Assembly: GCA_963768055.1 (NCBI GenBank)
Contig: CAVYGN010000001.1
Span: 1,568,001 to 1,632,000 of the forward strand
Length of the DNA: 64,000 bases
Source of the DNA: an uncultured Spirochaetota bacterium
Lineage (GTDB): Bacteria > Spirochaetota > Brevinematia > Brevinematales > JAOACQ01
Reading direction: 5' to 3'
A model generated the notes under the pieces. That model saw only the letters and a list, made by a program, of their open reading frames with translations, had not been told where the DNA came from and searched no databases. The position numbers and the translations under genes were made by a program. Each line of letters starts with the position of its first letter. Position 1 is the first letter of the stretch. Positions 1 through 64,000 of the stretch are shown here, in pieces.

Positions 1-69
1 ATAGAACCTCATTAAATAAATTAAAATTATGATCATCTTGAATTAAAAGTGTCGAGGAGTTGAACCTCT

Positions 70-822
70 ATGAAGATATTTATCAGGGTTTTATTGTTTA
101 TATCAGCATTTACATTTGCATATTCCGCTACTACAATTGACGACTGCATGAATTTGAGGATTTACTTCGGCCTGCCGCATGAAAAGACCGCAGATGTTAT
201 AACCGAATATAAGAAACGCATTGAAACCGACCCTGACGATCATTACGCGTATCTCGCTCTCGGGGTTATTTACACGGCTCTTGCATCGACGCTTGACGGA
301 CCTGATAAATCCGCGGTTCAGCCGGCGATAGATTACACGGACCGTTTTCTGCTTACGGATTCTAACCAGGTTTACGCTATTTGTTATAACGCGCTTGATC
401 ATGGTTTGCGCGCTAAATATTCACATAATGTCTTTGAACAGCTTTATGAGATCGATATCTGCGTTAAAAAAATAGAGAAAGCTTTTAACCTGGCTAAAAA
501 TACGGACAGCGAACTGTTTGTCAGGCTTACCAGGGGCTGTATCGACGCCGACCTGCCTGATTTTTTTAATAAAAGGAAGCAGGCTATTGCCGATTTCACA
601 AGGCTTGAAAGCGCTTTTGAGACTAATAAAAATTTGTCCGGAGAAATGATTATAGTCTATTACTATCTGGGAGAGCTGGCATTTCGCAAGGGCGATATCG
701 ACAAGGCCCGGGAATACTGGCAAAAATCCATAGATATGAACCAGTTTGTCAAGATGGATTTCGCGGAAGCGAGATTATCCCAGAAACGTCTGGATGAAGC
801 ATTGAATTCGGCAAAAAAATAG
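70..822 (+). CDS. Secreted TPR-repeat protein (hypothetical)
   Basis: N-terminal signal-like segment; TPR-like helices (AYLALGVIY; YYYLGELAFRKGDIDKAREYWQKSI); GAGGAG upstream. Confidence 0.7.
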   Translation: MKIFIRVLLFISAFTFAYSATTIDDCMNLRIYFGLPHEKTADVITEYKKRIETDPDDHYAYLALGVIYTALASTLDGPDKSAVQPAIDYTDRFLLTDSNQVYAICYNALDHGLRAKYSHNVFEQLYEIDICVKKIEKAFNLAKNTDSELFVRLTRGCIDADLPDFFNKRKQAIADFTRLESAFETNKNLSGEMIIVYYYLGELAFRKGDIDKAREYWQKSIDMNQFVKMDFAEARLSQKRLDEALNSAKK

Positions 823-833
823 GAGGATTTTTT

Positions 834-1946
834 ATGAAAACAGTGTTTTTATCGATCCTGAAATTATTTATTCTGCCTGAAGCAATATTTATTTTATTTA
901 TTATAAATGTTGCTTATACTGAAAATGTCCCCTTTGTAACAGTTTCCGGGACTGAGTTCAGGATTGTGCCGGGCAGCTTCTTTAAGTTCATCGGGGCAAA
1001 TATCGATCCCTGGCGTTTCATGACCGGAAAAGGCGAAAAATACTCTAAGTCAGAAATCGAGGAATGGGTGGCTGACGCCGTTTTATTGACCGGCTCCAGG
1101 GTCGTAAGGATGCATATGAACGGCGGGGCTTTCGAACCCGAACCGGGAAAATATAACGAACAGGCCTTCGAGCAGCTTGATTACCTGCTGTCATCCTGCG
1201 CCGTTCATCATGTCTTTCTAATTATAGCGTTAAGGGACTATTTATGGGGGCCCTGGCCCCCGGACGCCTCGGACCCTTACTGGTACGTCGAAGGCGGCGG
1301 CCCCGATAAAGATTCGATCCTGAAAAACGAAAAAGCGAAGAACTTTTATAAGAGTTTTATCAAATTCGCGCTTAACAGGACAAACACGGTTAGCGGCTTG
1401 ATTTACAAGGACGACCCTTCAATATTCGGATGGGAGCTGATAAACGAACCGAAGATAAATACCGGAATTAAAGCCTGGTTCAGGGAATTCGGAGATTTTG
1501 TAAAGTCGATCGATCAAAACCATCTCGTATCCGTAGGCGTCGCGGGTTCTGAAGCGGCATGGTGGGAACCGGGAAGCAAAAACTGGTCGGAAATAGATGT
1601 ACCCCAGCTCGATTTTATCGATCTTCATTACTATGCCGATCCTTCCAATTATATGCCTGTAGATAACGGTAATATTTCCAGATTGAAGTGCAGGGTCAGG
1701 AGCGTACTCGCATTGAAAAAACCTGTCATTATAGGCGAATTCGGGTGCACAGGAAATAACCCGGCCCCGACGATCCTGAATCTTTACAAAACAGTCCTTG
1801 GCACCTCTTTCGGCGAGGGATCCGCCGGTGCGATCTTTTATTCATGGGGCCCTCCGGGCCCGCATGGCTGGGGCGGTAAAGGAAGTTTTAATCTATATAC
1901 TAACGACACCGAACTCTGCGCTTTGATAAAGAACTTTGCCCCCTGA
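834..1946 (+). CDS. Glycoside hydrolase family 5 (beta-mannanase/cellulase-like)
   Basis: GH-A catalytic motifs WELINEP (acid/base) and PVIIGEFG (nucleophile), DLHYY; AGGAGG RBS. Confidence 0.8.
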   Translation: MKTVFLSILKLFILPEAIFILFIINVAYTENVPFVTVSGTEFRIVPGSFFKFIGANIDPWRFMTGKGEKYSKSEIEEWVADAVLLTGSRVVRMHMNGGAFEPEPGKYNEQAFEQLDYLLSSCAVHHVFLIIALRDYLWGPWPPDASDPYWYVEGGGPDKDSILKNEKAKNFYKSFIKFALNRTNTVSGLIYKDDPSIFGWELINEPKINTGIKAWFREFGDFVKSIDQNHLVSVGVAGSEAAWWEPGSKNWSEIDVPQLDFIDLHYYADPSNYMPVDNGNISRLKCRVRSVLALKKPVIIGEFGCTGNNPAPTILNLYKTVLGTSFGEGSAGAIFYSWGPPGPHGWGGKGSFNLYTNDTELCALIKNFAP

Positions 1947-1952
1947 TGAGAC

Positions 1953-2023
1953 TTGTCGTTTCGAGCGTAGTGTTTATCCCGACCCGGCAGGGCGGATAAA
2001 CGCTTCGCTCCTCGAAATGACAA
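1953..2023. repeat. REP-like palindromic element, copy A
   Basis: Terminal inverted repeat TTGTCGTTTCGAG ... CTCGAAATGACAA with inner stem GTGTTTATCC/GGATAAACGC; sits just after the GH5 stop. Confidence 0.75.
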
Positions 2024-2180
2024 TACTTCGTTTAAGAAAATTACCTTCCAAATTAATTCAAATTGTGTGGTCTTACTTAAGTTATTATTAAGTAACTTAA
2101 TTCTTATAAAACTTTATTTTTTTCCCGTCCTCCTTTAAAATATATTCTAAAATTCAGTTTTGGAAGTTTTAGGAGGAATC

Positions 2181-3251
2181 ATGGCTTATAATATCGCAGT
2201 GATCAGCGGAGACGGTACAGGCCCTGAGGTTATCGCCGAGGGTATAAAAGTACTCAAAACCGCGGAAAAGAAATTTAAACTTAAACTTGATTTTCACTTT
2301 TACGATTTCGGGGGAGAAAGATACCTCAAAACAGGAAAAATCATTTCCAAGGAAGAAATCGACGAACTTAGAAAATACGACGCCATCTACCTCGGGGCCA
2401 TCGGACATCCCGATGTCAAGCCCGGAATTCTCGAAAAGGGCCTCCTTCTCCGGATACGTTTCGATTTAGACCAGTATATAAACCTGAGGCCCGTAAAGCT
2501 GTACCCTAATGTCGCAACTCCTCTGAAGGATAAAGGTCCGGCCGATATCGATTTCATCGTCGTCAGGGAAAACACCGGGGGTATATACACCGGTCACGGC
2601 GGTGCGACCAGGGAAGGCACCGTGGACGAAATAGCTTCGCAGCTTATGATCTACGATAGAAGGACTGTCGACAGGTGTCTAAAATATTCATTCGAACTTA
2701 AGAAAAAGAGAAACACCCTGAAAAAAATCTATAGCGATAAGCCCCTTCATCTTGTTCACAAGCGGAATGTATTAACCTACTGCGGCGATCTCTGGTACAG
2801 GGCCTTCGAGGAAATGGGCGAAAAACAATACCCCGGCCTCAAACGCGATTACGCGCATGTTGACGCAACGACAATGTGGTTCGTAAAGAATCCGGAATGG
2901 TTCGATGTAGTAGTGACGGAAAATCTTTTCGGCGATATAATAACCGACCTTGGCGCAATGATCCAGGGAGGAATGGGGATCGCGGCCGGCGGCAATATAA
3001 ATCCCGAAGGCGTGTCAATGTTCGAACCCATAGGCGGTTCGGCCCCGAAATACACCGGCCTGCATGTGATAAACCCGGTGGCGGCCATAGAAGCCGGCAG
3101 GATGATGCTCGAAGAACTCGGCGAAAGAGAAGCAGCCCAGGCTATTGAAAAGGGAGTCATTTTCGCTTGTTCAAAGATGAAAAGCCAGTCTGCCGGTAAA
3201 ATGGGATTTTCCACCGAACAGGTGGGCGACATGGTGGCCGGAGCGATATAG
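2181..3251 (+). CDS. leuB: 3-isopropylmalate dehydrogenase
   Basis: GDGTGPEV, NLRP, VVRENT, ENLFGDIITD, FEPIGGSAP motifs; ATG at 2181 after AGGAGG. Confidence 0.9.
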   Translation: MAYNIAVISGDGTGPEVIAEGIKVLKTAEKKFKLKLDFHFYDFGGERYLKTGKIISKEEIDELRKYDAIYLGAIGHPDVKPGILEKGLLLRIRFDLDQYINLRPVKLYPNVATPLKDKGPADIDFIVVRENTGGIYTGHGGATREGTVDEIASQLMIYDRRTVDRCLKYSFELKKKRNTLKKIYSDKPLHLVHKRNVLTYCGDLWYRAFEEMGEKQYPGLKRDYAHVDATTMWFVKNPEWFDVVVTENLFGDIITDLGAMIQGGMGIAAGGNINPEGVSMFEPIGGSAPKYTGLHVINPVAAIEAGRMMLEELGEREAAQAIEKGVIFACSKMKSQSAGKMGFSTEQVGDMVAGAI

Positions 3252-3341
3252 CTTTGCCCTCATTGTCAAGGAAATCATGATCAAGTTTTGTTGTTTTATT
3301 TCATAATTAGTAAATTTATAATACAAGGTTTATAATAAATT

Positions 3342-5609
3342 ATGGAAATAAACGAAGAACTGAATAAAATTATCCTGGCCGGATACAATGAGGCAAAGGC
3401 CAGGCGTCATGAATATTATACGCCTGAGCATCTTCTTTACGCCTCCCTTTTTTTCAACAGCGGGATCGATATCCTTGTCCATTGCGGCGGGAATATCGAA
3501 AGCATGAGGCTCAACCTTGAATCTTATTTTAAAAATTACAACGAGCCCGTAAACGATGATGTCGAACCCCTCGAATCCCTGGGCCTCCAGAACGTCCTAA
3601 CGAGGGCGCTGTACTCTTCAACCGATCCCCATAAAAAAGAAATTACTATAGGCGACGTTTTTATTGCTATAATGGATGAACAGGATTCCTTCGCATCCTA
3701 TTATATTACAAGGGAAGGCATAACCAAGCTCGATCTTCTGAATTATATCTCTCACGGTATTTCCGTAATACCCGATGAAGCGATTTCCCGGCCTTCTCAA
3801 ATTAAGCCCGACGAAGAGCTCTTTACCGATAACAGCGCTGAAAAAGAAAATAAAAAAAGCATTCTCGGCTATTACACGTCTGAACTTGTTCAAAAAGCAA
3901 GGTCCCATGAGTTCGAACCCCTTATAGGCAGGGAAGACGTCCTCGAAAGGACCATCCAGGTCCTTTGCAGAAGATTTAAAAACAACCCTATCCATGTAGG
4001 CGAACCCGGCGTAGGAAAGACGGCCATTACCCAAGGCCTCGCTTACCTTATAGCCAATGACTCCGTCCCCTCGGCGCTCCGCAATTCTAAAATTTATTCG
4101 CTGGATATGGGCTCCCTATTGGCAGGCACCCGCTACAGGGGCGATTTCGAAGAAAGGCTGAAAAAGATCATTAACGAACTCCTGCTGATGGACAGGGTAA
4201 TTCTCTTTATAGACGAGATTCACACAATTGTCGGCGCGGGCGCTGTTACAGGCGGATCGCTGGACGCGTCGAATATTTTAAAACCGGCCCTGATGTCCGG
4301 AAAATTGAGATGTATAGGGACCACGACATACGAGGAATACAGGAAGTATTTCGAGAAAGACAGGGCACTTTCAAGAAGGTTCCAGAAGATCGAAGTCGTA
4401 GAACCTTCCCTGGAAGAGACCTTTCATATCCTGCAGGGGCTTAAAAATAATTACGAGGAATTTCATAAGGTCGCATATACTGTCAAGGCATTGAGATCCG
4501 CGGTGGAATTATCCTCCAAGTATATTAACGACAGGCATCTGCCCGATAAAGCCATCGATGTGATAGACGAAGCCGGGGCCCTGATGAGGATAAAAAGAGG
4601 TTCCGATCTGAAAAAGAAAATCACTGTCCGTGCCGGGGATATCGAAAAGATAGTTGCTAAAATGGCGAGGATCCCTGAAAAATCGGTATCGTCAAGCGAG
4701 ACGGACAGCCTCAAAAACCTGGAACATGAACTTTCCAATAAAATATTCGGCCAATCTAATGCGATAAGGATGGTTGCCGATGCGATAAAAAGGTCGAGGG
4801 CGGGATTCCGTGAAGAAACAAGGCCTGTAGCGTCATTTCTGTTCGTAGGGCCGACAGGCGTCGGGAAAACCGAACTCGTTAAACAGCTGTCGCAGTGCCT
4901 TGGAATCCCGCTGATCCGTTTCGATATGAGCGAATACCAGGAAAAGCATACGGTCGCCAGGCTCATCGGGGCTCCTCCGGGATATGTAGGATACGAGGAA
5001 GGGGGCCTTTTAACCGAGGAGATCCGTAAAAAGCCTTATTCCGTGCTTCTTCTCGATGAAGTTGAAAAGGCCCATCCGGATATTTTCAACACGCTCTTAC
5101 AGGTGATGGATTACGCCACCCTTACGGATAATTCAGGCAAGAAGGCCGATTTCAGGAATGTGATAATTATAATGACAAGCAACGCCGGGGCGAGGGATAT
5201 GGCGCAGACTTCCATAGGATTCAGCGAAGGGGATGAAAAAAGAAAGTCGGTTTCCAAAGCGCTTGAGATGTTTTTCTCGCCTGAATTCAGGAACCGGCTC
5301 GACTCGGTTGTTCAATTTAACGCCCTTGACAGGAGCATAGTAAAAGAAATAGTGAAAAAACAGCTGATGGAATTTCAGGACCAGCTTAAAGCAAAACATA
5401 TCATTTTAGAGTTCACCGAAAAATGCCTCGATTTCCTTACCGACAGGGCTTTTTCAAAAACTTTCGGCGCCAGGGAAGTTTCCCGCTGGATCCAGGATAA
5501 GATCAAAAATTACTTTGTCGATGAAGTACTTTTCGGAAGTTTGATGAAGGGCGGAAAGGTAACGGCCGACGTTGCCGGGGATGATATCAAAATAAAGCCT
5601 ATGATATAG
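3342..5609 (+). CDS. clpA: ATP-dependent Clp protease ATP-binding subunit ClpA
   Basis: Clp N-domain, two AAA+ modules (GEPGVGKT, GPTGVGKT), RFDMSEY, GAPPGYVGY; 755 aa with no ClpB middle domain. Confidence 0.92.
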   Translation: MEINEELNKIILAGYNEAKARRHEYYTPEHLLYASLFFNSGIDILVHCGGNIESMRLNLESYFKNYNEPVNDDVEPLESLGLQNVLTRALYSSTDPHKKEITIGDVFIAIMDEQDSFASYYITREGITKLDLLNYISHGISVIPDEAISRPSQIKPDEELFTDNSAEKENKKSILGYYTSELVQKARSHEFEPLIGREDVLERTIQVLCRRFKNNPIHVGEPGVGKTAITQGLAYLIANDSVPSALRNSKIYSLDMGSLLAGTRYRGDFEERLKKIINELLLMDRVILFIDEIHTIVGAGAVTGGSLDASNILKPALMSGKLRCIGTTTYEEYRKYFEKDRALSRRFQKIEVVEPSLEETFHILQGLKNNYEEFHKVAYTVKALRSAVELSSKYINDRHLPDKAIDVIDEAGALMRIKRGSDLKKKITVRAGDIEKIVAKMARIPEKSVSSSETDSLKNLEHELSNKIFGQSNAIRMVADAIKRSRAGFREETRPVASFLFVGPTGVGKTELVKQLSQCLGIPLIRFDMSEYQEKHTVARLIGAPPGYVGYEEGGLLTEEIRKKPYSVLLLDEVEKAHPDIFNTLLQVMDYATLTDNSGKKADFRNVIIIMTSNAGARDMAQTSIGFSEGDEKRKSVSKALEMFFSPEFRNRLDSVVQFNALDRSIVKEIVKKQLMEFQDQLKAKHIILEFTEKCLDFLTDRAFSKTFGAREVSRWIQDKIKNYFVDEVLFGSLMKGGKVTADVAGDDIKIKPMI

Positions 5610-6567
5610 GGAGTACCCTTATGCTCCCGTCGAGCTTTTCATCAAGGTAATTCTGGATCGCGTAAAGGGTTCCGGTCGTGCTGGCCGGGCACCCCCGGCA
5701 TGCCCCGATGTAATTAATATAGACATCGGTATGTCCGTCGCTCTCTTTTAAATCGACGATTTCCATGCTGCCTCCGTCGGCCTCAAGCATGGGTTTTATC
5801 TCGTCTTCGAGGATTTTTTCAATAGCCTTGAGTTTCTGGACAACCCCCATATCCTTAAAACTGATAGTTTTCATAGATTCCTTGACCTGTTCTTTTTCCA
5901 TTTGCGCCCTCACTTCTTTTAATATATCCACAAGATAATATTTCCTCATTTCATGGCCCCCGGGCCGTAAACAGCTTTTGCAAAAAGCGCCTGCTTTGGT
6001 GTATTGAGTGATCTGTTCGACGGTCTTCAGGTCATTTATTCTTATAACCTCTTTGATCGTACCGAGGGAGACCCTTGCGCATTCGCAGACAATCTCCTCG
6101 AATTCAAAAGAGGACATTTCAACGCCCTTATAGATAGAAGCGGCCTTTTTTATCACGTCATAAGCCATAACACTGCAATGCATCTTCTGGGGCGGAATGG
6201 AGGGCGTGTCCTCGTCGTCCCTCATCGCCTTTTCAACGTCAATGTTGGTGATCTTTATCGCCTCGTCGACCGTTTTCCCGATGCACATTTCAGCCATTGT
6301 GTCGCTCGAGGCGATTGCCGTTCCGCATCCGAAACTTTTGAATTTGGAATCCAGGATTATATTCGTCCCGGGATCGACGGCCCAGTAAAGCCGGACGGCG
6401 TCTCCGCAGGCTTCGGCGCCCCAATCTGCGACTATGAGCTTCGCCCCCTTTACCGCGACTTCCTCCTCTGTTATTTCACCCCGGTGAACCGGATTATTCA
6501 TCTTTTCGCTTACTTTATTCGAATACTGCTCCCAGAGAGCCCCGCCTATTAAATCTTTTTTCGCCAC
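5599..6567 (-). CDS. nifU: Three-domain Fe-S scaffold NifU (IscU-like + Bfd-like 2Fe-2S + Nfu)
   Basis: ACGD, FGCG, KMHCS; CEC...GAFCKSC; GACRGC; GTG start. Confidence 0.92.
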   Translation of the reverse strand: MAKKDLIGGALWEQYSNKVSEKMNNPVHRGEITEEEVAVKGAKLIVADWGAEACGDAVRLYWAVDPGTNIILDSKFKSFGCGTAIASSDTMAEMCIGKTVDEAIKITNIDVEKAMRDDEDTPSIPPQKMHCSVMAYDVIKKAASIYKGVEMSSFEFEEIVCECARVSLGTIKEVIRINDLKTVEQITQYTKAGAFCKSCLRPGGHEMRKYYLVDILKEVRAQMEKEQVKESMKTISFKDMGVVQKLKAIEKILEDEIKPMLEADGGSMEIVDLKESDGHTDVYINYIGACRGCPASTTGTLYAIQNYLDEKLDGSIRVLPIS

Positions 6568-6590
6568 AGTTCCCGCCTGTAAAATTTTTG

Positions 6591-7799
<1,209 letters not shown>

Positions 7800-7859
7800 T
7801 CAACATTTATGGGCATTGAAGTTCATGCCATTTCGAGCATGGTATTCACCTTAAAAACA

Positions 7860-7950
7860 GTCATTTCGAGGAGGGGGCTGTCAAGAGACAGCCCTACGAC
7901 GAGAAATCCTCTTCCTGAAGGCAGGAAAAACGCTACACTCGTAATGACAA
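7860..7950. repeat. REP-like palindromic element, copy B
   Basis: GTCATTTCGAG ... CTCGTAATGACAA ends; inner hairpins GGGCTGTC-aaga-GACAGCCC and TTCCTG-aagg-CAGGAA; GAGAAATC motif. Confidence 0.75.
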
Positions 7951-7998
7951 CTTGATTTTCAAGGAAAAAGTGTTTAATTTAACAAAAAGGAGCCTTAT

Positions 7999-10386
7999 AT
8001 GAGATTCTATATAATTTTTTCGATAATGCTAATTTTTTTCACCGGCTCAGCTTTTGCCTCCGATCCCCTTAACGATCCGAAATTCAGGGCAGACAATGAC
8101 GGAATCTGGCACCTCTGGGATAATCCTGCCGGGCTCGGCCTTTCTCCGTATATATTCGACGCAGGCGTGTCATATGCTCCCGGCATCCCTAACGCCTGGG
8201 ACATTACCGCCCAGATCCCGTATATCGATTACGGCGCGAGTTTCAGATACCCTGATGTGCTTCAGCAGACAGGATTATCATTCGGCCTTGACAACAGTTT
8301 TTCTTTAGGTTTCGATTACCGATGGTGGCAGCTCCAGACCGCTGCGGACTATTTCTCAATAGGTGTGATAAGCCGTCCCTATGATTTTTTATCTATCGGC
8401 CTTACTTACGATTTTTCAAACGCTCCGTCATTCGGCATGGGCCTGGGTCTAAGGCCGCTTTCATTTATAGAGGGCCTCGGCCAAATCCTTACCCTGACCG
8501 CGGATGCGCATACCGATTGGAAAGGCTTCGTGCTTGAAAGTATCGGTTTCCGCCTCGATTTTAACGATTCCTTGAATTTAAGGTCATGGTACGACTTTCA
8601 ATACGGCAGCATTGGCCTTGAAGTCACCATAGCACTTGGCCCCGGTGAAACGCGGGCGTCGATGCCTTCACTTCCCGACACATCCGACTGGAGGGTGGCT
8701 GAAAGCTTCGGAATATTAAAGGGAAATGCCCCGGCGCCGGCGATCGATATCGTCGGTTCTAAAATAATCGTTATAAAAGATATCGGCGAAATATTCCCGA
8801 CGCCTCAAACCAACTCTTTAATTTATACGTTATTGAATAACAGAAATACTTTCAATCTGCCGGAATTATTAAACATGATCCGCCGCGCAGGAAAAGACCC
8901 CTCTATCGCAGCCATAGCCTTCGAAAACCTTCCGTCCCTGGGATATTTTGCCTCGGTGCAGGAGACGGCAAAGGCGCTTGGCGATTTCAGGAAAACAGGG
9001 AAAAAGGTCTATTTTTATTCGGACGAGTATTTTTATTCCGGGCAATACCAGATTCTTTCATCCGAGGCCGACTTGATAGCTTTAAACCCTTCAGGATCGG
9101 TAAACCTCACCGGGATAAGCGCTCAGCGTCTATATTTTAAGGATTTCCTCGATAAACTCGGCATCCGTTTTATAAATCTGGCTCCCTGGGATACGAAGTC
9201 GGCAAATAATCCCTTTACCTATAACGAGATGCCGAAGGGTGAAAGGAATATGCTGAAAAGGTACCTTGGCGACATCGCCGATCAAACTCTAAAGAGTTTT
9301 ACCGCAGGAAGATCGGGCAAACTTAAGGCCGAACCGGCCGATGTGATAGCCTCCGGGCCATATCTTTCTTCGGGGAAAGCCCTCGACGCAGGGGTCGTCG
9401 ATTCCGTCATGTATAAAGACGAATTCGAGGAGTGGATAGTCAAGACGAATAATGGAGCCCGGATAATAACGGAGTATCCGGAACCAAAAGATCTCTCATG
9501 GGGCCGGTCGTCGGCGTCAAAAAAAGTGGCCGTTCTTTACCTGAACGGAGCCATAATTATGGGTTATGGAAACGCCGGCAGCAGCATAGGGACTTCCGCT
9601 GTTGACAAGATCAAGCGCCTCAGGGAAGACCCGGACATTACCGCTATTCTTATCAGAGTCAATTCTCCCGGCGGGGTAATAATTACCAGCGACGAGATAG
9701 CCCGCGAAGTAAAGAAAACGGTCACCGCAGGTAAACCGGTAGTTGTGTCGATGGGCGATGTGGCCGCTTCAGGGGGATATTATGTGTCATGTTACGCAGA
9801 CAGGATATTCGCCGAGCCCGGCACAATAACTGGTTCTATAGGGGTTACGGGCCTTATCCCCAACTTTTCCGGAACTCTCGGAAAACTGGGGATCCGTTCC
9901 GACGGGGTCGATCTTTCACGAAGTTCAGGATACCTTGACCCGGCAAGGGAATTTAAGGAAAGGGATATTTCAAATACCAGGGAAATGATAATTACCATGT
10001 ACGACCGCTTCGTTTCAGTCGTCGCGGAGAGCCGCAAGCTTACGCCCGGCAGGGTGAACGAAATCGGCGAGGGCCAGGTCTGGACCGGACGCGAAGCCCT
10101 TACGAACGGACTTATAGATGAAATCGGAAGCCTGGAGGACGCCGAAAACTACCTCAGGACCAGGCTGGGCGGCTGGGTCGAATTCGATGACGATATTCCC
10201 GGAAACCTGAATATGGATTACGGACTGCTTGAAAATCTTTTGAAATTGATTGCGTCATCGTCCGAACACGAGGATATCGATAATATAAGAACGGCTCTTA
10301 AACCCTACGTTAAAGCGGCGTCGGAAATCCTGAGCCTTGGATCGGGCCCGGTGCTATATTACGACTGGATGGGCGTCGGGGAATAG
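7999..10386 (+). CDS. sppA: Signal peptide peptidase SppA (S49, two domains) with extra N-terminal domain
   Basis: RVNSPGG, SMGDVAASGGY, TGSIGV, GQVWTG; upstream S49 domain (LNPSGSV, KSANNPF); signal peptide. Confidence 0.85.
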   Translation: MRFYIIFSIMLIFFTGSAFASDPLNDPKFRADNDGIWHLWDNPAGLGLSPYIFDAGVSYAPGIPNAWDITAQIPYIDYGASFRYPDVLQQTGLSFGLDNSFSLGFDYRWWQLQTAADYFSIGVISRPYDFLSIGLTYDFSNAPSFGMGLGLRPLSFIEGLGQILTLTADAHTDWKGFVLESIGFRLDFNDSLNLRSWYDFQYGSIGLEVTIALGPGETRASMPSLPDTSDWRVAESFGILKGNAPAPAIDIVGSKIIVIKDIGEIFPTPQTNSLIYTLLNNRNTFNLPELLNMIRRAGKDPSIAAIAFENLPSLGYFASVQETAKALGDFRKTGKKVYFYSDEYFYSGQYQILSSEADLIALNPSGSVNLTGISAQRLYFKDFLDKLGIRFINLAPWDTKSANNPFTYNEMPKGERNMLKRYLGDIADQTLKSFTAGRSGKLKAEPADVIASGPYLSSGKALDAGVVDSVMYKDEFEEWIVKTNNGARIITEYPEPKDLSWGRSSASKKVAVLYLNGAIIMGYGNAGSSIGTSAVDKIKRLREDPDITAILIRVNSPGGVIITSDEIAREVKKTVTAGKPVVVSMGDVAASGGYYVSCYADRIFAEPGTITGSIGVTGLIPNFSGTLGKLGIRSDGVDLSRSSGYLDPAREFKERDISNTREMIITMYDRFVSVVAESRKLTPGRVNEIGEGQVWTGREALTNGLIDEIGSLEDAENYLRTRLGGWVEFDDDIPGNLNMDYGLLENLLKLIASSSEHEDIDNIRTALKPYVKAASEILSLGSGPVLYYDWMGVGE

Positions 10387-10398
10387 TCCCGGCCCTAT

Positions 10399-10427
10399 TG
10401 GACAATTTTAAGCAGGCTTTATATAAT
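10399..10427 (+). promoter_or_regulatory. sigma70-type promoter with no downstream ORF
   Basis: TGGACA-17 nt-TATAAT; near-identical to the promoter at 14502-14530. Confidence 0.55.
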
Positions 10428-10440
10428 AATTGCCGGGGGA

Positions 10441-10500
10441 AGATTTCTTCCTTACAGGATGAACCCCCCGTCTCTAAAGGGACGGGGCTCGAAATGACAA
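10441..10500. repeat. REP-like element, copy C (right half)
   Basis: AGATTTCT ... CTCGAAATGACAA; inner hairpin CCCCGTCTC-taaa-GGGACGGGG; between convergent genes, so may also act as a terminator. Confidence 0.65.
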
Positions 10501-10520
10501 CAAGATTTGTTTCCTGCGTC

Positions 10521-11384
10521 TTAACGGATGCCTCCCTTCCAGACTCCTGATTCCGCCAGTACTATTGTGGAGGAATCCGTGTACTGGTTCTTGACCGTCA
10601 CTCCCGTCGCCGTGTCCACCCACATAATAAAGTGATCGGTATAACCCTTCATCAGGTTTCCCAGGAAATTGTCGGCTATCATAAAATTTACTTTTACGGC
10701 TTTAAATTTACCGGCGGGTGTTGTTATCTCTTCCTTTCCTACAACTCTGAAATATCCGGGCAGGGATAAATTAAGAAATCCCGGGGCCGTTAAATATATT
10801 ATTCCGGGTTTTTCAGGGTCTAACAGCCTTAAAATCGCGGGGTAAATTTCAAGACCGCAAAAATAGCTGTAGCCGGCTTTAATAGGCAGCCTCGATTTTT
10901 GACTTTTTATCTCTTTTCCGTCCCATGACATGATCCTTGAATCCGCTTCCAGATTCCTGTAGTCGAAGGTGGTTTCAATGTAAAAAATACCGTGAGTTTT
11001 TCCGGAAAATATTGTATTCGACCAGTTCTCTGTAAAATGGAGCATTGTGCCCTTTTCGAGGTCAAAACTAAATCTGTCGCTGAAATAGACGGATTTCAAT
11101 GTAATTTCGGAAAATTTGTTAGAACAGGTTCCGACATATAAATCCATCGTATTGCCGCCTCTGTTCAGTTTGTAAACAAAGTAGGCATATCCGGTTATTT
11201 CCCCTCCGTTTATAACTGCGTATTTCTGGTATTCCATTTGGGTAATTTTAGGTTTTTTTACGGCCGCGGGCTGAAGTTTCACATAACTTCCCATTGCTCT
11301 TATTGACGCGGCCGGGATTATTACAATAAGAGACACAGTAATATAAATGCAAAGTCTTGAAAACACTGGAGTTTTTTTACTCAT
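10521..11384 (-). CDS. Exported hypothetical protein (DUF3108-like)
   Basis: Signal-like N-terminus from ATG 11384; EEITTPAGKFKAVKV and MWVD motifs typical of DUF3108-type proteins. Confidence 0.55.
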   Translation of the reverse strand: MSKKTPVFSRLCIYITVSLIVIIPAASIRAMGSYVKLQPAAVKKPKITQMEYQKYAVINGGEITGYAYFVYKLNRGGNTMDLYVGTCSNKFSEITLKSVYFSDRFSFDLEKGTMLHFTENWSNTIFSGKTHGIFYIETTFDYRNLEADSRIMSWDGKEIKSQKSRLPIKAGYSYFCGLEIYPAILRLLDPEKPGIIYLTAPGFLNLSLPGYFRVVGKEEITTPAGKFKAVKVNFMIADNFLGNLMKGYTDHFIMWVDTATGVTVKNQYTDSSTIVLAESGVWKGGIR

Positions 11385-12330
11385 TCGGAATTTCCCATTT
11401 AGCATCTTTGGACTCCAAAAATCCAGTTCCCAATGCTTTCTACCAATATTTTATCAACCTTATCAGGACATTTCAACATAAATTTCATATCTTTCCAGTC
11501 TAAGACGGACTGATAAACCTTCAAATTCATTCTTTTCATAAAATACGACAACAGGCACCCCTTGTTTTTTTCATTACAGTCAATCCTTACACTCTTTCCA
11601 AAGTCATAGATCGGAATCGTTCTATCCTTTCAAGTATTGCTTCAAACAGTTCCTTTGGAACAGCAACTTCAGCCATCTGAAATATCGTATTCCGGGCATG
11701 GCTTACTACCTTCGCCCCGATCTTGATCAGCTTTTCACGGAGAGTTGTCAATGACCAGTGCCGAATAGCCCGCGGTAGGGCGACCCTGCGAAGGAAGTTC
11801 CCAAGGTTATATGCAAGAGCGAACAATTGTAGTCTTACCTGATTGTCAGCAAAATTGTGGCATGACAGCCTTGTCCATTTGATAGCGTTCTTTCCTTCCT
11901 TGATCCACTGCTCCGCTGTTCCTCTCATGTTATAGAACCTGACAACCTTCTTCGGCTGCCATCGAAGATTTGTTACGATGAATCCGACGCGAGGAAACAA
12001 TTCTCCACGATGCCACTCAACCTTCGCTATTACACGGCATCCATGTTCCCAGCTTACCGCCTTGTAGAAGAAATCATGGTACAACACAACAGGAGCGAAG
12101 GACGGCCTTCCGACCGGGCGTTTAAGAAGATGCGCAATATTCTGCTGCAGAATATCGTTGGCGGGAAGCCGGATGGCATAAAAGAAATTCTCCGATTCAA
12201 GGTATTCGTAAATGTCCGGATTCGCGAAAGCGGCATCACCTCGGAAGTAGCAATCCAGATTCTGATTCCTATATCTTTCTACAATAGGTTTAAGCATTGT
12301 TTTCCAGTCATGAGCGCTATGGACGTTTCC
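11385..12330 (-). mobile_element. Truncated IS1380-family element (3' half of the DDE transposase plus probable right end)
   Basis: GNVHSAHDW, FRGDAAF, YAIRLPAN, KVEWHRGELFPRVGFIVTN, FYNMRGTAEQWIKEGK; frame runs 12330-11587; 5' half missing; candidate terminal repeat ATGGGAAATTCCGA at 11398-11385 is inferred. Confidence 0.85.
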
Positions 12331-12334
12331 TTAG

Positions 12335-12541
12335 TCAAAGGGCCAAATAACCATACCAAGGAATTTACGGGAAAAATTTAATATCAGGCAGGATACTACG
12401 CTTGAAATAGAGGATGAAAACGGAAAAATCGTGATTAAAAAAAGCAATAAACAAAATAAAAAAAATATTTTCGAGAAATTTCGGGGAATAGCCACCGTAA
12501 AAATGACTACCGATGAAATCATGAAATTAACAAGAGGTTGA
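12335..12541 (+). pseudogene. AbrB/MazE/SpoVT-family antitoxin, 5'-truncated
   Basis: Not in ORF track. Frame reads SKGQITIPRNLREKFNIRQDTTLEIEDENGKIVIKK...MTTDEIMKLTRG*, preceded by in-frame TAG and with no start before the AbrB motif. Confidence 0.8.
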
Positions 12542-12543
12542 GG

Positions 12544-12948
12544 GTGAAGGCATTGGTAGATTCAAATATTATTCTCGATATCTTTGAAAACGACAACCGA
12601 TGGTATAATTGGTCTTCAAGCATCCTCGACAAGTACTCTGAAGATTATCAATTATTCATCAATCCGGTCATTTATACTGAAATTTCGATCGGCTTCGACG
12701 GCATCGAACTTCTGGAATCAAGTATTATAAAATGCGGTTTCAAATTTGCCGAAATTCCGAGAGAAGCGCTCTTTCTTGCAGAAAAAGCGTTTATAAAATA
12801 CAGAAAAGAAAAGGGTAATAAAACTATGCCGCTGCCTGATTTCTATATTGGCGCGCATGCAGCTGTGGCCGGAATGGTATTGATTACCAGAGATGTGCGG
12901 CGAGTTCGCCATTATTTTCCAACTGTAAAAATTGTAAGTCCGGAATAG
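12544..12948 (+). CDS. vapC: PIN-domain (VapC-type) toxin
   Basis: LVDSNIILD, VIYTEIS, LPDFYIGAHA, LITRD; GTG start right after the antitoxin stop. Confidence 0.88.
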   Translation: MKALVDSNIILDIFENDNRWYNWSSSILDKYSEDYQLFINPVIYTEISIGFDGIELLESSIIKCGFKFAEIPREALFLAEKAFIKYRKEKGNKTMPLPDFYIGAHAAVAGMVLITRDVRRVRHYFPTVKIVSPE

Positions 12949-12986
12949 TATGCAATTTAATAATAACGAAAAAGAGAGGGTATTCT

Positions 12987-13181
12987 GTGCTTAGTAAAAC
13001 CGCCGAAATCTTTTATAAATGCGACAATTACTATAATCCGTCTCATAAGGCGGGGATTAATTATATGGACCCTGAACTGAATATCGATTGGAAAATCAAT
13101 ACGGGTGAAATAGTTATTTCGAAAAAAGATTCGAACCTTCCTCTATTTAAGTATGCCGCCAATAATTTATTTTCGGAGAGG
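12987..13181 (+). pseudogene. C-terminal fragment of dTDP-4-dehydrorhamnose 3,5-epimerase
   Basis: LSKTAEIFYKCDNYYNPSHKAGINYMDPELNIDWKI...ISKKDSNLPL matches the C-terminus of the intact rmlC at 35108-35674; end approximate. Confidence 0.85.
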
Positions 13182-13207
13182 AACAATGAAATCAGCACCT
13201 TTAAATA

Positions 13208-14425
13208 TTATATTTTTTCTAAAATTAATTTTATAGTATTTACTACGTATTCGGCTTCATTATCAGTCATCTTAGAGTAAATAGGAAGGCTGATCTCATT
13301 TTCATACATTCGATATGTATTTGGATAATTATTAATGCTATAACCAAGTTTTTTGTAATACGGATGCATTACCACCGGGATAAAATGGACATTGGATGAT
13401 ATCCCTTTTTCCGCCAGCCGGTTTATCAATTCGGACCTGGATTTTTCATTAAAGTTTTTTATCCTCAAGGGATATAAATGATTATTGCCTTTTTTATTAT
13501 TACCCCTGAAAGGGGGAATTATAAATCTGTCATCTTTACAAAAACTTTTGTCATATATAGCGGCCACTTTATTTCTCGCAGGCTGCATTTCTGTTTCAAA
13601 TCTTTTAAGCTGAACCAGCCCGATCGATGCGGCAATGTCAGTCATATTGCATTTATAGCCGGGTAATTCAATCGAATAATGCCAACTACCAGCTTTCATC
13701 TTATCAAGCGCGTCTTTGCTCTGCCCATGCAGCGATAATAACTGCAGCTGCCGATAGATATTCCCGGCTTCCGATATATTTGAAGAATTGAAAGCGACAG
13801 CGCCCCCTTCGGCGGTTGTAAGGTTTTTAACTGCATGGAAGGAAAAAACAGAGAAATCCGCTGCTGAACCGACTTTCTTGCCGTTATATTCCGAACCGAA
13901 CGAATGAGCCGCATCGGCTAATACTAAGGGACAATACAATCTTTCTTGAAGTGTCCCCTTTTTGGGCTTGAATTTTTTTTTTGAATCTATCAGGACCTGC
14001 CTGATCGATTCATAATCGCAGGGCCAGCCGCCGAAATCTACAGGCATGACAGCCTTTGTCCTGGAGGTAATCGCTTTTGAAACAGCTTCCGGGTTGATAT
14101 TAAAATCGTCCTTTTTTATATCGACAAAAACCGGTTTTGCTCCGCAATGAAGTATGACATTTGAAGTAGCCGCATAAGTATAAGGGGTTGTGATCACTTC
14201 ATCGCCGGGTCCTATATCCATCAACCTTAGAATGAGTTCCATTCCGGCCGTTGCAGAATTCAGGCATATTGCTTTTTCCGTTCCGCAATACTCCGATATT
14301 TCCTTTTCAAACCGTTTTGTTTTCGGCCCCGTGGTTATCCACCCCGATTTCAGGGTGTCGGCGACTTCGTCTATTTCCGCCCGGGTTATATCGGGAGGTG
14401 AAAATGGGATTTTAATTCCTTCCAT
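13208..14425 (-). CDS. DegT/DnrJ/EryC1/StrS sugar aminotransferase
   Basis: SGWITTGPKT, NSATAG, DAAHS, FSFHAVKNLTTAEGG, ISLPIY. Confidence 0.9.
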   Translation of the reverse strand: MEGIKIPFSPPDITRAEIDEVADTLKSGWITTGPKTKRFEKEISEYCGTEKAICLNSATAGMELILRLMDIGPGDEVITTPYTYAATSNVILHCGAKPVFVDIKKDDFNINPEAVSKAITSRTKAVMPVDFGGWPCDYESIRQVLIDSKKKFKPKKGTLQERLYCPLVLADAAHSFGSEYNGKKVGSAADFSVFSFHAVKNLTTAEGGAVAFNSSNISEAGNIYRQLQLLSLHGQSKDALDKMKAGSWHYSIELPGYKCNMTDIAASIGLVQLKRFETEMQPARNKVAAIYDKSFCKDDRFIIPPFRGNNKKGNNHLYPLRIKNFNEKSRSELINRLAEKGISSNVHFIPVVMHPYYKKLGYSINNYPNTYRMYENEISLPIYSKMTDNEAEYVVNTIKLILEKI

Positions 14426-14501
14426 TTATATATCTCCGGTTTTTTATCTTTAACCTGTCATATTTATCGGCAGGATAGTAATCAAAGTTCTTCCCGCCCT
14501 A

Positions 14502-14530
14502 TGGACAATTTCAACCAAGTTTTATATAAT
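14502..14530 (+). promoter_or_regulatory. sigma70-type promoter of the MNT-HEPN pair
   Basis: TGGACA-17 nt-TATAAT directly upstream of the nucleotidyltransferase pseudogene. Confidence 0.6.
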
Positions 14531-14557
14531 ATGTGAAACTTGAAATTAGGTTTTAAA

Positions 14558-14847
14558 ATACGATTATCTCCCTATGAAATAAGGATAATCCAGGAAGCGA
14601 TTTTAAAGCATGATCCCAAAGCTAAAATTTTCCTTTTCGGATCAAGGGCGGATGACAATAAAAAAGGCGGCGACATCGACCTTCTCATATTTTCGAAATT
14701 TTTAAATACACCGATAGACTGAAAATAAAAGCTGAGATCTATGATAAAATTGACTGGCAGAAGATAGACCTTGTTGTAACATCAGACGGCCTGGAAACTT
14801 TTGTTAAAATGATATTAAAAGAGAGCGTACCACTATGGCCCCAATAA
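14558..14847 (+). pseudogene. Minimal nucleotidyltransferase (MNT) antitoxin, frameshifted
   Basis: IRLSPYEI (likely ATG>ATA start), LFGSRADDNKKGGDIDLLI; frameshift near 14710, after which another frame continues DRLKIKAEIYDKIDWQKIDLVV...ILKESVPL. Confidence 0.75.
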
Positions 14848-15056
14848 AATCGGAATTTTTAAAGGAAGAACTGGAAATTTTGGACGGGTCTGTTAAAACA
14901 CTTGAATATTCCTATCAAATATGTAACAGCATCGGGATAAAAAATGAATTTATACAGGACAACCAATCGTTATCGGATTTCGGAGTTATAGGGGGGCCCC
15001 TTTACCAGCTGACGATTAGATCAATAAAAAAAGGGCCTTTCACAGATTGCGATTAG
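14835..15056 (+). pseudogene. Chimera: N-terminus of probable HEPN-type MNT partner fused to an internal rmlC fragment
   Basis: Helical N-terminus overlapping the MNT end (HEPN identity inferred from position); from 14934 GIKNEFIQDNQSLSDFGVIGG matches rmlC GIKNEFVQDNQSLSGFGVIRG. Confidence 0.65.
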
Positions 15057-15069
15057 AACAGGCGGTGTA

Positions 15070-15891
15070 TTATGATCTTATAAAATCATCGAATCTTGAT
15101 TTATTGCCTGTACCGAAAAGTAAAAAGCTTTTCGGGCTTTCAAATAAGTATTCGGATGTGTGAGGGTAAGGGAAGTGGTTTTTTACAAGGTCTTTACGGA
15201 CAAAAAAAGCGTCATCACCGGTAATGTTGCATGCGACAAGATCATATCCCTTCTTTTGAGCTAATAATTCCAGCGACTTCAAACTTGCCCCGTAATAATT
15301 TGATTTATCCCAAATATGCTTTGGATTGTAATTCATAATCCATTTATTTTCAGCATTAAAAGTAGAATTATATTCAATACCGACAACCTTCGGATTGTAA
15401 TTTTTAATAGCTTCCCAGACATAGTAATCATTACCGTCTATATCGATTAAGAGCAAATCTAAATCTCGCGGTACATTTAATTCCTTAAATAATAATTCGA
15501 TATTATCTTTTGTTATAAAAGCGTTTTTTATTTTCAGCATTCCGTTCTGGATCAAGCAGTTATGAGTTTTATTAATTTTTTTTATATTTTTTATACTGCC
15601 GTCCATCCAATAGCCTTTCCATCCATTTATCAATAAATTCAAACTATTATTTTCCACGCCCTTCTCGACCCCAAAATCGACCAAACAACCCTTCTCAATA
15701 CCCAACCTTTTAAATATTTCATTTAATATGCCATCCTGATCGAATTGAGAATATACTTTGTAGCCGTATTTAATCAGGCTTTTATCCTTGTCATATTTTG
15801 AGCTTTTTAATAAATCATTATAGACATAAAGAGAAAACAAATATGGAAACCTGAAGACATTCCTCAAAAAGGTCCTGAAGAATTCCAGCAT
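15070..15891 (-). CDS. FkbM-like / Methyltransf_21 SAM-dependent methyltransferase
   Basis: KVYSQFDQDGIL, VDFGV, LLLIDIDGNDYYVW, IEYNS, YGASL. Confidence 0.7.
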   Translation of the reverse strand: MLEFFRTFLRNVFRFPYLFSLYVYNDLLKSSKYDKDKSLIKYGYKVYSQFDQDGILNEIFKRLGIEKGCLVDFGVEKGVENNSLNLLINGWKGYWMDGSIKNIKKINKTHNCLIQNGMLKIKNAFITKDNIELLFKELNVPRDLDLLLIDIDGNDYYVWEAIKNYNPKVVGIEYNSTFNAENKWIMNYNPKHIWDKSNYYGASLKSLELLAQKKGYDLVACNITGDDAFFVRKDLVKNHFPYPHTSEYLFESPKSFLLFGTGNKSRFDDFIRS

Positions 15892-16055
15892 ATTAATCCC
15901 CGTCTTAAGATTAGCGGATATTTTACCTAAATTAGAGGTTTAAGTCAAAAATATGAATAACAGTATTTTAAAAATTGAGACTTTCAATTATTTGAATTAT
16001 AATAAAATGTATCAATATTAGCACAATACAGTCGAAGTTCGCCGGGAACGAAATA

Positions 16056-17309
16056 ATGGCAATAAAAAAAATAAACAATATATTATTAAAACAGAAATCT
16101 ATCTGCATTCTAACTACTTCTTATCCAAAATGGAATGAAAAAAGCAATGAACTGGTCTTTGGTAAATTTGTCCATGATATGGCCAGATATCTTGTTAAAT
16201 ATGGCTTTGATGTCCATGTAGTTACGCATCATGGGGATTATACTCCGGCAGTAAGCCTGCATGACGGCGTGAATATACACAGGTTCCACTATTTCCCTTT
16301 CAAATTCGAAACATTGACCAGGGGTTCGGGGATCCCTGAAAATATTAAAAAAATAAAAAATATGATACAGATCCCTTTTTATTTCTTAGCCCTTTTTTTT
16401 ACCGCGTTAAAAGTTATCAAAAGATATAGAGTCGATTTTATCAATGCTCATTGGGCTTTCCCTACAGGCTTTATAGGTTTATTCTTGCGATCAGCGACAG
16501 GAAAAAAATTGATTACAACCATTTATGGCGCCGAGATATTTCCCGTTCTATCGGGAAAAATGAAATATATAAAACCGTTTTTAAAAATGTCTTTAAAAGG
16601 GGCGGATCTGGTAGCCGGAATAAGCCGGGAAACTGTTTCCGCCGCTAAAAATATTTATAACCGGGAAATTCATATAATCCCCGATGGAATAGATATGACT
16701 TATTACAGTCCCGGGCTGCATGATGAAAGTATCCTGGAAAAATTCCGTGCAAAAAATAAAAAAGTGTTATTTTTCACAGGAAGGATGGTGGAAAGAAAGG
16801 GCCACAGGTATTTGCTGGAATCGATAAAATATATAAAATTAAAATATCCCGATATAAAGTTGATCCTTGGCGGACAGGGACCATTATTTGACGAGTTAAA
16901 TAAATTTCGTATTGAAATGGGATTGGAAGATCATATTGAAATGCCTGGATTCTTGCCGGAAGAAGAAATTGTCCCATTGTTACGGTCAATATTCCTTTAT
17001 ATTCTGCCTTCCTGCATTGATAAGAATGGCGATACTGAAGGCTCCGCGACAGCTGCGTTCGAAGCTATGGCCTGCGGAACTCCGGCTATCATCAGCAAAG
17101 TCGGTGGCAACATTAATTCAATAATAGACGGCCAGGGGGCTTATTATTTTGAACCGGGTAATTCCGTCGACCTGGCGGAAAAAATCCAGTATCTATTAAG
17201 TAATGGAGAAATTTACCAAACAAACCGGCTCCTCGCACGGAAATATATACAGGAAAATTATTCCTGGGAAAAATCTATTGAAAAATACAAAAAGTTAATG
17301 GAACTATAA
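16056..17309 (+). CDS. Glycosyltransferase family 4
   Basis: NAHWAFPTG, GRMVERKG, DTEG...EAMACGTP. Confidence 0.88.
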   Translation: MAIKKINNILLKQKSICILTTSYPKWNEKSNELVFGKFVHDMARYLVKYGFDVHVVTHHGDYTPAVSLHDGVNIHRFHYFPFKFETLTRGSGIPENIKKIKNMIQIPFYFLALFFTALKVIKRYRVDFINAHWAFPTGFIGLFLRSATGKKLITTIYGAEIFPVLSGKMKYIKPFLKMSLKGADLVAGISRETVSAAKNIYNREIHIIPDGIDMTYYSPGLHDESILEKFRAKNKKVLFFTGRMVERKGHRYLLESIKYIKLKYPDIKLILGGQGPLFDELNKFRIEMGLEDHIEMPGFLPEEEIVPLLRSIFLYILPSCIDKNGDTEGSATAAFEAMACGTPAIISKVGGNINSIIDGQGAYYFEPGNSVDLAEKIQYLLSNGEIYQTNRLLARKYIQENYSWEKSIEKYKKLMEL

Positions 17310-17325
17310 TAAATTTGGAGAAAAT

Positions 17326-18126
17326 ATGAATTCTAAAATAAATGATGACCGGGTTGAAAAAAGAAAACTCTCTTTTCTGACTGTCTATTATTACTGGCTG
17401 GATAAAGAAGCCTATCTGAAGTCAAAGAATTATATTTCCATTTTGAGAACTTATGACGAGCTTTCCGAAAATGAATATTTTTTTAAAATCGGATATAAGA
17501 CCTTCCTTATTGATTTGATTAAATCAAAGGATGAAATATATTCGGCATTCGATCATAAAAGACAGATTAATAAGGCAATAAAAAGCGGCATGTTGATAAA
17601 ACAGGCGGTATCATATGAGGAGAAATTGAATTTCTTTAATTTCTATCAAAAATTCGCTGAAGATCCGAAAAGGAAAGACCAAATCCTCGTCCTTCAAAAA
17701 AATGAACTTGAAAAATTGGCAATATTTTATGCCGTTTCCGCTGAAAGGGAATATCTTGGAGGTATAGGACTGCTCTCTTCTTTTGATAACCGTTATTTAT
17801 TGTATAAATACGGCGCTACCGTGCATAGGTGCAACGAAAGCGAATATCTGATGTGGAATGCGATCCAATATGCGAAAGATAACGGATACTCCTTTTTCGA
17901 TACGAGCTGGTTTCAACCGACAGAAGATAAAAACAGCGTCTTGTACCGGCTATATCAATTTAAAAAAAAGTTCGGCGGAGACTGTGTCGACTTCTATACA
18001 TATGTAAATTTAGGGCAGCCCTTTATAATACCGGGTTTATTATTTAAGTTCATATTAAAATATTTTTTTAAAGGTAATTTACACAATCTGACTTTATTTT
18101 TAAAAAAGTTACATTTTTTTAAATAG
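17326..18126 (+). CDS. FemAB/GNAT-fold acyl or aminoacyl transferase-like protein
   Basis: FLIDL...RQINKAIKSG, LMWNAIQYAKDNGYSFFD, YQFKKKFGG. Confidence 0.65.
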   Translation: MNSKINDDRVEKRKLSFLTVYYYWLDKEAYLKSKNYISILRTYDELSENEYFFKIGYKTFLIDLIKSKDEIYSAFDHKRQINKAIKSGMLIKQAVSYEEKLNFFNFYQKFAEDPKRKDQILVLQKNELEKLAIFYAVSAEREYLGGIGLLSSFDNRYLLYKYGATVHRCNESEYLMWNAIQYAKDNGYSFFDTSWFQPTEDKNSVLYRLYQFKKKFGGDCVDFYTYVNLGQPFIIPGLLFKFILKYFFKGNLHNLTLFLKKLHFFK

Positions 18127-18150
18127 AAATAGGAAAGGAGTTTGATAATA

Positions 18151-18858
18151 ATGAAAAATTCAAGGCTTGATATTAACAAAATAAATTGCATGTTTTACAG
18201 CGGGGGTGCGCAGGTCAACTTCTATAAAAACGAATATATTGAACTGATGCCGCCTGAAAAGGTATTGTTCCCGAAATATATTAAAAGAGGCCACTCGGTT
18301 CTGGATCTTGGCTGCGGTACAGGAAGAACAACAAGTTATATACATACAATCGCGGAAAAAATAATCGGCACAGATATCTCTGAAGCTATGATTGAAACCG
18401 CAAAGGGTAAATTTAAGGATATAGATTTCAGAGTCATGGACGCAAGCCGTCTTGAATTTCCCGATAACACATTTGATATTGTGGTTTTTTCTTTTAACGG
18501 CCTTTGTCTGCTGTATCCTGAAGAATTGAGGATAAAGTCAATAAAAGAGATTTACCGGGTCTTGAAAAAAAACGGCGTTTTTATTTTCAGTTCTCATAAC
18601 CGTTATCCTCCGTTAACTTTATCTTCAATAGTTAACCTTATTATAACAAAACTTTTTATGGGCTTTTCATCGAAATATAAAATTCACCTGACCAGATGCG
18701 GGATTTCAGTTAATTATGAGACTTCTCCCAAAGAAGAAACAGCTTTATTTCAAAATATGAATTTCGAATTGCTGGATATAATACCGATGACTCAAAAAAT
18801 TACTTTTTGGGGGTATAAACCGGCTGTATTGACCTATTATGCATTCAAAAAGTTTTAA
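18151..18858 (+). CDS. Class I SAM-dependent methyltransferase
   Basis: VLDLGCGTGR, GTDISEAM, DNTFDIV, EIYRVLKKNG. Confidence 0.85.
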   Translation: MKNSRLDINKINCMFYSGGAQVNFYKNEYIELMPPEKVLFPKYIKRGHSVLDLGCGTGRTTSYIHTIAEKIIGTDISEAMIETAKGKFKDIDFRVMDASRLEFPDNTFDIVVFSFNGLCLLYPEELRIKSIKEIYRVLKKNGVFIFSSHNRYPPLTLSSIVNLIITKLFMGFSSKYKIHLTRCGISVNYETSPKEETALFQNMNFELLDIIPMTQKITFWGYKPAVLTYYAFKKF

Positions 18859-18868
18859 AGGTTAATTT

Positions 18869-19864
18869 GTGGGGAAGTTAAAAAAATATATCAGACCGTT
18901 TGGTTATATATTAACCGTTTTGACCCTGGTTTATATAGTTAATATTTTTGTTCATTTCAATTGGAACACTCTTAAATTTCAACACCCTTTTATATCAATA
19001 TTTATCATTTTCGTTTTCGGATTATGGACCGCATTATACCTGTTAATCGGGGCATTCAACTGGAAATTGATCCTCGAGTTTGTTAACGGTTCCTCTATTC
19101 CGGCAAGGGATATATTTCAGGTTTTTTTGAAATCGAATATAGCCAAGTATCTTCCCGGTAATATTATGAACTATGCCGGGCGTAATTTTCTCGGCTTCAA
19201 ACTAGGATGGAAAAATTCGGAAATAGCTTTCAGCAGTTTATTGGAATACATCTTTGGCGCAGGAATGACCGGTTTAATTCTTATAATATGCATGTCAACC
19301 GGCCTTATTACAATTCCGCCGCAGATTTCACTAAATATCAATTTCCATAAATTACTTTTATATTCGGCAATAGCCGCCGCCGGCGCTGTTATTATTATTT
19401 CTTTTATTTATATCTATAGATATTTTATTAAAAAGGAAGAGCTTAGAGATACCTCAAAAAAGCTGCTGGAAAGAAGCAGGCAATTTTTTACTTTGAGATT
19501 CCTCGTTTTATTTGTCAAAATGTTTTTAATATCGTTATTCTGCTTTGTCATGAATTGCTTTTTTTATGTTTATTTATGTGATCTTGCGCTGGGCTTTCAT
19601 ATCAAGCCTTCCGATATTGTTAATTTTAACGCGGCCCTTACAATCGCGAATTACGCAAGTATAATCACTCCCGGCGTACCGGCCGGATTGGGCATAAAAG
19701 AGTCCTTATCATTTCTGATGATTTCAGCCTATGGATATCCTAAAGAAAGTCTCATAGTATCGTTGCTTGTATTCAGGCTGGTAAACATTTTGGGGGATGT
19801 CATGGCTTTTTGTATGGCTATGCCCTGGCGTGAAAAAATTGCAAGCAGGTCAGGATCTTCTTGA
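18869..19864 (+). CDS. Lysylphosphatidylglycerol-synthase TM domain / flippase-like membrane protein
   Basis: Multi-TM; SNIAKYLPGN, TPGVPAGLGIKE, LVFRLV motifs. Confidence 0.7.
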   Translation: MGKLKKYIRPFGYILTVLTLVYIVNIFVHFNWNTLKFQHPFISIFIIFVFGLWTALYLLIGAFNWKLILEFVNGSSIPARDIFQVFLKSNIAKYLPGNIMNYAGRNFLGFKLGWKNSEIAFSSLLEYIFGAGMTGLILIICMSTGLITIPPQISLNINFHKLLLYSAIAAAGAVIIISFIYIYRYFIKKEELRDTSKKLLERSRQFFTLRFLVLFVKMFLISLFCFVMNCFFYVYLCDLALGFHIKPSDIVNFNAALTIANYASIITPGVPAGLGIKESLSFLMISAYGYPKESLIVSLLVFRLVNILGDVMAFCMAMPWREKIASRSGSS

Positions 19865-19889
19865 AATATTATCGGGTTTGATTTATAAT
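19861..19889 (+). promoter_or_regulatory. sigma70-type promoter
   Basis: TTGAAA-17 nt-TATAAT upstream of the perosamine-synthetase-like gene. Confidence 0.5.
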
Positions 19890-19989
19890 TTACAGCATTT
19901 TTAAATATGATTCTTACAACCTTTATTAAACCGTTATTATCTATTTGGTTATTATTTTTATCAAGAATTTCAATTTTAAGGGGTATTAT

Positions 19990-21081
19990 TTGATCAGAAT
20001 TCCTGTTTATAAACCCGACCTTAGCGGAAATGAAAAGATATATGTAAATGAATGCCTTGATTCAAGCTGGATTTCGTCAAAGGGCGATTTCATACCCAGG
20101 TTTGAACAGGAATTTTCAAAATTTATCGGGGTAAAGCATTCCTCGACCGTCTCTAACGGAACTGTAGCCCTTCATCTCTCGCTGGTAGTACTCGGGATTG
20201 GGGCAGGCGATGAGATCATCGTACCGACTCTGACTTATATAGCTTCCGTAAACGCTATAGCCTATACCGGCGCCACCCCCGTTTTTGTCGATTCTCTTAT
20301 GGATTCATGGCAGATGGACCCTGAAGATATCAGGAAAAAGATCACCCCGAAAACCAGGGGAATTATGGTAGTACATCTCTACGGTCACCCTTGTGATATG
20401 GATCAAATAATAAAAATCGCCGGGGAACATGGCCTTTTTATAATTGAAGACTGCGCTGAAGCTTTCGGAAGCCTTTATAAGGGAAGGCATGTAGGAACAT
20501 ACGGGGATATATCCATATTCAGCTTTTTCGGCAATAAAACGGTTACCTGCGGCGAAGGCGGCATGGTTGTAACTAACGACGAGAAACTGCATAACAGCGT
20601 TGTGCATTATAAATCTCAGGGATTGGTTAAATACCGCACTTACTGGCATGATGTCATAGCTTATAACTACAGGATGACGAATATTTGTGCCGCTATCGGA
20701 CTCGCACAGTTGGAACGTGCCGCACAGTTTATCGAGAAAAAAAGACAGATCGCTTTATGGTATATAGACAATTTAAAAACATTGCCGGTTGAGTATCACA
20801 GGGAAAACGGAGATATCAGACACAATTACTGGATGTTCTCTATTTTAGTCAGCGATCCCCTTAATAGGGAACCTCTTTCTGTCTTCCTGGCTGAAAACGG
20901 CATTGAGACAAGACCGCTTTTCTACCCGGTTCATACTATGCCGATGTATTCACAAAATTCCCGGAAGTTTCCGGTTGCGGAAGAACTCGGAAGCAGGGGC
21001 ATTAATCTTCCAAGCTATCCAATGCTTACAAAAGATGATGTCGAATTTGTCTGCGGTAAGATAAAAGAATTTTACAGTTGA
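19990..21081 (+). CDS. GDP-perosamine synthetase-like DegT aminotransferase
   Basis: WISSKG, SNGTVALHL, EDCAEAFG, FSFFGNKTVTCGEGG, YNYRMTN, NLPSYP; probable TTG start at 19990. Confidence 0.82.
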   Translation: MIRIPVYKPDLSGNEKIYVNECLDSSWISSKGDFIPRFEQEFSKFIGVKHSSTVSNGTVALHLSLVVLGIGAGDEIIVPTLTYIASVNAIAYTGATPVFVDSLMDSWQMDPEDIRKKITPKTRGIMVVHLYGHPCDMDQIIKIAGEHGLFIIEDCAEAFGSLYKGRHVGTYGDISIFSFFGNKTVTCGEGGMVVTNDEKLHNSVVHYKSQGLVKYRTYWHDVIAYNYRMTNICAAIGLAQLERAAQFIEKKRQIALWYIDNLKTLPVEYHRENGDIRHNYWMFSILVSDPLNREPLSVFLAENGIETRPLFYPVHTMPMYSQNSRKFPVAEELGSRGINLPSYPMLTKDDVEFVCGKIKEFYS

Positions 21082-21103
21082 TTAAGTAAATTTTATTATT
21101 TTA

Positions 21104-22057
21104 CTATTTCCCCTCTTCCATATCGAAAAGCATCGCGAAAAGTAAAAACTGCAGGCCTGTCAGGATTAAAAGGGCGTCGAATATAGCCTGCGGGCCCGAT
21201 ACGCCCCAATGCAATATAAAATTCTTGATTACAAGGTATATTCCGAATAAAAAACCGACCGGAAGCAGCATGAAGGACAGGTAATAAAAGAAAACAAGCG
21301 GATGGAAATCCAGGAATATGTATTTAAATCTTAGCCGCCAGAAAAACCCCCTGAGAAGCATGGGAGAAACCCTCATAAAATACCTGACGCCCTTTATTTG
21401 CGACTGCCTTTCCCCGGAAAGGTAAACAGCCGTTCTGGGGATATCCATAACCTTGAAGCAGTATCCGTTAAGCCTGATTAAAAAATCCATGGGGTATCCG
21501 TACCTTTTCCAGGCTCTTGACCAATCTATAAGATCGATCGCCCTTTTGCTTATCGCCGTGTAACCGTCGACGACGTCCATTACTTTATAATAACCCGATG
21601 CAAGCTTGGTCAGGGCCGTTATTATCCAGTTTCCCCAGAAACGGATCCTGGGCATTTTGGCGATAGTGTCCTCGAATTTGCTTAAAAGAAAACGGTTTCC
21701 CTTTGTATAATCTACCTTGCCGTCGATGATCGGGTCTAAAAAGTGGGTTACTTCGTCAAGGTTCATCTGAAAATCCCCGCCGACAACGACTGCGATATCA
21801 TGTCCTTCTTTACTTGATTGAAGATATCCCGTAATGATGGCCCCTCCCGGCCCCTGGTTCGTTTCATGCTTAAGTAATGTTATCCTTTTATCTTTTTTCC
21901 CGCAATCGAGGATCACTTCGTTTTGATTGTCCGGGCTTTTATCGTCGACCACGTAGATTTTATCGATAACCGGATTTACATTCTCAAGGGTCGGCCTGAT
22001 AAGCTTCTCTTCCTTATAAGCCGGAATCACAAGTGATATTTTTTTATCCCTATACAT
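21104..22057 (-). CDS. Glycosyltransferase family 2 (polyprenol-phosphate type) with C-terminal TM helices
   Basis: VIPAYKEE, VVDDKSPD, KGNRF, YGYP; ATG at 22057 after AAGGAG. Confidence 0.82.
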   Translation of the reverse strand: MYRDKKISLVIPAYKEEKLIRPTLENVNPVIDKIYVVDDKSPDNQNEVILDCGKKDKRITLLKHETNQGPGGAIITGYLQSSKEGHDIAVVVGGDFQMNLDEVTHFLDPIIDGKVDYTKGNRFLLSKFEDTIAKMPRIRFWGNWIITALTKLASGYYKVMDVVDGYTAISKRAIDLIDWSRAWKRYGYPMDFLIRLNGYCFKVMDIPRTAVYLSGERQSQIKGVRYFMRVSPMLLRGFFWRLRFKYIFLDFHPLVFFYYLSFMLLPVGFLFGIYLVIKNFILHWGVSGPQAIFDALLILTGLQFLLFAMLFDMEEGK

Positions 22058-22071
22058 AACAGCTCCTTCGT

Positions 22072-23172
22072 TCAATGAACCGCTTTATTCACTTCGCTGC
22101 ATATAAATTCGATCTGCTCCCCTGTCAATTCCGGATACATCGGAAGGCTTAGGATTTTTTCCGATACCGATTCGGAAACCGGAAAATCTCCCTTTTCATA
22201 GCCGAGGTATTTAAAAGCGGGCTGTAAATGAAGCGGCACAGGGTAATGTATCGAGGCCGCTATGCCTTTGCTTTTAAGGTACTCCAGCGCTTCATCCCGG
22301 TTATTCACACGGATAACATAGAGGTGGTATACATGTTCGCCGTTTTGCTGCGTTTTAGGAAGTATTATAGATTTATTTTTTGACAATAATTCGGTATAAA
22401 TCCGGGCATTTTCCCGGCGTTTTTTCGTCCACTCCTCGATATGATTCATCTTCACCGATAAAACGGCCGCCTGCAGACCGTCAAGCCGGTGGTTATAGCC
22501 GACCATTTCATGGTAATACTTCCTGCTCCTTCCATGGTCAAGTAATTTCCTGATCCTTTCTTCGAGTTCTTTAGAGTCTGTAATCAGGGCCCCCGCATCG
22601 CCGTAAGCGCCGAGGTTTTTTCCCGGGAAAAAGCTGAAAGTCCCGATATCTCCGAAAGTGCCGGCAATCTTCCCTTTAAATTTAGCAAGGTGCGCCTGGG
22701 CGCAATCTTCAACTACTTTTAAGTGATATTTTTCAGCTATTTTTAATATCGCATTCATATCGGCGGGATTTCCGTATAAATGAACCGGGATTATCGCCCT
22801 GGTTTTTTCATTAACCGCCGCTTCTATTTTAGAAGCGTCGATGTTGTAAGTGTCCGGGTCGATATCTACAAAAACAGGTTTTGCCCCGGTATGGCATATG
22901 CCTTCGGCCGTTCCGATAAAAGTGAAAGAGACTGTTATTACCTCATCGCCCTCTTTAATGCCCAGCGCCGCCAGGGCCAGGAAAATAGCCGCGGTGCCGT
23001 TGGAGCATCCCATGCAGAACCTGCTATGGAACATTTTTGAAAATTTACTCTCGAATTCCGACACATATTCGCCCTGTATAAAAGCGCTCGATTCGATGAC
23101 TTCTTCGATTTTTCCGAGGATTTCCCCTTTGATCGTCCTGTATTGCGCTTTTAAGTCTACTAACGGTATCAT
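22072..23172 (-). CDS. DegT aminotransferase, WbpE/WlbC-like
   Basis: MIPLVDLKAQY, EDCAQAH, SFFPGKNLGAYGDAG; follows an oxidoreductase and an acyltransferase. Confidence 0.85.
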   Translation of the reverse strand: MIPLVDLKAQYRTIKGEILGKIEEVIESSAFIQGEYVSEFESKFSKMFHSRFCMGCSNGTAAIFLALAALGIKEGDEVITVSFTFIGTAEGICHTGAKPVFVDIDPDTYNIDASKIEAAVNEKTRAIIPVHLYGNPADMNAILKIAEKYHLKVVEDCAQAHLAKFKGKIAGTFGDIGTFSFFPGKNLGAYGDAGALITDSKELEERIRKLLDHGRSRKYYHEMVGYNHRLDGLQAAVLSVKMNHIEEWTKKRRENARIYTELLSKNKSIILPKTQQNGEHVYHLYVIRVNNRDEALEYLKSKGIAASIHYPVPLHLQPAFKYLGYEKGDFPVSESVSEKILSLPMYPELTGEQIEFICSEVNKAVH

Positions 23173-23190
23173 TGTAAACCCTCAATTAAG

Positions 23191-23784
23191 TTAATAATGG
23201 ATTTTCCTGATAAACCTTGCCGGATTGCCGGCTACGATCGAATCTTCATCGACATTTTTCGTTACTACGCTGCCCGCACCGACCAATGAATTTTTACCGA
23301 CAATTACCCCGGGCAATAATGTCGAATTCGCACCGATCTTGGCCTTTTCTTTAATAAGAGCCCCTGCAAGTTCGTTTTTAACGTTCGGGGATTGGGGAAA
23401 CCTTGCGTTTGTAATAACTACGTTCGGGCCGATCCAGCAGTCATGCTCCAATACCGAGAATTCCGGAATAAAGCACTGGGTATGGATCCTTACATTATTT
23501 TCAATTTTGACATGATGCTCAACTACGGAAAGAGTGCCTATGCTTACATTATCTCCTATAATATTCAATTCCCTTATATTCGCTTTATTGCCTGTCTGGA
23601 AATTACTCCCGATCATGTTTCCGGCGTATATTACAGTATGGCTCCTGATAACGGCATAATCCCCTATGATCGTTTCTTCATCTTTCCGGCCTTTAAAAGG
23701 GGCCCCTATAATGCAGAAATCTTCGATAATCGCATCTTTACCTAATTTTACACCAGGGTAGATTATTGAAGTGCTGGCAATCAT
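23191..23784 (-). CDS. Hexapeptide-repeat N-acetyltransferase, WbpD/WlbB-like
   Basis: Left-handed beta-helix repeats, WIGPNVVITN, GAGSVVTKNV, GNPAR. Confidence 0.82.
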   Translation of the reverse strand: MIASTSIIYPGVKLGKDAIIEDFCIIGAPFKGRKDEETIIGDYAVIRSHTVIYAGNMIGSNFQTGNKANIRELNIIGDNVSIGTLSVVEHHVKIENNVRIHTQCFIPEFSVLEHDCWIGPNVVITNARFPQSPNVKNELAGALIKEKAKIGANSTLLPGVIVGKNSLVGAGSVVTKNVDEDSIVAGNPARFIRKIHY

Positions 23785-24846
23785 TTAACAGCGTCCCAGT
23801 TTGCATTTATTGGGTTTAAATCTTAAAAATACTTCCCTGCCGGTTTCGATCGATTCGTAAATAGCCGATATGAGCTCAAGGCTTTTCCTGCCTTCAAGGC
23901 CGTCGACAAGGGCCTTTTTATCGTTTATTATGCAATCCAGGACATGCTCGTAATAAGCCTGGTGGCCGAATCCGTATACATTGGGCGGATTTACCGAATA
24001 TTTTGTCAAAATGTCCCTGTCTGTTTCATTTTCGTCTATAAATTTCCAGATCTTCATCTCATTAACGGCAAAACCCCCGATCTCGACCGTGCCCCTTTCT
24101 CCCAGGATGGATATGGAGCCCTCGAGGTCTTTCGGCCTGGCTGCCGTGGTCGCCTCGATAACTCCTAGGGCCCCGTTATTGAATTTCAGCAACGCGATGC
24201 CGGTATCCTCAGTTTCAACATCCACTAACGCCGTTATGCTTTTCGCGAAAACCGATTCCACGTCCCCCATCATCCATTCCAGAAGATCGACATGGTGGCT
24301 CGCCTGGTTTGTGAAAACGCCGCCGTCAAACTCCCATGTCCCTCTCCAGCTGTCGCTGTCATAGTATTCCTGTTTCCTGCACCACCTCACGCGGACAGTT
24401 CCCAGGACCAGCTTGCCGAACCTCCCGCTTTCGACCGCTTCCCTCAACTTCCGGACCGGAACATTGAACCGGTTCTGCTTGACGACGAACAGTTTGATAT
24501 TATTCTCATCGCAGATTCGGATCATCGAATCCGCGTCGTCAAGGGTTAACGCCATAGGTTTTTCAACAAGTATATGTTTTTTGTATTTTGCCAGGCCGAT
24601 TACATGCTCCGCGTGCAGACCGCTTGGTGTTAAAATGGAAATCGCATCGATATTTTTCTCGGTTTCCATCATCTTAAACATATCTTCATAATAAGGCACT
24701 CTGAATTGTTCGCCGGATTTTTTCACCCTGTCTTTTATAATATCGCAAACTGCGGCCAATTTAGCGTCTTTAATCTGGTTCAGGCCTAATAATTCCAGAT
24801 GCCTTTTTGCGATCCTTCCGCAGCCGACTATAGCAAAATTAAGCAT
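23785..24846 (-). CDS. Gfo/Idh/MocA oxidoreductase, WbpB/WlbA-like (UDP-GlcNAcA 3-dehydrogenase)
   Basis: GCGRIAKRH, TPSGLH, VEKPMAL, VKQNRFN, NQASHHVD, PPNVYGFGH. Confidence 0.85.
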   Translation of the reverse strand: MLNFAIVGCGRIAKRHLELLGLNQIKDAKLAAVCDIIKDRVKKSGEQFRVPYYEDMFKMMETEKNIDAISILTPSGLHAEHVIGLAKYKKHILVEKPMALTLDDADSMIRICDENNIKLFVVKQNRFNVPVRKLREAVESGRFGKLVLGTVRVRWCRKQEYYDSDSWRGTWEFDGGVFTNQASHHVDLLEWMMGDVESVFAKSITALVDVETEDTGIALLKFNNGALGVIEATTAARPKDLEGSISILGERGTVEIGGFAVNEMKIWKFIDENETDRDILTKYSVNPPNVYGFGHQAYYEHVLDCIINDKKALVDGLEGRKSLELISAIYESIETGREVFLRFKPNKCKLGRC

Positions 24847-25108
24847 ATTTAAACCTCTTCACTAATTATAGAAAATTTTTCGCCAAATATCAAAATTAAT
24901 AGATTAAGCTTTATTATTACAAATTAAACTTAATAATACACTTTTTATCTATAATCAAATTTATTACAAAATCAAGTGGTATAAAATTATTATTTTCAAG
25001 GTTCGAAAAGTAATAATTTATTCGCAAATAAATAATGAAATATAATCGGAAAAAAGTTATAATGGTTCAATAAAAATAGAATCGATCCGATTTAACCGGA
25101 GTACTTTA

Positions 25109-27721
25109 ATGCATAAAAATGCCTTTATTCAGAAAATTTATGATAAATTAATTAATAAAGTTTCCCTTTTCAAAAGCGGCTATTTAAAGCTTAAGCGGAA
25201 AAAACTATACGATAATTTGCTTGTTATTTTTTTATATATCGTTTTATCCGTATTCGTACTCAGCGCAAACTTTTTTAAAGGAGAAACGGTAGGCCCGTTT
25301 AATTTCCTCGTTTCTTTTCCCGGATGGTCTTCGCTGAATTATCATCCCGTTGTCGTCGATACTGAGAGGATGGACGCCCTGGACGGATCCATACCCGAGC
25401 AAATAAATTACAAGAATAATCTTTTAAGCGGTAAAATCCCGGTCCTTGACCTTTTTTATTCCGGTAAAATTTTTATACCCAGTTATATAGTAACAATCTT
25501 CGTCGGAACGATCCCTGTCGGATTGTATTTTTCTGAAATTCTTAAACTTGTGGTCTGCGGTTTCGGCGTATTCCTTCTGCTTAGCTTATTTACCCGAAAA
25601 TCAGCCGCTTTTTTCGGCGGCGTCGTTTACATGCTTTGCGGTTTTAACGCTTCCTGGTTTATCGGGGCGCATGTGGACGTATCGATGTGGATACCATGGC
25701 TCTTATGGGCGACAGCGGGCTATCTGATAGAAGAAAAAAAATATTACCTTTTATTTATCACCGCATCGACTGTTTTTATGCTATCCGGGTATTTTCCGAG
25801 CGTCGCGGCGTACGGTTTTTATTGTTTCGGGATCCTGCTGTTATTCTGGAATTTAACTGATTACAAATCGATAAAATCTTTTATAATTAAATTATCGATG
25901 CCTTCGTTATTTATCGTTCTCGGCTTTTTAATAGCTATGCCTACCCTTTCAAGTTATGCAAACCTTATCGCAGGACTTAATCCCCAAACTACTGGAGTGG
26001 ATTTAAGCTGGCGGCATGGAGGCACAAAATTAAGTGTAAATGATCTTTATCTATTTGTCAGGCCTTTCAGGAATATCAAGGTGGAAACATGTGTTTATAC
26101 CGGGATTTTTTCTCTCCTACTGGCAGCCCTGAGTGTTCCGGTTATGATTTTCATGAGAAATAAAAAAATCAGGCACTTTACTATTTTCGGGTTCATCATT
26201 TTTATTTTATCCGTTTTAATCGGTTTCGGGATGATACCCTATGAAATTGTGAGAAATATACCGACCTTTAGTTTTAATAGAGCACAGAGACTTACATCGA
26301 TAATAGGCTTATCCCTTGCAATACTCTCGGGAATAGGCTTTGAAGGCATGCTGTCTATACCGGATTTCCCCTTCTACCCTTCTTTTATTGAAAATTGGAT
26401 TAAAAAGAATCGTATTAGATTAAAAACCTTCGTTCTAATTTTCGCGGCATTTATTTTTATTTTTCAGATTTTCGATCAAAAAAGGATTTTCAGCCATTTT
26501 AACGCTGTAGAGCCTTCTGAATGGTGCTATCCTGAAACAAGATCGATAAAATATTTAAAGGAGCATTTAAGCCCCTTTCAGAATATTATCGCCGACAATT
26601 CCTTCCTTCATTGCGGCGTCATGGGAGGGTACGGTTTAAATGAAATATTCCTGCACAGGTATTATACGCGCAATGAAAAAGATCTTCTGCGCCGGATTGT
26701 TCCGAATGGATTCACATCACCTACGTCGGCTTCATTTCCTGCGGAAGCAATAAATTACGATTCAAATCTATTTCATGCCCTCGGGATCAAATTCATAATC
26801 AGGGGGAAATTCAATAAAATTATTCTTCAGGAACAGCCTGCAAATTCCATAATGGTCCCTTCGGAGCCTCTTCCCGCCTCAAAAATTGTTCAGTATGTCA
26901 ATTTAAAAGAAGACATCAAAAACCTCGATGGAATAATGACCGAATTCGGAACCTACAATGAGCCTTACGCACCTGAGGATGTAAAACTGGTCCTTAAAAA
27001 CAGTTTCGGCGTGATAATCGAAGAAATTGTTGTTGGAAAAGAAAAAATCGAGAATAATAAATGGGCCTATTTTGACTTTAAAAAACGGTTAACTCTCGCA
27101 AAAGGCATATATAAATTTGAAATTCATCTTTATGGTAAAAATTACGGCGGGATTTTCGCTATCTGGAAAACAAGCCAGCCGGCCGATGAAAAAAGTTATC
27201 TTGAAGAAAACGGCAGGAAAACGGATTTCGCCTTAATGTATAAATTATATACAACTAAAAAAGAAGATTCAAACGGATGGATCGTTCATAAAGTTGAAAG
27301 CGGTATCAGGGTCTGGGAAAAACCGGATACCCCGACGGGCGCGTACTATATACCGGACCTTAATGAGAAACCTGAAAATATAAATATTAAAAATTGCGGC
27401 GGCGTTACGGAGGAAAGAGTCGACGCTTATAAGATCAGGATAAATTATAATAAAGACGCCGGCGGATTTATCGTCCTGCCCGACTGGTGCAGAGACGGCT
27501 GGAAGGCTTATATAAACGGCAAGGAGATCAATACCGAAAAATACCTTAAATTTCTTCCCGCTTTTCATGTTCCGGGAAAAACGGAAATTATTTATAAGTT
27601 TCAATATTCAATGATCATTATCTGGCTGTCTTTTGCAGGATTATTGATTTTTATAGGAATTTTATTCCTTTTTATGATGATTAAACATGAAAATCCTCAT
27701 TATTTTAAGCAGAATAATTAA
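25109..27721 (+). CDS. YfhO-like GT-C-fold membrane glycosyltransferase, copy 1
   Basis: Multi-TM N-region (SAAFFGGVVYMLCGF, WIPWLLW, YTGIFSL) and C-terminal GWKAYING motif before a last TM helix. Confidence 0.7.
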   Translation: MHKNAFIQKIYDKLINKVSLFKSGYLKLKRKKLYDNLLVIFLYIVLSVFVLSANFFKGETVGPFNFLVSFPGWSSLNYHPVVVDTERMDALDGSIPEQINYKNNLLSGKIPVLDLFYSGKIFIPSYIVTIFVGTIPVGLYFSEILKLVVCGFGVFLLLSLFTRKSAAFFGGVVYMLCGFNASWFIGAHVDVSMWIPWLLWATAGYLIEEKKYYLLFITASTVFMLSGYFPSVAAYGFYCFGILLLFWNLTDYKSIKSFIIKLSMPSLFIVLGFLIAMPTLSSYANLIAGLNPQTTGVDLSWRHGGTKLSVNDLYLFVRPFRNIKVETCVYTGIFSLLLAALSVPVMIFMRNKKIRHFTIFGFIIFILSVLIGFGMIPYEIVRNIPTFSFNRAQRLTSIIGLSLAILSGIGFEGMLSIPDFPFYPSFIENWIKKNRIRLKTFVLIFAAFIFIFQIFDQKRIFSHFNAVEPSEWCYPETRSIKYLKEHLSPFQNIIADNSFLHCGVMGGYGLNEIFLHRYYTRNEKDLLRRIVPNGFTSPTSASFPAEAINYDSNLFHALGIKFIIRGKFNKIILQEQPANSIMVPSEPLPASKIVQYVNLKEDIKNLDGIMTEFGTYNEPYAPEDVKLVLKNSFGVIIEEIVVGKEKIENNKWAYFDFKKRLTLAKGIYKFEIHLYGKNYGGIFAIWKTSQPADEKSYLEENGRKTDFALMYKLYTTKKEDSNGWIVHKVESGIRVWEKPDTPTGAYYIPDLNEKPENINIKNCGGVTEERVDAYKIRINYNKDAGGFIVLPDWCRDGWKAYINGKEINTEKYLKFLPAFHVPGKTEIIYKFQYSMIIIWLSFAGLLIFIGILFLFMMIKHENPHYFKQNN

Positions 27722-27731
27722 GGAGGGATGG

Positions 27732-28547
27732 ATGTCTTTGCCGAATTTTTTATGTATCGGGACCCAGAGGGGCGGGACAACCTGGCTGTATGAAATGCTT
27801 CGTGTGCATCCGGACATTTATTTACCGGTGCAAAAGGAAATCCATTTTTTTAATAATGATTCCAATTATGATAAAGGCATTGATTGGTACGAAAAGACTT
27901 TCTTTTCAAATACCGAAGGGAAAAAAATAATCGGAGAAATTACCCCTGCATATTTATATATTGAATCCGCCGCTCAAAGAATATATAAAAACTTGGGCAA
28001 AGATATAAAGCTGATAATTATGCTTAGAAATCCTGCTGAAAGAGCGTTTTCGGATTATTGGATGGAATATTTCCGCGGTAATGAAACGTTGTCATTCGAA
28101 GAGGCGATATTAATGGAACCTTACAGAATTTGTAGAAGTTATGAAGAAAAACTTTATTATAGCTATATTAAACGGGGTTTTTATTATGCACAGATAAAAA
28201 ATTATTTCGGATTTTACCCCTCTGGTAACATAAAAATTCTTATATTTGAGGAATTTTTCAAAGACATTCCGAATAACTTGAATGATGTATTGCAGTTTTT
28301 AAATTGTCCTTTAATGAAAATTGATCTAAAAAAAAGTAAATTAAATGCTACTGTTCTCAACTGTAAAAAATACTATAAAGCCGCATATTTAAATAGATCT
28401 TCTGTGAAATTCAAGGATTTAATATTTAGACGCCCTAATTACCCATCTTTAAATACTCGTTATCAAAAAATGCTTAAAAGGCTGTATTTAAACGATATAA
28501 AGAATTTACAGGAATTATTAAATAAAAATTTTTCATTATGGCTTTAA
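27732..28547 (+). CDS. Sulfotransferase (Sulfotransfer_1 type)
   Basis: PNFLCIGTQRGGTTWL (5'-PSB loop), KEIHFF, GEITPAY, LRNPAERAFS (3'-PB). Confidence 0.88.
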   Translation: MSLPNFLCIGTQRGGTTWLYEMLRVHPDIYLPVQKEIHFFNNDSNYDKGIDWYEKTFFSNTEGKKIIGEITPAYLYIESAAQRIYKNLGKDIKLIIMLRNPAERAFSDYWMEYFRGNETLSFEEAILMEPYRICRSYEEKLYYSYIKRGFYYAQIKNYFGFYPSGNIKILIFEEFFKDIPNNLNDVLQFLNCPLMKIDLKKSKLNATVLNCKKYYKAAYLNRSSVKFKDLIFRRPNYPSLNTRYQKMLKRLYLNDIKNLQELLNKNFSLWL

Positions 28548-28561
28548 TGAGGAGGTTTTTT

Positions 28562-29200
28562 ATGACTATTTTAAAACATCGAGAAAAAGTAGGCGGGCTT
28601 TGGGATTTAATCGGCAAACTGCAATTTGATTTTCTTGTCAATGAGGGATTAAAACCTGAAAATTATTTATTGGATGTCGGATGCGGAAGTTTAAGAGGCG
28701 GTGTTCATTTTATTAAATATTTGAATATTGCCCGGTATTATGGATTTGATAATGATGAAGAATTGTTGAATGCCGGTAAGAATATTGAGTTAAATAATTA
28801 TCATGTTGCCGATAAAAAACCGAACTTATTGCTGGTAGATAATTTTGATTGTTCCATAATTGCTCAAAAATTCGATTATGCGTTAGCGCAATCAGTTTTT
28901 ACTCACCTGGATTTAAACAATATTATTGTTTGCCTTATTCAAATCAAAAAATTATTAAAAACCGGAGGCCGTTTTTATGTTTCTTTTTTTGAATCAAAAA
29001 AAGACATATTTGAATTGTTACCTGCAAAACATCATAGTACTGATAATATTGAGCTTTTAACTTATTTCAATAAGGATCCTTTTCATTATAATTTTCAAAT
29101 ATTTGAATGGATAAGCCAAAAAATTGGACTTAATGTTGATTATATTGGCGATTGGAACCATCCGAGAGATCAAAAAATGATGGTTTTTTATAAAAATTAG
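28562..29200 (+). CDS. Class I SAM-dependent methyltransferase
   Basis: LLDVGCGSLRGG, AQSVFTHL, WNHPRDQ. Confidence 0.85.
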   Translation: MTILKHREKVGGLWDLIGKLQFDFLVNEGLKPENYLLDVGCGSLRGGVHFIKYLNIARYYGFDNDEELLNAGKNIELNNYHVADKKPNLLLVDNFDCSIIAQKFDYALAQSVFTHLDLNNIIVCLIQIKKLLKTGGRFYVSFFESKKDIFELLPAKHHSTDNIELLTYFNKDPFHYNFQIFEWISQKIGLNVDYIGDWNHPRDQKMMVFYKN

Positions 29201-29277
29201 AATATACTAATATAAATTATCCGCTTTGAAGCACCGCACTGTCATCCGACAGCGAAGTGACCCGGGGGAGGATTTTA

Positions 29278-31474
29278 GTGCTTATAAATGCCTTTATTCA
29301 GAAAATTTATGATAAATTAATTAATAAAGTTTCCCTTTTTAAAAGCGGCTATTTAAAGCTTAAGCGGAAAAAACTATACGATAATTTGCTTGTTATTTTT
29401 TTATATATCGTTTTATCCGTATTCGTACTCGGCGCAAATATTTTTAAAGGTGATACCGTCGGCCCGTTTAATTTTCTAGTATCCTATCCCGGATGGTCTT
29501 CGTTGAATTATCATCCTGTTGTCGTCGATACTGAGAGGATAGACGCCCTGGACGGATCCATACCCGAGCAAATAAATTACAAGAATAATCTTTTAAACGG
29601 TAAAATCCCGGTACTTGACCTTTTTTATTCAGATAAAATTTTCATACCCAGTTATATAGTAACGATCTTCATAGGAACGATCCCTGTCGGAATTTATTTT
29701 TCTGAAATTCTTAAACTGGTGGTATGCGGTTTCGGCGTATTTCTGCTGCTTAGCTTATTTACCCGAAAATCCGCCGCTTTTTTCGGCGGCGTCGTTTACA
29801 TGCTTTGCGGTTTTAACGCTTCCTGGTTTATCGGGGCGCATGTGGACGTATCGATGTGGATACCATGGCTCTTATGGGCGGCCGCGGGTTATCTGATAGA
29901 AGAAAAAAAATATTATCTTCTTTTTATAACCGCATCGACTGTTTTTATGCTATCCGGGTATTTTCCGAGCGTCGCGGCGTACGGCTTTTATTGTTTCGGG
30001 ATCCTGCTGTTATTCTGGAATTTAACTGATTACAAATCGATAAAATCTTTTATAATTAAATTATCGATGCCTTCGTTATTTATCGTTCTCGGCTTTTTAA
30101 TAGCTATGCCTACCCTTTCAAGTTACGCGGACCTTATCGGAGGCCTTAATCCCGGAACTGCGGGAATAGATTTAAGCTGGCGGCATGGAGGTACGTATTT
30201 AAGTGTAAATGATCTTTATCTATTTGTCAGGCCTTTCAGGAATATCAGGGTGGAAACATGCCTTTATACCGGGATTTTTTCACTCCTGCTGGCAGCCCTG
30301 AGCGTTCCGGTTATGATTTTCATGAGAAATAAAAAAATCAGGAACCTTGTTATTTTCGGGTTCATTATTTTTATTTTATCCGTTTTAATCGGCTTCGCGA
30401 TAATACCCGCTGATATTATAAGAAAGATACCGACCTTTAGTTTTAATCCCTGGAACAGGCTTACCTCGATAATAGGCTTATCCCTTGCAATACTCTCGGG
30501 AATAGGCTTTGAAGGCATGCTGTCTATACCGGATTTCCCCTTCTACCCTTCTTTTATTGAAAATTGGATTAAAAAGAATCGTATTAGATTAAAAACCTTC
30601 GTTCTAATTTTCGCAGCATTTATTTTTATTTTTCAGATTTTCGATCAAAAAAGGATTTTCAGCCATTTTAACGCTGTAGAGCCTTCCGAGTGGTGCTATC
30701 CTGAAACAAGATCGATAAAATATTTAAAAGACCATATAACCCCGTTTCAGAATATCATCGCGGATAATTCCTTCCTGTATAGCGGCGTTCTGGGAGGGTA
30801 CGGCTTGACTGAAATTTTCCAGCACAGGTATTATACGCGCGATGAAAAAGATCTTCTGCGCCGGATTGTTCCGACAGGGTTTCCCTCGCCTACATCGGCT
30901 TCATTTCCTGTGGAAGCAATAAATTACGATTCAAATCTATTTCATGCCCCTCGGGATCAAATTCATAATCGGTAAAGAATTTAATAAAATTAAAAAAGAA
31001 AATACAAATGGGTGGATCGTTCATAAAGTTGAAAACAGTATCATGGTCTGGGAAAAGCCGGAGACCCCGACTGGCGCTTACTATATACCGGACCTTAATG
31101 AGCAGCCGGAAAATATAAATATTAAAAATTGCGGCGGCGTAACGGAGGAAAAAGCCGGCGCTTATAAGATCAGGATAAATTACAACAAAGACGCCGGCGG
31201 ATTTATCGTCCTGCCCGACTGGTGCAGAGACGGCTGGAAGGCTTATATTAACGGCAAGGAGATCAAGACCGAGAAATACCTTAAATTCCTTCCTGCTTTT
31301 CATGTTCCGGGAAAAGCGGAAATTATTTATGAATATCAGTATCCGATGATTTTTATCTGGTTATCCTTTGCGGGATTATTGATTTTTATAGGAATTATAT
31401 TCCTTTTTATGATGATTAAAGATGAAAATCCTCATGATTTTGAACAGTCCGCCGGTAATGGAAAACATTATTGA
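29278..31474 (+). pseudogene. YfhO-like GT-C glycosyltransferase, copy 2, frameshifted
   Basis: Close paralog of 25109-27721; extra C at 30947-30950 (CATGCCCCTC vs CATGCCCTC) splits it into two ORFs; lacks a 145-codon segment present in copy 1. Confidence 0.8.
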
Positions 31475-31499
31475 AAATATTTTCTGTTTATGATATGCT
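31471..31499 (+). promoter_or_regulatory. sigma70-type promoter (extended -10)
   Basis: TTGAAA-17 nt-TATGCT with TGn; upstream of the GT2-rml cluster. Confidence 0.45.
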
Positions 31500-31513
31500 A
31501 TTGGCATTCTTAA

Positions 31514-31624
31514 GGGCGGTTCCAAAAACTGACATTGTAATTAATAAATGATGTTCTAAAAGTAATAAAACCGCCCTATGGGCATTACCTTGCCGCCTTG
31601 AAAAGGCGGTTTTTAGAAGTGCCC
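31514..31624. mobile_element. MITE copy 1 (111 bp) flanked by TTAA
   Basis: TTAA-GGGCGGTTCCAAAAAC ... GTTTTTAGAAGTGCCC-TTAA; shares CGCCCTATGGGCA(T/C)TACCTTGCCGCCTTGAAAAGGCG core with the copy at 63277-63410. Confidence 0.85.
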
Positions 31625-31659
31625 TTAACTGGTTATTCAATGGAAACGAGCGTTAAATA

Positions 31660-33771
31660 ATGATAAAATATAATATTGATTTTTTTAAAAAAATAAACAA
31701 TGAAGAAATATTGATCTCAGGATGGGCTTTTTCTTCAAATAATGAGCTTAAAATAACATCACCGGATCTGATAAGTATTGAAAAGAAGAATCGGCCGGAT
31801 GTAATTAACAGTTATAAAGATAAATTTGATAATATCGATATTGATTGCGGCTTTAATTTGACAATCAAATCCAAATCCGGGCGGGCGGTTTTTAAATTAA
31901 ACGACGGCGATGAGGAAATAATCTACAAAGCGGGCTTATTGAAAATAAAACTGGAAAATTTTAAAAAAAGCATATTGAAAATTCACGGTATTTTAAAAGT
32001 AATTTCCGGAAAAATTGATATAGTCAGCCTGAAATCATTTTTTAGTTATTTTGTTAAATTCGGCTTTAAAAAAAGCATAAAAAAAATTTTTAATTCCTTT
32101 AATAAATTTGACCGCCAGATATCATATTTTAAAAATAATCAGCCCGATAAAAATGAATTGATAAATCAGGCGAATTATAAATTCGACTATCGGCCCCTTA
32201 TCAGCATATTGGTTCCGGCTTATAATACTCCGGTAGTTTTCCTTAAACAATTGCTTGATTCGGTGATAAATCAAACCTATTCGAACTGGGAACTCTGCAT
32301 TGCCGACGGGAGCAGCAATGATGAAACCGTTAAATTTTTAAAAAATTCAGCCGATCTGCAAAAAAATATTAAAATTGTTTTCCTGGGATCGAATCTCGGC
32401 ATAGCGGGAAACACAAAAAAGGCGTTTGAAATTTCAAAAGGTGAATATATCGTTCTTCTCGACCACGATGATTATCTCTCGCCGGATGCATTATATGAAG
32501 TAGTAAAAACCGTTAATAAATACAGGGATGTCGATTTTCTTTACAGCGACCGTGTGATTTTCTCAAATGAAACAAATAAAATAATCGGATGCCATTACCT
32601 TCCCGCGTTCAGCCCGGATTTGTTAAGGGCTTACAATTACGCAAGTCATCTTAACGGATTTTCCAGATGGGTGATCGACAGGGCCGGTTTTGAAAGAGAG
32701 GGTTATGATGGAAGCCAGGACTATGATTTTGAACTTCGTGTCGTAGAATCTTCAAGAAGAATAGTGAACATACCCAGGGTTTTGTATTTCTGCCGGGCCA
32801 GCGAAGGTTCGGTGGCTTTTAATCCCGGAAGCAAGATGTATGCCTATGAAGCCGGACGAAAAGCGATTGGGGAGCATATTAATAGGATCGGGTATCCGGG
32901 TGAAGTCGAATTTCTAGAGGAAACATTTTCATATAAGATTAATTATATTATAAAGGACAATAAAAGAGTTTCTATTATAATACCGAATAAAGATCACGCG
33001 TCGGATCTGGAAAGATGTCTTAAATCGATTGTCGAGAAAACCTCTTATATGAATTTTGATATTAATGTGATCGAAAACAACAGTGAAACCGAAGGAATAT
33101 TCCCGAATTATGAGAGGATGAAAAAAGAATATAAAATAAATGTTTTAAATTATCCGGACAAAGGATTTAACTTTTCCGCAATCAATAATTGGGCGTCGGA
33201 TCGTGTCGAGGGAGATTATCTGGTGCTGCTGAACAATGATACTCAGGTAATTTCCGGAAACTGGCTGGAAGAAATGCTGATGTTCGCCCAGCGGGGCGAC
33301 ATAGGGGCCGTCGGCGCAAAGCTGTACTACCCCGATGATACTATTCAACACGCGGGCCTTGTTATCGGATTGGGCGGTTCGATCGCTTCGCATTATGATT
33401 ATAGAAAAAGCAGATATGAAGCCGGATATATGAACAGATTGCTTTTGCCTCAAAATTACACCGCGGTTACGGCGGCATGTCTGATGGTTAAAAAGGAAGA
33501 TTATAAAAAAGTGAACGGCCTTGATGAAGTGAACTTTAAAATAGGTTTAAATGACGTTGATTTTTGCCTGAAGTTAAGGGAAATCGGAAAAACAAACGTA
33601 TTGACGCCGTATGCCGAATTATATCACTTTGAAAGCGTTTCACGGGGATTGGATGAGACGGGGCCTAATGAGGAAAGATATAAAACGGAAAGAGATTATT
33701 TCCGGAAAAAATGGGAAAAATATTTTTTAAACGGCGACCCCTATGACAATCCCGGTATTCTGGCGGTATAA
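31660..33771 (+). CDS. Two-domain glycosyltransferase family 2
   Basis: ISILVPAYNT...WELCIADGS...LLDHDD and VSIIIPNKDH...FNFSAINN...LLNND...AVTAACL. Confidence 0.88.
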   Translation: MIKYNIDFFKKINNEEILISGWAFSSNNELKITSPDLISIEKKNRPDVINSYKDKFDNIDIDCGFNLTIKSKSGRAVFKLNDGDEEIIYKAGLLKIKLENFKKSILKIHGILKVISGKIDIVSLKSFFSYFVKFGFKKSIKKIFNSFNKFDRQISYFKNNQPDKNELINQANYKFDYRPLISILVPAYNTPVVFLKQLLDSVINQTYSNWELCIADGSSNDETVKFLKNSADLQKNIKIVFLGSNLGIAGNTKKAFEISKGEYIVLLDHDDYLSPDALYEVVKTVNKYRDVDFLYSDRVIFSNETNKIIGCHYLPAFSPDLLRAYNYASHLNGFSRWVIDRAGFEREGYDGSQDYDFELRVVESSRRIVNIPRVLYFCRASEGSVAFNPGSKMYAYEAGRKAIGEHINRIGYPGEVEFLEETFSYKINYIIKDNKRVSIIIPNKDHASDLERCLKSIVEKTSYMNFDINVIENNSETEGIFPNYERMKKEYKINVLNYPDKGFNFSAINNWASDRVEGDYLVLLNNDTQVISGNWLEEMLMFAQRGDIGAVGAKLYYPDDTIQHAGLVIGLGGSIASHYDYRKSRYEAGYMNRLLLPQNYTAVTAACLMVKKEDYKKVNGLDEVNFKIGLNDVDFCLKLREIGKTNVLTPYAELYHFESVSRGLDETGPNEERYKTERDYFRKKWEKYFLNGDPYDNPGILAV

Positions 33772-33780
33772 GAGGTATAA

Positions 33781-35016
33781 ATGACTTATTATTTTACAAG
33801 TATAACGGCAAGTTACATGGCCAAGGCGAGAGTTTTGTGCGAAACGCTTAAAAAATTCAATAAGGATGCAATTTTTGTTCTAAGCATAGCCGATTCTATT
33901 CCCGAATCCGTCGATTTAAAAAATGAATTATTCGACCATGTCATTATGGCCGATACGCTCGACAGTATAGGCAACAAAAACATCTTCTTTTTTAAACATA
34001 CCGTGACCGAATTATGCACCGCGCTCAAACCTTTTATTGCCCTGGAAATAATAAAACGTTTTAATGCAGGGAAAATAATTTATCTTGATCCCGATATAGC
34101 GGTGTTTTCAGAGTTAAGCGAACTTGAATCCATGCTTGATAAATACAGCATGATTTTTACTCCGCATCAGCTCCAGCCGGAGGATGAAGACCATTATATA
34201 AGGCACAATGAAATATTGTTTTTAAAACGCGGCACATACAATTTAGGCTTTTTTGCCGTTAAAGCCGACGGGGAAGGCGTCCGGTTCCTTAACTGGTGGA
34301 GCAGCCGTTTGCTTAATTATTGCTTTGACGACAATTACGAGCTTCTGGAAGCGCTTGAAAAAAAAGGGCTGCTCGGGATGTTTACGGACCAGAAATGGAT
34401 CGATCTGGTCCCGTCGTTTTTCGATAATTACCATATTTTAAAGGACCCTGGTTATAATGTCTGCACCTGGAACCTGACCAGAAGGGTTATAAAATTGACC
34501 GGAACCGGAGATTACCTCGTGGATGGAAAACCTTTGCGATTTTTTCATTTTTCCGGCTTCGATACCAAAGGCCATCATATTGAAATGCAGAAAATAATTA
34601 ACTATAGGCCGTTTAACAAAAACGCAATGTTATTGACAGATTGGTACGAAAAAGAGCTGGATAGTCATGGGCAAAAAGATTTTGAATCCATCGCCTGGGC
34701 TTACTCGAAATATTCCAACGGTTTAAAGATCGATCATAAAGACAGGAAAATATTGCATATAAGAAACGATCTTTATAATCACTTTGATAACCCGTTTGAA
34801 ATAACCAAGGGTTTTTGCTATTTTAAATGGGTAAGAAGGGGGGAATATTCACGATATTACAGGTTGAGAAAAAAGCTGCATCTCTTCAACAGTTTTAAGA
34901 ACACAGTTAAATTGCTGTTTCCTCCTTATACAAAAAGAAGGGATTGGGCCAAACACGTATATATAATATACTTAAAAATCAAAACCCGTTTTAAAAGAAA
35001 TCCCTGGAATATATGA
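33781..35016 (+). CDS. Putative GT-A glycosyltransferase (GT8-like)
   Basis: ELCTALKP, IYLDPDI, FTPH, YNLGF, DQKWIDL, GYNVCTWNL, FFHFSG. Confidence 0.7.
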   Translation: MTYYFTSITASYMAKARVLCETLKKFNKDAIFVLSIADSIPESVDLKNELFDHVIMADTLDSIGNKNIFFFKHTVTELCTALKPFIALEIIKRFNAGKIIYLDPDIAVFSELSELESMLDKYSMIFTPHQLQPEDEDHYIRHNEILFLKRGTYNLGFFAVKADGEGVRFLNWWSSRLLNYCFDDNYELLEALEKKGLLGMFTDQKWIDLVPSFFDNYHILKDPGYNVCTWNLTRRVIKLTGTGDYLVDGKPLRFFHFSGFDTKGHHIEMQKIINYRPFNKNAMLLTDWYEKELDSHGQKDFESIAWAYSKYSNGLKIDHKDRKILHIRNDLYNHFDNPFEITKGFCYFKWVRRGEYSRYYRLRKKLHLFNSFKNTVKLLFPPYTKRRDWAKHVYIIYLKIKTRFKRNPWNI

Positions 35017-35107
35017 CGTCAGTTCCAAAAACCCCCTGACCGTGTACTTTTAATAAAAAATACATTATAATAACGTTCAAAAAGCGAACCGGTGCAGGAG
35101 TTGTAAA

Positions 35108-35674
35108 ATGCCCTTTTTAGGTACAGACATTCCCGATGTTTTGATATATGAACCGAAAGTCAGCGAGGACGGAAGGGGATATTTTTTCGAAAGTTATAAC
35201 CGCCGCGTTTTCGAAGAAGCGGGGATAAAAAATGAGTTTGTTCAGGACAACCAGTCTTTATCAGGCTTTGGAGTTATCCGGGGGCTTCATTATCAATTGA
35301 ACCCGCATGCACAGGCGAAAATAGTAAGGGTCCTTACCGGGACCGTACTGGATGTTGCCGTCGATATACGCAAAGGTTCGCCCTATTTCGGCCAATGCGT
35401 GTCGGTGGAATTGTCCGGAGAAAACAGGCGCCAGTTATATATACCGCGGGGTTTCGCCCATGGATTCGCGGTTTTGAGCAAAACAGCCGAATTCTTTTAC
35501 AAGTGCGATAATTACTATAATCCGTCTCATGAGGCTGGAATTAATTACAAAGACCCGGAACTCGATATCGATTGGAAAATCGATCCTTCTTTAATCGTAA
35601 TTTCTAAAAAAGACTCGGACCTGCCTCTCCTGGCTGATGCTATGAATAACTTTATCTACGGAGAGGGCCTATGA
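35108..35674 (+). CDS. rfbC: dTDP-4-dehydrorhamnose 3,5-epimerase
   Basis: DGRGYFFES, QDNQS, RGLHYQ, DVAVDIR, GFAHGF, YKCD. Confidence 0.95.
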   Translation: MPFLGTDIPDVLIYEPKVSEDGRGYFFESYNRRVFEEAGIKNEFVQDNQSLSGFGVIRGLHYQLNPHAQAKIVRVLTGTVLDVAVDIRKGSPYFGQCVSVELSGENRRQLYIPRGFAHGFAVLSKTAEFFYKCDNYYNPSHEAGINYKDPELDIDWKIDPSLIVISKKDSDLPLLADAMNNFIYGEGL

Positions 35675-36525
35675 CCGTTCTTGTGACGGGTGCTAACGGG
35701 CAGCTCGGCAGCGAGATCAGGAAACTTTCTGAAAATCTGACAGGCGTTTCTTTTATTTATACGGATGTTGATAACCTCGATATAACGGACCCGTTGTTCC
35801 TCGACTCGTATTTTAAAAAGATACAAGCCGGCATTGTAATAAACTGCGCCGCGTACACGGCGGTGGACAGGGCGGAAACCGAAAAAAAAGCCGCCCATGC
35901 TATAAATTCTCAGTCTTGCGCATACCTGGCCCGCTTATCGGTAAAATATGGCTTCAGGCTGCTGCATATATCGACAGATTTTGTTTTCGACGGCAAAAAA
36001 TCCACCCCGTATATTGAAACCGATAAACCGCATCCCGTTTCGGTTTACGGCCGGACCAAGCTCGAGGGTGAAAAACACATAATATCCGCGGGCGGCAGTT
36101 ATATAATTATAAGAACATCCTGGCTATATTCTTCCATGGGAAATAATTTTGTAAAAACCATCCTGAAGGCGTCCCGTGAAAGGGAAGAGCTCAGGGTTGT
36201 CTACGACCAGACAGGCGGGCCCACATATGCCCGCGATCTCGCGTCGGCGATACTGCAGATACTTCCGGATTTCAAGGCCGGCACAAGGGAAATTTATCAT
36301 TACTCCAACGAGGGCGCCGCATCGTGGTTTGATTTCGCAAAAGCAATTTGCGAATTCGCCCTCGTCAAAACTCCGATCGCCCCGATCCTGACCCGTGATT
36401 ATCCTGCCCCGGCGCGCAGGCCCTCATACAGCGTTTTATCCAAGGAAAAGATAAAACGGGAATACGGGCTGAAAATCCCTTACTGGCGTGATTCCGTTAA
36501 AGACTGCATTAACCTTTTAACGTGA
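35671..36525 (+). CDS. rfbD: dTDP-4-dehydrorhamnose reductase
   Basis: TGANGQLG, AAYTAVD, HISTDFVFDG, YGRTK. Confidence 0.95.
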   Translation: MTVLVTGANGQLGSEIRKLSENLTGVSFIYTDVDNLDITDPLFLDSYFKKIQAGIVINCAAYTAVDRAETEKKAAHAINSQSCAYLARLSVKYGFRLLHISTDFVFDGKKSTPYIETDKPHPVSVYGRTKLEGEKHIISAGGSYIIIRTSWLYSSMGNNFVKTILKASREREELRVVYDQTGGPTYARDLASAILQILPDFKAGTREIYHYSNEGAASWFDFAKAICEFALVKTPIAPILTRDYPAPARRPSYSVLSKEKIKREYGLKIPYWRDSVKDCINLLT

Positions 36526-36534
36526 GGGCAGTTT

Positions 36535-37563
36535 ATGGCAAAATCGAAAAGTTTGAAAACCATACTTATAACAGGCGGAGCCGGATTTATAGGATCAAAT
36601 TTCATTCCCTACTTTCTTGAAAAATACCCGGGATACTTTATCATAAATCTCGATAAGCTTACATACGCCGGAAATCCCGTCAATTTAAAAGAGGTTTCCG
36701 GCAACCCCCGCTACCGATTTGTAAAGGGGGATATCCGCGACAGGAACCTTCTTGACTCCCTTTTTAAAACTTCCGACATAAGAGGGGTTATACATTTCGC
36801 GGCCGAGTCGCATGTCGATAATTCGATCGCCCGCCCGGCCGAATTCATACTGACTAACGTAATGGGGACTTTCAACCTGCTGGAAGCCGCCCGGAATAAC
36901 TGGATGCACAGGCCCTTTTTATATAAGGAAGAATATGCGGGCTGCAGATTCCACCATATTTCGACCGACGAGGTTTACGGAAGCCTGGGTGAAACGGGCT
37001 TATTTACCGAATCGACTCCTTATGCCCCGAATTCCCCGTACAGCGCATCGAAAGCCTCAAGCGATATGCTTGTCAGGGCTTACAACCGGACGTACGGCCT
37101 GGATACGGTCACGACCAATTGTTCCAACAATTACGGCCCCAAGCAGCACATGGAAAAACTTATTCCGACGATTATCAGGAAGGCTTTATTCGGCGCATCC
37201 ATCCCGATTTACGGAGACGGCAAAAATATAAGGGACTGGCTTTATGTCGGGGATCATTGCACCGGAATAGACCTGGCTTTCCATAAGGGCGAACCGGGCG
37301 GGACTTACAACATCGGCGGGCATAACGAAATGACAAATATAGAAATCGCGCTTAAGGTTTGCTCGATCATGGATTCGGAAAAGCCGGCTGGAGACGGAAA
37401 ACCCCGCCGTGAACTTATCTCATATGTCGAAGACCGGGCGGGCCATGACCGGAGATACGCTATTGACGCAAGCAAAATCGAAAACGAATTGGGGTGGAGA
37501 GCAGCGGAAAATTTCAATTCGGGAATCGTTAAAACCGTAAAATGGTATCTTGATAACATTTAA
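36535..37563 (+). CDS. rfbB: dTDP-glucose 4,6-dehydratase
   Basis: TGGAGFIGS, DKLTYAG, AAESHVD, STDEVYG, YSASK, CSNNYGP. Confidence 0.95.
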   Translation: MAKSKSLKTILITGGAGFIGSNFIPYFLEKYPGYFIINLDKLTYAGNPVNLKEVSGNPRYRFVKGDIRDRNLLDSLFKTSDIRGVIHFAAESHVDNSIARPAEFILTNVMGTFNLLEAARNNWMHRPFLYKEEYAGCRFHHISTDEVYGSLGETGLFTESTPYAPNSPYSASKASSDMLVRAYNRTYGLDTVTTNCSNNYGPKQHMEKLIPTIIRKALFGASIPIYGDGKNIRDWLYVGDHCTGIDLAFHKGEPGGTYNIGGHNEMTNIEIALKVCSIMDSEKPAGDGKPRRELISYVEDRAGHDRRYAIDASKIENELGWRAAENFNSGIVKTVKWYLDNI

Positions 37564-37564
37564 A

Positions 37565-39361
37565 TTACCAGGGCTTGAATATGATCCCCCGTTCAAACAT
37601 CAATTCCCTTATTTTATCGACTCCGGTTTCGGTTTCAGCGGTAAGCAGCACCAGATCCGTAGCAATATCCGTATCCGGTTCACCGACCCAGATAATATGT
37701 ATAAGATTTTCATCAAGCACTGTTTTCATGATATCCAGATCGTCCTGCGTCAGCCCGACTGCCGTTATCACGAGTATGATCCCCGCATCCATCATAAGAA
37801 AGGCGACTTCAGCGAGCCGGCGAATGTGCTCTTCCCGGTATTTTTTATGGTCGTGGTTGAGATCCGCATCGACGCCGTAAAGAATATTGCCGATGCCGAG
37901 GAAATATATGAATTTCCCTTCCTGGAACAAGATTTCCTCAAGCCTCTTGGCCAGTTTTTTTTTGCCGACGTCTTTATCCCCGGTGATCACCAGCAATGCG
38001 GATTTCTGGCTGTACCGTTCAGCTCTCTGTACTGAAGGTATGGCGCTCTTTTCCCATTTGTAATTGCGGAGTATTACTTTTTCCCGGACTTCGCTCTGCT
38101 CGTCAGGCAGGCTTTCACGGACTATGCCGCCGCCGGAAATTTCATATGCCTCGACAATAACGAATCTCCCCGTTTCAGGAATATCATTATTCAGGTCGAA
38201 TGCTATAGGCGTTCTCAGGCGGATAATGCATTCCCCCACATCATTCCGGTTGACTTTTTCGGCATTTTCAACGAATGAAAGCGTGGAAGCGTCGATCAGG
38301 CGGGGTATCGACTCGATGCGGCATGGCACTTTCGCCGTCCCCAGCTTGAACAGGTATTCCTTGTTTTTCTCAAGCGGATTTCTTCCCAGCCAGAAGAGAT
38401 TTACTCGCAAGCGCATAGAGACCAGGGGTTTTACCTCGCGGATTTTCGCAATAATTTCACCCCGGGTTACATAAATTTGTTCATCCATTGTAAAACCCGC
38501 TGCATAGCCTGCTTCCAATCCCGCTATACTGGAGCTGCCGGATGCTTCAATGGATTTTATCCTGTTTTTCTTTCCGGACGGATAAAAAACAATTTCATCC
38601 CCTGTCTGTATGCTTCCGGTCTCGATCGTTCCCGCCACGATTCTGCGATTATCTCCGTATTTCGTGAATTTATAGACATCCTGGACCGGCATCCGGAAAG
38701 GCTTGTTTGACCTGTCCTTTTCATTTTGAAAGGAATCCAGAGAATTAAGCAATGTAAGGCCCTCATACCAGGGCATATTAAATCCGGCTGACGCGATATT
38801 ATCGCCGCAAAAACCGCTGACCGGAATAAAGGAATTTGGCCGGATCGATATGCTTTTTAAAAATTCCGAAAATTCTCTTTCAATTTCCCCGAATTTATCC
38901 CGGCTGTAGCCGGCAAGATCCATTTTGTTGACAAGGACGATAACCTGGCGGATGCCGAGCATTGATAAAAGATATCCATGCCTCCTGGAATTTTCTTTAA
39001 TTCCTTCCGCGGCATCGATTACGAGAAGCGCCGCTTCGGCCCTTGAAGCGCCGGTGACCATATTCTTTAAAAATTCGATATGGCCCGGGGCATCGAGAAT
39101 TATATAATTTCTTTTTTCTGTTTTAAAAAAAACACGCGCAGTATCTATGGTTATCCCCTGCGCCTGCTCGTCTTTCAAAGCATCGATCAAAAAAGCGTAT
39201 TCAAACGGTTTTGAATTTCTCTCGCAGTTTGCCCGGACCTGTTCGAGCTTTCCCTGCGGAAGCGAATGAGTGTCCGCCAGAAGTCGGCCGACAATGGTGC
39301 TTTTTCCATGGTCGACATGACCGACGATCACAATATTCATGTTTTCTTTTTCATCTGTCAT
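37565..39361 (-). CDS. cysN: Sulfate adenylyltransferase subunit 1 with a degenerate C-terminal APS-kinase domain
   Basis: [25 protein letters not shown]-terminal [12 protein letters not shown]...DAG. Confidence 0.88.
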
Positions 39362-39378
39362 TATAGATCTCCTGATCC

Positions 39379-40260
39379 TTACATGTAGCCGTCTCGCCTC
39401 AGCGTCTCGAGGCCGCCGCAGTCATCCCTGTCCTGGGCGCGTCCCGAACGTTCGGCAATATCGGCAAACTTCCCGGTTTTTAATTCGGCAATAATTTCAG
39501 CCGGATTCCTTGCATCCGAATCGACCGGAAAAGTGCAGGGATAGCAGCCGAGCGAACGGTAGCGTTTTCCTTCCCCCTGGTTATAATAGAGTGAAACCGT
39601 TGGTATTTTTTCCCTTTCGATGTATTCCCAGATATTGACCTCCGTCCAATCCAATAAAGGATGAATTCGAAGGTGCGTTCCCGGGGCAAAGTCCGTCTTG
39701 AACTGGTTCCAGAATTCGGGGGGCTGGTCCCCGATCTTCCAGATATTTTCCTTATCGCGGGGTGAAAAATAACGTTCTTTCGACCGGGATCCTTCCTCAT
39801 CGGCCCGCACACCGACAATTACTCCCGTAAAAGCCCCCGAACCTTTTTCCAGGTCGTACCGCCCTGTCTGCAGGTTCAGCCTGTAGCGTTTCCCGCTTCC
39901 ATTGAGAGTATTCCGGAGGGCTGCCGTTTTAAGATTACTGCAGCAGGTGATCCTGTCGACATTTCCGTCGGGAAAGGTTTCTTTTTTCATCAGGGCTTCT
40001 TCATTTTTACCGAAAATCATTGTGAGCCGGTATTCCATTGCCAATCTATCGCGGTATGCGATCATTTCAGGGATTTTATAAGTCGTGTCGATATGAACAA
40101 GGGGAAACGGCACATGCCCGAAAAACGCTTTCCTTGTAAGCCATAAAAGCGTTGTGCTGTCTTTACCGATAGACCAGAGCATGCAGAGATTCTTAAAATT
40201 CGCATAGGCTTCCCGGATAATATGTATGCTTAAATTTTCCAATTTATCCAGATGATTCAT
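39379..40260 (-). CDS. cysD: Sulfate adenylyltransferase subunit 2
   Basis: [42 protein letters not shown]. Confidence 0.92.
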
Positions 40261-40881
40261 TCATGGCTCCTGTTTTTCCATAAAACTTAAAAAATGATTT
40301 TTTTCAAGATAACTAAAAATCAAATCCGACGCGTTTTCCGGCGTTTCGCTGCCCGAATCTATGATGATCTCGGGTTTTTTGGGTTCTTCATATGGGTCTG
40401 TAATTCCTGTGAAATTTTTGAGCTCGCCTTTCCTCGCTTTTTTATACAACCCTTTAGGGTCCCTCGATTCGCAAATATCGAGTGAACATTTTACATAGAT
40501 TTCAATAAATTCGCCATTTTCGACCAGTTTTCTCACTTTATCGCGGTCTTCCCGGTAAGGGGAAATAAAAGCGGTTATTACTATTATACCGGCGTCGATA
40601 AAAAGTTTCGACACTTCGCCGATCCGCCTGATATTTTCTTCGCGGTTTAACTGATCGAAGCCCAGGTCCCGGTTTAGCCCGCACCGGATGTTGTCTCCGT
40701 CGAGGAGATATGTATGGATTCCGCGTTTGTACAATTTCCGGTCTAAAAACCGGGCTATAGTCGACTTGCCGCTGGCGGACAGGCCGGTAAACCATATGAT
40801 CGCGGAAGAATGGCCGTTCAGCCTGCGTCTCTCTTCTTTCACAACGGATAACTGATAAGGATATAAATTGTTTTCAGACAT
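40261..40881 (-). CDS. cysC: Adenylyl-sulfate (APS) kinase
   Basis: WFTGLSASGKST, LDGDNIR, FISPYR, RDPKGLY, FTGITDPYE. Confidence 0.95.
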   Translation of the reverse strand: MSENNLYPYQLSVVKEERRRLNGHSSAIIWFTGLSASGKSTIARFLDRKLYKRGIHTYLLDGDNIRCGLNRDLGFDQLNREENIRRIGEVSKLFIDAGIIVITAFISPYREDRDKVRKLVENGEFIEIYVKCSLDICESRDPKGLYKKARKGELKNFTGITDPYEEPKKPEIIIDSGSETPENASDLIFSYLEKNHFLSFMEKQEP

Positions 40882-40882
40882 T

Positions 40883-41647
40883 TCAGCTTATCACTCCTTT
40901 AATATACTCTTTTGTCAATTCCTGTTTCGGGTTCTCGAAAATCTGCCCGGCTGTACCGGATTCCACAAGCTCGCCCATATACATAAAGATGACATGATCC
41001 GCTATTCTTTTTGCCTGCCTCAAAATATGTGTTACGAATACAACGGTGTAGTTTTCTTTCAATTTAAGGAGGGTTTGTTCGATATAACGGCTTGAAAAAG
41101 GGTCCAGAGATGATGTGGGTTCGTCCCCCAGAATAATTTCGGGTTCTACGGCAAGACCCCTGGCCAGGCAAAGCCTCTGCTGCTGGCCCAGAGAAAGTCT
41201 TGACGCGGGTGAGTGGAGCCTTTCTTTTACCTCTTCCCAGAGATTTACCATTCTCAGATATTTTTCAACTATTCCATTAACGGATTTTCTGCCTCTCAAG
41301 CCATGGATTCTCGGGCCGTAGGCTATATTATCAAATATCGACATCGGCAATGGCGAGGGTTTTTGAAGTAAAAGTCCCATTTTTTTCCTGATCCCGGTAA
41401 CATCCGCATGGGGGTCAAGAACATTTTCACCGTCGACAATGATTTCCCCGTTTATTGTAACATTTTCTTCCAGATCGATCAAACGGTTAAATGATTTAAG
41501 CAGGGTGGATTTACCGCAGCCGGAAGGACCGATGATCACTGTCACCTTCTTATCCGGAATAACGAGAGATATGTCTTTCAACGCTTCAATTTTGCCGAAT
41601 TTAACGTTCAAATGGTTTACTATAATATGGGATCGATTTTCAGTCAT
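40883..41647 (-). CDS. pstB: PstB-family ABC ATPase
   Basis: GPSGCGKST, SIFDNIAYGPR, LSLGQQQRLCLAR, DEPTSSLDP. Confidence 0.85.
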   Translation of the reverse strand: MTENRSHIIVNHLNVKFGKIEALKDISLVIPDKKVTVIIGPSGCGKSTLLKSFNRLIDLEENVTINGEIIVDGENVLDPHADVTGIRKKMGLLLQKPSPLPMSIFDNIAYGPRIHGLRGRKSVNGIVEKYLRMVNLWEEVKERLHSPASRLSLGQQQRLCLARGLAVEPEIILGDEPTSSLDPFSSRYIEQTLLKLKENYTVVFVTHILRQAKRIADHVIFMYMGELVESGTAGQIFENPKQELTKEYIKGVIS

Positions 41648-41659
41648 ATACTCCGCACC

Positions 41660-42511
41660 TTATTTGATCGTATTTTTAGCCAATTTCAAATTTAGAATTC
41701 GTATAATTACATTGATAATAAATATAAAAACGGTAAGTATTAAAGCGGCTGAATAAGCCCTGTTCTGAACCTCCGGGTATGGCGTCCCCAATTGGAAAAA
41801 TATTGCAAGCGGCAGGGTGGCGGCAGGCGAAAAAAGGGAATCCGGAATGTTATCCGTAAATCCGGCCGTATATAAAACTGAAGCTGCGTCTCCCACTCCC
41901 CTTCCGAAAGCGATTATTATAGCTGTAAGCAGCCCCGGCAAAGCCTGCCTTATAACAACCCTGAAAGCCGTTTCGAACCGGGTCGCGCCCAGGGCGAAGG
42001 ATGCACAGGTTAATTCCTTTGAAACAAGGGCAACGACTTCATCAAGCATCCTGGCGAGGATAGGCAGGACTAAAAGAGCTACGGTTACTATTCCTCCCAG
42101 AAGGGAGACTTTCAAACCCAGATAAAGCATTAAAGAAAATCCGAAAGCCCCGTAAACAATGGATGGAATACCCCATAAAACATCGAAGCAAAAGCGGGTT
42201 ATTTGAACAAGCAATGAATTTTTTTTTGCGAAAATATGGAGGTAAAGGATTATAGGCAGGGAAATCAGCAATCCAAGAATTACTCCACCCAATCCGATAT
42301 AAGCCGATCCTATTATCGCATTTAAAATCCCGCCCTTCCTGCCGGTATAAAAGCCTCCCTGCGGTGTTTTAAGGATCATATCCCAGTTAAAACCCTTGAT
42401 CCCTTTTGACAGTATTGTAAAAAGGATCATGCAGAGAAGTGCAAGAATGATAAAAGAACAAAACCGCATTAAAAAAACAAAAATCCTTTCTTCCAATTTT
42501 CTCATGTTCAT
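41660..42511 (-). CDS. pstA: PstA-family ABC permease
   Basis: GGILNAIIGS, GIPSIVYG, ALGATR, ATLPL. Confidence 0.85.
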   Translation of the reverse strand: MNMRKLEERIFVFLMRFCSFIILALLCMILFTILSKGIKGFNWDMILKTPQGGFYTGRKGGILNAIIGSAYIGLGGVILGLLISLPIILYLHIFAKKNSLLVQITRFCFDVLWGIPSIVYGAFGFSLMLYLGLKVSLLGGIVTVALLVLPILARMLDEVVALVSKELTCASFALGATRFETAFRVVIRQALPGLLTAIIIAFGRGVGDAASVLYTAGFTDNIPDSLFSPAATLPLAIFFQLGTPYPEVQNRAYSAALILTVFIFIINVIIRILNLKLAKNTIK

Positions 42512-43422
42512 AAACGGAGCCCTTTTTCAATTCTTAAAAGCATCCATCGGGAAACAACGTTGAAAAAGATCACTACGGCAAGTAAAATTAGCGCCGCCAG
42601 CATCAGTGCGGAATCGAAAAGCGGGATTGAAAGCATCTCCCCGTAACTGTTTGCAATCAGTGCGGGCAGGGGATATACGGGATCGAATATCGAATGGGGG
42701 ATCTTTGCCACATTTCCGGCAACCATTAAAACAGCCATAGTCTCGCCGAAAGCCCTCGACATTGCAAGCACAACTCCGGCCACTATGCCCGGAAAATTTT
42801 TCCTCAGGATTACGTTTTTAACTGTTTCCCATTTGGTAGCGCCGACGGCTAATGAAGCCATCCTGATTTCTACCGGCACTGTGCGGAATATTTCAACGAA
42901 TATATTCACCATTACAGGTATGATCATCACCGCAAGCACGATAGACGCCGATAACATGGAGTATCCGGAAACATTGATCCCCAGATAAGGGGCTATAGTC
43001 TCTTTGACCCATGGAACGATCACTAAGACCCCCCACAATCCGAAAACGACCGATGGAATTCCCGCTAAAAGATCGACCATAGGAATGAAAAAATTCCGCA
43101 ATGTTTTGGATGCATATTCCGAAAGATATATCCCGGTTAAAAGGCATACCGGAACCGCCAGAATAAGGGCGCCGAAAGTTACCCAGACAGTGCCGGTTAT
43201 AAAAGGCAGAAAACCGAACTTTCCTTTCATCGGATGCCAATTTTCAGAAAAGAACAATTTTGAAAGAGGATTTTCACGCAGGATCGGCAGCGATTTTACT
43301 AAAAGCAGTATAAATATGAAAATTAACAGGAACCAGCAAAAAAAGACCAGGAGCCTTGCGCTGTTTTCAAATAAACGGTCTTTTAAAATCCTGAAGTATG
43401 GCGCCATTTTCAAGCCCGTCAA
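42508..43422 (-). CDS. pstC: PstC-family ABC permease
   Basis: YLSEYA, LAGIPSVVFGLWG, GATKWET, SRAFGETMAV. Confidence 0.85.
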   Translation of the reverse strand: MTGLKMAPYFRILKDRLFENSARLLVFFCWFLLIFIFILLLVKSLPILRENPLSKLFFSENWHPMKGKFGFLPFITGTVWVTFGALILAVPVCLLTGIYLSEYASKTLRNFFIPMVDLLAGIPSVVFGLWGVLVIVPWVKETIAPYLGINVSGYSMLSASIVLAVMIIPVMVNIFVEIFRTVPVEIRMASLAVGATKWETVKNVILRKNFPGIVAGVVLAMSRAFGETMAVLMVAGNVAKIPHSIFDPVYPLPALIANSYGEMLSIPLFDSALMLAALILLAVVIFFNVVSRWMLLRIEKGLRL

Positions 43423-44363
43423 AAGCCGATTTTCTTCATCTGTTCCTGAATCCTGGATTCCTCAATAGGAACGTAACCGGTTTCTTCGATATACTTCCTT
43501 CCCTGTGTCAGCGCCCACTTTACGAATTCTATAACAATCTTTTTGTGGGGCCTGCCCTTGAAGGCAAAATACAGGTCCCGGGCCGGAGGCGAAGGATATT
43601 TGTTTTCAGAGATCGCTTTTGTCAATTCAAAAAGACTATGATAAAAATCCTCATCCGCATCGATTTTCCCGTTCCCGTTTATATCGATCGGCAGTACGGC
43701 TATTCCCGGGATCGGCTGCCCTGTTCTGAAGTCGTAAGCAAAACTTATATTGTTATACCCGATGCCGAAGGTGTCTTTTTTTACCGCTTCAACAACCCCC
43801 GGATCGCCGAAAACCCCGACCCCTTTCAAATCCTCCTGATTTTTTCCAAGGTATGCCGCCCAGGTGCTGGCTGCTCCGCATGAATCGGAACGGGTATAAA
43901 TATTGATAGTGTCGTTTTTATTGTATCTGTAAAGTTCTTCCCAGCGCGACACCGAACCTTCTATGAAAATTTGTTTGAACTGCTTCTTTTTTAAACCCGA
44001 TTCCCGGATTTTCCCCAGCAACGGATTATTCACATTTACCGTACATACAACCGCATCGCGGGCCATGGCGATCCAGGTTATACCCTTATCTTCTTCGATC
44101 TTCGAAATTTCCCTGGATATGCTCCCGATGTCCGCCATTCCGGTAAGCGTATCCACCATACCCTTTCCTGCCCCGGCCGCCGATATATCGAATTTTACAT
44201 CCGGGTGGATTTTTTTGAATTCTTCCGCCCATTTGACTTCCATAGGGTACAGGGCAAAAGCCCCGGAAATTGTGATTGTTTTTTCCGGAGAACCGCCGCT
44301 GCCGCACGAACATACAATCATTGCAAAAAATGTAAGGAATACGGCCCGATAAAATTTACTCAT
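43419..44363 (-). CDS. PstS-family substrate-binding lipoprotein with atypical ligand residues (substrate uncertain)
   Basis: Lipoprotein-like signal (IVCSC); PBP2 fold motifs ISGAFALYP, GAGKG, ADIGSISR, RSDSCGA, IGY, YPSPPARDLY. Confidence 0.8.
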   Translation of the reverse strand: MSKFYRAVFLTFFAMIVCSCGSGGSPEKTITISGAFALYPMEVKWAEEFKKIHPDVKFDISAAGAGKGMVDTLTGMADIGSISREISKIEEDKGITWIAMARDAVVCTVNVNNPLLGKIRESGLKKKQFKQIFIEGSVSRWEELYRYNKNDTINIYTRSDSCGAASTWAAYLGKNQEDLKGVGVFGDPGVVEAVKKDTFGIGYNNISFAYDFRTGQPIPGIAVLPIDINGNGKIDADEDFYHSLFELTKAISENKYPSPPARDLYFAFKGRPHKKIVIEFVKWALTQGRKYIEETGYVPIEESRIQEQMKKIGF

Positions 44364-44388
44364 ATATACCTCAAAAATTAAGATTATG

Positions 44389-44793
44389 CTAGATAAAATC
44401 ATGAAGGCTTAAATTCTCCAGCCGGGCAGATATATAATCCCTGATATCTTTCATAACTGCAAGGACTTTTTTTTCATTCTCAATCGGGGTATGCTCAAAA
44501 AAATAGGTGCTGACGGACTCGGTCGGCGCTAGTGCGCCGTCCATTAACCTGATAACCTGGGCCAGTGAAATATCCTTCGGATCTCTGGCAAGCTTATAGC
44601 CGCCGCTGGAACCCCTTTTGGTCTTTATGATTGAATTTTGCTTTAACAGCAGGAATAACTGCTCCAGGTATTTTTTTGAAATATGGTATTGCCGGCAGAT
44701 AGCCTCGATTTTGACATATTCATGTTCGTCTTGATTGCGCGCTATATACAGCAGGGCCAGCAGGGAATATTCGCTTTTTGTCGTAAGCTTCAT
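44389..44793 (-). CDS. Rrf2-family transcriptional regulator (CymR-like; no IscR cysteine triad)
   Basis: MKLTTKSEY, ISKKYLEQL, RGSSGGYKLA, IRLMDG. Confidence 0.9.
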   Translation of the reverse strand: MKLTTKSEYSLLALLYIARNQDEHEYVKIEAICRQYHISKKYLEQLFLLLKQNSIIKTKRGSSGGYKLARDPKDISLAQVIRLMDGALAPTESVSTYFFEHTPIENEKKVLAVMKDIRDYISARLENLSLHDFI

Positions 44794-44803
44794 ACCTTGT
44801 CCG

Positions 44804-44849
44804 TATACAAGTTTAGTTATAGTATAGGCAAGGTATAGAAGCCTGTCAA
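44804..44849 (-). promoter_or_regulatory. Promoter of the Rrf2-pst-cys unit with overlapping candidate operator
   Basis: Minus strand TTGACA (44849-44844)-17 nt-TATACT (44826-44821); imperfect palindrome TATACTAT-N7-CTTGTATA at 44826-44804. Confidence 0.7.
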
Positions 44850-44869
44850 GTTAGGAAAGCATATCGCTA

Positions 44870-45520
44870 TCAGCCTATCCAGAGTCCTTCTATGCGAACC
44901 TGAAATCCGTCTTTGATTTTGAATAAAGCGTTAACAAGGCCGCAATGACGCCACTGGAGCATGCAATATCGCGGAAGGAAATAATACCTTTTCCCGATTT
45001 CCAGATTTACCCGGCTGTTCCTTACAATCCCTTCGTAAGCGGTCGTATTATAATACCCGATGTTGATGCCTCTTTCCCTGGCCTGTAGCGGCCCGGTTAC
45101 ATTCCAGACAACCGTTCCGTTAAAATAATCGGGTTCATCGACGATAACACCCGCATGAGTGACCGGGCATCCGCAGGAAATCCAGGCGGGTCTTCCGTAA
45201 ATTACATCCCCTCTTTTTAGCTTCAATTTTTCCACATTTGTAGGATTAAAAAGGATGATCGTTTCTCTCGGGCCAAGATCCTCTTTAAAGGTCTCCAGAA
45301 CAAAATCGTATTCCCGTTCCAGATTATCTTTCCAGCTTATGTTATTTAAAGATTCCTCAATCCGGCCGGTTCTGTCCGATTTTTCTTCATTAAATATGCA
45401 TCTTTCAAGTAATTCCGAATTATTCGAAGCGGAATCAGCCAATTCATTACAGGTTTTAAATCCGCAAATTCCGCAGTTTTTCCCCGGCAGTTTGAATTCA
45501 CTGTTTTGATCCATATTCAT
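44870..45520 (-). CDS. Fe-S-binding protein (N-terminal four-Cys domain plus Cys/His-rich C-terminal domain)
   Basis: LPGKNCGICGFKTC...C; SCGCPVTH; YCMLQWRHCG. Confidence 0.75.
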   Translation of the reverse strand: MNMDQNSEFKLPGKNCGICGFKTCNELADSASNNSELLERCIFNEEKSDRTGRIEESLNNISWKDNLEREYDFVLETFKEDLGPRETIILFNPTNVEKLKLKRGDVIYGRPAWISCGCPVTHAGVIVDEPDYFNGTVVWNVTGPLQARERGINIGYYNTTAYEGIVRNSRVNLEIGKRYYFLPRYCMLQWRHCGLVNALFKIKDGFQVRIEGLWIG

Positions 45521-46215
45521 TCCCCTCTATAAAAAATATTCGAATCCAGCGGCCTCAGGACTCCATGATGCGCCTCTTTGCCGATCTCTTTCTTGCCTAC
45601 GCATATCGTGCAGGTGCCTACCGGAGGATTGCCTTTAAGCAGAATCGGATAGTGGAGGTTTTCAACATCCATGATCTTTTGCGAAACATAACCGATATTG
45701 ATTCCATGAAGGGCGTCGCTTTCTATTACAGGGACCGAGGCGGTTTCCTCTATTGTAGCGCGAAATACTTCACGCTCCGCCTGTGAAACCAGATCTATCT
45801 TTGTAACGACGGCAATATCGGCCAGGGATAGCATGGGACCGATCTTCCTCGGCAGGTTCATGCCGCTGGTCGCTTCTATGACGACAATTCCGAGGGCATG
45901 GTCGATATAAGGCGAACAGCGCAGGCACAATCCGGCCGTTTCCACGATCAGGATATCGGAAGACTCATTGACAGCCCATTTGATAGCGTCGCCCAGAACA
46001 ATGACATTGCAGTGGTCGGGGCAAAGATCGCCGGAATATACCTTCTTTGTCGGGATTCCGAATTCCTGATGGATAATAGAATCTTCATCCGCAAATTGCA
46101 CGTCTATTTTAAGATAACTGACCCTGAGATTTTCTTTCTGCAATTTTTTAATAACCTGTTTGATGACGGTTGTTTTACCGCTGGTAGGCGGCCCTGCGAA
46201 AATAGCTGCTTTCAT
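45517..46215 (-). CDS. CobW/HypB/UreG-like P-loop GTPase
   Basis: AGPPTSGKT, KID, LCPDHC, VETAGLCLRCSP, TKID, C-terminal CTICVG. Confidence 0.8.
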   Translation of the reverse strand: MKAAIFAGPPTSGKTTVIKQVIKKLQKENLRVSYLKIDVQFADEDSIIHQEFGIPTKKVYSGDLCPDHCNVIVLGDAIKWAVNESSDILIVETAGLCLRCSPYIDHALGIVVIEATSGMNLPRKIGPMLSLADIAVVTKIDLVSQAEREVFRATIEETASVPVIESDALHGINIGYVSQKIMDVENLHYPILLKGNPPVGTCTICVGKKEIGKEAHHGVLRPLDSNIFYRGE

Positions 46216-47036
46216 TGTATGTTTTCCCCCTTTGACATACTATATCCGAATGCTATGAGCCTCTCATTCAGCATATCTTCAGTCAATCTTTCTCCATTGC
46301 GGATCTGTTTTCGGAAATATAGTATAATATCGTCCAGTTTTTTGATCTCTTCCGCAACCCTGAGTTCTTCATCATGGGCCATTATCAGCTGCTGCATAGC
46401 GCCGTTTTTCATAACGACACGGTAATCCGAAAGCAGGGCTATTCTCGGGTCATGCGTGACAAAAATAAATATTTTTTCATACTTTTTAAGAAGCTCAAGG
46501 GCCTTGGTCCGGTGTATTCCCGCATTCTCGATTTCATCCAGCAGTATGATCGGAGAATTACCTATTATTACGGCATCCGCGATGAGAAGGGCCCGGGTCT
46601 GGCCTCCCGAAAGCTCCGTCATTTTATTGTGGACCTCTATGGGTTCTCCGGTCAGCTGGTTTGAAAAATCCAGTGTTTCCTCGATTATCGAATCCGGCCT
46701 CAATGTCTTCCTTATCCGCGCATGTTTCGTTAAAAAGTCGCTGACATTCAAATCTGAAAGAAAATTAGTATGCTGGGTTATGAGGGCGATCGGATGGAGG
46801 GAAGGTTCAAGCGTTCTGCTGTTCGCTGTTCTCTCGCCGTTGATAAAAATCTTCCGTCGCGTCGGTGTGTTGTCGTTTGCAAAGAGTTCGATGTCGTTGA
46901 TCAAGGTGGTTTTTCCCGACCCCGTAGGTCCGACAATACTGATAATGTCGCCCATTTTTAAAGTGATTTCAGCGATCTTGTCCGGTTCGCCTTTTTTGCC
47001 GATTCCGCCGATAATCGTAAGCGATTGAATTTCCAT
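46212..47036 (-). CDS. Stand-alone ABC-type ATPase (no adjacent cognate permease)
   Basis: GPTGSGKT, LSGGQ, ILLDEIE, VTHD. Confidence 0.82.
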   Translation of the reverse strand: MEIQSLTIIGGIGKKGEPDKIAEITLKMGDIISIVGPTGSGKTTLINDIELFANDNTPTRRKIFINGERTANSRTLEPSLHPIALITQHTNFLSDLNVSDFLTKHARIRKTLRPDSIIEETLDFSNQLTGEPIEVHNKMTELSGGQTRALLIADAVIIGNSPIILLDEIENAGIHRTKALELLKKYEKIFIFVTHDPRIALLSDYRVVMKNGAMQQLIMAHDEELRVAEEIKKLDDIILYFRKQIRNGERLTEDMLNERLIAFGYSMSKGENIQ

Positions 47037-47080
47037 AGTTATCTCCCCTATATTAAAATATTCAATACTGAAATTTTATT

Positions 47081-48238
47081 TCACCTCGACCATATCGAAT
47101 TCAGGTTTTTTATGCTTTTTAAAAGAATATCAAGAAAACGGTCAATATCTTCCTCCGTTGTCTGCCTCCCAAGAGTAATGCGCAATGCCCCGATAGATTG
47201 AACAGGATTGCGGCCGATAGCTGCCAGCACATGAGATATTTTTTTTGAATTTGACGAACATGCTGAACCTGTTGAAACGCATATTCCTTCCCGGTCCAAC
47301 GCCATGAGCAAATTCGGGGCCTGTCCTTCGAGGCCGTTAAACCCTATATTAACATTATTGGGAAGGCGGATATCCCTATGCCCGTTCAGGTAAGCCGATG
47401 AAATATTTTCAATAACGGTTCCGATAATTCTATCTCTCAGCGCCTGGAGCCGCCCGGACTCATCCTCTAAACCTTCTAAACACAGCCGGACGGCTTTTGC
47501 AAAACCGACAATTCCGGGAACATTTTCAGTCGATGAGCGCATCCCGTATTCCTGCCCTCCGCCATGCTGCCATGGCGTCAATTTTATTCCATTCCGGATA
47601 TATAATGCGCCTATTCCCTTCGGACCATAAATTTTATGGGAATTGATCGTCGCCAGATCGACATTAAATTTTTCAACGTCGAAAGGAATTTTGCCGAACG
47701 ATTGGCATGCATCGGTATGAAAACAGACTCTGTTTTCCCGGCAGAACCTGCCTATTATTTCAATCGGTTGTATGACGCCGATTTCGTTATTGGCATGCAT
47801 AACGGACACCAAAATGGTTTCCGGAAGAAAACTGTTTTTCAACCGGTCGGTATCGATAAGCCCGTCCGAATCGACCGGGATAAAAGAAATATTAAAACCC
47901 TGGGTCTGGAGCCATTTGCATGAATTAATAATGCAATCGTGTTCGATCGCAGAAACAATTATATGATTCCCTCTTGCCCTGTTGGCGAAGGCATATCCTT
48001 TCAGTGCCAGATTATTGGATTCCGTCCCTCCCGAGGTAAATACCAATTCTTCAGCATAAGCGCTAATAGAGGAAGCTATCTCCATCCTGGCATTTTTTAC
48101 CGCTTCATGCGCTTCGAATCCTTTACTATGAAGGCTGGAGGGGTTTCCAAAACCTTCTGAAAAATACGGCATCATAGCCTGAAGGACCCTGCCGTCCATA
48201 GGAGTTGTAGCCGCGTTATCCAGATAAATTGCTTTCAT
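47081..48238 (-). CDS. Cysteine desulfurase (IscS/NifS type)
   Basis: YLDNAATT, FTSGGTESNN, HTDACQ, SHKIYGPKG, STGSACSS. Confidence 0.9.
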   Translation of the reverse strand: MKAIYLDNAATTPMDGRVLQAMMPYFSEGFGNPSSLHSKGFEAHEAVKNARMEIASSISAYAEELVFTSGGTESNNLALKGYAFANRARGNHIIVSAIEHDCIINSCKWLQTQGFNISFIPVDSDGLIDTDRLKNSFLPETILVSVMHANNEIGVIQPIEIIGRFCRENRVCFHTDACQSFGKIPFDVEKFNVDLATINSHKIYGPKGIGALYIRNGIKLTPWQHGGGQEYGMRSSTENVPGIVGFAKAVRLCLEGLEDESGRLQALRDRIIGTVIENISSAYLNGHRDIRLPNNVNIGFNGLEGQAPNLLMALDREGICVSTGSACSSNSKKISHVLAAIGRNPVQSIGALRITLGRQTTEEDIDRFLDILLKSIKNLNSIWSR

Positions 48239-48264
48239 GATTTTCTCTCTATAAAAAAATAATA

Positions 48265-48320
48265 ATTGTATATAAAGTCCATAGACAATATATATTATAT
48301 CAAATCCGATGTTTTGTCAA
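48265..48320 (-). promoter_or_regulatory. Promoter and candidate Rrf2 operator for the desulfurase-ATPase-GTPase-FeS unit
   Basis: Minus strand TTGACA (48320-48315)-17 nt-TAATAT; downstream palindrome ATTGTCTA-N9-TATACAAT (48289-48265). Confidence 0.55.
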
Positions 48321-48436
48321 TAATTATTTTAAAATTATTTTAAAAGATTGTTTTACTTATTTAATTTCAAATTATATAATATTTAATCATTCCCGAATTA
48401 AATATACGAAAATCAAAAAATCATTAAGGATTCAGC

Positions 48437-49480
48437 ATGGAACAAAAATTAGATAAAAAATGTATGTTCGTCCTCGGCATGCACCGGAGCGGGACTTCGC
48501 TTGTAATGGGCGCATTAAATAAAATGGGCGTTTATCTGGGCAATGATTTGTTAAAACCTACTGCGGACAATCCGAAAGGTTATTTTGAAAATCAAAATCT
48601 GGTCGATATCGATGAGAAAATATTATCCTGTTATAATTCATCATGGGATGATTTATTGATCCTCGATAACGATTTTGCAAAAAATGAAAAGTTCGAACAG
48701 ATATTGATCGATATAAAACAATTTATTGAAAAGGAATTTGCCGGCATTCCTGTTTTCGGATTGAAGGATCCCCGATTGTGCAGGCTTCTTCCATTTTGGG
48801 ACAGTGTTTTGACAAAAATGAAAATACAGGAATATTTTATAATACCCCTGCGCAATCCCCTTGAAATAGCCGCCTCCCTTGAAAATAGAGATGGATTCAG
48901 CCTGGAAAAATCTTTTATTCTCTGGATGAATCACATGTTTGAAGCTGAATTATATACAAGAGGAAAGAACCGTATTTTTATAAATTATGACTACCTGCTT
49001 AAGCAGCCGGAAACCGCTGTCGAATCTATTATAAAAAAATTAAATATCGATTATTTAACGACTTACCGGCAAATGAAATCCGAATTGGATGATTTATTTG
49101 ATCCGGACCTGAAACATTTTAATATGCCGGATATAAGGGGCGATAAACGGCTTATTGAACTTGTCCATGAATTTCATATTTCTTTACTTAATTTGTCGCA
49201 CGACGATATGTCCGAAAAGGAATTGATTAAAATAAATGAACAAAGGGAAAGATATTATAAACAGCACCGTTTTTTTTATAACAGGGATTTGGTAGATTTA
49301 TTGAACTTATTGAAAGAAACCAAGATCATTAATCATAATTTGACTGTTGAATTATGGAATACAAACAGCCTGTTGCAGGAAAAAGAAAAAATAATAGATG
49401 AAATTTATAATTCAAGAGGCTGGAAATTAATTACAAAATACCGGGAAATAAAGCTAAAGATTTTTCCGAAACATGGTTAA
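48437..49480 (+). CDS. Sulfotransferase-family protein with coiled-coil tail
   Basis: VLGMHRSGTS, NPKGYFE, LKDPRLC, RNPLEIAASL; C-terminal YNSRGWK motif seen in glycan-locus proteins. Confidence 0.78.
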   Translation: MEQKLDKKCMFVLGMHRSGTSLVMGALNKMGVYLGNDLLKPTADNPKGYFENQNLVDIDEKILSCYNSSWDDLLILDNDFAKNEKFEQILIDIKQFIEKEFAGIPVFGLKDPRLCRLLPFWDSVLTKMKIQEYFIIPLRNPLEIAASLENRDGFSLEKSFILWMNHMFEAELYTRGKNRIFINYDYLLKQPETAVESIIKKLNIDYLTTYRQMKSELDDLFDPDLKHFNMPDIRGDKRLIELVHEFHISLLNLSHDDMSEKELIKINEQRERYYKQHRFFYNRDLVDLLNLLKETKIINHNLTVELWNTNSLLQEKEKIIDEIYNSRGWKLITKYREIKLKIFPKHG

Positions 49481-49592
49481 CAGCGCCCTTCTCTGCCTCT
49501 ATACCGGCCTGTGAACATTTTAACCGCATCTGCTGCAGCCTTGAAAACGAATAGATTACGTGAAGTTATCGGGAGATGATCGGAAATCTTTC

Positions 49593-49621
49593 TTGAAATA
49601 TTATGCTTTTTAATTTATAAT
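49593..49621 (+). promoter_or_regulatory. sigma70-type promoter of wzm-wzt
   Basis: TTGAAA-17 nt-TATAAT. Confidence 0.5.
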
Positions 49622-49678
49622 TTATGTTATTTTCAGGGGCTAAGGTAAGCGTATCAAAATAAAAATTTTTGAGGCGGC

Positions 49679-50458
49679 ATGTTTAAGGAAATTCAGGAAG
49701 CGTTCAAATACAGATTTGTCATACAAAACTATGTTTATACCAATCTCAAACTGAAATACAGAAGATCCCTGCTGGGTTACTTATGGGCCGTCATTGCTCC
49801 CATGTTCAGATATCTGGTAATCGGCATAGTATTTTATTATATCTCCAAAATGAGGGACCCGCATTATTTCGGATTTATGTTTATGGGATCGATATTTTAC
49901 AGTTATATGACCGTAGTGCTTCTGGCCAGTACTAATGTTTTCATTCAAAACGAAATGTATATTAAAAAAATTTACGTGCCTAAACTTGTATTCGTGCTGA
50001 ACATTATTTTTTATGAAATGGTTAATTTCGCATTGGTTTTGCTCGGCATTATACTTCTGGGCCTTATTTTAGGCCAGCTGCAATTATCCTTTTATATGTT
50101 TATGATGATCTATGCCGTAATAATCACAACCTTTTTTTTAATAGGATGGGCCGCCATATTGGGGGTTATTACCATCTATTTCAGGGATTTGACGCATATG
50201 CTGGACATACTCCTTCAGGCCGTTTATTTCGCGACCCCGATCCTTTATTCGGTAGCGATTTTACCTAAAACATTTGCCGGCCTTGTCAAGCTCAACCCTT
50301 TTTATTATTTTGTGGAATTATTCAGGGTGCCCGTGCTCCAGCAAAAGTTTCCCGATCCCGACATCCTGCTGGTAACATTCGGCCTGTCGGTTCTGTCGTT
50401 CTTTTTAGGACTGATGATATTGAAAAAGTTTAACAATAGAATTGTATTCAAATTATAA
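49679..50458 (+). CDS. wzm: Polysaccharide ABC exporter permease
   Basis: KLKYRRSLLGYLW, YFRDL, YFATPILY, LNPF. Confidence 0.88.
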   Translation: MFKEIQEAFKYRFVIQNYVYTNLKLKYRRSLLGYLWAVIAPMFRYLVIGIVFYYISKMRDPHYFGFMFMGSIFYSYMTVVLLASTNVFIQNEMYIKKIYVPKLVFVLNIIFYEMVNFALVLLGIILLGLILGQLQLSFYMFMMIYAVIITTFFLIGWAAILGVITIYFRDLTHMLDILLQAVYFATPILYSVAILPKTFAGLVKLNPFYYFVELFRVPVLQQKFPDPDILLVTFGLSVLSFFLGLMILKKFNNRIVFKL

Positions 50459-50470
50459 GGACTTGAAAAT

Positions 50471-51274
50471 ATGAACCCTAAAGATTGTAAAATAAAGTTT
50501 GAAAACGTTTCACTTACATATGACCTCTACTATGATAAAACAACATCTCTTAAAGAGTTCCTCATCAATTTAGTTGTTAGAAGAAAATATGTTGAAAAAA
50601 AATTAGGCAAGTTGAACGCATTGAACAAGATCAACCTGGAAATCGAGCATGGGCAAAGACTCGGCGTAATCGGCTTGAACGGGGCCGGCAAGAGCACCCT
50701 TCTCAAAGTAATAGCCGGACTTTTAAAACCCACAGAAGGCAATATTGAAATTTTCGGAAATGTACAGCCTTTAATAGAAGTTGGGGCCGGTTTTAACATG
50801 GAATTCAGCGGAAGGGAGAATATTTATTTTAACGGAGCGATGCTCGGGTTCTCGAAAAAGGAAATAAAGGAAAAAGAGGAAGAGATCATAAAATTTTCAG
50901 AACTGGATAGATTCATCGATGTGCCGGTTAAATATTATTCATCTGGAATGATCTTGAGACTGGCTTTTACGATCGCGACCATAATTCATCCCGAGATATT
51001 GGTTCTGGATGAAATAATATCAGCGGGAGATATCGAGTTTATCCAGAAAGCCAAGGAAAGGATCAATAAACTGCTTAGTTCCGCAAAGATACTTGTGATT
51101 GTAAGCCATGACCTGGGTTTGATAAAGTCGTTAGCCTTACGGACAATCGTCCTGGAACATGGAGAGATAATTTTTAACGGTGAGACGAAAGAGGCGATTG
51201 AATTTTATCATGATAAGGCATTAAGAGATATGGAATCAAGAAAAATCAAGGAATCCCAGAATGCGGGGAAATGA
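50471..51274 (+). CDS. wzt: Polysaccharide ABC exporter ATPase (no C-terminal carbohydrate-binding domain)
   Basis: GLNGAGKSTLL, SGRENI, YSSGM.LRLAF, LVLDE, VSHD. Confidence 0.9.
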   Translation: MNPKDCKIKFENVSLTYDLYYDKTTSLKEFLINLVVRRKYVEKKLGKLNALNKINLEIEHGQRLGVIGLNGAGKSTLLKVIAGLLKPTEGNIEIFGNVQPLIEVGAGFNMEFSGRENIYFNGAMLGFSKKEIKEKEEEIIKFSELDRFIDVPVKYYSSGMILRLAFTIATIIHPEILVLDEIISAGDIEFIQKAKERINKLLSSAKILVIVSHDLGLIKSLALRTIVLEHGEIIFNGETKEAIEFYHDKALRDMESRKIKESQNAGK

Positions 51275-51303
51275 TAATTTCAACCAATAAATGTCCGCCC
51301 CGA

Positions 51304-52239
51304 TCATATAAAAAAGAAAAGACCCATTGTCCTGGCGAATCCGCTTTTATAAAAACCGTTTACTAATAATTTCCAGCGTTTAGTAAAAAAATTACAACCG
51401 TTTATATTCGCATAATCGGAAATTATTTTTTGATTTTTTGGGCTCAACCTGTTCTTATTTAATTTATAAAAAACCGCCGCCTGTCTCTGGTCGCTTTGAA
51501 TATTCGCTTTGATTATTTTTTTCTTATTGATAAAAGTATCGATAATATAAGTTGAGTTGAATTTGGAAGATCCGATCGCGTTTTCCCTATGCTGTCTGTA
51601 AAATACCAGGGGATCCGCTATATAACCTATCCTGCCGAAAGCCGCCGCCGTAATAGCCATCCACCAGTCATGTATCCTCGCCTCAGCGGGAAAGGGAACT
51701 GCATATTCCTTTAGCTTCCTGTTGACGATTACCGTACAGCCGGTCACTATGTTCTGTACGAGCAGGCGGTTTAAACTCTTTCCTATGTCAGGATTTAAAC
51801 GCTGGTAATGCCAATAAGACCTGTCGAGTATATTCAGGTCTTCATCGACAACCGTCAAATCCGAATGCGCCAACAAGGGAATATCCTTCCCATACTCGTC
51901 TTCCATTTTTTTTATCTCTTTATAGGACCTTCCGACCTTTTCAGGCAGCCACCTGTCGTCCTGGTCGCAGAGCATAATATAATCGGCGGTGGAGGCGTCG
52001 AGAAGTCTTTCGTAATTTTTTATTATTCCAAGCCTTTCACCGCCGGATGTTATCAAGACGAACCTGCCTGGGTTGTCTTTTAAATAACTTCCCAGTATTT
52101 CAGGGCTGTCATCCGCCGAACAGTCATCCCGGATGATTAATTTCCAGTCGTCAAAGTCCTGTTTAATTATCGAATCCAGCAGTACTTTAAGATATTGTGC
52201 CCCGTTATAAACCGGAAGAAGGATATCGATACTGTGCAT
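51304..52239 (-). CDS. Glycosyltransferase family 2 (rhamnosyltransferase-like)
   Basis: IRDDCSAD, LCDQDDRW, VTGCT, HDWW, YRQH. Confidence 0.85.
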   Translation of the reverse strand: MHSIDILLPVYNGAQYLKVLLDSIIKQDFDDWKLIIRDDCSADDSPEILGSYLKDNPGRFVLITSGGERLGIIKNYERLLDASTADYIMLCDQDDRWLPEKVGRSYKEIKKMEDEYGKDIPLLAHSDLTVVDEDLNILDRSYWHYQRLNPDIGKSLNRLLVQNIVTGCTVIVNRKLKEYAVPFPAEARIHDWWMAITAAAFGRIGYIADPLVFYRQHRENAIGSSKFNSTYIIDTFINKKKIIKANIQSDQRQAAVFYKLNKNRLSPKNQKIISDYANINGCNFFTKRWKLLVNGFYKSGFARTMGLFFFI

Positions 52240-52360
52240 TGTTATTTCTCCAGCAGTATTATTTTAACCTGCAATTGCCGTTTGGGCAAGTATAGCCGGT
52301 AGTCTAGTTCGCCCCTCTATATTTTGAAAATAATCTGTTTTTGATTCATAATCTCCAGGT

Positions 52361-53638
52361 ATGATTTCAAGCGAAAAATCACGGTTAATTGAAATATCAG
52401 CGTTTTTACTTTTATTCATATTATTGTTCATCATATTCTCAAGGGGGCTCTTCGAATTCCTGACAGGTTCGAAGCAGGCCGCTTTCCTTGTTCAATTTAT
52501 TTCCACACTGGCCGTATTGATCTTCTCCGCTGTAATTTCAGGCTTTTCTATTAAAAATATAAAAGGCGCTTTCTTCTATTTCTTTATATCGTTTACTGCG
52601 GTTGTGGTAGTCAGCAGCATTATTACGCTGGTCAGGTTCGGGTTCGTTTATGAAATAGCTTTTTATTCGGCGGTCATGCTTTACCTTTTTTTTATTTTCT
52701 CTTTTTTCAGCATGGTATCAAGCCGGGAAATTATATGGATCGACAGGATAGCTTACAGCGTTCTTATTACAGGCATTATCCTCCTGGCGTTCGCACTATT
52801 TGAAACATCGATAGAACTGACAAAATTTCCCGGCGAGGCGATGTCGCTGGGCCTGCATGGCAATCTTTACAGGCCGGCTTCTTTTACCGGCAGTTATCTC
52901 CATTTTCCGATAATAATGCCCCTTTTCGGCGCGATCGTTCTTCGTTTCATCCGGCAAAAACGTCTGAAAATTTTCGGCCTGATATTCCTTATCGTTCCTT
53001 TTTTATATTTTTCCCGCTCCGGTATGGTGATCAGCGTATTTGCGCTTATCGGGTTCTTATCCGCAACTTTATTTAAAACGATCCGGAATAAAGCAAATTT
53101 GAAAATTATAATACCCTCTCTCTCGGCCATTCTCATTGCCGCAATTATAATATTATTTATACACCCTTTAAGGTCGTATATCGTTTCCATGATCGACCGT
53201 GTTCTCATTATTAACGACAAGGGCAACCTGACAAGATACTCCATATGGTCTTCTGCATTCCTGGCCTTTTCAAAAACCCATTATTTTTTCGGGGAATATA
53301 CCGGTTTTTCCAGCAATATCATCAATAATTTTTTCAATAACGGATCGATGCGCATTCCTTCGTCTGTAGGCGGCCTTGTCCTGGAATCCGGGTTTCTCGA
53401 ACTGCTTGTCAGCTACGGCCTTCTCGGAACTATAATATACTATGGCGGAATGATCCTCGCGATAGCGTCGAATATAAAAAGGGGGGAGATGCTTTTATCT
53501 TTAACAATGGCGGGAGCTGTCATCCAGACCCTGTTTTACCAGTCCGTAGAAATATTGCCTTTTATATTCTGCTTTTCAATTATCCAGTTTATGGCTAATT
53601 CTTCAGCTAAAATTCAAGTCGAGAGGAAAAATGCTTGA
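52361..53638 (+). CDS. Wzy/WaaL-like polytopic membrane protein, paralog 1
   Basis: Many TM helices; RPASFTGS, FSRSG, RYSIW, LESGFLELL. Confidence 0.6.
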   Translation: MISSEKSRLIEISAFLLLFILLFIIFSRGLFEFLTGSKQAAFLVQFISTLAVLIFSAVISGFSIKNIKGAFFYFFISFTAVVVVSSIITLVRFGFVYEIAFYSAVMLYLFFIFSFFSMVSSREIIWIDRIAYSVLITGIILLAFALFETSIELTKFPGEAMSLGLHGNLYRPASFTGSYLHFPIIMPLFGAIVLRFIRQKRLKIFGLIFLIVPFLYFSRSGMVISVFALIGFLSATLFKTIRNKANLKIIIPSLSAILIAAIIILFIHPLRSYIVSMIDRVLIINDKGNLTRYSIWSSAFLAFSKTHYFFGEYTGFSSNIINNFFNNGSMRIPSSVGGLVLESGFLELLVSYGLLGTIIYYGGMILAIASNIKRGEMLLSLTMAGAVIQTLFYQSVEILPFIFCFSIIQFMANSSAKIQVERKNA

Positions 53639-54990
53639 CTAATAATAAAACACAAATTTTTTTAAATTCTTTTCTTTTCCTTTTTTTGTTCGCCATCTTT
53701 TCAAGAGGGTTGATCGAATTCCTGACAGGATCGAAACAAACTGCTTTTATAATTCAATTTGCGGCGCTCCTTGGGGTTCTCATCTTCCTTGTAGTAATTT
53801 CGCATATCGAGATAATTGGCTTCAACAGGCTGTATTTAATTATTTTCATCGGTTTTACCCTGGTTGCGGTTATAAGTGGTATTATAACGGATCTTCGCTT
53901 TCATTATTTCAGGGAAATATTTCTATTTTCAGGGGTAATAATTTTCCTTTATTTCATTTTCCTGTTTTTAAATGTAATTTCAACCGGTGAGGAATGGCCC
54001 GGACGGATAGCTTGCTGCCTTTTCATAGCCGGGATCATACTCGCCTCTTTCGCCTGCGCAGAATGGCTTGTCAAGTTCATCTATTTCAGGGACACCCAAT
54101 TCGCGGACTGGCTTACAACTTCGACATTTTTCAGCCATGGAAAGACTCTTTCCCTGCCGGCATATTATTACATGTCGATACCGGGTAAAGGCACGGTGCA
54201 TGTAGGCCATCTATGGCTTGCCCGTCCAGCCTCTTTAATTGGCAGCTACCTCCACTTCCCTATCATATTGCCGCTTATCGGCGTAATAACCTACCGGTTT
54301 ATAGCTAAAAGATATGCCCGTATAATATCACTTATTTTTATAATCGTACCTTTTCTATTATTTTCCCGTTCCGGAATAATAATAAGTTCCTTTGCCCTTC
54401 TAGGCCTTATAATCAGCCGGGTTAATAAAATGCATATTAATTTCAGCAGGCTGGTTAAAATTTCAATTATATCCCTGGCGGCGATCGCGATTTTTTCTGC
54501 CCTCTTTATGCTGATCAATCCTGTGAGAACATATGTTATATCATTGATCGCCCGAATATTCAATTTCAGCGATATCGGAAATACGGTCAGGTATTCCATT
54601 TGGTCGACAGCTTTAAGGGTTTTGTCAAAAACAAACCTGGTTTTTGGGGAATTCACTGGTTTTTCAAGCAATATAATCAAAAATTTTTTTAACAACGGGG
54701 CGATGGCCGTTGAATCTCCTCTCGCAACGACCACCCTCGAATCGGGGCTTCTTGAAATCCTAACAAGTTTCGGACTGCTGGGCGCTCTTCTCTATTATGC
54801 CGGTTTAATGCTGCCCGTATATGAAAATTTTAAAAAGAGTGAAATCTTTATAGTTTTTACTATGATCGGGGTCATTATCGAGACGCTTTTTTATCAATCC
54901 GTCGAGATATTGCCTTTCGTTTTCATTCTGTCGTTAATGCTTTTCCTGGTCAAGTCCGCGATCCCTTCGAAGATTCAAAAAAACTTATAA
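53635..54990 (+). CDS. Wzy/WaaL-like polytopic membrane protein, paralog 2
   Basis: Shares the motifs of paralog 1 (RPAS..GSYLHFPII, FSRSG, RYSIWS, TLFYQSVEILPF). Confidence 0.6.
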   Translation: MTNNKTQIFLNSFLFLFLFAIFSRGLIEFLTGSKQTAFIIQFAALLGVLIFLVVISHIEIIGFNRLYLIIFIGFTLVAVISGIITDLRFHYFREIFLFSGVIIFLYFIFLFLNVISTGEEWPGRIACCLFIAGIILASFACAEWLVKFIYFRDTQFADWLTTSTFFSHGKTLSLPAYYYMSIPGKGTVHVGHLWLARPASLIGSYLHFPIILPLIGVITYRFIAKRYARIISLIFIIVPFLLFSRSGIIISSFALLGLIISRVNKMHINFSRLVKISIISLAAIAIFSALFMLINPVRTYVISLIARIFNFSDIGNTVRYSIWSTALRVLSKTNLVFGEFTGFSSNIIKNFFNNGAMAVESPLATTTLESGLLEILTSFGLLGALLYYAGLMLPVYENFKKSEIFIVFTMIGVIIETLFYQSVEILPFVFILSLMLFLVKSAIPSKIQKNL

Positions 54991-56041
54991 TGGCCTTAAT
55001 GAAATCGTCCTTTCCGTCCGCAACGATAAGCCTTCCCATGTCGGGAATTCCTTCGGCCCCCACGCTTGTAGTTATTACAGGAAGGCCCGCTTCCAGGCAT
55101 TCGAGGACCTTTACCTTTATGCCGGCGCCCAGGCGCAGGGGCACTACGGCCGCTTCGGCTTTCTCGAAATACTCGAGCGGATTTTCGACAAAACCCGTTA
55201 CTTCGATGTTTTTCGAGCCTAGCTTTTTTATATTTTCAGGCGGGTTAGCCCCGGCTATATATAATTTCGAATCGGGAAATTTATCGAGGATAGCCGGGAA
55301 TATTTCTTCCGTAAACCATAAAACCGCGTCCCTGTTTTCAGGCCTGTTCATAGCTCCCCAATACAAAAGGCTGTGCTTCTCGATCCTGTCCCTGTTTGTT
55401 TTTTTAAAGATCGAGTCGACATAGGGTTGTATCAATTCTATTTTATTTTCCGGTATACCGTCGTCCAGGAGTATTGCCTTGTCCTTGTCATTGTGAAGAA
55501 TTATTTCATCCATTTTCCCTATAACGCCGAGTTCCCATTTTTTTTGCCTTCCGTATTCCAGGGAATACAGGATCCTTAAAAGCCCTTTTTTCAGGAGTTT
55601 GCGCCTTTCGTAGGACTGGTATGTCAGGTCATGCTCGCTGTAAACGGTTCTAACCTTGCCGGTAATGTATTGCCTGTAATACCCGGACGCTGTAAACTCG
55701 AAATGGACTGTCCTGAAGTTAATTCTCTCCTGTAATTCCCTTATTTTACCGGCTGCCCTGATATTTGCTCTTGAAGCGGTCCTTAAAGGCAGAGAGGGGT
55801 GAAGGATTATACCCCTGATCCTCGAGAACAGGCTAACAGGAAACAGGAAAAATTCCCTGCAGAATGCATAATCGTCCCTGCAGAAATATTTTTTTTCAAG
55901 ATCGTTCATGAAAAATACCGCGGTAATATTATAATCCATGCTCAAGCCGCTCAGTATCGAATAAGCTGTTTTGTGTCCCGCCTGGGGCACCCGGAGCGAC
56001 GGCAGGTGGGTCGAAATATAGAGAAGATCGGGTTTTATCAA
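54950..56041 (-). CDS. Glycosyltransferase family 4
   Basis: WGAMNRPEN, TGFV, VPLRLGAGIKVKVLE; probable TTG start overlapping the upstream TGA. Confidence 0.85.
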   Translation of the reverse strand: MIKPDLLYISTHLPSLRVPQAGHKTAYSILSGLSMDYNITAVFFMNDLEKKYFCRDDYAFCREFFLFPVSLFSRIRGIILHPSLPLRTASRANIRAAGKIRELQERINFRTVHFEFTASGYYRQYITGKVRTVYSEHDLTYQSYERRKLLKKGLLRILYSLEYGRQKKWELGVIGKMDEIILHNDKDKAILLDDGIPENKIELIQPYVDSIFKKTNRDRIEKHSLLYWGAMNRPENRDAVLWFTEEIFPAILDKFPDSKLYIAGANPPENIKKLGSKNIEVTGFVENPLEYFEKAEAAVVPLRLGAGIKVKVLECLEAGLPVITTSVGAEGIPDMGRLIVADGKDDFIKAIISFFESSKGSRT

Positions 56042-57090
56042 GATTCCCCCTTCCCGGCCGCGACCGAGCTGATCAGATCCAGCCATTCCTCTCTGAATTT
56101 CTTATATGAATAATATTTTTCAGCGTATTGCCTGGATTTTACTGAAAATTCATCGTATCCATGCATGATCAGCTCTATGCGTTTAATATATTCCTCCGGC
56201 GCGCTTTCATCCCATCCATGCACGACAAATTCCGGTATAAACACTTTCAAATGCGCTCCTATTCCGACATCGCTCATAACTACAGGTGTACCGCATGCCA
56301 TCGCCTCGAGGGGCACGAGCCCGAAGGATTCGAACCTGCTGGGGAATAATACAAGGCTGTACCGGTTGTATAATTTTATTAATTCATCGGTCTTTACAGT
56401 CCCGAGATAACCCAGTTTTTCATCACCTTTTTTATTTGTAACACAATCTATCGATACGCCTAAACCCGCCAGTTTTTCAAGAATATCGAACCCTTTCCCG
56501 TAATAATCGTAACGCCCGACAAACAGGCACCGCCCGTTTTTAACAACCCCGGGGTCTTTTTTGAATTTATCGGTATTTACGCAGTTATAGATCACCCTGT
56601 CTACATGAATACCGCCCTTTTCCAGGAAAGTTTTTACAAAATCCGAAACACAGACCACGAATTTTCCCCTTGAGCTGTAATACTCAAGGAGGGTGCCGCG
56701 GATAAACGCCAGCCTCTTTTTAATACTTTTATCCATGCCTGGATAGTTTTCCCTGTAGCCGTATGAGGAGAAATGAAAAAGGTCAATAGCGGCAGGGTGG
56801 CGGACGCCGAACCCGTACATACCCGAAGCGATTACAAGGTCGTATTTTTTCGATCTCGCCGCCTCCCTGAAAACCCTCATCGTAGCATAAGGTTCTCCTA
56901 TAACCAGGCGCAGAAAGGGGTTTATCCGGAGCTTGAGGCCGGCTGCGTCATCAATGCCCCAGATATCGACATGATGCCCTTCTCCCTTTAAAATTGAAGA
57001 AAGCATATTCTGTATCGTTTCCGCCCCGCCGGTTATGCCGGCACCTTCATCGGGAAATCTGTTATAGCGTGTGATAATTGCGATATTCAT
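56038..57090 (-). CDS. Glycosyltransferase family 4
   Basis: GGAE, FVGR...KG, PSRFESFGLVPLEAMACGTPV. Confidence 0.88.
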   Translation of the reverse strand: MNIAIITRYNRFPDEGAGITGGAETIQNMLSSILKGEGHHVDIWGIDDAAGLKLRINPFLRLVIGEPYATMRVFREAARSKKYDLVIASGMYGFGVRHPAAIDLFHFSSYGYRENYPGMDKSIKKRLAFIRGTLLEYYSSRGKFVVCVSDFVKTFLEKGGIHVDRVIYNCVNTDKFKKDPGVVKNGRCLFVGRYDYYGKGFDILEKLAGLGVSIDCVTNKKGDEKLGYLGTVKTDELIKLYNRYSLVLFPSRFESFGLVPLEAMACGTPVVMSDVGIGAHLKVFIPEFVVHGWDESAPEEYIKRIELIMHGYDEFSVKSRQYAEKYYSYKKFREEWLDLISSVAAGKGES

Positions 57091-58097
57091 AAACGCGCCT
57101 TCATGCGCTTATTACGGATAATTTTTTTAACGGAAAAAGCTAAAAATGAAAGGTTTTGATATAAACCCCTTTTTGTAAAGGGGAAAAACCTGTATTCTTT
57201 TAAAGACGCTTTTTTGTTTTTAAGGAAAACGGGCCTGTTGTTTTTTATAAAAGAATTGTAGGCGGCTGTAAGATAACCGTCCGCCTTATTTTTCCGGTAA
57301 TCGGTATTATCGATATATCCGCTAAGGCCCGGGCTGCTTTTTAAAAAATCATCCATAACTTTAAAAAAAGCAGGTAAATCTTCGCTTCTTTCCCAATATG
57401 AAGAACCCTGTCCGGCCGTTCTTCTATAGTTTAATAAAGGCTCGTCGATAATCGCCATTGAATAACCCTTGTTCATAATCTTAAGCCATAATTCAAGGTC
57501 TTCATTGGATGGATAATTGTTGGTAAAACCTCCCGACTGTTCAAAAATATTTTTACGGGTCATAAAACTCGGGCAGGCGAAAAAATTTCCCGTTTTAATC
57601 AAAAAAGGGAGGTAATCGTTTAAATATCCCTGAAAACAGCCTAATTCACGGTTCAGCAAACCCGATCTTTCAAGGCCGCGGTAAATGGACGGACAACGAA
57701 AAGACGCCGGGTATTCCCCGTAAAATTCCCTGAACCTGGTAAAAACACCCCCTGAGTCCGGAATTCTGTCAAGAATAAATTTCTCCCTTTCAACAATACC
57801 GGGTTCGTAGATATCATCGGCGTGATAGACCGCTATAAAACCTGAACCTGCATGCCGGACGGCTTCGCTGATATTCCTTACATATCCTATATTATCCGTG
57901 TTTTTAAAATACCTGATCCTTTTGTCTTTCCTTTCAAATTCGGAGATTATCCCCGCCGTGCCGTCGGTCGAGTCGTTATCGCTGATAATAATTTCAATAT
58001 TCCCGTAGGTTTGCTCCAGGAGGCTTGACAGCGTCTTTCCTATATATCTCCCGGCATTGTATGCCGGTATGCAGACCGAGACCAGATCTTCTTTCAT
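57087..58097 (-). CDS. Glycosyltransferase family 2
   Basis: VSVCIPAYN, SDNDSTDGT, HADD, EDLELW. Confidence 0.88.
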   Translation of the reverse strand: MKEDLVSVCIPAYNAGRYIGKTLSSLLEQTYGNIEIIISDNDSTDGTAGIISEFERKDKRIRYFKNTDNIGYVRNISEAVRHAGSGFIAVYHADDIYEPGIVEREKFILDRIPDSGGVFTRFREFYGEYPASFRCPSIYRGLERSGLLNRELGCFQGYLNDYLPFLIKTGNFFACPSFMTRKNIFEQSGGFTNNYPSNEDLELWLKIMNKGYSMAIIDEPLLNYRRTAGQGSSYWERSEDLPAFFKVMDDFLKSSPGLSGYIDNTDYRKNKADGYLTAAYNSFIKNNRPVFLKNKKASLKEYRFFPFTKRGLYQNLSFLAFSVKKIIRNKRMKARL

Positions 58098-59653
58098 TAT
58101 AAAAATTTACTCCGTATAGCTTTGAATTGGGCGAATATGTATTCCTTCAGCTCCCGGGGGATAAACAGGTAGCTTAAGAATATATAAGCCGACAGGATTA
58201 CTAATCCGCCGCCCAGGCGGAGCAATACTAAATTTACCTGAAGCTGAAGGGCCAATCCCAGCGCTATGAGCGGTATGATAACAAGAAACAAATGCCTGGC
58301 GATCGCTCCTACGTCATATTTTAACATGGATCCGCTGCTTTTAGCCAGTATAAGGGGGGACAGCCATGTCTGGGCGCAGAGGGACCCGAGAATGCCCCCC
58401 ATGGCCACACCGGCAAGCCCGAACCACTTTGACAGCAAAATAGCTGCTCCTATATGTATCAGTGCGTCCATCCATCCCATAAGATAAAAATATTTCGTAT
58501 AATTGAACGATATGATAAGGAAATTATTAAGGTTGACCATCGTTGAAAGATAGCAGAAAAAGCCGAAGATGAAAACTATCGGTAATCCTGCGTATCCGTC
58601 TTTCCCGACCCACCAGAGAACAAAATCCTTGACGAACAGGACCCCTCCGAGCCACATCATTCCCCCTATCAGCATCGCGAAAAATTGAAAATTCCTGTAT
58701 GTTTTATTCAGCCAGGCCCAGTTATGATTACCGAACTCCTTGCCCAGTATCGGGGCGAGCGAACCGTAGAACATCGTACCAATGTTTATCATGATGCTGA
58801 AAAGCTTGAAGGTTATCGAATATGGGGTCACTTTGCCGACCGACATCAGATTCGAAATGATGAAATTATCGACGCTGTTAATAACCAGCGAAGCGAAACC
58901 GAAAACAGTCAGTCGTATCCCGGTAGTGATTATACTTCTATACCTCAAATCCTCCGGGGAAAGCGAGGCAGGCTGAATATCCATGGCCTTCGTTTCAGTC
59001 TCCCTTCCCTTCCTGTAGACAAAGATATAAAAATAGAGCAGTTTCACAATATTTAAAAAGAGTGTAATCAATCCTATGCATAACGCGAAAGTCACCAGGG
59101 TCCCACGGAAATATATGACAAGACACATAGCGATGAGATTTATAAAACTCCCGAAGATCCTGAACAGGTTGTCGATGTAAAGCTTCTGGAATCCTGAAAA
59201 AGCGGACGATACCAGCGCAAAAGGCCAGTTAATAAAATAGAATGCCGCGAACACAAGGACCGATACATATGTTTCCTGAATCATTTCCGGCGGGATTTTT
59301 CCGAGCAGGTTTATCCATCCTTTATAATACAGATTGACAAGGAAAAAAATCAGGGAACTTACCATAATTGCTATTAAAAGCATAAAAGCAGAGCGCTTCA
59401 AAATTTTAATCTTATGCTTAAATTCCGGATTTTTAGCCATAAGTATCGAAGCCGAAGTCTCAATACCGAGGCTCGAAATGCCCAGATAAAAAACCACCGA
59501 TGTTATAAGCGCCCAGATACCATATTTTTCAACCTTCCAGTATGAAAGGCTTAACGGGGGCAGTATAAACCCCGCAATGATTGCAGAGAATGTTGCACCG
59601 TAGTTCGAAATAAGATTGAATAAATAATTTGTTTTATTGCCTTTCATTTTCAA
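58097..59653 (-). CDS. wzx: Oligosaccharide flippase (Wzx/MATE-like)
   Basis: About 14 TM helices; YGIWALITS, DNFIISNL...V.PYSI, FGLAGVA. Confidence 0.78.
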   Translation of the reverse strand: MKMKGNKTNYLFNLISNYGATFSAIIAGFILPPLSLSYWKVEKYGIWALITSVVFYLGISSLGIETSASILMAKNPEFKHKIKILKRSAFMLLIAIMVSSLIFFLVNLYYKGWINLLGKIPPEMIQETYVSVLVFAAFYFINWPFALVSSAFSGFQKLYIDNLFRIFGSFINLIAMCLVIYFRGTLVTFALCIGLITLFLNIVKLLYFYIFVYRKGRETETKAMDIQPASLSPEDLRYRSIITTGIRLTVFGFASLVINSVDNFIISNLMSVGKVTPYSITFKLFSIMINIGTMFYGSLAPILGKEFGNHNWAWLNKTYRNFQFFAMLIGGMMWLGGVLFVKDFVLWWVGKDGYAGLPIVFIFGFFCYLSTMVNLNNFLIISFNYTKYFYLMGWMDALIHIGAAILLSKWFGLAGVAMGGILGSLCAQTWLSPLILAKSSGSMLKYDVGAIARHLFLVIIPLIALGLALQLQVNLVLLRLGGGLVILSAYIFLSYLFIPRELKEYIFAQFKAIRSKFL

Positions 59654-60656
59654 TGCCTAAATTTTTTATAATAAGCTCGATAAAAGCTTCGGCTGAAAAG
59701 GGCCTGATTTTATCACTGTTTACGAAGTCCCTTATGCTTGAAAGGTACCCCTCATATTCGGAGGGCAGCATTCCTTTCATATAACTATAAAGTTCTTCAT
59801 AGGTCTTGAAATTCCTTTTATCTATAAATGTGCCGGGAGGGATAAAATCTAAAACATTTGGGGCTCCTAAATAAACCGGAACGCACTGTGCGAAGAAGCA
59901 GTCGAATATCTTTTCAGTGATATAGCCGGGGATGTCCCTTGCGTTTTCATAGCATATCGAAAAATAATATTTCTCCAGCACATTTTTTTTATTCGGTATT
60001 CTTCCCCTGTAGCTGCTGTAACCCCTGTAAAAGATCCTCCTGAGCGTCTCGAAACGGTTGAGCCTCCCTAACGGCCTCGTGAATGTCCTCCTGTCCCAGC
60101 CTATGCCGTAAAGGTCGAATTCCTCAGGATGGTTCGATTCGTACCACCGAATTGCCTTATCACGTTCGGAATAGAGTTCGCGCGGATCGCTGTTCTTTTT
60201 ATTGCCGGCGATCATCGTGCAGAATTTTTCTTTCCGGCCATCAGGGGGTAACAGCTTCTCAGGCACCCTGACGGAGAGCCGGAATTTAAAATATTTAACA
60301 TTGTCGACCCAGTCATCCCTGTATGTAAAAACCTTTTTAAAATAACGGTGGTTATTCCTGTCGGCGTTCGCCGGGTATACGATTTCCACCTCGGTTAAAA
60401 AGAGGTAAAGGTCTTTCATGCCGCTCAATTTGGCGAGGTCTATCCGGGGGGAGCCGGGATAATCGATAAATATGATGCTGTCGAAATCTTCGGGAGGAAA
60501 CATATCAATCGTATCGATCTCAATTCCCCTGTCATTAAGCGACTGCTTCAGAAGGATCAGAGGATAACCTATTTCATCCCCGATAGAGTAAGCCGCCGGG
60601 TCGAATATCCTGTTTTCCGCGAAATTCTCATAATTGTTCCATATACCTATATGCAT
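59634..60656 (-). CDS. Glycosyltransferase family 10 (alpha-1,3-fucosyltransferase-like)
   Basis: YYFSICYEN...GYITEKIFD...CVPVYLG motif. Confidence 0.82.
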   Translation of the reverse strand: MHIGIWNNYENFAENRIFDPAAYSIGDEIGYPLILLKQSLNDRGIEIDTIDMFPPEDFDSIIFIDYPGSPRIDLAKLSGMKDLYLFLTEVEIVYPANADRNNHRYFKKVFTYRDDWVDNVKYFKFRLSVRVPEKLLPPDGRKEKFCTMIAGNKKNSDPRELYSERDKAIRWYESNHPEEFDLYGIGWDRRTFTRPLGRLNRFETLRRIFYRGYSSYRGRIPNKKNVLEKYYFSICYENARDIPGYITEKIFDCFFAQCVPVYLGAPNVLDFIPPGTFIDKRNFKTYEELYSYMKGMLPSEYEGYLSSIRDFVNSDKIRPFSAEAFIELIIKNLGIENERQ

Positions 60657-60664
60657 CTAAACCC

Positions 60665-62884
60665 CTATTTCAGCCTGTATAAGACCCTTCCCCTGTCGGG
60701 TCTGGAAAAATAATCGGTTTCCGTAATAACCGGTTTCTCCGGAATTACCGCCTGGCGAAGATCATCCCCCGCGACCCTGGCAAAGGGACCATTTTTATCT
60801 TCTAAAAAACCGATTGTTTTACTTTTGATCCTGCTCAAAACGGCAGTCCTGTCCCCCTGGATGGGACCGACTTCGATATAACGTATATTCTTATTTTTGA
60901 GAAATTCGATCCACTTTGCATAATCCGCCGGGTCCGGGATAAGGGGATAAACAGGTATATTCAATCTTTTCCCGTAGAGGGGATAGTATATATCGCAGAA
61001 TAAAAATCCGACCGATTCGTTTGTCCTTATATGTTCGTCGATGTATTGAGGGATCGAGCCGTAAAAAGCGAAACGGTGAACGTCCCTCTCCTTCTGTATA
61101 AAATAAACGGGTATTGCCAGGAAAATAACAAGTAAAACTATCCCTGATAAAAAAGGGATATATCTCTTGCCCTCTGAAATATCCTTCAAATAGCGTATTA
61201 TCGGGTTGTCGTAACAAAAGACCGCCCATAACGCGATCGCCAGGCCGGATATTGCCGCGTAGGGAACGGTTATAACCGCCAGATTGACAAAGATAGGCAG
61301 AAACATGCCGGGATTTTTATTTAATAAAGCCGTTAAACTGTTTATATCCGAAGAGAATACAAGGTTCCTGTTATACCGTATGGTATCTACAATGATAATA
61401 TTGAACAGCCCTGCAAGGACGCATAAGGCGGTAAGTGAGATTATTACCGGTTTTTTAATTTTCAGCCTGAATAAGGCTATTCCCGAGAGCACGCATAAAG
61501 CCGACATAAAAGGGAATGCGTACCGGAAAGCGAAACCGATCCATTGCGTCAGTGGATTATCGGCTGAAAACGGCGTGTTCCAGTATAGAAACACGGCGGC
61601 AAGGGAAAGGGCTGAAAAAAACAGAATAGAACCTCGCTGGAACCTGCCGGCCCTATTGAAAAATAGCAGTACGATCGAACCCAGGCTTAATACGGCGATC
61701 GCGAGGAAGGGAAGCTGGAGCCTTTTAATTATCTCTATACCGATGATTTTCCAGTGCAGAGGATTCCCCCAGTTGAAGAGATGGATCAGGGTAAGGTAGG
61801 ATAGATCCCCGGCGCTGACACTGCCCGGGAACACTGTTTTGCCGAACAGGCTGATTTTAACGAAAGCCAGGGGATTACCCGTATCGATAAGGTTTTTAAA
61901 ATACCAGAAAAACCCTATAAAAGGACTGGAGACGATAAAAAGGGCCAGGACGGGGATTGAAAATGAAACCGACCCGTATTTTTTTGTAACTAAATTAATA
62001 ATGATCACTGCAAGAAGCAGGACAAAAAGCAGGAACCCGTAAGGCAGCCCGGAAGCCTTGATCCCCAGGATCATTATTATTGAAAAAAACGTCATCAGGA
62101 CGCAATTTACATTGCTGGTTTTGTAATGGAGATAGACAAAATAAACTCCGGCCATGAAAAAAGCCGCAAAAGCCAGGTCGATATGAAAGGTGTTTACAGT
62201 ATTAAGGATCTCAGGTATTGATAGAAGCAGAATGGATGAAGAAATGCAGATGAATTTCCCCGCCCCCGCCTCCCTCAATATAAGATATACACTGAGTCCC
62301 AGAATAGCCCAGGAAATCAGGTTGGGCATGGCGGCGAACATGTCGCTGCCGAAGGGGAGGATGAAAAGCGAGCAGAGGACCTCCCAGTTATAGGGATATG
62401 GAATCTGAAGATGCCCCCACAGGGAGCCGCTCTGGTACCACGAAACTATCGCGGGAAGGTGAAAAGCCAGCGTATCGCTGTCGCCTGCGGGATACAACGA
62501 TAATTTTAATAAAAGCGAAGCGGATGCGATTAATATAAACAGTATCGGGAATTTTTTTTTGCCCTTCAAACCCGGAATTGTAAATTTTTTCGGGTGCAGC
62601 CGCAGACCGTTTTCATATAAAAGGAACGATCCTGCAAAAAAGAGCAAGAGCTCTGTCAAAGTCACCGCTGTTAAGTTAAACAAACCTGCTACGCCCAAAA
62701 TTATCCCGGTTAAGATCTCGAGGAGGCACCAGAAAAAAGCCAGGACCATCAGCCGGCTGGCAAAACCGTCGTTCGCCGTTCCGCGGGTCAGGCCGAGTGT
62801 AAAGAACAACGAAAGGGGGAGCGCGCCTGCCAGGATGGCTAAAAATAATAAAAGGGCCCGCAGTAAATGAAGGATTTCCATCAA
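60665..62884 (-). CDS. Large polytopic GT-C-like membrane protein (putative glycan-modifying transferase)
   Basis: Many TM helices; DTLAFHLP, YPYNWE, GIKASG, WYFKNLIDTGNP; downstream of a gtrB/gtrA-like pair. Confidence 0.6.
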   Translation of the reverse strand: MMEILHLLRALLLFLAILAGALPLSLFFTLGLTRGTANDGFASRLMVLAFFWCLLEILTGIILGVAGLFNLTAVTLTELLLFFAGSFLLYENGLRLHPKKFTIPGLKGKKKFPILFILIASASLLLKLSLYPAGDSDTLAFHLPAIVSWYQSGSLWGHLQIPYPYNWEVLCSLFILPFGSDMFAAMPNLISWAILGLSVYLILREAGAGKFICISSSILLLSIPEILNTVNTFHIDLAFAAFFMAGVYFVYLHYKTSNVNCVLMTFFSIIMILGIKASGLPYGFLLFVLLLAVIIINLVTKKYGSVSFSIPVLALFIVSSPFIGFFWYFKNLIDTGNPLAFVKISLFGKTVFPGSVSAGDLSYLTLIHLFNWGNPLHWKIIGIEIIKRLQLPFLAIAVLSLGSIVLLFFNRAGRFQRGSILFFSALSLAAVFLYWNTPFSADNPLTQWIGFAFRYAFPFMSALCVLSGIALFRLKIKKPVIISLTALCVLAGLFNIIIVDTIRYNRNLVFSSDINSLTALLNKNPGMFLPIFVNLAVITVPYAAISGLAIALWAVFCYDNPIIRYLKDISEGKRYIPFLSGIVLLVIFLAIPVYFIQKERDVHRFAFYGSIPQYIDEHIRTNESVGFLFCDIYYPLYGKRLNIPVYPLIPDPADYAKWIEFLKNKNIRYIEVGPIQGDRTAVLSRIKSKTIGFLEDKNGPFARVAGDDLRQAVIPEKPVITETDYFSRPDRGRVLYRLK

Positions 62885-63423
62885 TCAAAGGCCCCCGCTT
62901 TTTTTTTATTGAATACGAAAAGCTTGTTCAGCAGAAAAGCAATCGCCGCCAGGGGAAGTATCAATATGGCGCCCGAGATATAAGCGGACACATGCAGCAT
63001 ATCGAAAATTTTGAGCCCGCCTACGTTTATGCCGTATACTACCGCGTAAACCGCAAAAAAGCGGAAGATAAGGCGTATGTCATGGACATTGAAAACCAGC
63101 CTGCCGACCGTCTGGAAATTAAAAAGTATCCCCGCTGCGGTGCTGATTAAAGCGGCTATCGAATAATGCAATTTTAAAAATATCAGGAAAGCGAAGGCCG
63201 AATATCCGAAAAGAGTGTTGAGTCCCCCTACGATGAGAAAACGCAGGAACAGGACCCTCAATAATTTTTTAATTAAGGGCACTTCTAATAACCCCCGGAC
63301 AAGCCGGGATAAACGCCTTTTCAAGGCGGCAAGGTAGTGCCCATAGGGCGAATTGATAACAATTAGTACAATTTTATTCTTGAATTCAAAAATTGTTTTT
63401 GGAACCACCCTTAACTCAATCAA
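62881..63423 (-). CDS. GtrA-family flippase carrying an in-frame MITE insertion
   Basis: RFLIVGGLNT, NF...LVF, FLLNKLFVF; TTG start overlaps the upstream stop; residues about 5-50 derive from the MITE. Confidence 0.82.
   Translation of the reverse strand: MIELRVVPKTIFEFKNKIVLIVINSPYGHYLAALKRRLSRLVRGLLEVPLIKKLLRVLFLRFLIVGGLNTLFGYSAFAFLIFLKLHYSIAALISTAAGILFNFQTVGRLVFNVHDIRLIFRFFAVYAVVYGINVGGLKIFDMLHVSAYISGAILILPLAAIAFLLNKLFVFNKKKAGAFD
63277..63410. mobile_element. MITE copy 2 (134 bp) flanked by TTAA, inside gtrA
   Basis: TTAA-GGGCACTTCTAATAAC ... GTTTTTGGAACCACCC-TTAA; reverse orientation relative to copy 1. Confidence 0.85.
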
Positions 63424-64000
63424 AATTCACTCTCTCTTTTTCAATGACCAGAGGCCTGTTTTTAACCTGCGTATAGATAGCACCGATATATTCGCCTATA
63501 ACGCCGATAAAAAAAAGCTGAACGGAAGAGAAGAAGAACAGGCCTATAACCAGGGGAGCTATTCCCACATTGAAATTCTGCCAGTAAATAAGCTTGTAGA
63601 CGAAATAACCTATCGCCACCAGGAGGCTGATTATAGCCACGCCGAAGCCGATAAAACTCGCAAGCCTCAGGGGTATTTTGCTGTGATTGACAAAGCCCAG
63701 CATGGCCATATCGTAAAGGGTGTAAAAGTTATTCTTGGTCTTTCCGCCGTATCTTTTCGGCTGGACATAAGGGATTTCCGCGCGGTTGAAACCGAGCTCC
63801 GATACAAGCCCCCTGAAGTACGGATAGGGTTCGTTCAAATTCCTGAGGACCTCTATAAATTTCCTGTCGTAAAGGCCGAACCCAGTAAAATTGCTTATAT
63901 GTTCGGATTCCGAAAGCTTTTTGATCAGGGCATAGTACATTTTCCTTACGGCGAATATCAGCGGGTTTTCCCTGCTCTTCTTCTTTACCCCTATGACAAT
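63416..64000 (-). CDS. GtrB-like GT2 (undecaprenyl-phosphate glycosyltransferase), partial; starts beyond the window
   Basis: FTGFGLYD, PYFRGL, R..GKT, PLRLA, IGEYIG.I...VKNRP. Confidence 0.85.
   Translation of the reverse strand: MVIGVKKKSRENPLIFAVRKMYYALIKKLSESEHISNFTGFGLYDRKFIEVLRNLNEPYPYFRGLVSELGFNRAEIPYVQPKRYGGKTKNNFYTLYDMAMLGFVNHSKIPLRLASFIGFGVAIISLLVAIGYFVYKLIYWQNFNVGIAPLVIGLFFFSSVQLFFIGVIGEYIGAIYTQVKNRPLVIEKERVNFD

Follow-up and report, generated by a model that had tools for sequence, protein, structure and literature searches.

The window analysed here, a stretch of 64,000 nucleotides from an uncultured Spirochaetota bacterium, carries on one strand eight genes that rather probably constitute an operon for sulfate uptake and activation. 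Sulfate import by its Pst-type ABC transporter is probable, strongly suggested by sequence and context, because the residues that recognise phosphate have been lost and the operon itself activates sulfate. The minus-strand order from 44793 to 37565, assigned with Pfam and NCBIfam profiles, is Rrf2, pstS-like, pstC, pstA, pstB, cysC, cysD and cysN, with a candidate promoter and a candidate operator at its head:

44821..44849, minus strand: candidate sigma-70-like promoter TTGACA-17-TATACT, 5' of the Rrf2 gene (consensus match, 11/12)
44792..44836, minus strand: inverted repeat ATACCTTG-N29-CAAGGTAT, candidate Rrf2 operator (8-nt arms, 100% complementary)
44389..44793, minus strand: Rrf2-family regulator, 134 aa (PF02082, E 3.6e-29)
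43419..44363, minus strand: PstS-derived substrate-binding lipoprotein, proposed sulfate receptor, 314 aa (P0001; profiles, motif alignment)
42508..43422, minus strand: PstC-type permease (TIGR02138, 276.3, above the cut-off of 196.45)
41660..42511, minus strand: PstA-type permease (TIGR00974, 199, barely above the cut-off of 193.45)
40883..41647, minus strand: PstB-type ATPase (TIGR00972, 328.7, just under the cut-off of 343.2)
40261..40881, minus strand: CysC, APS kinase (PF01583, E 3.3e-70; NF003013, 284.7, cut-off 163)
39379..40260, minus strand: CysD, sulfate adenylyltransferase small subunit (NF003587, 336.5, cut-off 195)
37565..39361, minus strand: CysN GTPase subunit with a C-terminal degenerate APS-kinase-like domain, 598 aa (TIGR02034, 339.4, cut-off 336.1)

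Gene order, strand and close packing had been claimed in an earlier note on this DNA, and ORF coordinates and profiles bear them out: from Rrf2 to cysN the spacings are 25, -4, -4, 12, 1, 0 and 17 nt, with two overlapping gene pairs and no spacing above 25 nt. The start of the pstS-like gene lies at 44363 in the database copy and at 44402 in the mechanical ORF. The promoter described in that note is likewise present, at 44849-44821, and ranks first among 40 promoter-like sites in 37000-48500, against 22.8 +/- 5.0 in shuffles; the Rrf2-pstSCAB-like-cysCDN genes are presumably co-transcribed. The reported absence of phoU, CysPUWA and SulP from the window was also reproduced by profile scans, with no PhoU, Sbp/CysP, CysTWA or SulP domain among its 57 non-nested ORFs of at least 120 aa (12 in the operon region and 45 others, 15 of these 45 being rescanned at a laxer threshold).

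CysD, CysN and CysC all score above their model cut-offs, and CysC retains the P-loop GLSASGKST and the DGDN motif. The C-terminal domain of CysN is 31% identical to CysC, with GLSASGKST changed to GDKDVGKKK and LDGDNI to LGIGNI, a degenerate state common to 120 of 120 homologues examined.

The binding protein has the two-lobe PBP_like_2 fold (PF12849, 98.7 bits, cut-off 27). It reaches half the cut-off of the PstS model TIGR02136 (103.1 against 206.6 bits) and stays below that of TIGR00975 (65.7 against 205 bits). With an AF2 model (pLDDT 90.4), the best Foldseek matches are PstS structures, at target-normalised TM-scores up to 0.82; phosphate-binding proteins fill the first 47 places of the list (12-22% identity), and the 50 matches listed contain no structure of ModA, TupA or Sbp. 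Alignment to solved PstS proteins shows that the motif losses claimed beforehand (GATF to GAFA, GSS to GAG, RxDGSGT to RSDSCGA) are real: SGSTSVGP becomes SGAFALYP, GSSAG becomes GAGKG, and RSDGSGT or REDGSGT becomes RSDSCGA. Residues S33, G34, A35, A37, Y39, P40, G64, A65, G66, K67, G68, S83, R158, D160, G163 and A164 do not vary across 120 homologues, and R84 and C162 are conserved in at least 90%; the substitutions are therefore not peculiar to the window gene. When the motifs are matched by hand to the SphX contact list, as given in the accessible part of its description (PMC13614923), five of six phosphate-contacting hydroxyls prove to be replaced (A35, A37, A65, C162 and A164), Ser83 being the sole one kept. 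The phosphate-site residues Arg84, Arg158 and Asp160 persist too, and the protein has acquired an invariant Lys67 as well as an aromatic side chain at position 36.

Fold and domain order are shared with the S-type PstS proteins (PBP-1, 4GD5/4Q8R; Synechocystis SphX and Sll0540), which also have Ser then Arg at the D-type Asp position (S83 and R84 here) and the R-x-D motif. Judged by these features, the window receptor is a derivative of S-type PstS. It differs from them in the replaced hydroxyls, in Lys67 and the aromatic residue, in falling under the curated PstS cut-offs, and in its linkage to Rrf2 and cys genes rather than to phoU. The accessible part of the same source assigns the proton acceptor for HPO4(2-) to Asp in D-type and Thr/Ser in S-type proteins, the latter thought to be Ser13 and Thr131 of C. 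perfringens PBP-1, equivalent to Thr17 and Thr148 of SphX, where T17A abolished phosphate binding (PMC13614923). In the window protein neither acceptor is present, the PBP-1 positions (4q8r/4gd5) aligning to Ala37 and Ala164, both invariant in the 120 homologues. Since the S-type ancestor was already without the acidic residue, the decisive change would be the loss of the Ser/Thr acceptors and not of an Asp. The earlier note's comparison with sulfate-binding proteins has to be refined as well. Sbp holds sulfate without charged side chains, whereas the presence of Arg84, Arg158 and the new Lys67 means that a site built from backbone NH groups alone does not fit here.

Such a pocket could also serve another oxyanion, fully ionised or larger (thiosulfate, sulfite, selenate, molybdate or tungstate), sulfate being at most secondary. 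The exchange of Ser/Thr for Ala, Phe/Trp/Tyr and Cys strips hydrogen-bond donors and may alter pocket size, thiosulfate with its soft terminal sulfur might be well accommodated by the conserved Cys162 and the aromatic side chain at position 36, and E. coli CysPUWA takes sulfate and thiosulfate alike, according to the accessible part of a review (PMC5840216). However, the substrates of CysDN, Sat and CysC are sulfate or APS, and recurrent molybdenum- or tungsten-cofactor, selenium or CysM-type genes are absent among the annotated neighbours of related loci. The TupA and ModA models are unmatched in the operon-region NCBIfam scan, in keeping with the Foldseek matches listed, and import of another oxyanion is considered unlikely.

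The transport partners resemble the PstCAB permease and ATPase of the PhoT family (TCDB 3.A.1.7). The PstC, PstA and PstB partners of S-type Pst systems are recognisable in the window, pore arginines included: against E. coli PstC (9k3s_B) the RAxGE motif is present with Arg237 and Glu241 kept, and against E. coli PstA (9k3x_A) Arg220 is kept and Glu224 becomes Asp. In E. coli this Arg pair of the pore is said to set phosphate specificity, with roles described for Arg220 of PstA and for Arg237 and Glu241 of PstC (PMC12976172). It counts against a sulfate substrate that PstC and PstA pass phosphate 'equivalog' cut-offs and that the pore Arg pair, Arg84, Arg158 and Asp160 are all retained. The proposed task equals that of the SulT systems (Sbp/CysP-CysTWA, TCDB 3.A.1.6), namely ATP-driven, receptor-dependent sulfate import beside cysDN/cysH. 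At family level the two are not homologous, as scores remain below cut-off for CysT (41.8 against 246.1), CysW (25 against 329.1) and CysA, the last with the PstB-type ATPase (133.8 against 342.75), and Sbp/CysP models had no match in the operon-region scan.

Related loci provide the wider context, counted over 76 loci from the best-scoring 80 of 565 confirmed relatives, a non-random sample mostly of metagenome bins. Hosts of the subfamily include Bacteroidota, several candidate phyla and ANME/Methanoperedens archaea. A long branch with an SH-aLRT of 99, which carries a long-branch warning, parts it from relatives with canonical motifs; together with the low PstS score and the invariant motifs, this upholds the earlier view of a distinct Pst-derived subfamily. 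The prediction that pipelines would label such proteins as phosphate transporters is matched by their 'phosphate-binding' names in source databases. The PstS-C-A-B block is complete in 56/76 loci. PhoU was found within three genes in none of the 76, in a scan of 67 cluster representatives plus 135 singletons among the neighbours. Rrf2 is present in 17 loci, at most two genes upstream in 15 of them, and sulfate-activation or reduction genes in 12, distributed over Bacteroidota, Ignavibacteriota, Planctomycetota and Eisenbacteria. This co-location score had been proposed in the earlier note, and all computational tests named there in advance came out for a sulfate-type system.

The sulfur enzymes in these 12 loci comprise CysH (8), CysD (5), CysN (4), sulfite reductase (5), CysK (3), Sat (1) and DsrE (1). 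One locus reads Rrf2-Sir-CobA-CysG-CysH-CysD-CysN-porin-PstSCAB (L069), four read PstSCAB-CysH-CysD(-CysN) (L046, L047, L058, L065) and one PstSCAB-Sat (L060), and the annotated ORFs of the related loci revealed no further sulfate transporter. On the tree the sulfur-linked loci are scattered, with at least four label changes for sulfur genes and at least five for sulfur genes plus Rrf2, even as counted on starred branches. Downstream routes differ (CysC without CysH in the window, APS reductase without CysC elsewhere, Sat in L060); sulfate is the only substrate in common. Two further observations count against sulfate: 51/76 loci lack both sulfur enzymes and Rrf2 in the locus DNA examined, and a Porin_O_P ('phosphate-selective') family porin adjoins the system in 18. 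An uncharacterised LuxR-type two-component pair takes the place of a sulfur enzyme or Rrf2 in 14.

The porins, the homology throughout, the phosphate-binding structural matches, the PstC and PstA scores above curated phosphate-transporter cut-offs and the kept Arg220/Arg237 equivalents would all suit a system that is still a phosphate importer, for instance a low-affinity or specialised S-type Pst, set beside cys genes through phosphate/ATP economy or chance. Nevertheless, both proposed acceptor Ser/Thr residues are Ala where T17A alone ended phosphate binding by SphX, the receptor scores at half the PstS cut-off, PhoU neighbours are lacking in all 76 loci, and repeated placement inside complete sulfate-reduction operons of several phyla is hard to explain, which leaves phosphate import quite improbable. 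That the receptor is mainly a sensor or otherwise non-transport protein, or that a recent mosaic operon joins uncoupled transporter and cys genes, recalls the member without PstCAB (L043) and the paired two-component systems, but is very improbable indeed given the frequency of the full S-C-A-B block and the overlapping or abutting window genes, typical of translational coupling.

The Rrf2 protein exceeds the superfamily cut-off (rrf2_super, 111 bits against 73.3) and stays below those of the subtype models, IscR at 77.6 (207.55) and CymR, the second-best specific NCBIfam model, at 75.5 (195). Its translation has one Cys and thus no IscR-type cluster; without the Fe-S ligand triad it is CymR-like in type, although far under the CymR cut-off. 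CymR, the Rrf2 regulator of cysteine metabolism in Bacillus, likewise has the fold without Fe-S Cys ligands and controls sulfur genes. The inverted repeat covers the -10 box, extends to the Rrf2 start codon and contains an imperfect TATAC/GTATA pair, a position that would suit an Rrf2 operator, and the cluster-less product of the first gene is probably the operon's repressor through this repeat. The repeat bears no resemblance to those 5' of Rrf2 genes in related loci, which also counts against the sulfate reading.

For sulfate import, the S-type-PstS-derived lipoprotein would capture sulfate, a fully ionised tetrahedral oxyanion, and pass it to the PstC/PstA-type channel with both pore arginines, the PstB-type ATPase powering transport. 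CysD/CysN would then convert imported sulfate to APS and CysC APS to PAPS. Glycan genes lie on both flanks of the operon, including:

27687..28547, plus strand: PAPS-dependent sulfotransferase gene in the flanking glycan-synthesis region (PF00685 Sulfotransfer_1, E 7.1e-20, 71.9 bits against 22)
48437..49480, plus strand: possible second sulfotransferase, weak (Sulfotransfer_3, E 1.3e-3, 19.5 bits, below the cut-off of 27, over profile positions 3-213 of 216)
49679-51274: ABC-2 polysaccharide exporter pair, 3' of the possible second sulfotransferase (ABC2_membrane, ABC_tran)

Neither cysH nor sulfite reductase (sir) occurs in the window, where the operon's route ends at PAPS; with these flanks, sulfation is therefore the likely sink. 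PAPS probably feeds sulfation rather than, or besides, cysteine synthesis, most probably through the sulfotransferase(s) of the glycan region, the gene at 27687..28547 being a likely consumer, although some PAPS may conceivably reach a cysH elsewhere in the genome. Dedicated PAPS supply for glycan or glycolipid sulfotransferases by CysD/CysN/CysC copies is familiar from NodPQ-NodH in rhizobia and CysDNC-Stf0 in mycobacteria; those clusters are not known to have a dedicated transporter or an Rrf2 regulator.

A precedent for turning a phosphate-transporter lineage to sulfate is the B. subtilis sulfate permease CysP, a member of the PiT family, recognised by its cys-operon position and its loss of phosphate-critical residues, as the accessible part of the review relates (PMC5840216). 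CysP is a secondary carrier of unrelated fold with experimentally shown function. The same part of that review gives five sulfate transporter families, none of Pst type (PMC5840216), and a Pst-derived sulfate importer of this kind was not described in the literature searched. The case is evenly poised that the SGA[FWY]ALYP/GAGKG/RSDxCGA subfamily represents a sixth class of sulfate importer in prokaryotes, derived from Pst by stripping an S-type phosphate site of its proton-accepting hydroxyls, that it occurs widely among anaerobic Bacteroidota, many candidate phyla and archaea of the ANME/Methanoperedens group, and that in window-like lineages its dedicated task is to supply the PAPS with which surface glycans are sulfated.

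On that reading, a considerable fraction of the 'pstSCAB' calls that serve as phosphorus-stress markers in metagenomic and metatranscriptomic work would report sulfur acquisition instead, and a systematic mis-annotation that distorts how phosphorus limitation is read from environmental omics would be corrected. Of all steps in sulfur assimilation, sulfate uptake has been charted least well beyond model Proteobacteria, and a Pst-derived system recognisable from sequence would provide the missing transporter for the cys operons of Sphingobacteriales, Bacteroidales and several uncultured phyla. The family would equally offer a natural experiment in converting a phosphate to a sulfate site by removal of proton acceptors and addition of a Lys, while the local sulfotransferase link hints at sulfated glycans in this uncultured anaerobe.

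The earlier note described a Pst-type ABC importer encoded with cysC, cysD and cysN behind an Rrf2 regulator gene. ORF calling and domain search place eight genes head to tail on the minus strand of the window, from 44793 to 37565:

Minus strand, first gene: Rrf2 regulator (PF02082, E 3.6e-29)
Minus strand, second gene, start 44363: PBP_like_2 binding protein, as in its 314-aa database copy P0001
Minus strand, third and fourth genes: PstC-type and PstA-type permeases (profile models)
Minus strand, fifth gene: PstB-type ATPase (profile models)
Minus strand, sixth gene: CysC, APS kinase (E 3.3e-70)
Minus strand, seventh gene: CysD (domain/profile search)
Minus strand, eighth gene: CysN, 598 aa (domain/profile search)

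With the binding-protein start at 44363, the spacings are, in order, 25, -4, -4, 12, 1, 0 and 17 nt. TTGACA-17-TATACT at 44849-44821 (11/12 matches), 28 nt 5' of the Rrf2 start codon, is the top sigma-70-like site across 37000-48500, and the eight genes are presumably co-transcribed. PhoU, Sbp/CysP, CysTW and SulP domains were found in none of the 57 scanned window ORFs. As gene order, strand, spacings, promoter and these absences all agree with the earlier description, including its statement that phoU and CysPUWA-type and SulP transporters are missing from the window, that description is accurate. Neither the tRNA nor the Rfam search of the window gave a match, leaving it with no recognised riboswitch or taxonomic marker.

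The binding protein shows the PstS fold. Its AlphaFold model has a mean pLDDT of 90.4 and, in a Foldseek search against the PDB, each of the first 47 matches listed was a phosphate-binding protein of the PstS or DING kind (12-22% identity). The closest solved relatives by sequence belong to the S-type, the PstS class with Ser where the D-type has Asp, namely C. perfringens PBP-1 (4gd5/4q8r, E 6e-18) and Synechocystis Sll0540, and the curated PstS-family profile gave 103.1 bits against a cut-off of 206.6. Convergence on the Sbp, ModA or TupA fold was considered and set aside, none of these being among the 50 Foldseek matches listed. Alignment to S-type and D-type structures yielded the following residue map, in P0001 numbering:

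S11-T12-S13 of PBP-1: A35-F36-A37
GSSAG motif: G64-A65-G66-K67-G68
Low-barrier Asp of the D-type: S83, as in all S-type proteins, with R84 next
R-S/E-D-G-S-G-T: R158-S-D160-S-C162-G163-A164

These alignments bear out the motif losses claimed earlier, with AFA, GAGKG and RSDSCGA in place of the canonical Ser/Thr motifs. According to the available text of a 2026 structural study, the proton acceptors for HPO4(2-) are Ser13 and Thr131 in PBP-1 (Thr17 and Thr148 in SphX), six hydroxyl side chains contact phosphate in SphX, and T17A abolishes phosphate binding by SphX (PMC13614923). Measured against the roles given in that text, both S-type proton-acceptor positions are Ala in P0001 by alignment to PBP-1, and Ser83 alone remains of the six SphX contact hydroxyls when motifs are matched by hand to its list. 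Across 120 homologues (46-80% identity), S33, G34, A35, A37, Y39, P40, G64-G68 (including K67), S83, R158, D160, G163 and A164 are invariant, with R84 and C162 conserved in at least 90%; the pocket substitutions are, over these homologues, family traits. On the alignments, the binding protein derives from PstS and has a predicted rebuilt anion site, and a site with no proton acceptor, fewer hydrogen-bond donors and an added lysine would fit sulfate or another fully ionised anion.

Among 1.84 billion cluster representatives, relatives numbered 3042 at E ≤1e-3, 860 at 1e-10 and 167 at 1e-30. Most full-length representatives keep the motif set to roughly 40% identity, below which it fades, and the canonical S/T pattern is seen in a few distant representatives (e.g. 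P0170, P0184, P0259). Close named relatives come from Bacteroidales, Lentimicrobiaceae, Draconibacterium, Ratteibacteria, Methanolobus zinderi and Methanoperedens. The labelling as phosphate transporter that the earlier note foresaw is indeed seen, the source names of close relatives all being "phosphate-binding" or just "substrate-binding" and the ESM Atlas cluster names being automatic "phosphate-binding" only.

A genome scan gave 565 confirmed relatives, and in the best 80 of these 565 loci, which are the most similar ones, mostly from Bacteroidota bins and many on short contigs, ORFs were called and clustered and neighbours annotated, the scan covering ORFs of at least 100 aa and singletons up to three genes from the system. 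Four loci without an intact PstS-like ORF (L028, L044, L076, L080) were dropped. Counts over the remaining 76 loci are as follows:

PstC: 65 of 76
PstA: 62 of 76
PstB: 58 of 76
Outer-membrane channel adjoining the system: 42 of 76 (Alginate_exp type 25, Porin_O_P type 18)
Rrf2 gene: 17 of 76, no more than two genes upstream in 15
LuxR-type response regulator and kinase: 14 of 76
At least one sulfur enzyme: 12 of 76

By locus, the sulfur enzymes are CysH (8), CysD (5), CysN (4), sulfite reductase (5), CobA (5), CysG (4), CysK (3), Sat (1) and DsrE (1). In several cases the gene order resembles an entire pathway: Rrf2-Sir-CobA-CysG-CysH-CysD-CysN-porin-PstS-C-A-B in L069, Sir-CobA-CysG-CysH-porin-PstSCAB in three Mucilaginibacter loci, L017 and L032 among them, PstSCAB-CysH-CysD(-CysN) in L046, L047, L058 and L065, and PstSCAB-Sat in L060 (Phycisphaerae). 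When co-location with cys genes or Rrf2 was weighed against phoU, a sulfur enzyme or Rrf2 was present in 25 of the 76 loci, and a PhoU domain in none of 67 cluster representatives (clusters in at least two loci, within five genes) and none of 135 singleton neighbours (≥100 aa, within three genes). At L043:8070-12557 (Bacteroidota), PstCAB does not lie downstream of the PstS-like gene; ORFs of 450, 162 and 462 aa are found instead, the 450- and 462-aa ones having no Pfam match.

The 76 locus proteins and the window protein were placed in a quick maximum-likelihood tree together with three distant representatives that carry the canonical motif. Between the subfamily, proposed earlier to be distinct, and these three lies a long branch (SH-aLRT 99; a long-branch warning applies). 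The window protein, whose own branch is long (0.98), is placed next to ANME-2, Methanoperedens and one other archaeal sequence (support 84, not starred). Sulfur-linked loci, found in Bacteroidota, Ignavibacteriota, Planctomycetota and Eisenbacteria, are not monophyletic, with 6 label changes for sulfur and 5 for sulfur plus Rrf2 (at least 4 and at least 5, respectively, when starred branches alone are trusted), and Rrf2 linkage reaches bins labelled Bacillota, Aminicenantes, Omnitrophota, WOR-3 and Fidelibacterota.

Pocket chemistry, together with a gene context recurring across dispersed lineages, supports the earlier sulfate interpretation, and import of sulfate, the predicted ligand, is considered moderately probable. 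The sulfur routes encoded beside the transporter differ by locus, with CysC but no CysH in the window, Sat replacing CysDN in L060, and APS reductase without CysC in other loci (the CysH representative scores 257.2 on the APS-reductase model, cut-off 235.3). Sulfate is favoured because it is the sole external compound common to all these routes, each of which needs it from outside; thiosulfate is a possible co-substrate. That another oxyanion is imported, which a pocket for a fully ionised anion might also accommodate, is rather unlikely, genes for Mo/W cofactor, selenium, phosphite or arsenic metabolism being nowhere recurrent among the annotated neighbours.

PstS and PstCA are textbook partners. 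The strongest point for an importer that still carries phosphate is that the system is otherwise a conventional Pst, in which the pore residues are retained and PstC (276.3 against 196.45) and PstA (199 against 193.45) pass the NCBIfam phosphate cut-offs, PstB falling narrowly under its own (328.7 against 343.2). In the available text of one study, the phosphate specificity of E. coli is ascribed to the pore residues PstA Arg220 and PstC Arg237/Glu241 (PMC12976172). Their equivalents are kept here (RAFGE, RGVGD) and would argue neither for nor against sulfate. Given the two Ala at the proton-acceptor positions and the scanned neighbourhoods free of PhoU, phosphate import is judged improbable. 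A non-transport role or an uncoupled mosaic is very improbable, PstC, PstA and PstB occurring together in 56 of the 76 loci.

For the favoured sulfate import, the nearest conceptual precedent is B. subtilis CysP, a relative of PiT phosphate carriers that moves sulfate, as stated in the available text of a review covering SulT, SulP, CysP (PiT family), DASS and CysZ (PMC5840216). The corresponding text of an ANME sulfate-assimilation study names SulP and DASS candidates only (PMC6286981), and among the papers listed by full-text searches of open-access main texts, none describes a Pst-type sulfate transporter or this motif set.

The Rrf2 protein passes the superfamily model only; having one Cys, it cannot hold an IscR-type cluster, and in this it is similar to CymR, a cluster-less Rrf2 regulator. 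We infer that it represses the operon. At 44792-44836 (minus strand) lies the inverted repeat ATACCTTG-N29-CAAGGTAT, which encloses an imperfect inner pair. It covers the -10 box, stops at the Rrf2 start codon and is a reasonable candidate operator. In L022, a perfect TTAGTCGA-N9-TCGACTAA is situated downstream of a TTGACA promoter and ahead of the start of the Rrf2 gene (8567), and by eye similar sequences occur in L080 and L071, and TTGTCTAT-N7-ATAGACAA in L057; the L022-type repeat is likely an Rrf2 operator of that branch. Because the window repeat is unlike these, no operator common to the Rrf2 loci could be defined. TTGACA occurs within 110 nt of the Rrf2 start in 8 of 18 full-length upstream regions (the window and seven loci). 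In 14 Bacteroidota loci (L003, L004, L008, L009, L012, L020, L021, L023, L041, L042, L051, L062, L064, L070), a small histidine kinase (~315 aa) and a LuxR/NarL-type response regulator precede the system instead of Rrf2, often with an Alginate_exp-type outer-membrane barrel.

Relatives of CysN are ~64% identical and come from mixed anaerobes, with one at 85%. Its C-terminal third (37565-38080) is an APS-kinase-like domain, 31% identical to the neighbouring CysC, but missing the Ser/Thr of the P-loop and the two Asp of DGDN; this degenerate domain is common to 120 of 120 homologues of ~600 aa (LGIGN[VIL]L in 111), whose source names read 'bifunctional CysN/CysC' or 'adenylyl-sulfate kinase'. 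The domain is probably non-catalytic and perhaps nucleotide-sensing. Four further genes lie directly upstream of the operon promoter:

47081-48238, minus strand: NifS
46212-47036, minus strand: orphan ABC ATPase
45517-46215, minus strand: CobW/HypB-like GTPase
44870-45520, minus strand: 216-aa protein with N-terminal Fe-S motif

The same four occur in L043 near Rrf2, CysK and a subfamily PstS, and may serve sulfur mobilisation or cluster assembly. A second cysteine desulfurase (388 aa) adjoins a three-domain NifU (322 aa) at 5599-7757, so that the window holds two NifS-type genes; it also encodes a ClpA/B-type ATPase and SppA. The ClpA/B-type ATPase, NifU, SppA and the type of promoter point to a bacterial source for the DNA.

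One flank of the operon carries dTDP-rhamnose genes (35108-37563) and many glycosyltransferases, aminotransferases and methyltransferases, and the other an ABC-2 exporter pair and further glycosyltransferases. Two sulfotransferase-type features were recorded:

27687-28547: Sulfotransfer_1 gene (E 7.1e-20)
48437-49480: weak Sulfotransfer_3-like ORF (E 1.3e-3, under cut-off)

ORFs at 25109-27721 (870 aa) and 29257-30975 (572 aa), with no Pfam family, flank the sulfotransferase and a methyltransferase; they may be paralogues, since both give an identical very weak DNA_meth_N match at similar positions. G+C is 0.33-0.39 in the glycan stretches (11587-20000, 26000-34000) against 0.43-0.49 in the pst-cys operon and other surroundings, and a truncated DDE transposase (11587-12297) and a PIN-domain gene (12538-12948) lie at one edge; the lower G+C and these edge genes suggest an acquired or fast-evolving island.

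Neither cysH nor sulfite reductase was found within the window; if the genome has a cysH outside the window, assimilation would be served as well. NodPQ with NodH and mycobacterial CysDNC with Stf0 are parallels for PAPS supply. The operon ends in PAPS and adjoins PAPS-using enzymes, which suggests that it feeds the making of a sulfated surface glycan.

What the first reader, a model, noticed from the sequence alone, without database searches (positions are those of the whole stretch)
44870..48320. Uncharacterised four-gene sulfur/metallocluster module: desulfurase + permease-less ABC ATPase + Cys-rich HypB/UreG-like GTPase + Fe-S protein
Seen: the ATPase, GTPase and Fe-S protein genes overlap by 4 bp each and follow a cysteine desulfurase. 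The ATPase has no membrane partner. The GTPase carries LCPDHC, LCLRC and CTIC. The Fe-S protein has CxxCxxxxC...C plus CGCPVTH and CxxxxxHC. A complete NifS-NifU system already exists at 5.6-7.8 kb, so this second desulfurase probably has another job. Known: HypB/UreG/CobW GTPases are metal-insertion chaperones, and soluble ABC ATPases such as SufC can drive cluster assembly. I know of no characterised pathway for this combination. Inference: a sulfur-relay, cluster-assembly or sulfur-assimilation machine, co-regulated with the adjacent sulfate genes.
Basis: partly seen in the sequence, partly recalled or inferred. Interest (0 to 1): 0.8.

Follow-up and report, generated by a model that had tools for sequence, protein, structure and literature searches.

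The report
Unexplained cysteine-fed sulfur machine beside sulfate genes
Four tightly linked genes (a cysteine desulfurase, a transporter-less ABC ATPase, a nickel-chaperone-like GTPase and an iron-sulfur protein with an unknown second domain) form a widely shared sulfur-handling unit whose job nobody has worked out, and here it travels together with sulfate-uptake and sulfate-activation genes.

Summary
NifS2 (47081-48238), ABC ATPase (46212-47036), G3E GTPase (45517-46215) and a PF04060 Fe-S protein (44870-45520) lie on the minus strand, and the last three overlap by 4 bp. The ATPase-GTPase-FeS trio is syntenic in 62 of 64 related loci with enough flank. A desulfurase of NifS2's own clade adjoins it in 30 of 115 loci. 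The Fe-S protein's C-terminal domain has no Pfam family and no clear solved fold.

Neighbours elsewhere are sulfur genes: Cys-less Rrf2 regulators, oxyanion or sulfonate transporters, CysDN/CysC/Sat, CysK/MetY. In archaea they are the coenzyme M genes (8 of 8 loci fetched).

Here the unit belongs to a 10.8 kb island (CysN to NifS2) present in 2 of 5 genomes of the genus. The host lacks CysH, siroheme sulfite reductase, ComA and cysteate synthase.

One paper notes the archaeal trio as "role unknown". This scan met the module before on other DNA.

Best guess (about 0.3): an NTP-driven redox machine that turns cysteine persulfide sulfur into sulfite-level inorganic sulfur for oxidised-sulfur biosynthesis. 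Rivals are reduced-sulfur or cluster delivery, and non-canonical sulfate reduction. Function is unproven.

The parts
47081..48238 (-). NifS2, a class-I (IscS/NifS-type) cysteine desulfurase of the module-specific clade
   Evidence: Aminotran_5 at 4.7e-82. NF002806 scores 333.1 against cut-off 304; TIGR03402 NifS scores 477.6, below its cut-off of 530.75. The SHK lysine and the GSACSS cysteine loop can be read in the sequence. All 28 of 28 module-embedded desulfurases are closer to it than to NifS1.
46212..47036 (-). Soluble ABC-type ATPase without a membrane partner
   Evidence: ABC_tran at 6.4e-17. No NCBIfam model reaches its cut-off; the best is 62.9 bits against 550. Walker A, the Q-loop Q88, LSGGQ, Walker B D167-E168 and H195 are invariant in 48 sequences. 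It contains no cysteine. Its 4-nt overlap with the GTPase gene is at 46212-46215.
45517..46215 (-). G3E (HypB/UreG-like) GTPase with three invariant Cys motifs
   Evidence: cobW domain at 7.5e-13. HypB TIGR00073 scores 50 against cut-off 121.2, and UreG scores 30.1 against 204.2. The best solved relatives are HypB 2hf8 (4.4e-5) and UreG 4hi0 (5.9e-5). In 42 sequences C65-P-D-H68-C69, C97-x2-C100, C202-x2-C205 and H216 are invariant, and mean column identity is 81%.
44870..45520 (-). Fe-S protein: N-terminal PF04060 [4Fe-4S]-type domain plus a conserved beta-rich domain of about 150 aa with no known family
   Evidence: PF04060 matches residues 11-43 only. Of 54 family members, 54 match PF04060 and no other family consistently. 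The AF2 model has pLDDT 88.6. Foldseek finds 0 hits at E<=0.001, and the best VIA-align Z is 4.3. C16, C19, C24, C41, R110, C118, H122, E163, C186, H192, R209 and E211 are invariant from bacterial to archaeal members.
44389..44793 (-). Rrf2-family regulator without Fe-S ligand cysteines
   Evidence: Rrf2 at 3.6e-29. The superfamily model is met (111 against 73.3); IscR (77.6 against 207.55) and CymR (75.5 against 195) are not. Its only cysteine is C33. Homologs lie beside the trio in 20 of 74 complete-trio loci.
40883..44402 (-). Second, divergent Pst-like ABC importer (PstS-like 43419-44402, PstC 42508-43422, PstA 41660-42511, PstB 40883-41647)
   Evidence: The PstS-like protein scores 103.1 against cut-off 206.6. 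PstC and PstA meet their cut-offs. PstB scores 328.7 against 343.2. A canonical PstSCAB-PhoU operon lies on contig 2. The canonical GASDAP motif reads GSISRE or GMVSRD in the module-linked proteins. In L034 and L043 the trio sits between the PstS-like gene and PstCAB.
37565..40881 (-). Sulfate activation genes: CysC (40261-40881), CysD (39379-40260), CysN (37565-39361)
   Evidence: APS_kinase at 3.3e-70 and PAPS_reduct (CysD) at 1.1e-35. NF003013 scores 284.7 against 163, and NF003587 scores 336.5 against 195. CysN TIGR02034 scores 339.4 against 336.1.
48292..48320 (-). Promoter-like site upstream of NifS2
   Evidence: TTGACA-17-TAATAT, 10 of 12 matches. This is a consensus match only.
44821..44849 (-). 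Promoter-like site between the FeS gene and Rrf2
   Evidence: TTGACA-17-TATACT, 11 of 12 matches, the best in 37000-49000. This is a consensus match only.

Best explanation
The four genes encode one machine that converts sulfur. NifS2 takes sulfur from L-cysteine as an enzyme-bound persulfide. The Fe-S protein is the working part. Its N-terminal [4Fe-4S] domain moves electrons. Its novel C-terminal domain carries a conserved Cys118/His122/Cys186/His192 site, with Arg110, Glu163, Arg209 and Glu211, that binds a metal or the sulfur intermediate. The HypB-like GTPase, with three invariant Cys motifs, loads or gates that site. The ABC ATPase supplies conformational work in place of driving a permease. 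My best guess for the product is inorganic sulfur at the sulfite level, made without oxygen from reduced sulfur. It would serve pathways that need oxidised sulfur in sulfate-poor anoxic habitats. In archaea that pathway is cysteate/coenzyme M synthesis. In this island it is the sulfate-to-PAPS-to-sulfation branch, for which the Pst-like importer would be the scavenging route. SHOWN: the gene set, its conservation, the intact catalytic motifs, the module-specific desulfurase clade, the sulfur-gene neighbourhoods, and the inheritance of the island as a unit. INFERRED: that the proteins form a complex, the roles of the individual proteins, the redox direction, and the product.
For: Coupling and conservation. 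The genes overlap by 4 nt. The trio is complete in 62 of 64 loci with enough flank. Gene orders are ABC-GTPase-FeS in 55, ABC-GTPase-NifS-FeS in 18 and GTPase-FeS-ABC in 1. Identities of 54-77% hold across loci whose record titles name many bacterial groups and archaea. NTPase motifs are invariant.

Cysteine as the sulfur input. A desulfurase adjoins the trio in 30 of 115 loci. It is of NifS2's clade in the 28 full-length ones compared (28 of 28).

A redox role. PF04060 is present in 54 of 54 members, and the Cys/His/Arg/Glu set is invariant from bacteria to archaea.

The sulfite link. In 8 of 8 archaeal loci fetched the trio sits with cysteate synthase and ComDE. MMP16 also lies in all 8, directly after the FeS gene in 7. 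L022 and L056 have cysteate synthase plus ComDE but no MMP16 match. TauE/SafE-family permeases adjoin the trio in L001, L016 and L057. None of the 15 archaeal trio genomes encodes ATP sulfurylase, so sulfate is an unlikely sulfite source there.

The oxidised-sulfur link here. The host makes PAPS (CysDN, CysC) but has no NIR_SIR protein, and its only PAPS_reduct protein is CysD. Sulfotransferase genes lie in the window. APS kinase is present in 25 of 32 trio genomes. The 10.8 kb block from CysN to NifS2 is gained or lost as one unit within the genus. In L011 a sulfotransferase gene, the module with NifS, CysD and CysNC lie in one array.
Against: No enzyme that would use sulfite, or turn it into sulfate, was found in the host. 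There is no cysteate synthase, no ComA, no NIR_SIR and no Oxidored_molyb sulfite oxidase domain, in a genome 94.75% complete.

Only 5 of 31 other trio genomes encode archaeal-type cysteate synthase, and 0 of 31 encode ComA above its cut-off. Supply to these two enzymes therefore cannot be the general role.

In 7 of 8 archaeal loci the gene directly after the trio is MMP16, the thiol-forming CoM synthase. This fits delivery of reduced sulfur equally well. CysK, MetY, ThiF/MoeB-like and ThiI-like neighbours use reduced sulfur.

A four- to six-electron sulfur oxidation on a 216-aa protein without siroheme, haem or molybdenum has no precedent that I know of (from recall).

No experiment and no complex model support the assigned roles.
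Confidence: 0.3

Rival explanations
1. Delivery of reduced sulfur. The machine hands cysteine-derived persulfide, sulfide or a small metal-sulfur unit to thiol-forming or sulfur-inserting enzymes such as MMP16/COG1900, CysK, MetY, ThiI-like or MnmA-like proteins. The sulfate genes are only fellow members of a sulfur regulon.
For: A desulfurase is embedded in 30 of 115 loci. MMP16 directly follows the FeS gene in 7 of 8 archaeal loci. PMC12068725 (passages read) says the sulfur donors of COG1900 enzymes are unresolved. Neighbours include CysK (L089, L097, above cut-off), CysK-like proteins just below cut-off (L048, L049), MetY-type enzymes (L088, L106), a ThiF/MoeB-like protein (L106), a ThiI-like protein (L048) and MnmA (L001).
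Against: The trio is embedded inside oxyanion or sulfonate importer operons in L034, L043, L008, L013 and L021. L022 and L056 have cysteate synthase plus ComDE but no MMP16. This island holds no thiol-forming enzyme, and the host's CysK and MetY lie 1.1 Mb away beside another Rrf2 gene. No MMP16 homolog was found in the 115 bacterial or metagenome loci or in the host.
Confidence: 0.2
2. A dedicated metallocluster assembly system, SUF-like in logic. NifS2 gives sulfur, the Cys-rich G3E GTPase gives or carries metal or cluster, the ABC ATPase plays the SufC role, the Fe-S protein is scaffold or electron donor, and Rrf2 is an IscR-like regulator. The client enzyme is unknown.
For: The composition parallels the isc and suf operons (from recall). 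The GTPase has invariant CPDHC, CxxC and CxxC motifs. The ATPase is soluble and catalytically intact. Rrf2 adjoins the trio in 20 of 74 loci. A NifS/NifU pair already exists in the window, so a second system would be a specialised one.
Against: No conserved client gene travels with the module. The neighbours are sulfur-metabolite genes, not one particular metalloenzyme. The Rrf2 has no cluster-ligand cysteines and misses the IscR model. No protein of the module matched a Pfam family other than those named. All three proteins are unusually conserved for accessory factors.
Confidence: 0.15
3. Non-canonical reductive sulfate assimilation. The Fe-S protein replaces the missing (P)APS reductase and/or sulfite reductase, so that sulfate taken up by the Pst-like system ends as sulfide for CysK and MetY.
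For: The host has CysDN, CysC, CysK and MetY but no CysH and no NIR_SIR. G002, G003 and G004 also lack NIR_SIR. G003 and G004 lack CysH candidates, and G002 has only CysD plus one weak 31.5-bit PAPS_reduct hit. The module occupies the place that cysH/cysJI hold in cys operons (from recall). It combines a [4Fe-4S] domain, conserved Cys and many conserved Arg.
Against: NIR_SIR proteins coexist with the trio in 18 of 32 genomes. G001 has a canonical CysH-SiR pair as well. None of the 15 archaeal trio genomes has ATP sulfurylase. An embedded desulfurase and two NTPases are not explained. PAPS in these genomes has an obvious other use, because sulfotransferases are present.
Confidence: 0.12

Closest known systems
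The 'ATPase / Ni2+-binding GTPase / COG2000-domain Fe-S protein' genes beside archaeal coenzyme M genes (PMC12068725, Fig 2 legend; passage read)
   Same: It is the same three families in the same order. The archaeal proteins are 44-50% (ATPase), 40-50% (GTPase) and 29-35% (FeS) identical to the window's. The Cys/His/Arg/Glu set is invariant. The paper states that the role is unknown.
   Different: This island has no coenzyme M genes: no cysteate synthase, ComA or MMP16 was found in the host. The window adds a dedicated desulfurase, a Cys-less Rrf2 regulator and a sulfate uptake and activation block.
SUF Fe-S assembly (SufS plus SufBC2D); features from recall
   Same: A cysteine desulfurase sits beside a soluble ABC-type ATPase and a cysteine-bearing partner protein, often under an Rrf2-type regulator.
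   Different: The partner is a PF04060 protein with an unmatched domain, not a SufB/D protein. A G3E GTPase is an obligate third member. The neighbourhoods are sulfur-metabolite genes. The SufC model was not among the 25 NCBIfam rows shown of 157 matched for the ATPase.
HypB/UreG nickel-insertion GTPases
   Same: The G3E fold, the P-loop, ExxG and TKxD motifs, and a Cys-Pro-x-His-type metal motif. They are the best solved relatives.
   Different: The scores are far below the family cut-offs (50 against 121.2, and 30.1 against 204.2). There are two extra invariant CxxC motifs. No hydrogenase or urease genes lie beside the module.
RnfB and corrinoid Fe-S protein N-terminal [4Fe-4S] domain (PF04060)
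   Same: The Cx2Cx4Cx16C domain at residues 11-43.
   Different: Only this 33-residue domain is shared. RnfB models score 20.5 against 68.7. The remaining roughly 150 residues have no family and no clear fold match.

Membership tests
Archaeal CoM-associated ATPase/GTPase/COG2000 Fe-S trio (function unknown) | Three genes in the order ABC ATPase, G3E GTPase, PF04060 Fe-S protein, homologous over their full length | tested here: met
   tblastn of the window proteins finds all three, in order, in 8 of 8 archaeal loci fetched. The FeS alignment keeps all four cluster cysteines and C118, H122, C186 and H192.
Archaeal CoM-associated ATPase/GTPase/COG2000 Fe-S trio (function unknown) | Co-location with coenzyme M biosynthesis genes | tested here: not met
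   No cysteate synthase, ComA or MMP16 homolog was found in the host genome, which is 94.75% complete. The neighbours here are the Pst-like importer and CysC/D/N.
HypB (TIGR00073) / UreG (TIGR00101) | Score above the curated equivalog cut-off | tested here: not met
   HypB scores 50 against 121.2, and UreG scores 30.1 against 204.2.
HypB / UreG | G3E GTPase motifs and a Cys/His metal site | tested here: met
   GPPTSGKT, ETAG and TKID can be read. C65, H68, C69, C97 and C100 are invariant in 42 sequences. The comparison with the HypB and UreG metal sites is from recall.
IscS/NifS class-I cysteine desulfurase | Aminotran_5 fold, PLP lysine, active-site cysteine loop, model cut-off | tested here: met
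   PF00266 at 4.7e-82. NF002806 scores 333.1 against 304. The HK and GSACSS motifs can be read. The NifS equivalog TIGR03402 is not met (477.6 against 530.75).
SUF system | SufB/SufD scaffold partner of the ABC ATPase | tested here: not met
   No protein of the module or of the 12-gene array matched a SufB/D family in the Pfam or NCBIfam scans. The rest of the genome was not searched for SufB.
IscR / CymR (Rrf2 regulators) | Equivalog cut-off; for IscR, three cluster-ligand cysteines (from recall) | tested here: not met
   IscR scores 77.6 against 207.55 and CymR 75.5 against 195. Only the Rrf2 superfamily model is met. The protein has a single cysteine, at residue 33.
Phosphate transporter PstSCAB | PstS equivalog score, PhoU partner, canonical anion-site motif | tested here: not met
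   The PstS-like protein scores 103.1 against 206.6. PhoU and a PstS scoring 361 bits lie in another operon on contig 2. GASDAP is replaced by GSISRE. PstC and PstA do meet their cut-offs.
Assimilatory sulfate reduction (CysH, siroheme SiR) | PAPS_reduct CysH and NIR_SIR domains in the genome | tested here: not met
   There are 0 NIR_SIR matches. The only PAPS_reduct match is CysD itself.

The most novel reading that the evidence does not exclude
The module is an oxygen-independent, NTP-driven 'sulfite synthase'. It oxidises cysteine-derived (or, in methanogens, sulfide-derived) sulfur to sulfite on a new kind of Fe-S/metal protein. That would make it the long-missing source of sulfite for coenzyme M and other sulfonates, and it would let anaerobes in sulfate-free habitats supply oxidised sulfur for sulfated or sulfonated cell-surface molecules.
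Probability: 0.27. Interest if true: 0.9.

Novelty: categorically new. Interest (0 to 1): 0.75.

Why it matters
How strict anaerobes obtain sulfite for coenzyme M and other sulfonates is, from my recall, an unsolved question. The papers I opened treat sulfite as a substrate and call this trio's role unknown. The sulfur donors of the COG1900 thiol-forming enzymes are also unresolved.

This module is the best-conserved unassigned gene set sitting at those steps. This window is useful because it shows the same machine with a dedicated desulfurase, wired to sulfate uptake and PAPS synthesis, in a genome that has none of the known sulfite users or sulfate reducers. That context argues against the narrow reading 'sulfite for cysteate synthase or ComA only'. 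It also gives clean genetic and biochemical tests.

If the function is a new sulfur redox reaction, it adds an enzyme class, a new protein domain and a fifth functional branch of the G3E GTPases. It would also bear on methane biology.

Tried and rejected
- **Complex prediction.** The trio job (alignments A4, A5, A3) was not queued: the queue was full, one search came too soon, and the tool was withdrawn. No complex evidence exists either way.
- **First structure model.** The 20-sequence AF2 model was poor (pLDDT 55.8) and was not used.
- **Fold searches.** Foldseek against pdb found 0 hits at E<=0.001. VIA-align wide gave a best Z of 4.3, on phage tail and PilZ-like small barrels. This is no usable match, and it is not proof of a new fold.
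- **ESM Atlas.** It returned only PF04060 clusters with generic names.
- **RNA evidence.** No RNA holder was listed, and no reads were laid.
- **Anticorrelation with sulfite reductase.** It was not found: NIR_SIR is present in 18 of 32 trio genomes.
- **A hidden sulfoquinovose synthase in the window.** Rejected: ORF 36535-37563 is a bona fide dTDP-glucose 4,6-dehydratase (469 bits against cut-off 365).
- **A selenium role**, prompted by SelD and MnmH beside the trio in L027. It is not supported here: the host gave no tblastn hit to that SelD.
- **A shared Rrf2 operator.** TTGTNTANGGAC follows the -10 element of both promoter-like sites and occurs 3 times in the genome. The pattern was derived from those two sites, and a 10-of-12 match between two 100-nt regions is expected about 0.4 times by chance (my estimate). 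I treat it as a weak lead only.
- **A NifS-FeS fusion.** P0201, a 314-aa fragment, joins a desulfurase C-terminus to the FeS N-terminus through an odd 70-residue linker. It may be a frame error and was not used.
- **Literature.** Seven searches found no functional study. 'COG2000' occurs only in versions of PMC12068725 and in one unrelated paper.

Full report
**What is there.** On the minus strand the window carries an unbroken array of twelve genes:

| Gene | Coordinates |
|---|---|
| NifS2 | 47081-48238 |
| ABC-type ATPase | 46212-47036 |
| G3E GTPase | 45517-46215 |
| PF04060 Fe-S protein | 44870-45520 |
| Rrf2 regulator | 44389-44793 |
| PstS-like | 43419-44402 |
| PstC | 42508-43422 |
| PstA | 41660-42511 |
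| PstB | 40883-41647 |
| CysC | 40261-40881 |
| CysD | 39379-40260 |
| CysN | 37565-39361 |

ATPase/GTPase and GTPase/FeS overlap by 4 nt, and the desulfurase ends 44 nt before the ATPase. NifU (5599-6567) and a first NifS (6591-7757) are also there. The rest of the window is a glycan-synthesis region with glycosyltransferases, rml genes, an ABC-2 exporter and sulfotransferase genes (27687-28547; a weak match at 48437-49480). Consensus scans place promoter-like sites upstream of NifS2 (48320..48292) and between the FeS gene and Rrf2 (44849..44821). This suggests two transcription units, but it is pattern matching only.

**The proteins.**
- *NifS2* is a class-I desulfurase. It meets the IscS-subfamily model and falls below the NifS equivalog cut-off.
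- *The ATPase* has all ABC motifs invariant across 48 homologs and contains no cysteine. It reaches no named NCBIfam family and has only generic solved relatives.
- *The GTPase* is HypB/UreG-like but far below those families' cut-offs. Across 42 homologs CPDHC, CLRC, CTIC and His216 are invariant, and mean column identity is 81%.
- *The Fe-S protein* matches PF04060 on residues 11-43 only. In 54 diverse members nothing else matches.
- A 127-sequence alignment gave a confident model of the Fe-S protein (pLDDT 88.6, pTM 0.72). Its beta-rich residues 63-216 found no Foldseek hit at E<=0.001 and no VIA-align Z of 5 or more; the best Z was 4.3.
- From bacterial to archaeal members (28-69% identity) the four cluster cysteines and R110, C118, H122, E163, C186, H192, R209 and E211 are invariant.
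- *The Rrf2* has a single cysteine and meets only the superfamily model.

**Is it a unit?** Yes.
- A pattern scan of one genome per species gave 35 loci, and 33 hold the full trio.
- A metagenome scan added 80 loci. Some duplicate genome loci: L042 and L003, and L083 and L032, lie on the same contigs.
- Over all 115 loci, 62 of the 64 with at least 2.9 kb upstream of the FeS gene have the complete trio. The orders are ABC-GTPase-FeS (55), ABC-GTPase-NifS-FeS (18) and GTPase-FeS-ABC (1).
- A desulfurase adjoins the trio in 30 loci. All 28 full-length ones are closer to NifS2 (45-63% identity) than to the window's NifS1 (36-42%). The fourth gene therefore belongs to the module.
- The family is compact. 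Only 265 of 1.84 billion cluster representatives match the FeS profile at E<=0.001. The public names are generic.

**Neighbourhoods.**
- Rrf2 genes adjoin 20 of 74 complete-trio loci, sulfate-activation genes 7, and sulfur-type transporters 9.
- In L034 and L043 the trio lies inside the transporter operon (Rrf2-PstS-like-trio-PstC-PstA-PstB, with Sat convergent).
- In L008 and L013 the trio lies between an Rrf2 gene with an SsuA/NMT1-type binding protein and that system's ATPase; the permease was seen in L013. L021, cut short, shows the binding protein and the trio.
- TauE/SafE-family permeases adjoin the trio in L001, L016 and L057.
- Other neighbours are CysK or CysK-like enzymes, MetY-type enzymes, a ThiF/MoeB-like protein, a ThiI-like protein and MnmA. 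In L027 they are SelD and MnmH.
- L022 and L056 carry cysteate synthase and sulfopyruvate decarboxylase, both above cut-off.

**The archaeal relatives.** Earlier notes of this scan pointed to a paper, which I checked. The Fig 2 legend of PMC12068725 states that genes for an ATPase, a Ni2+-binding GTPase and a COG2000-domain Fe-S protein are often colocalised with coenzyme M biosynthesis, but that their role remains unknown.

I then sampled 301 genomes of the phylum of one archaeal carrier, and 16 hold an FeS homolog. In the 8 loci I fetched, 8 of 8 hold the trio with cysteate synthase and ComDE. MMP16 follows the FeS gene directly in 7 of these, and in the eighth it lies convergent after ComE. 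None of the 15 other carriers encodes ATP sulfurylase. Their PAPS_reduct-domain proteins sit in 640-800-aa frames, unlike CysD or CysH.

**This genome.**
- The host assembly (3.69 Mb, 2 contigs, 94.75% complete) has no NIR_SIR protein. Its only PAPS_reduct protein is CysD.
- It has no archaeal-type cysteate synthase, no ComA, no Oxidored_molyb domain and no MMP16 homolog.
- It has a separate Rrf2-CysK-MetY cluster and a canonical PstSCAB-PhoU operon.
- The window's Pst-like system is therefore a second paralog. Its binding protein misses the PstS cut-offs and replaces the canonical GASDAP motif by GSISRE. From recall, that Asp is what lets PstS prefer protonated phosphate over sulfate. A fully ionised oxyanion such as sulfate is thus a reasonable but untested ligand.
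- The module is accessory. Only 1 of 40 relatives has the FeS gene. That same-genus genome carries the whole CysN-to-NifS2 block collinearly at 81% DNA identity. Three other same-genus genomes lack the block, though one has a CysD/N-like stretch elsewhere.

**Weighing the readings.** The neighbours mix oxidised-sulfur genes (importers, CysDN/CysC/Sat, cysteate synthase, TauE) with reduced-sulfur genes (a desulfurase, CysK, MetY, MMP16). This is the profile expected of something that converts sulfur between those states or traffics it.

- *A reductive replacement for CysH/SiR.* It fits this host and three other genomes. It fails as a general rule. NIR_SIR coexists with the trio in 18 of 32 genomes. 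The archaeal carriers lack ATP sulfurylase. It also leaves the desulfurase unexplained.
- *Supply of sulfite to the two known sulfonate-forming enzymes.* It fits the archaeal loci and L022 and L056. Yet only 5 of 31 other carriers encode cysteate synthase and none encodes ComA above cut-off. The host has neither.
- *PAPS synthesis.* What most carriers do share is APS kinase, present in 25 of 32. Against this, 6 of 14 control genomes match at the same threshold, which is only a rough baseline.

I therefore favour, at about 0.3, a broader version: an NTP-driven, cysteine-fed redox machine that supplies sulfite-level inorganic sulfur to oxidised-sulfur biosynthesis. Here it is wired to the PAPS/sulfation branch. 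The open gap is that no sulfite-to-sulfate or sulfite-using step is visible in this host. Delivery of reduced sulfur to thiol-forming enzymes (0.2), dedicated cluster assembly (0.15) and non-canonical sulfate reduction (0.12) remain live.

**Limits.** No RNA data were found. All MAG-based absences are provisional. No function has been tested experimentally, and no functional study turned up in seven literature searches. I did not open supplementary files of PMC12068725; its S1 Fig and S1 Table may list more trio loci.

Noticed in passing
window 40883-44402 (-): This is a second, divergent Pst-like ABC importer without PhoU. Its binding protein misses the PstS cut-offs and replaces the canonical GASDAP motif by GSISRE, while a canonical PstSCAB-PhoU operon lies on contig 2. 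It may import sulfate or another fully ionised oxyanion rather than phosphate.
   Followed up: partly
window 37565-39361 (-): CysN carries a weak, probably degenerate C-terminal APS-kinase domain (44 bits), and a separate full CysC follows CysD.
   Followed up: no
window 44799-44810 and 48277-48288 (-): The motif TTGTNTANGGAC lies just downstream of the -10 element of both promoter-like sites and occurs only 3 times in the 3.69 Mb genome. It could be an Rrf2 operator, but the pattern was derived after the fact and is statistically weak.
   Followed up: partly
window 27687-28547 (+) and 48437-49480 (+): Sulfotransferase genes (a clear Sulfotransfer_1 match and a weak Sulfotransfer_3 match) lie inside a large glycan-synthesis region. 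This suggests sulfated surface polysaccharide as the sink for PAPS in a genome without sulfate reduction.
   Followed up: partly
window 11587-12297 (-) and 12000-20000, 28000-32000: There is a truncated DDE transposase (only profile positions 201-434) next to stretches of low G+C (0.33-0.39 against about 0.44-0.49 elsewhere). Parts of the glycan region look horizontally acquired.
   Followed up: no
window 25109-27721, 29257-30975, 58097-59653, 60665-62884: These large ORFs (518-870 aa) match no Pfam family. NCBIfam, tried only for the first two, also gave nothing. They sit among glycosyltransferases and sulfotransferases.
   Followed up: no
L148/L149 (same-genus genome G334, C1:2221669-2222314): The FeS ortholog in the only relative that carries the island is split into two frames (residues 1-172 and 163-215). 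This is either a frameshift or an assembly error.
   Followed up: no
L027:1938-4110: In a betaproteobacterial MAG the trio is directly preceded by SelD and tRNA 2-selenouridine synthase MnmH. This hints that the machine may also handle selenium there.
   Followed up: partly
L122 (G000:C1:458000-467000): The host has a separate Rrf2-CysK-homocysteine synthase cluster next to a B12-binding radical SAM gene. B12-radical SAM genes also flank the trio in L034, L110 and L118.
   Followed up: no
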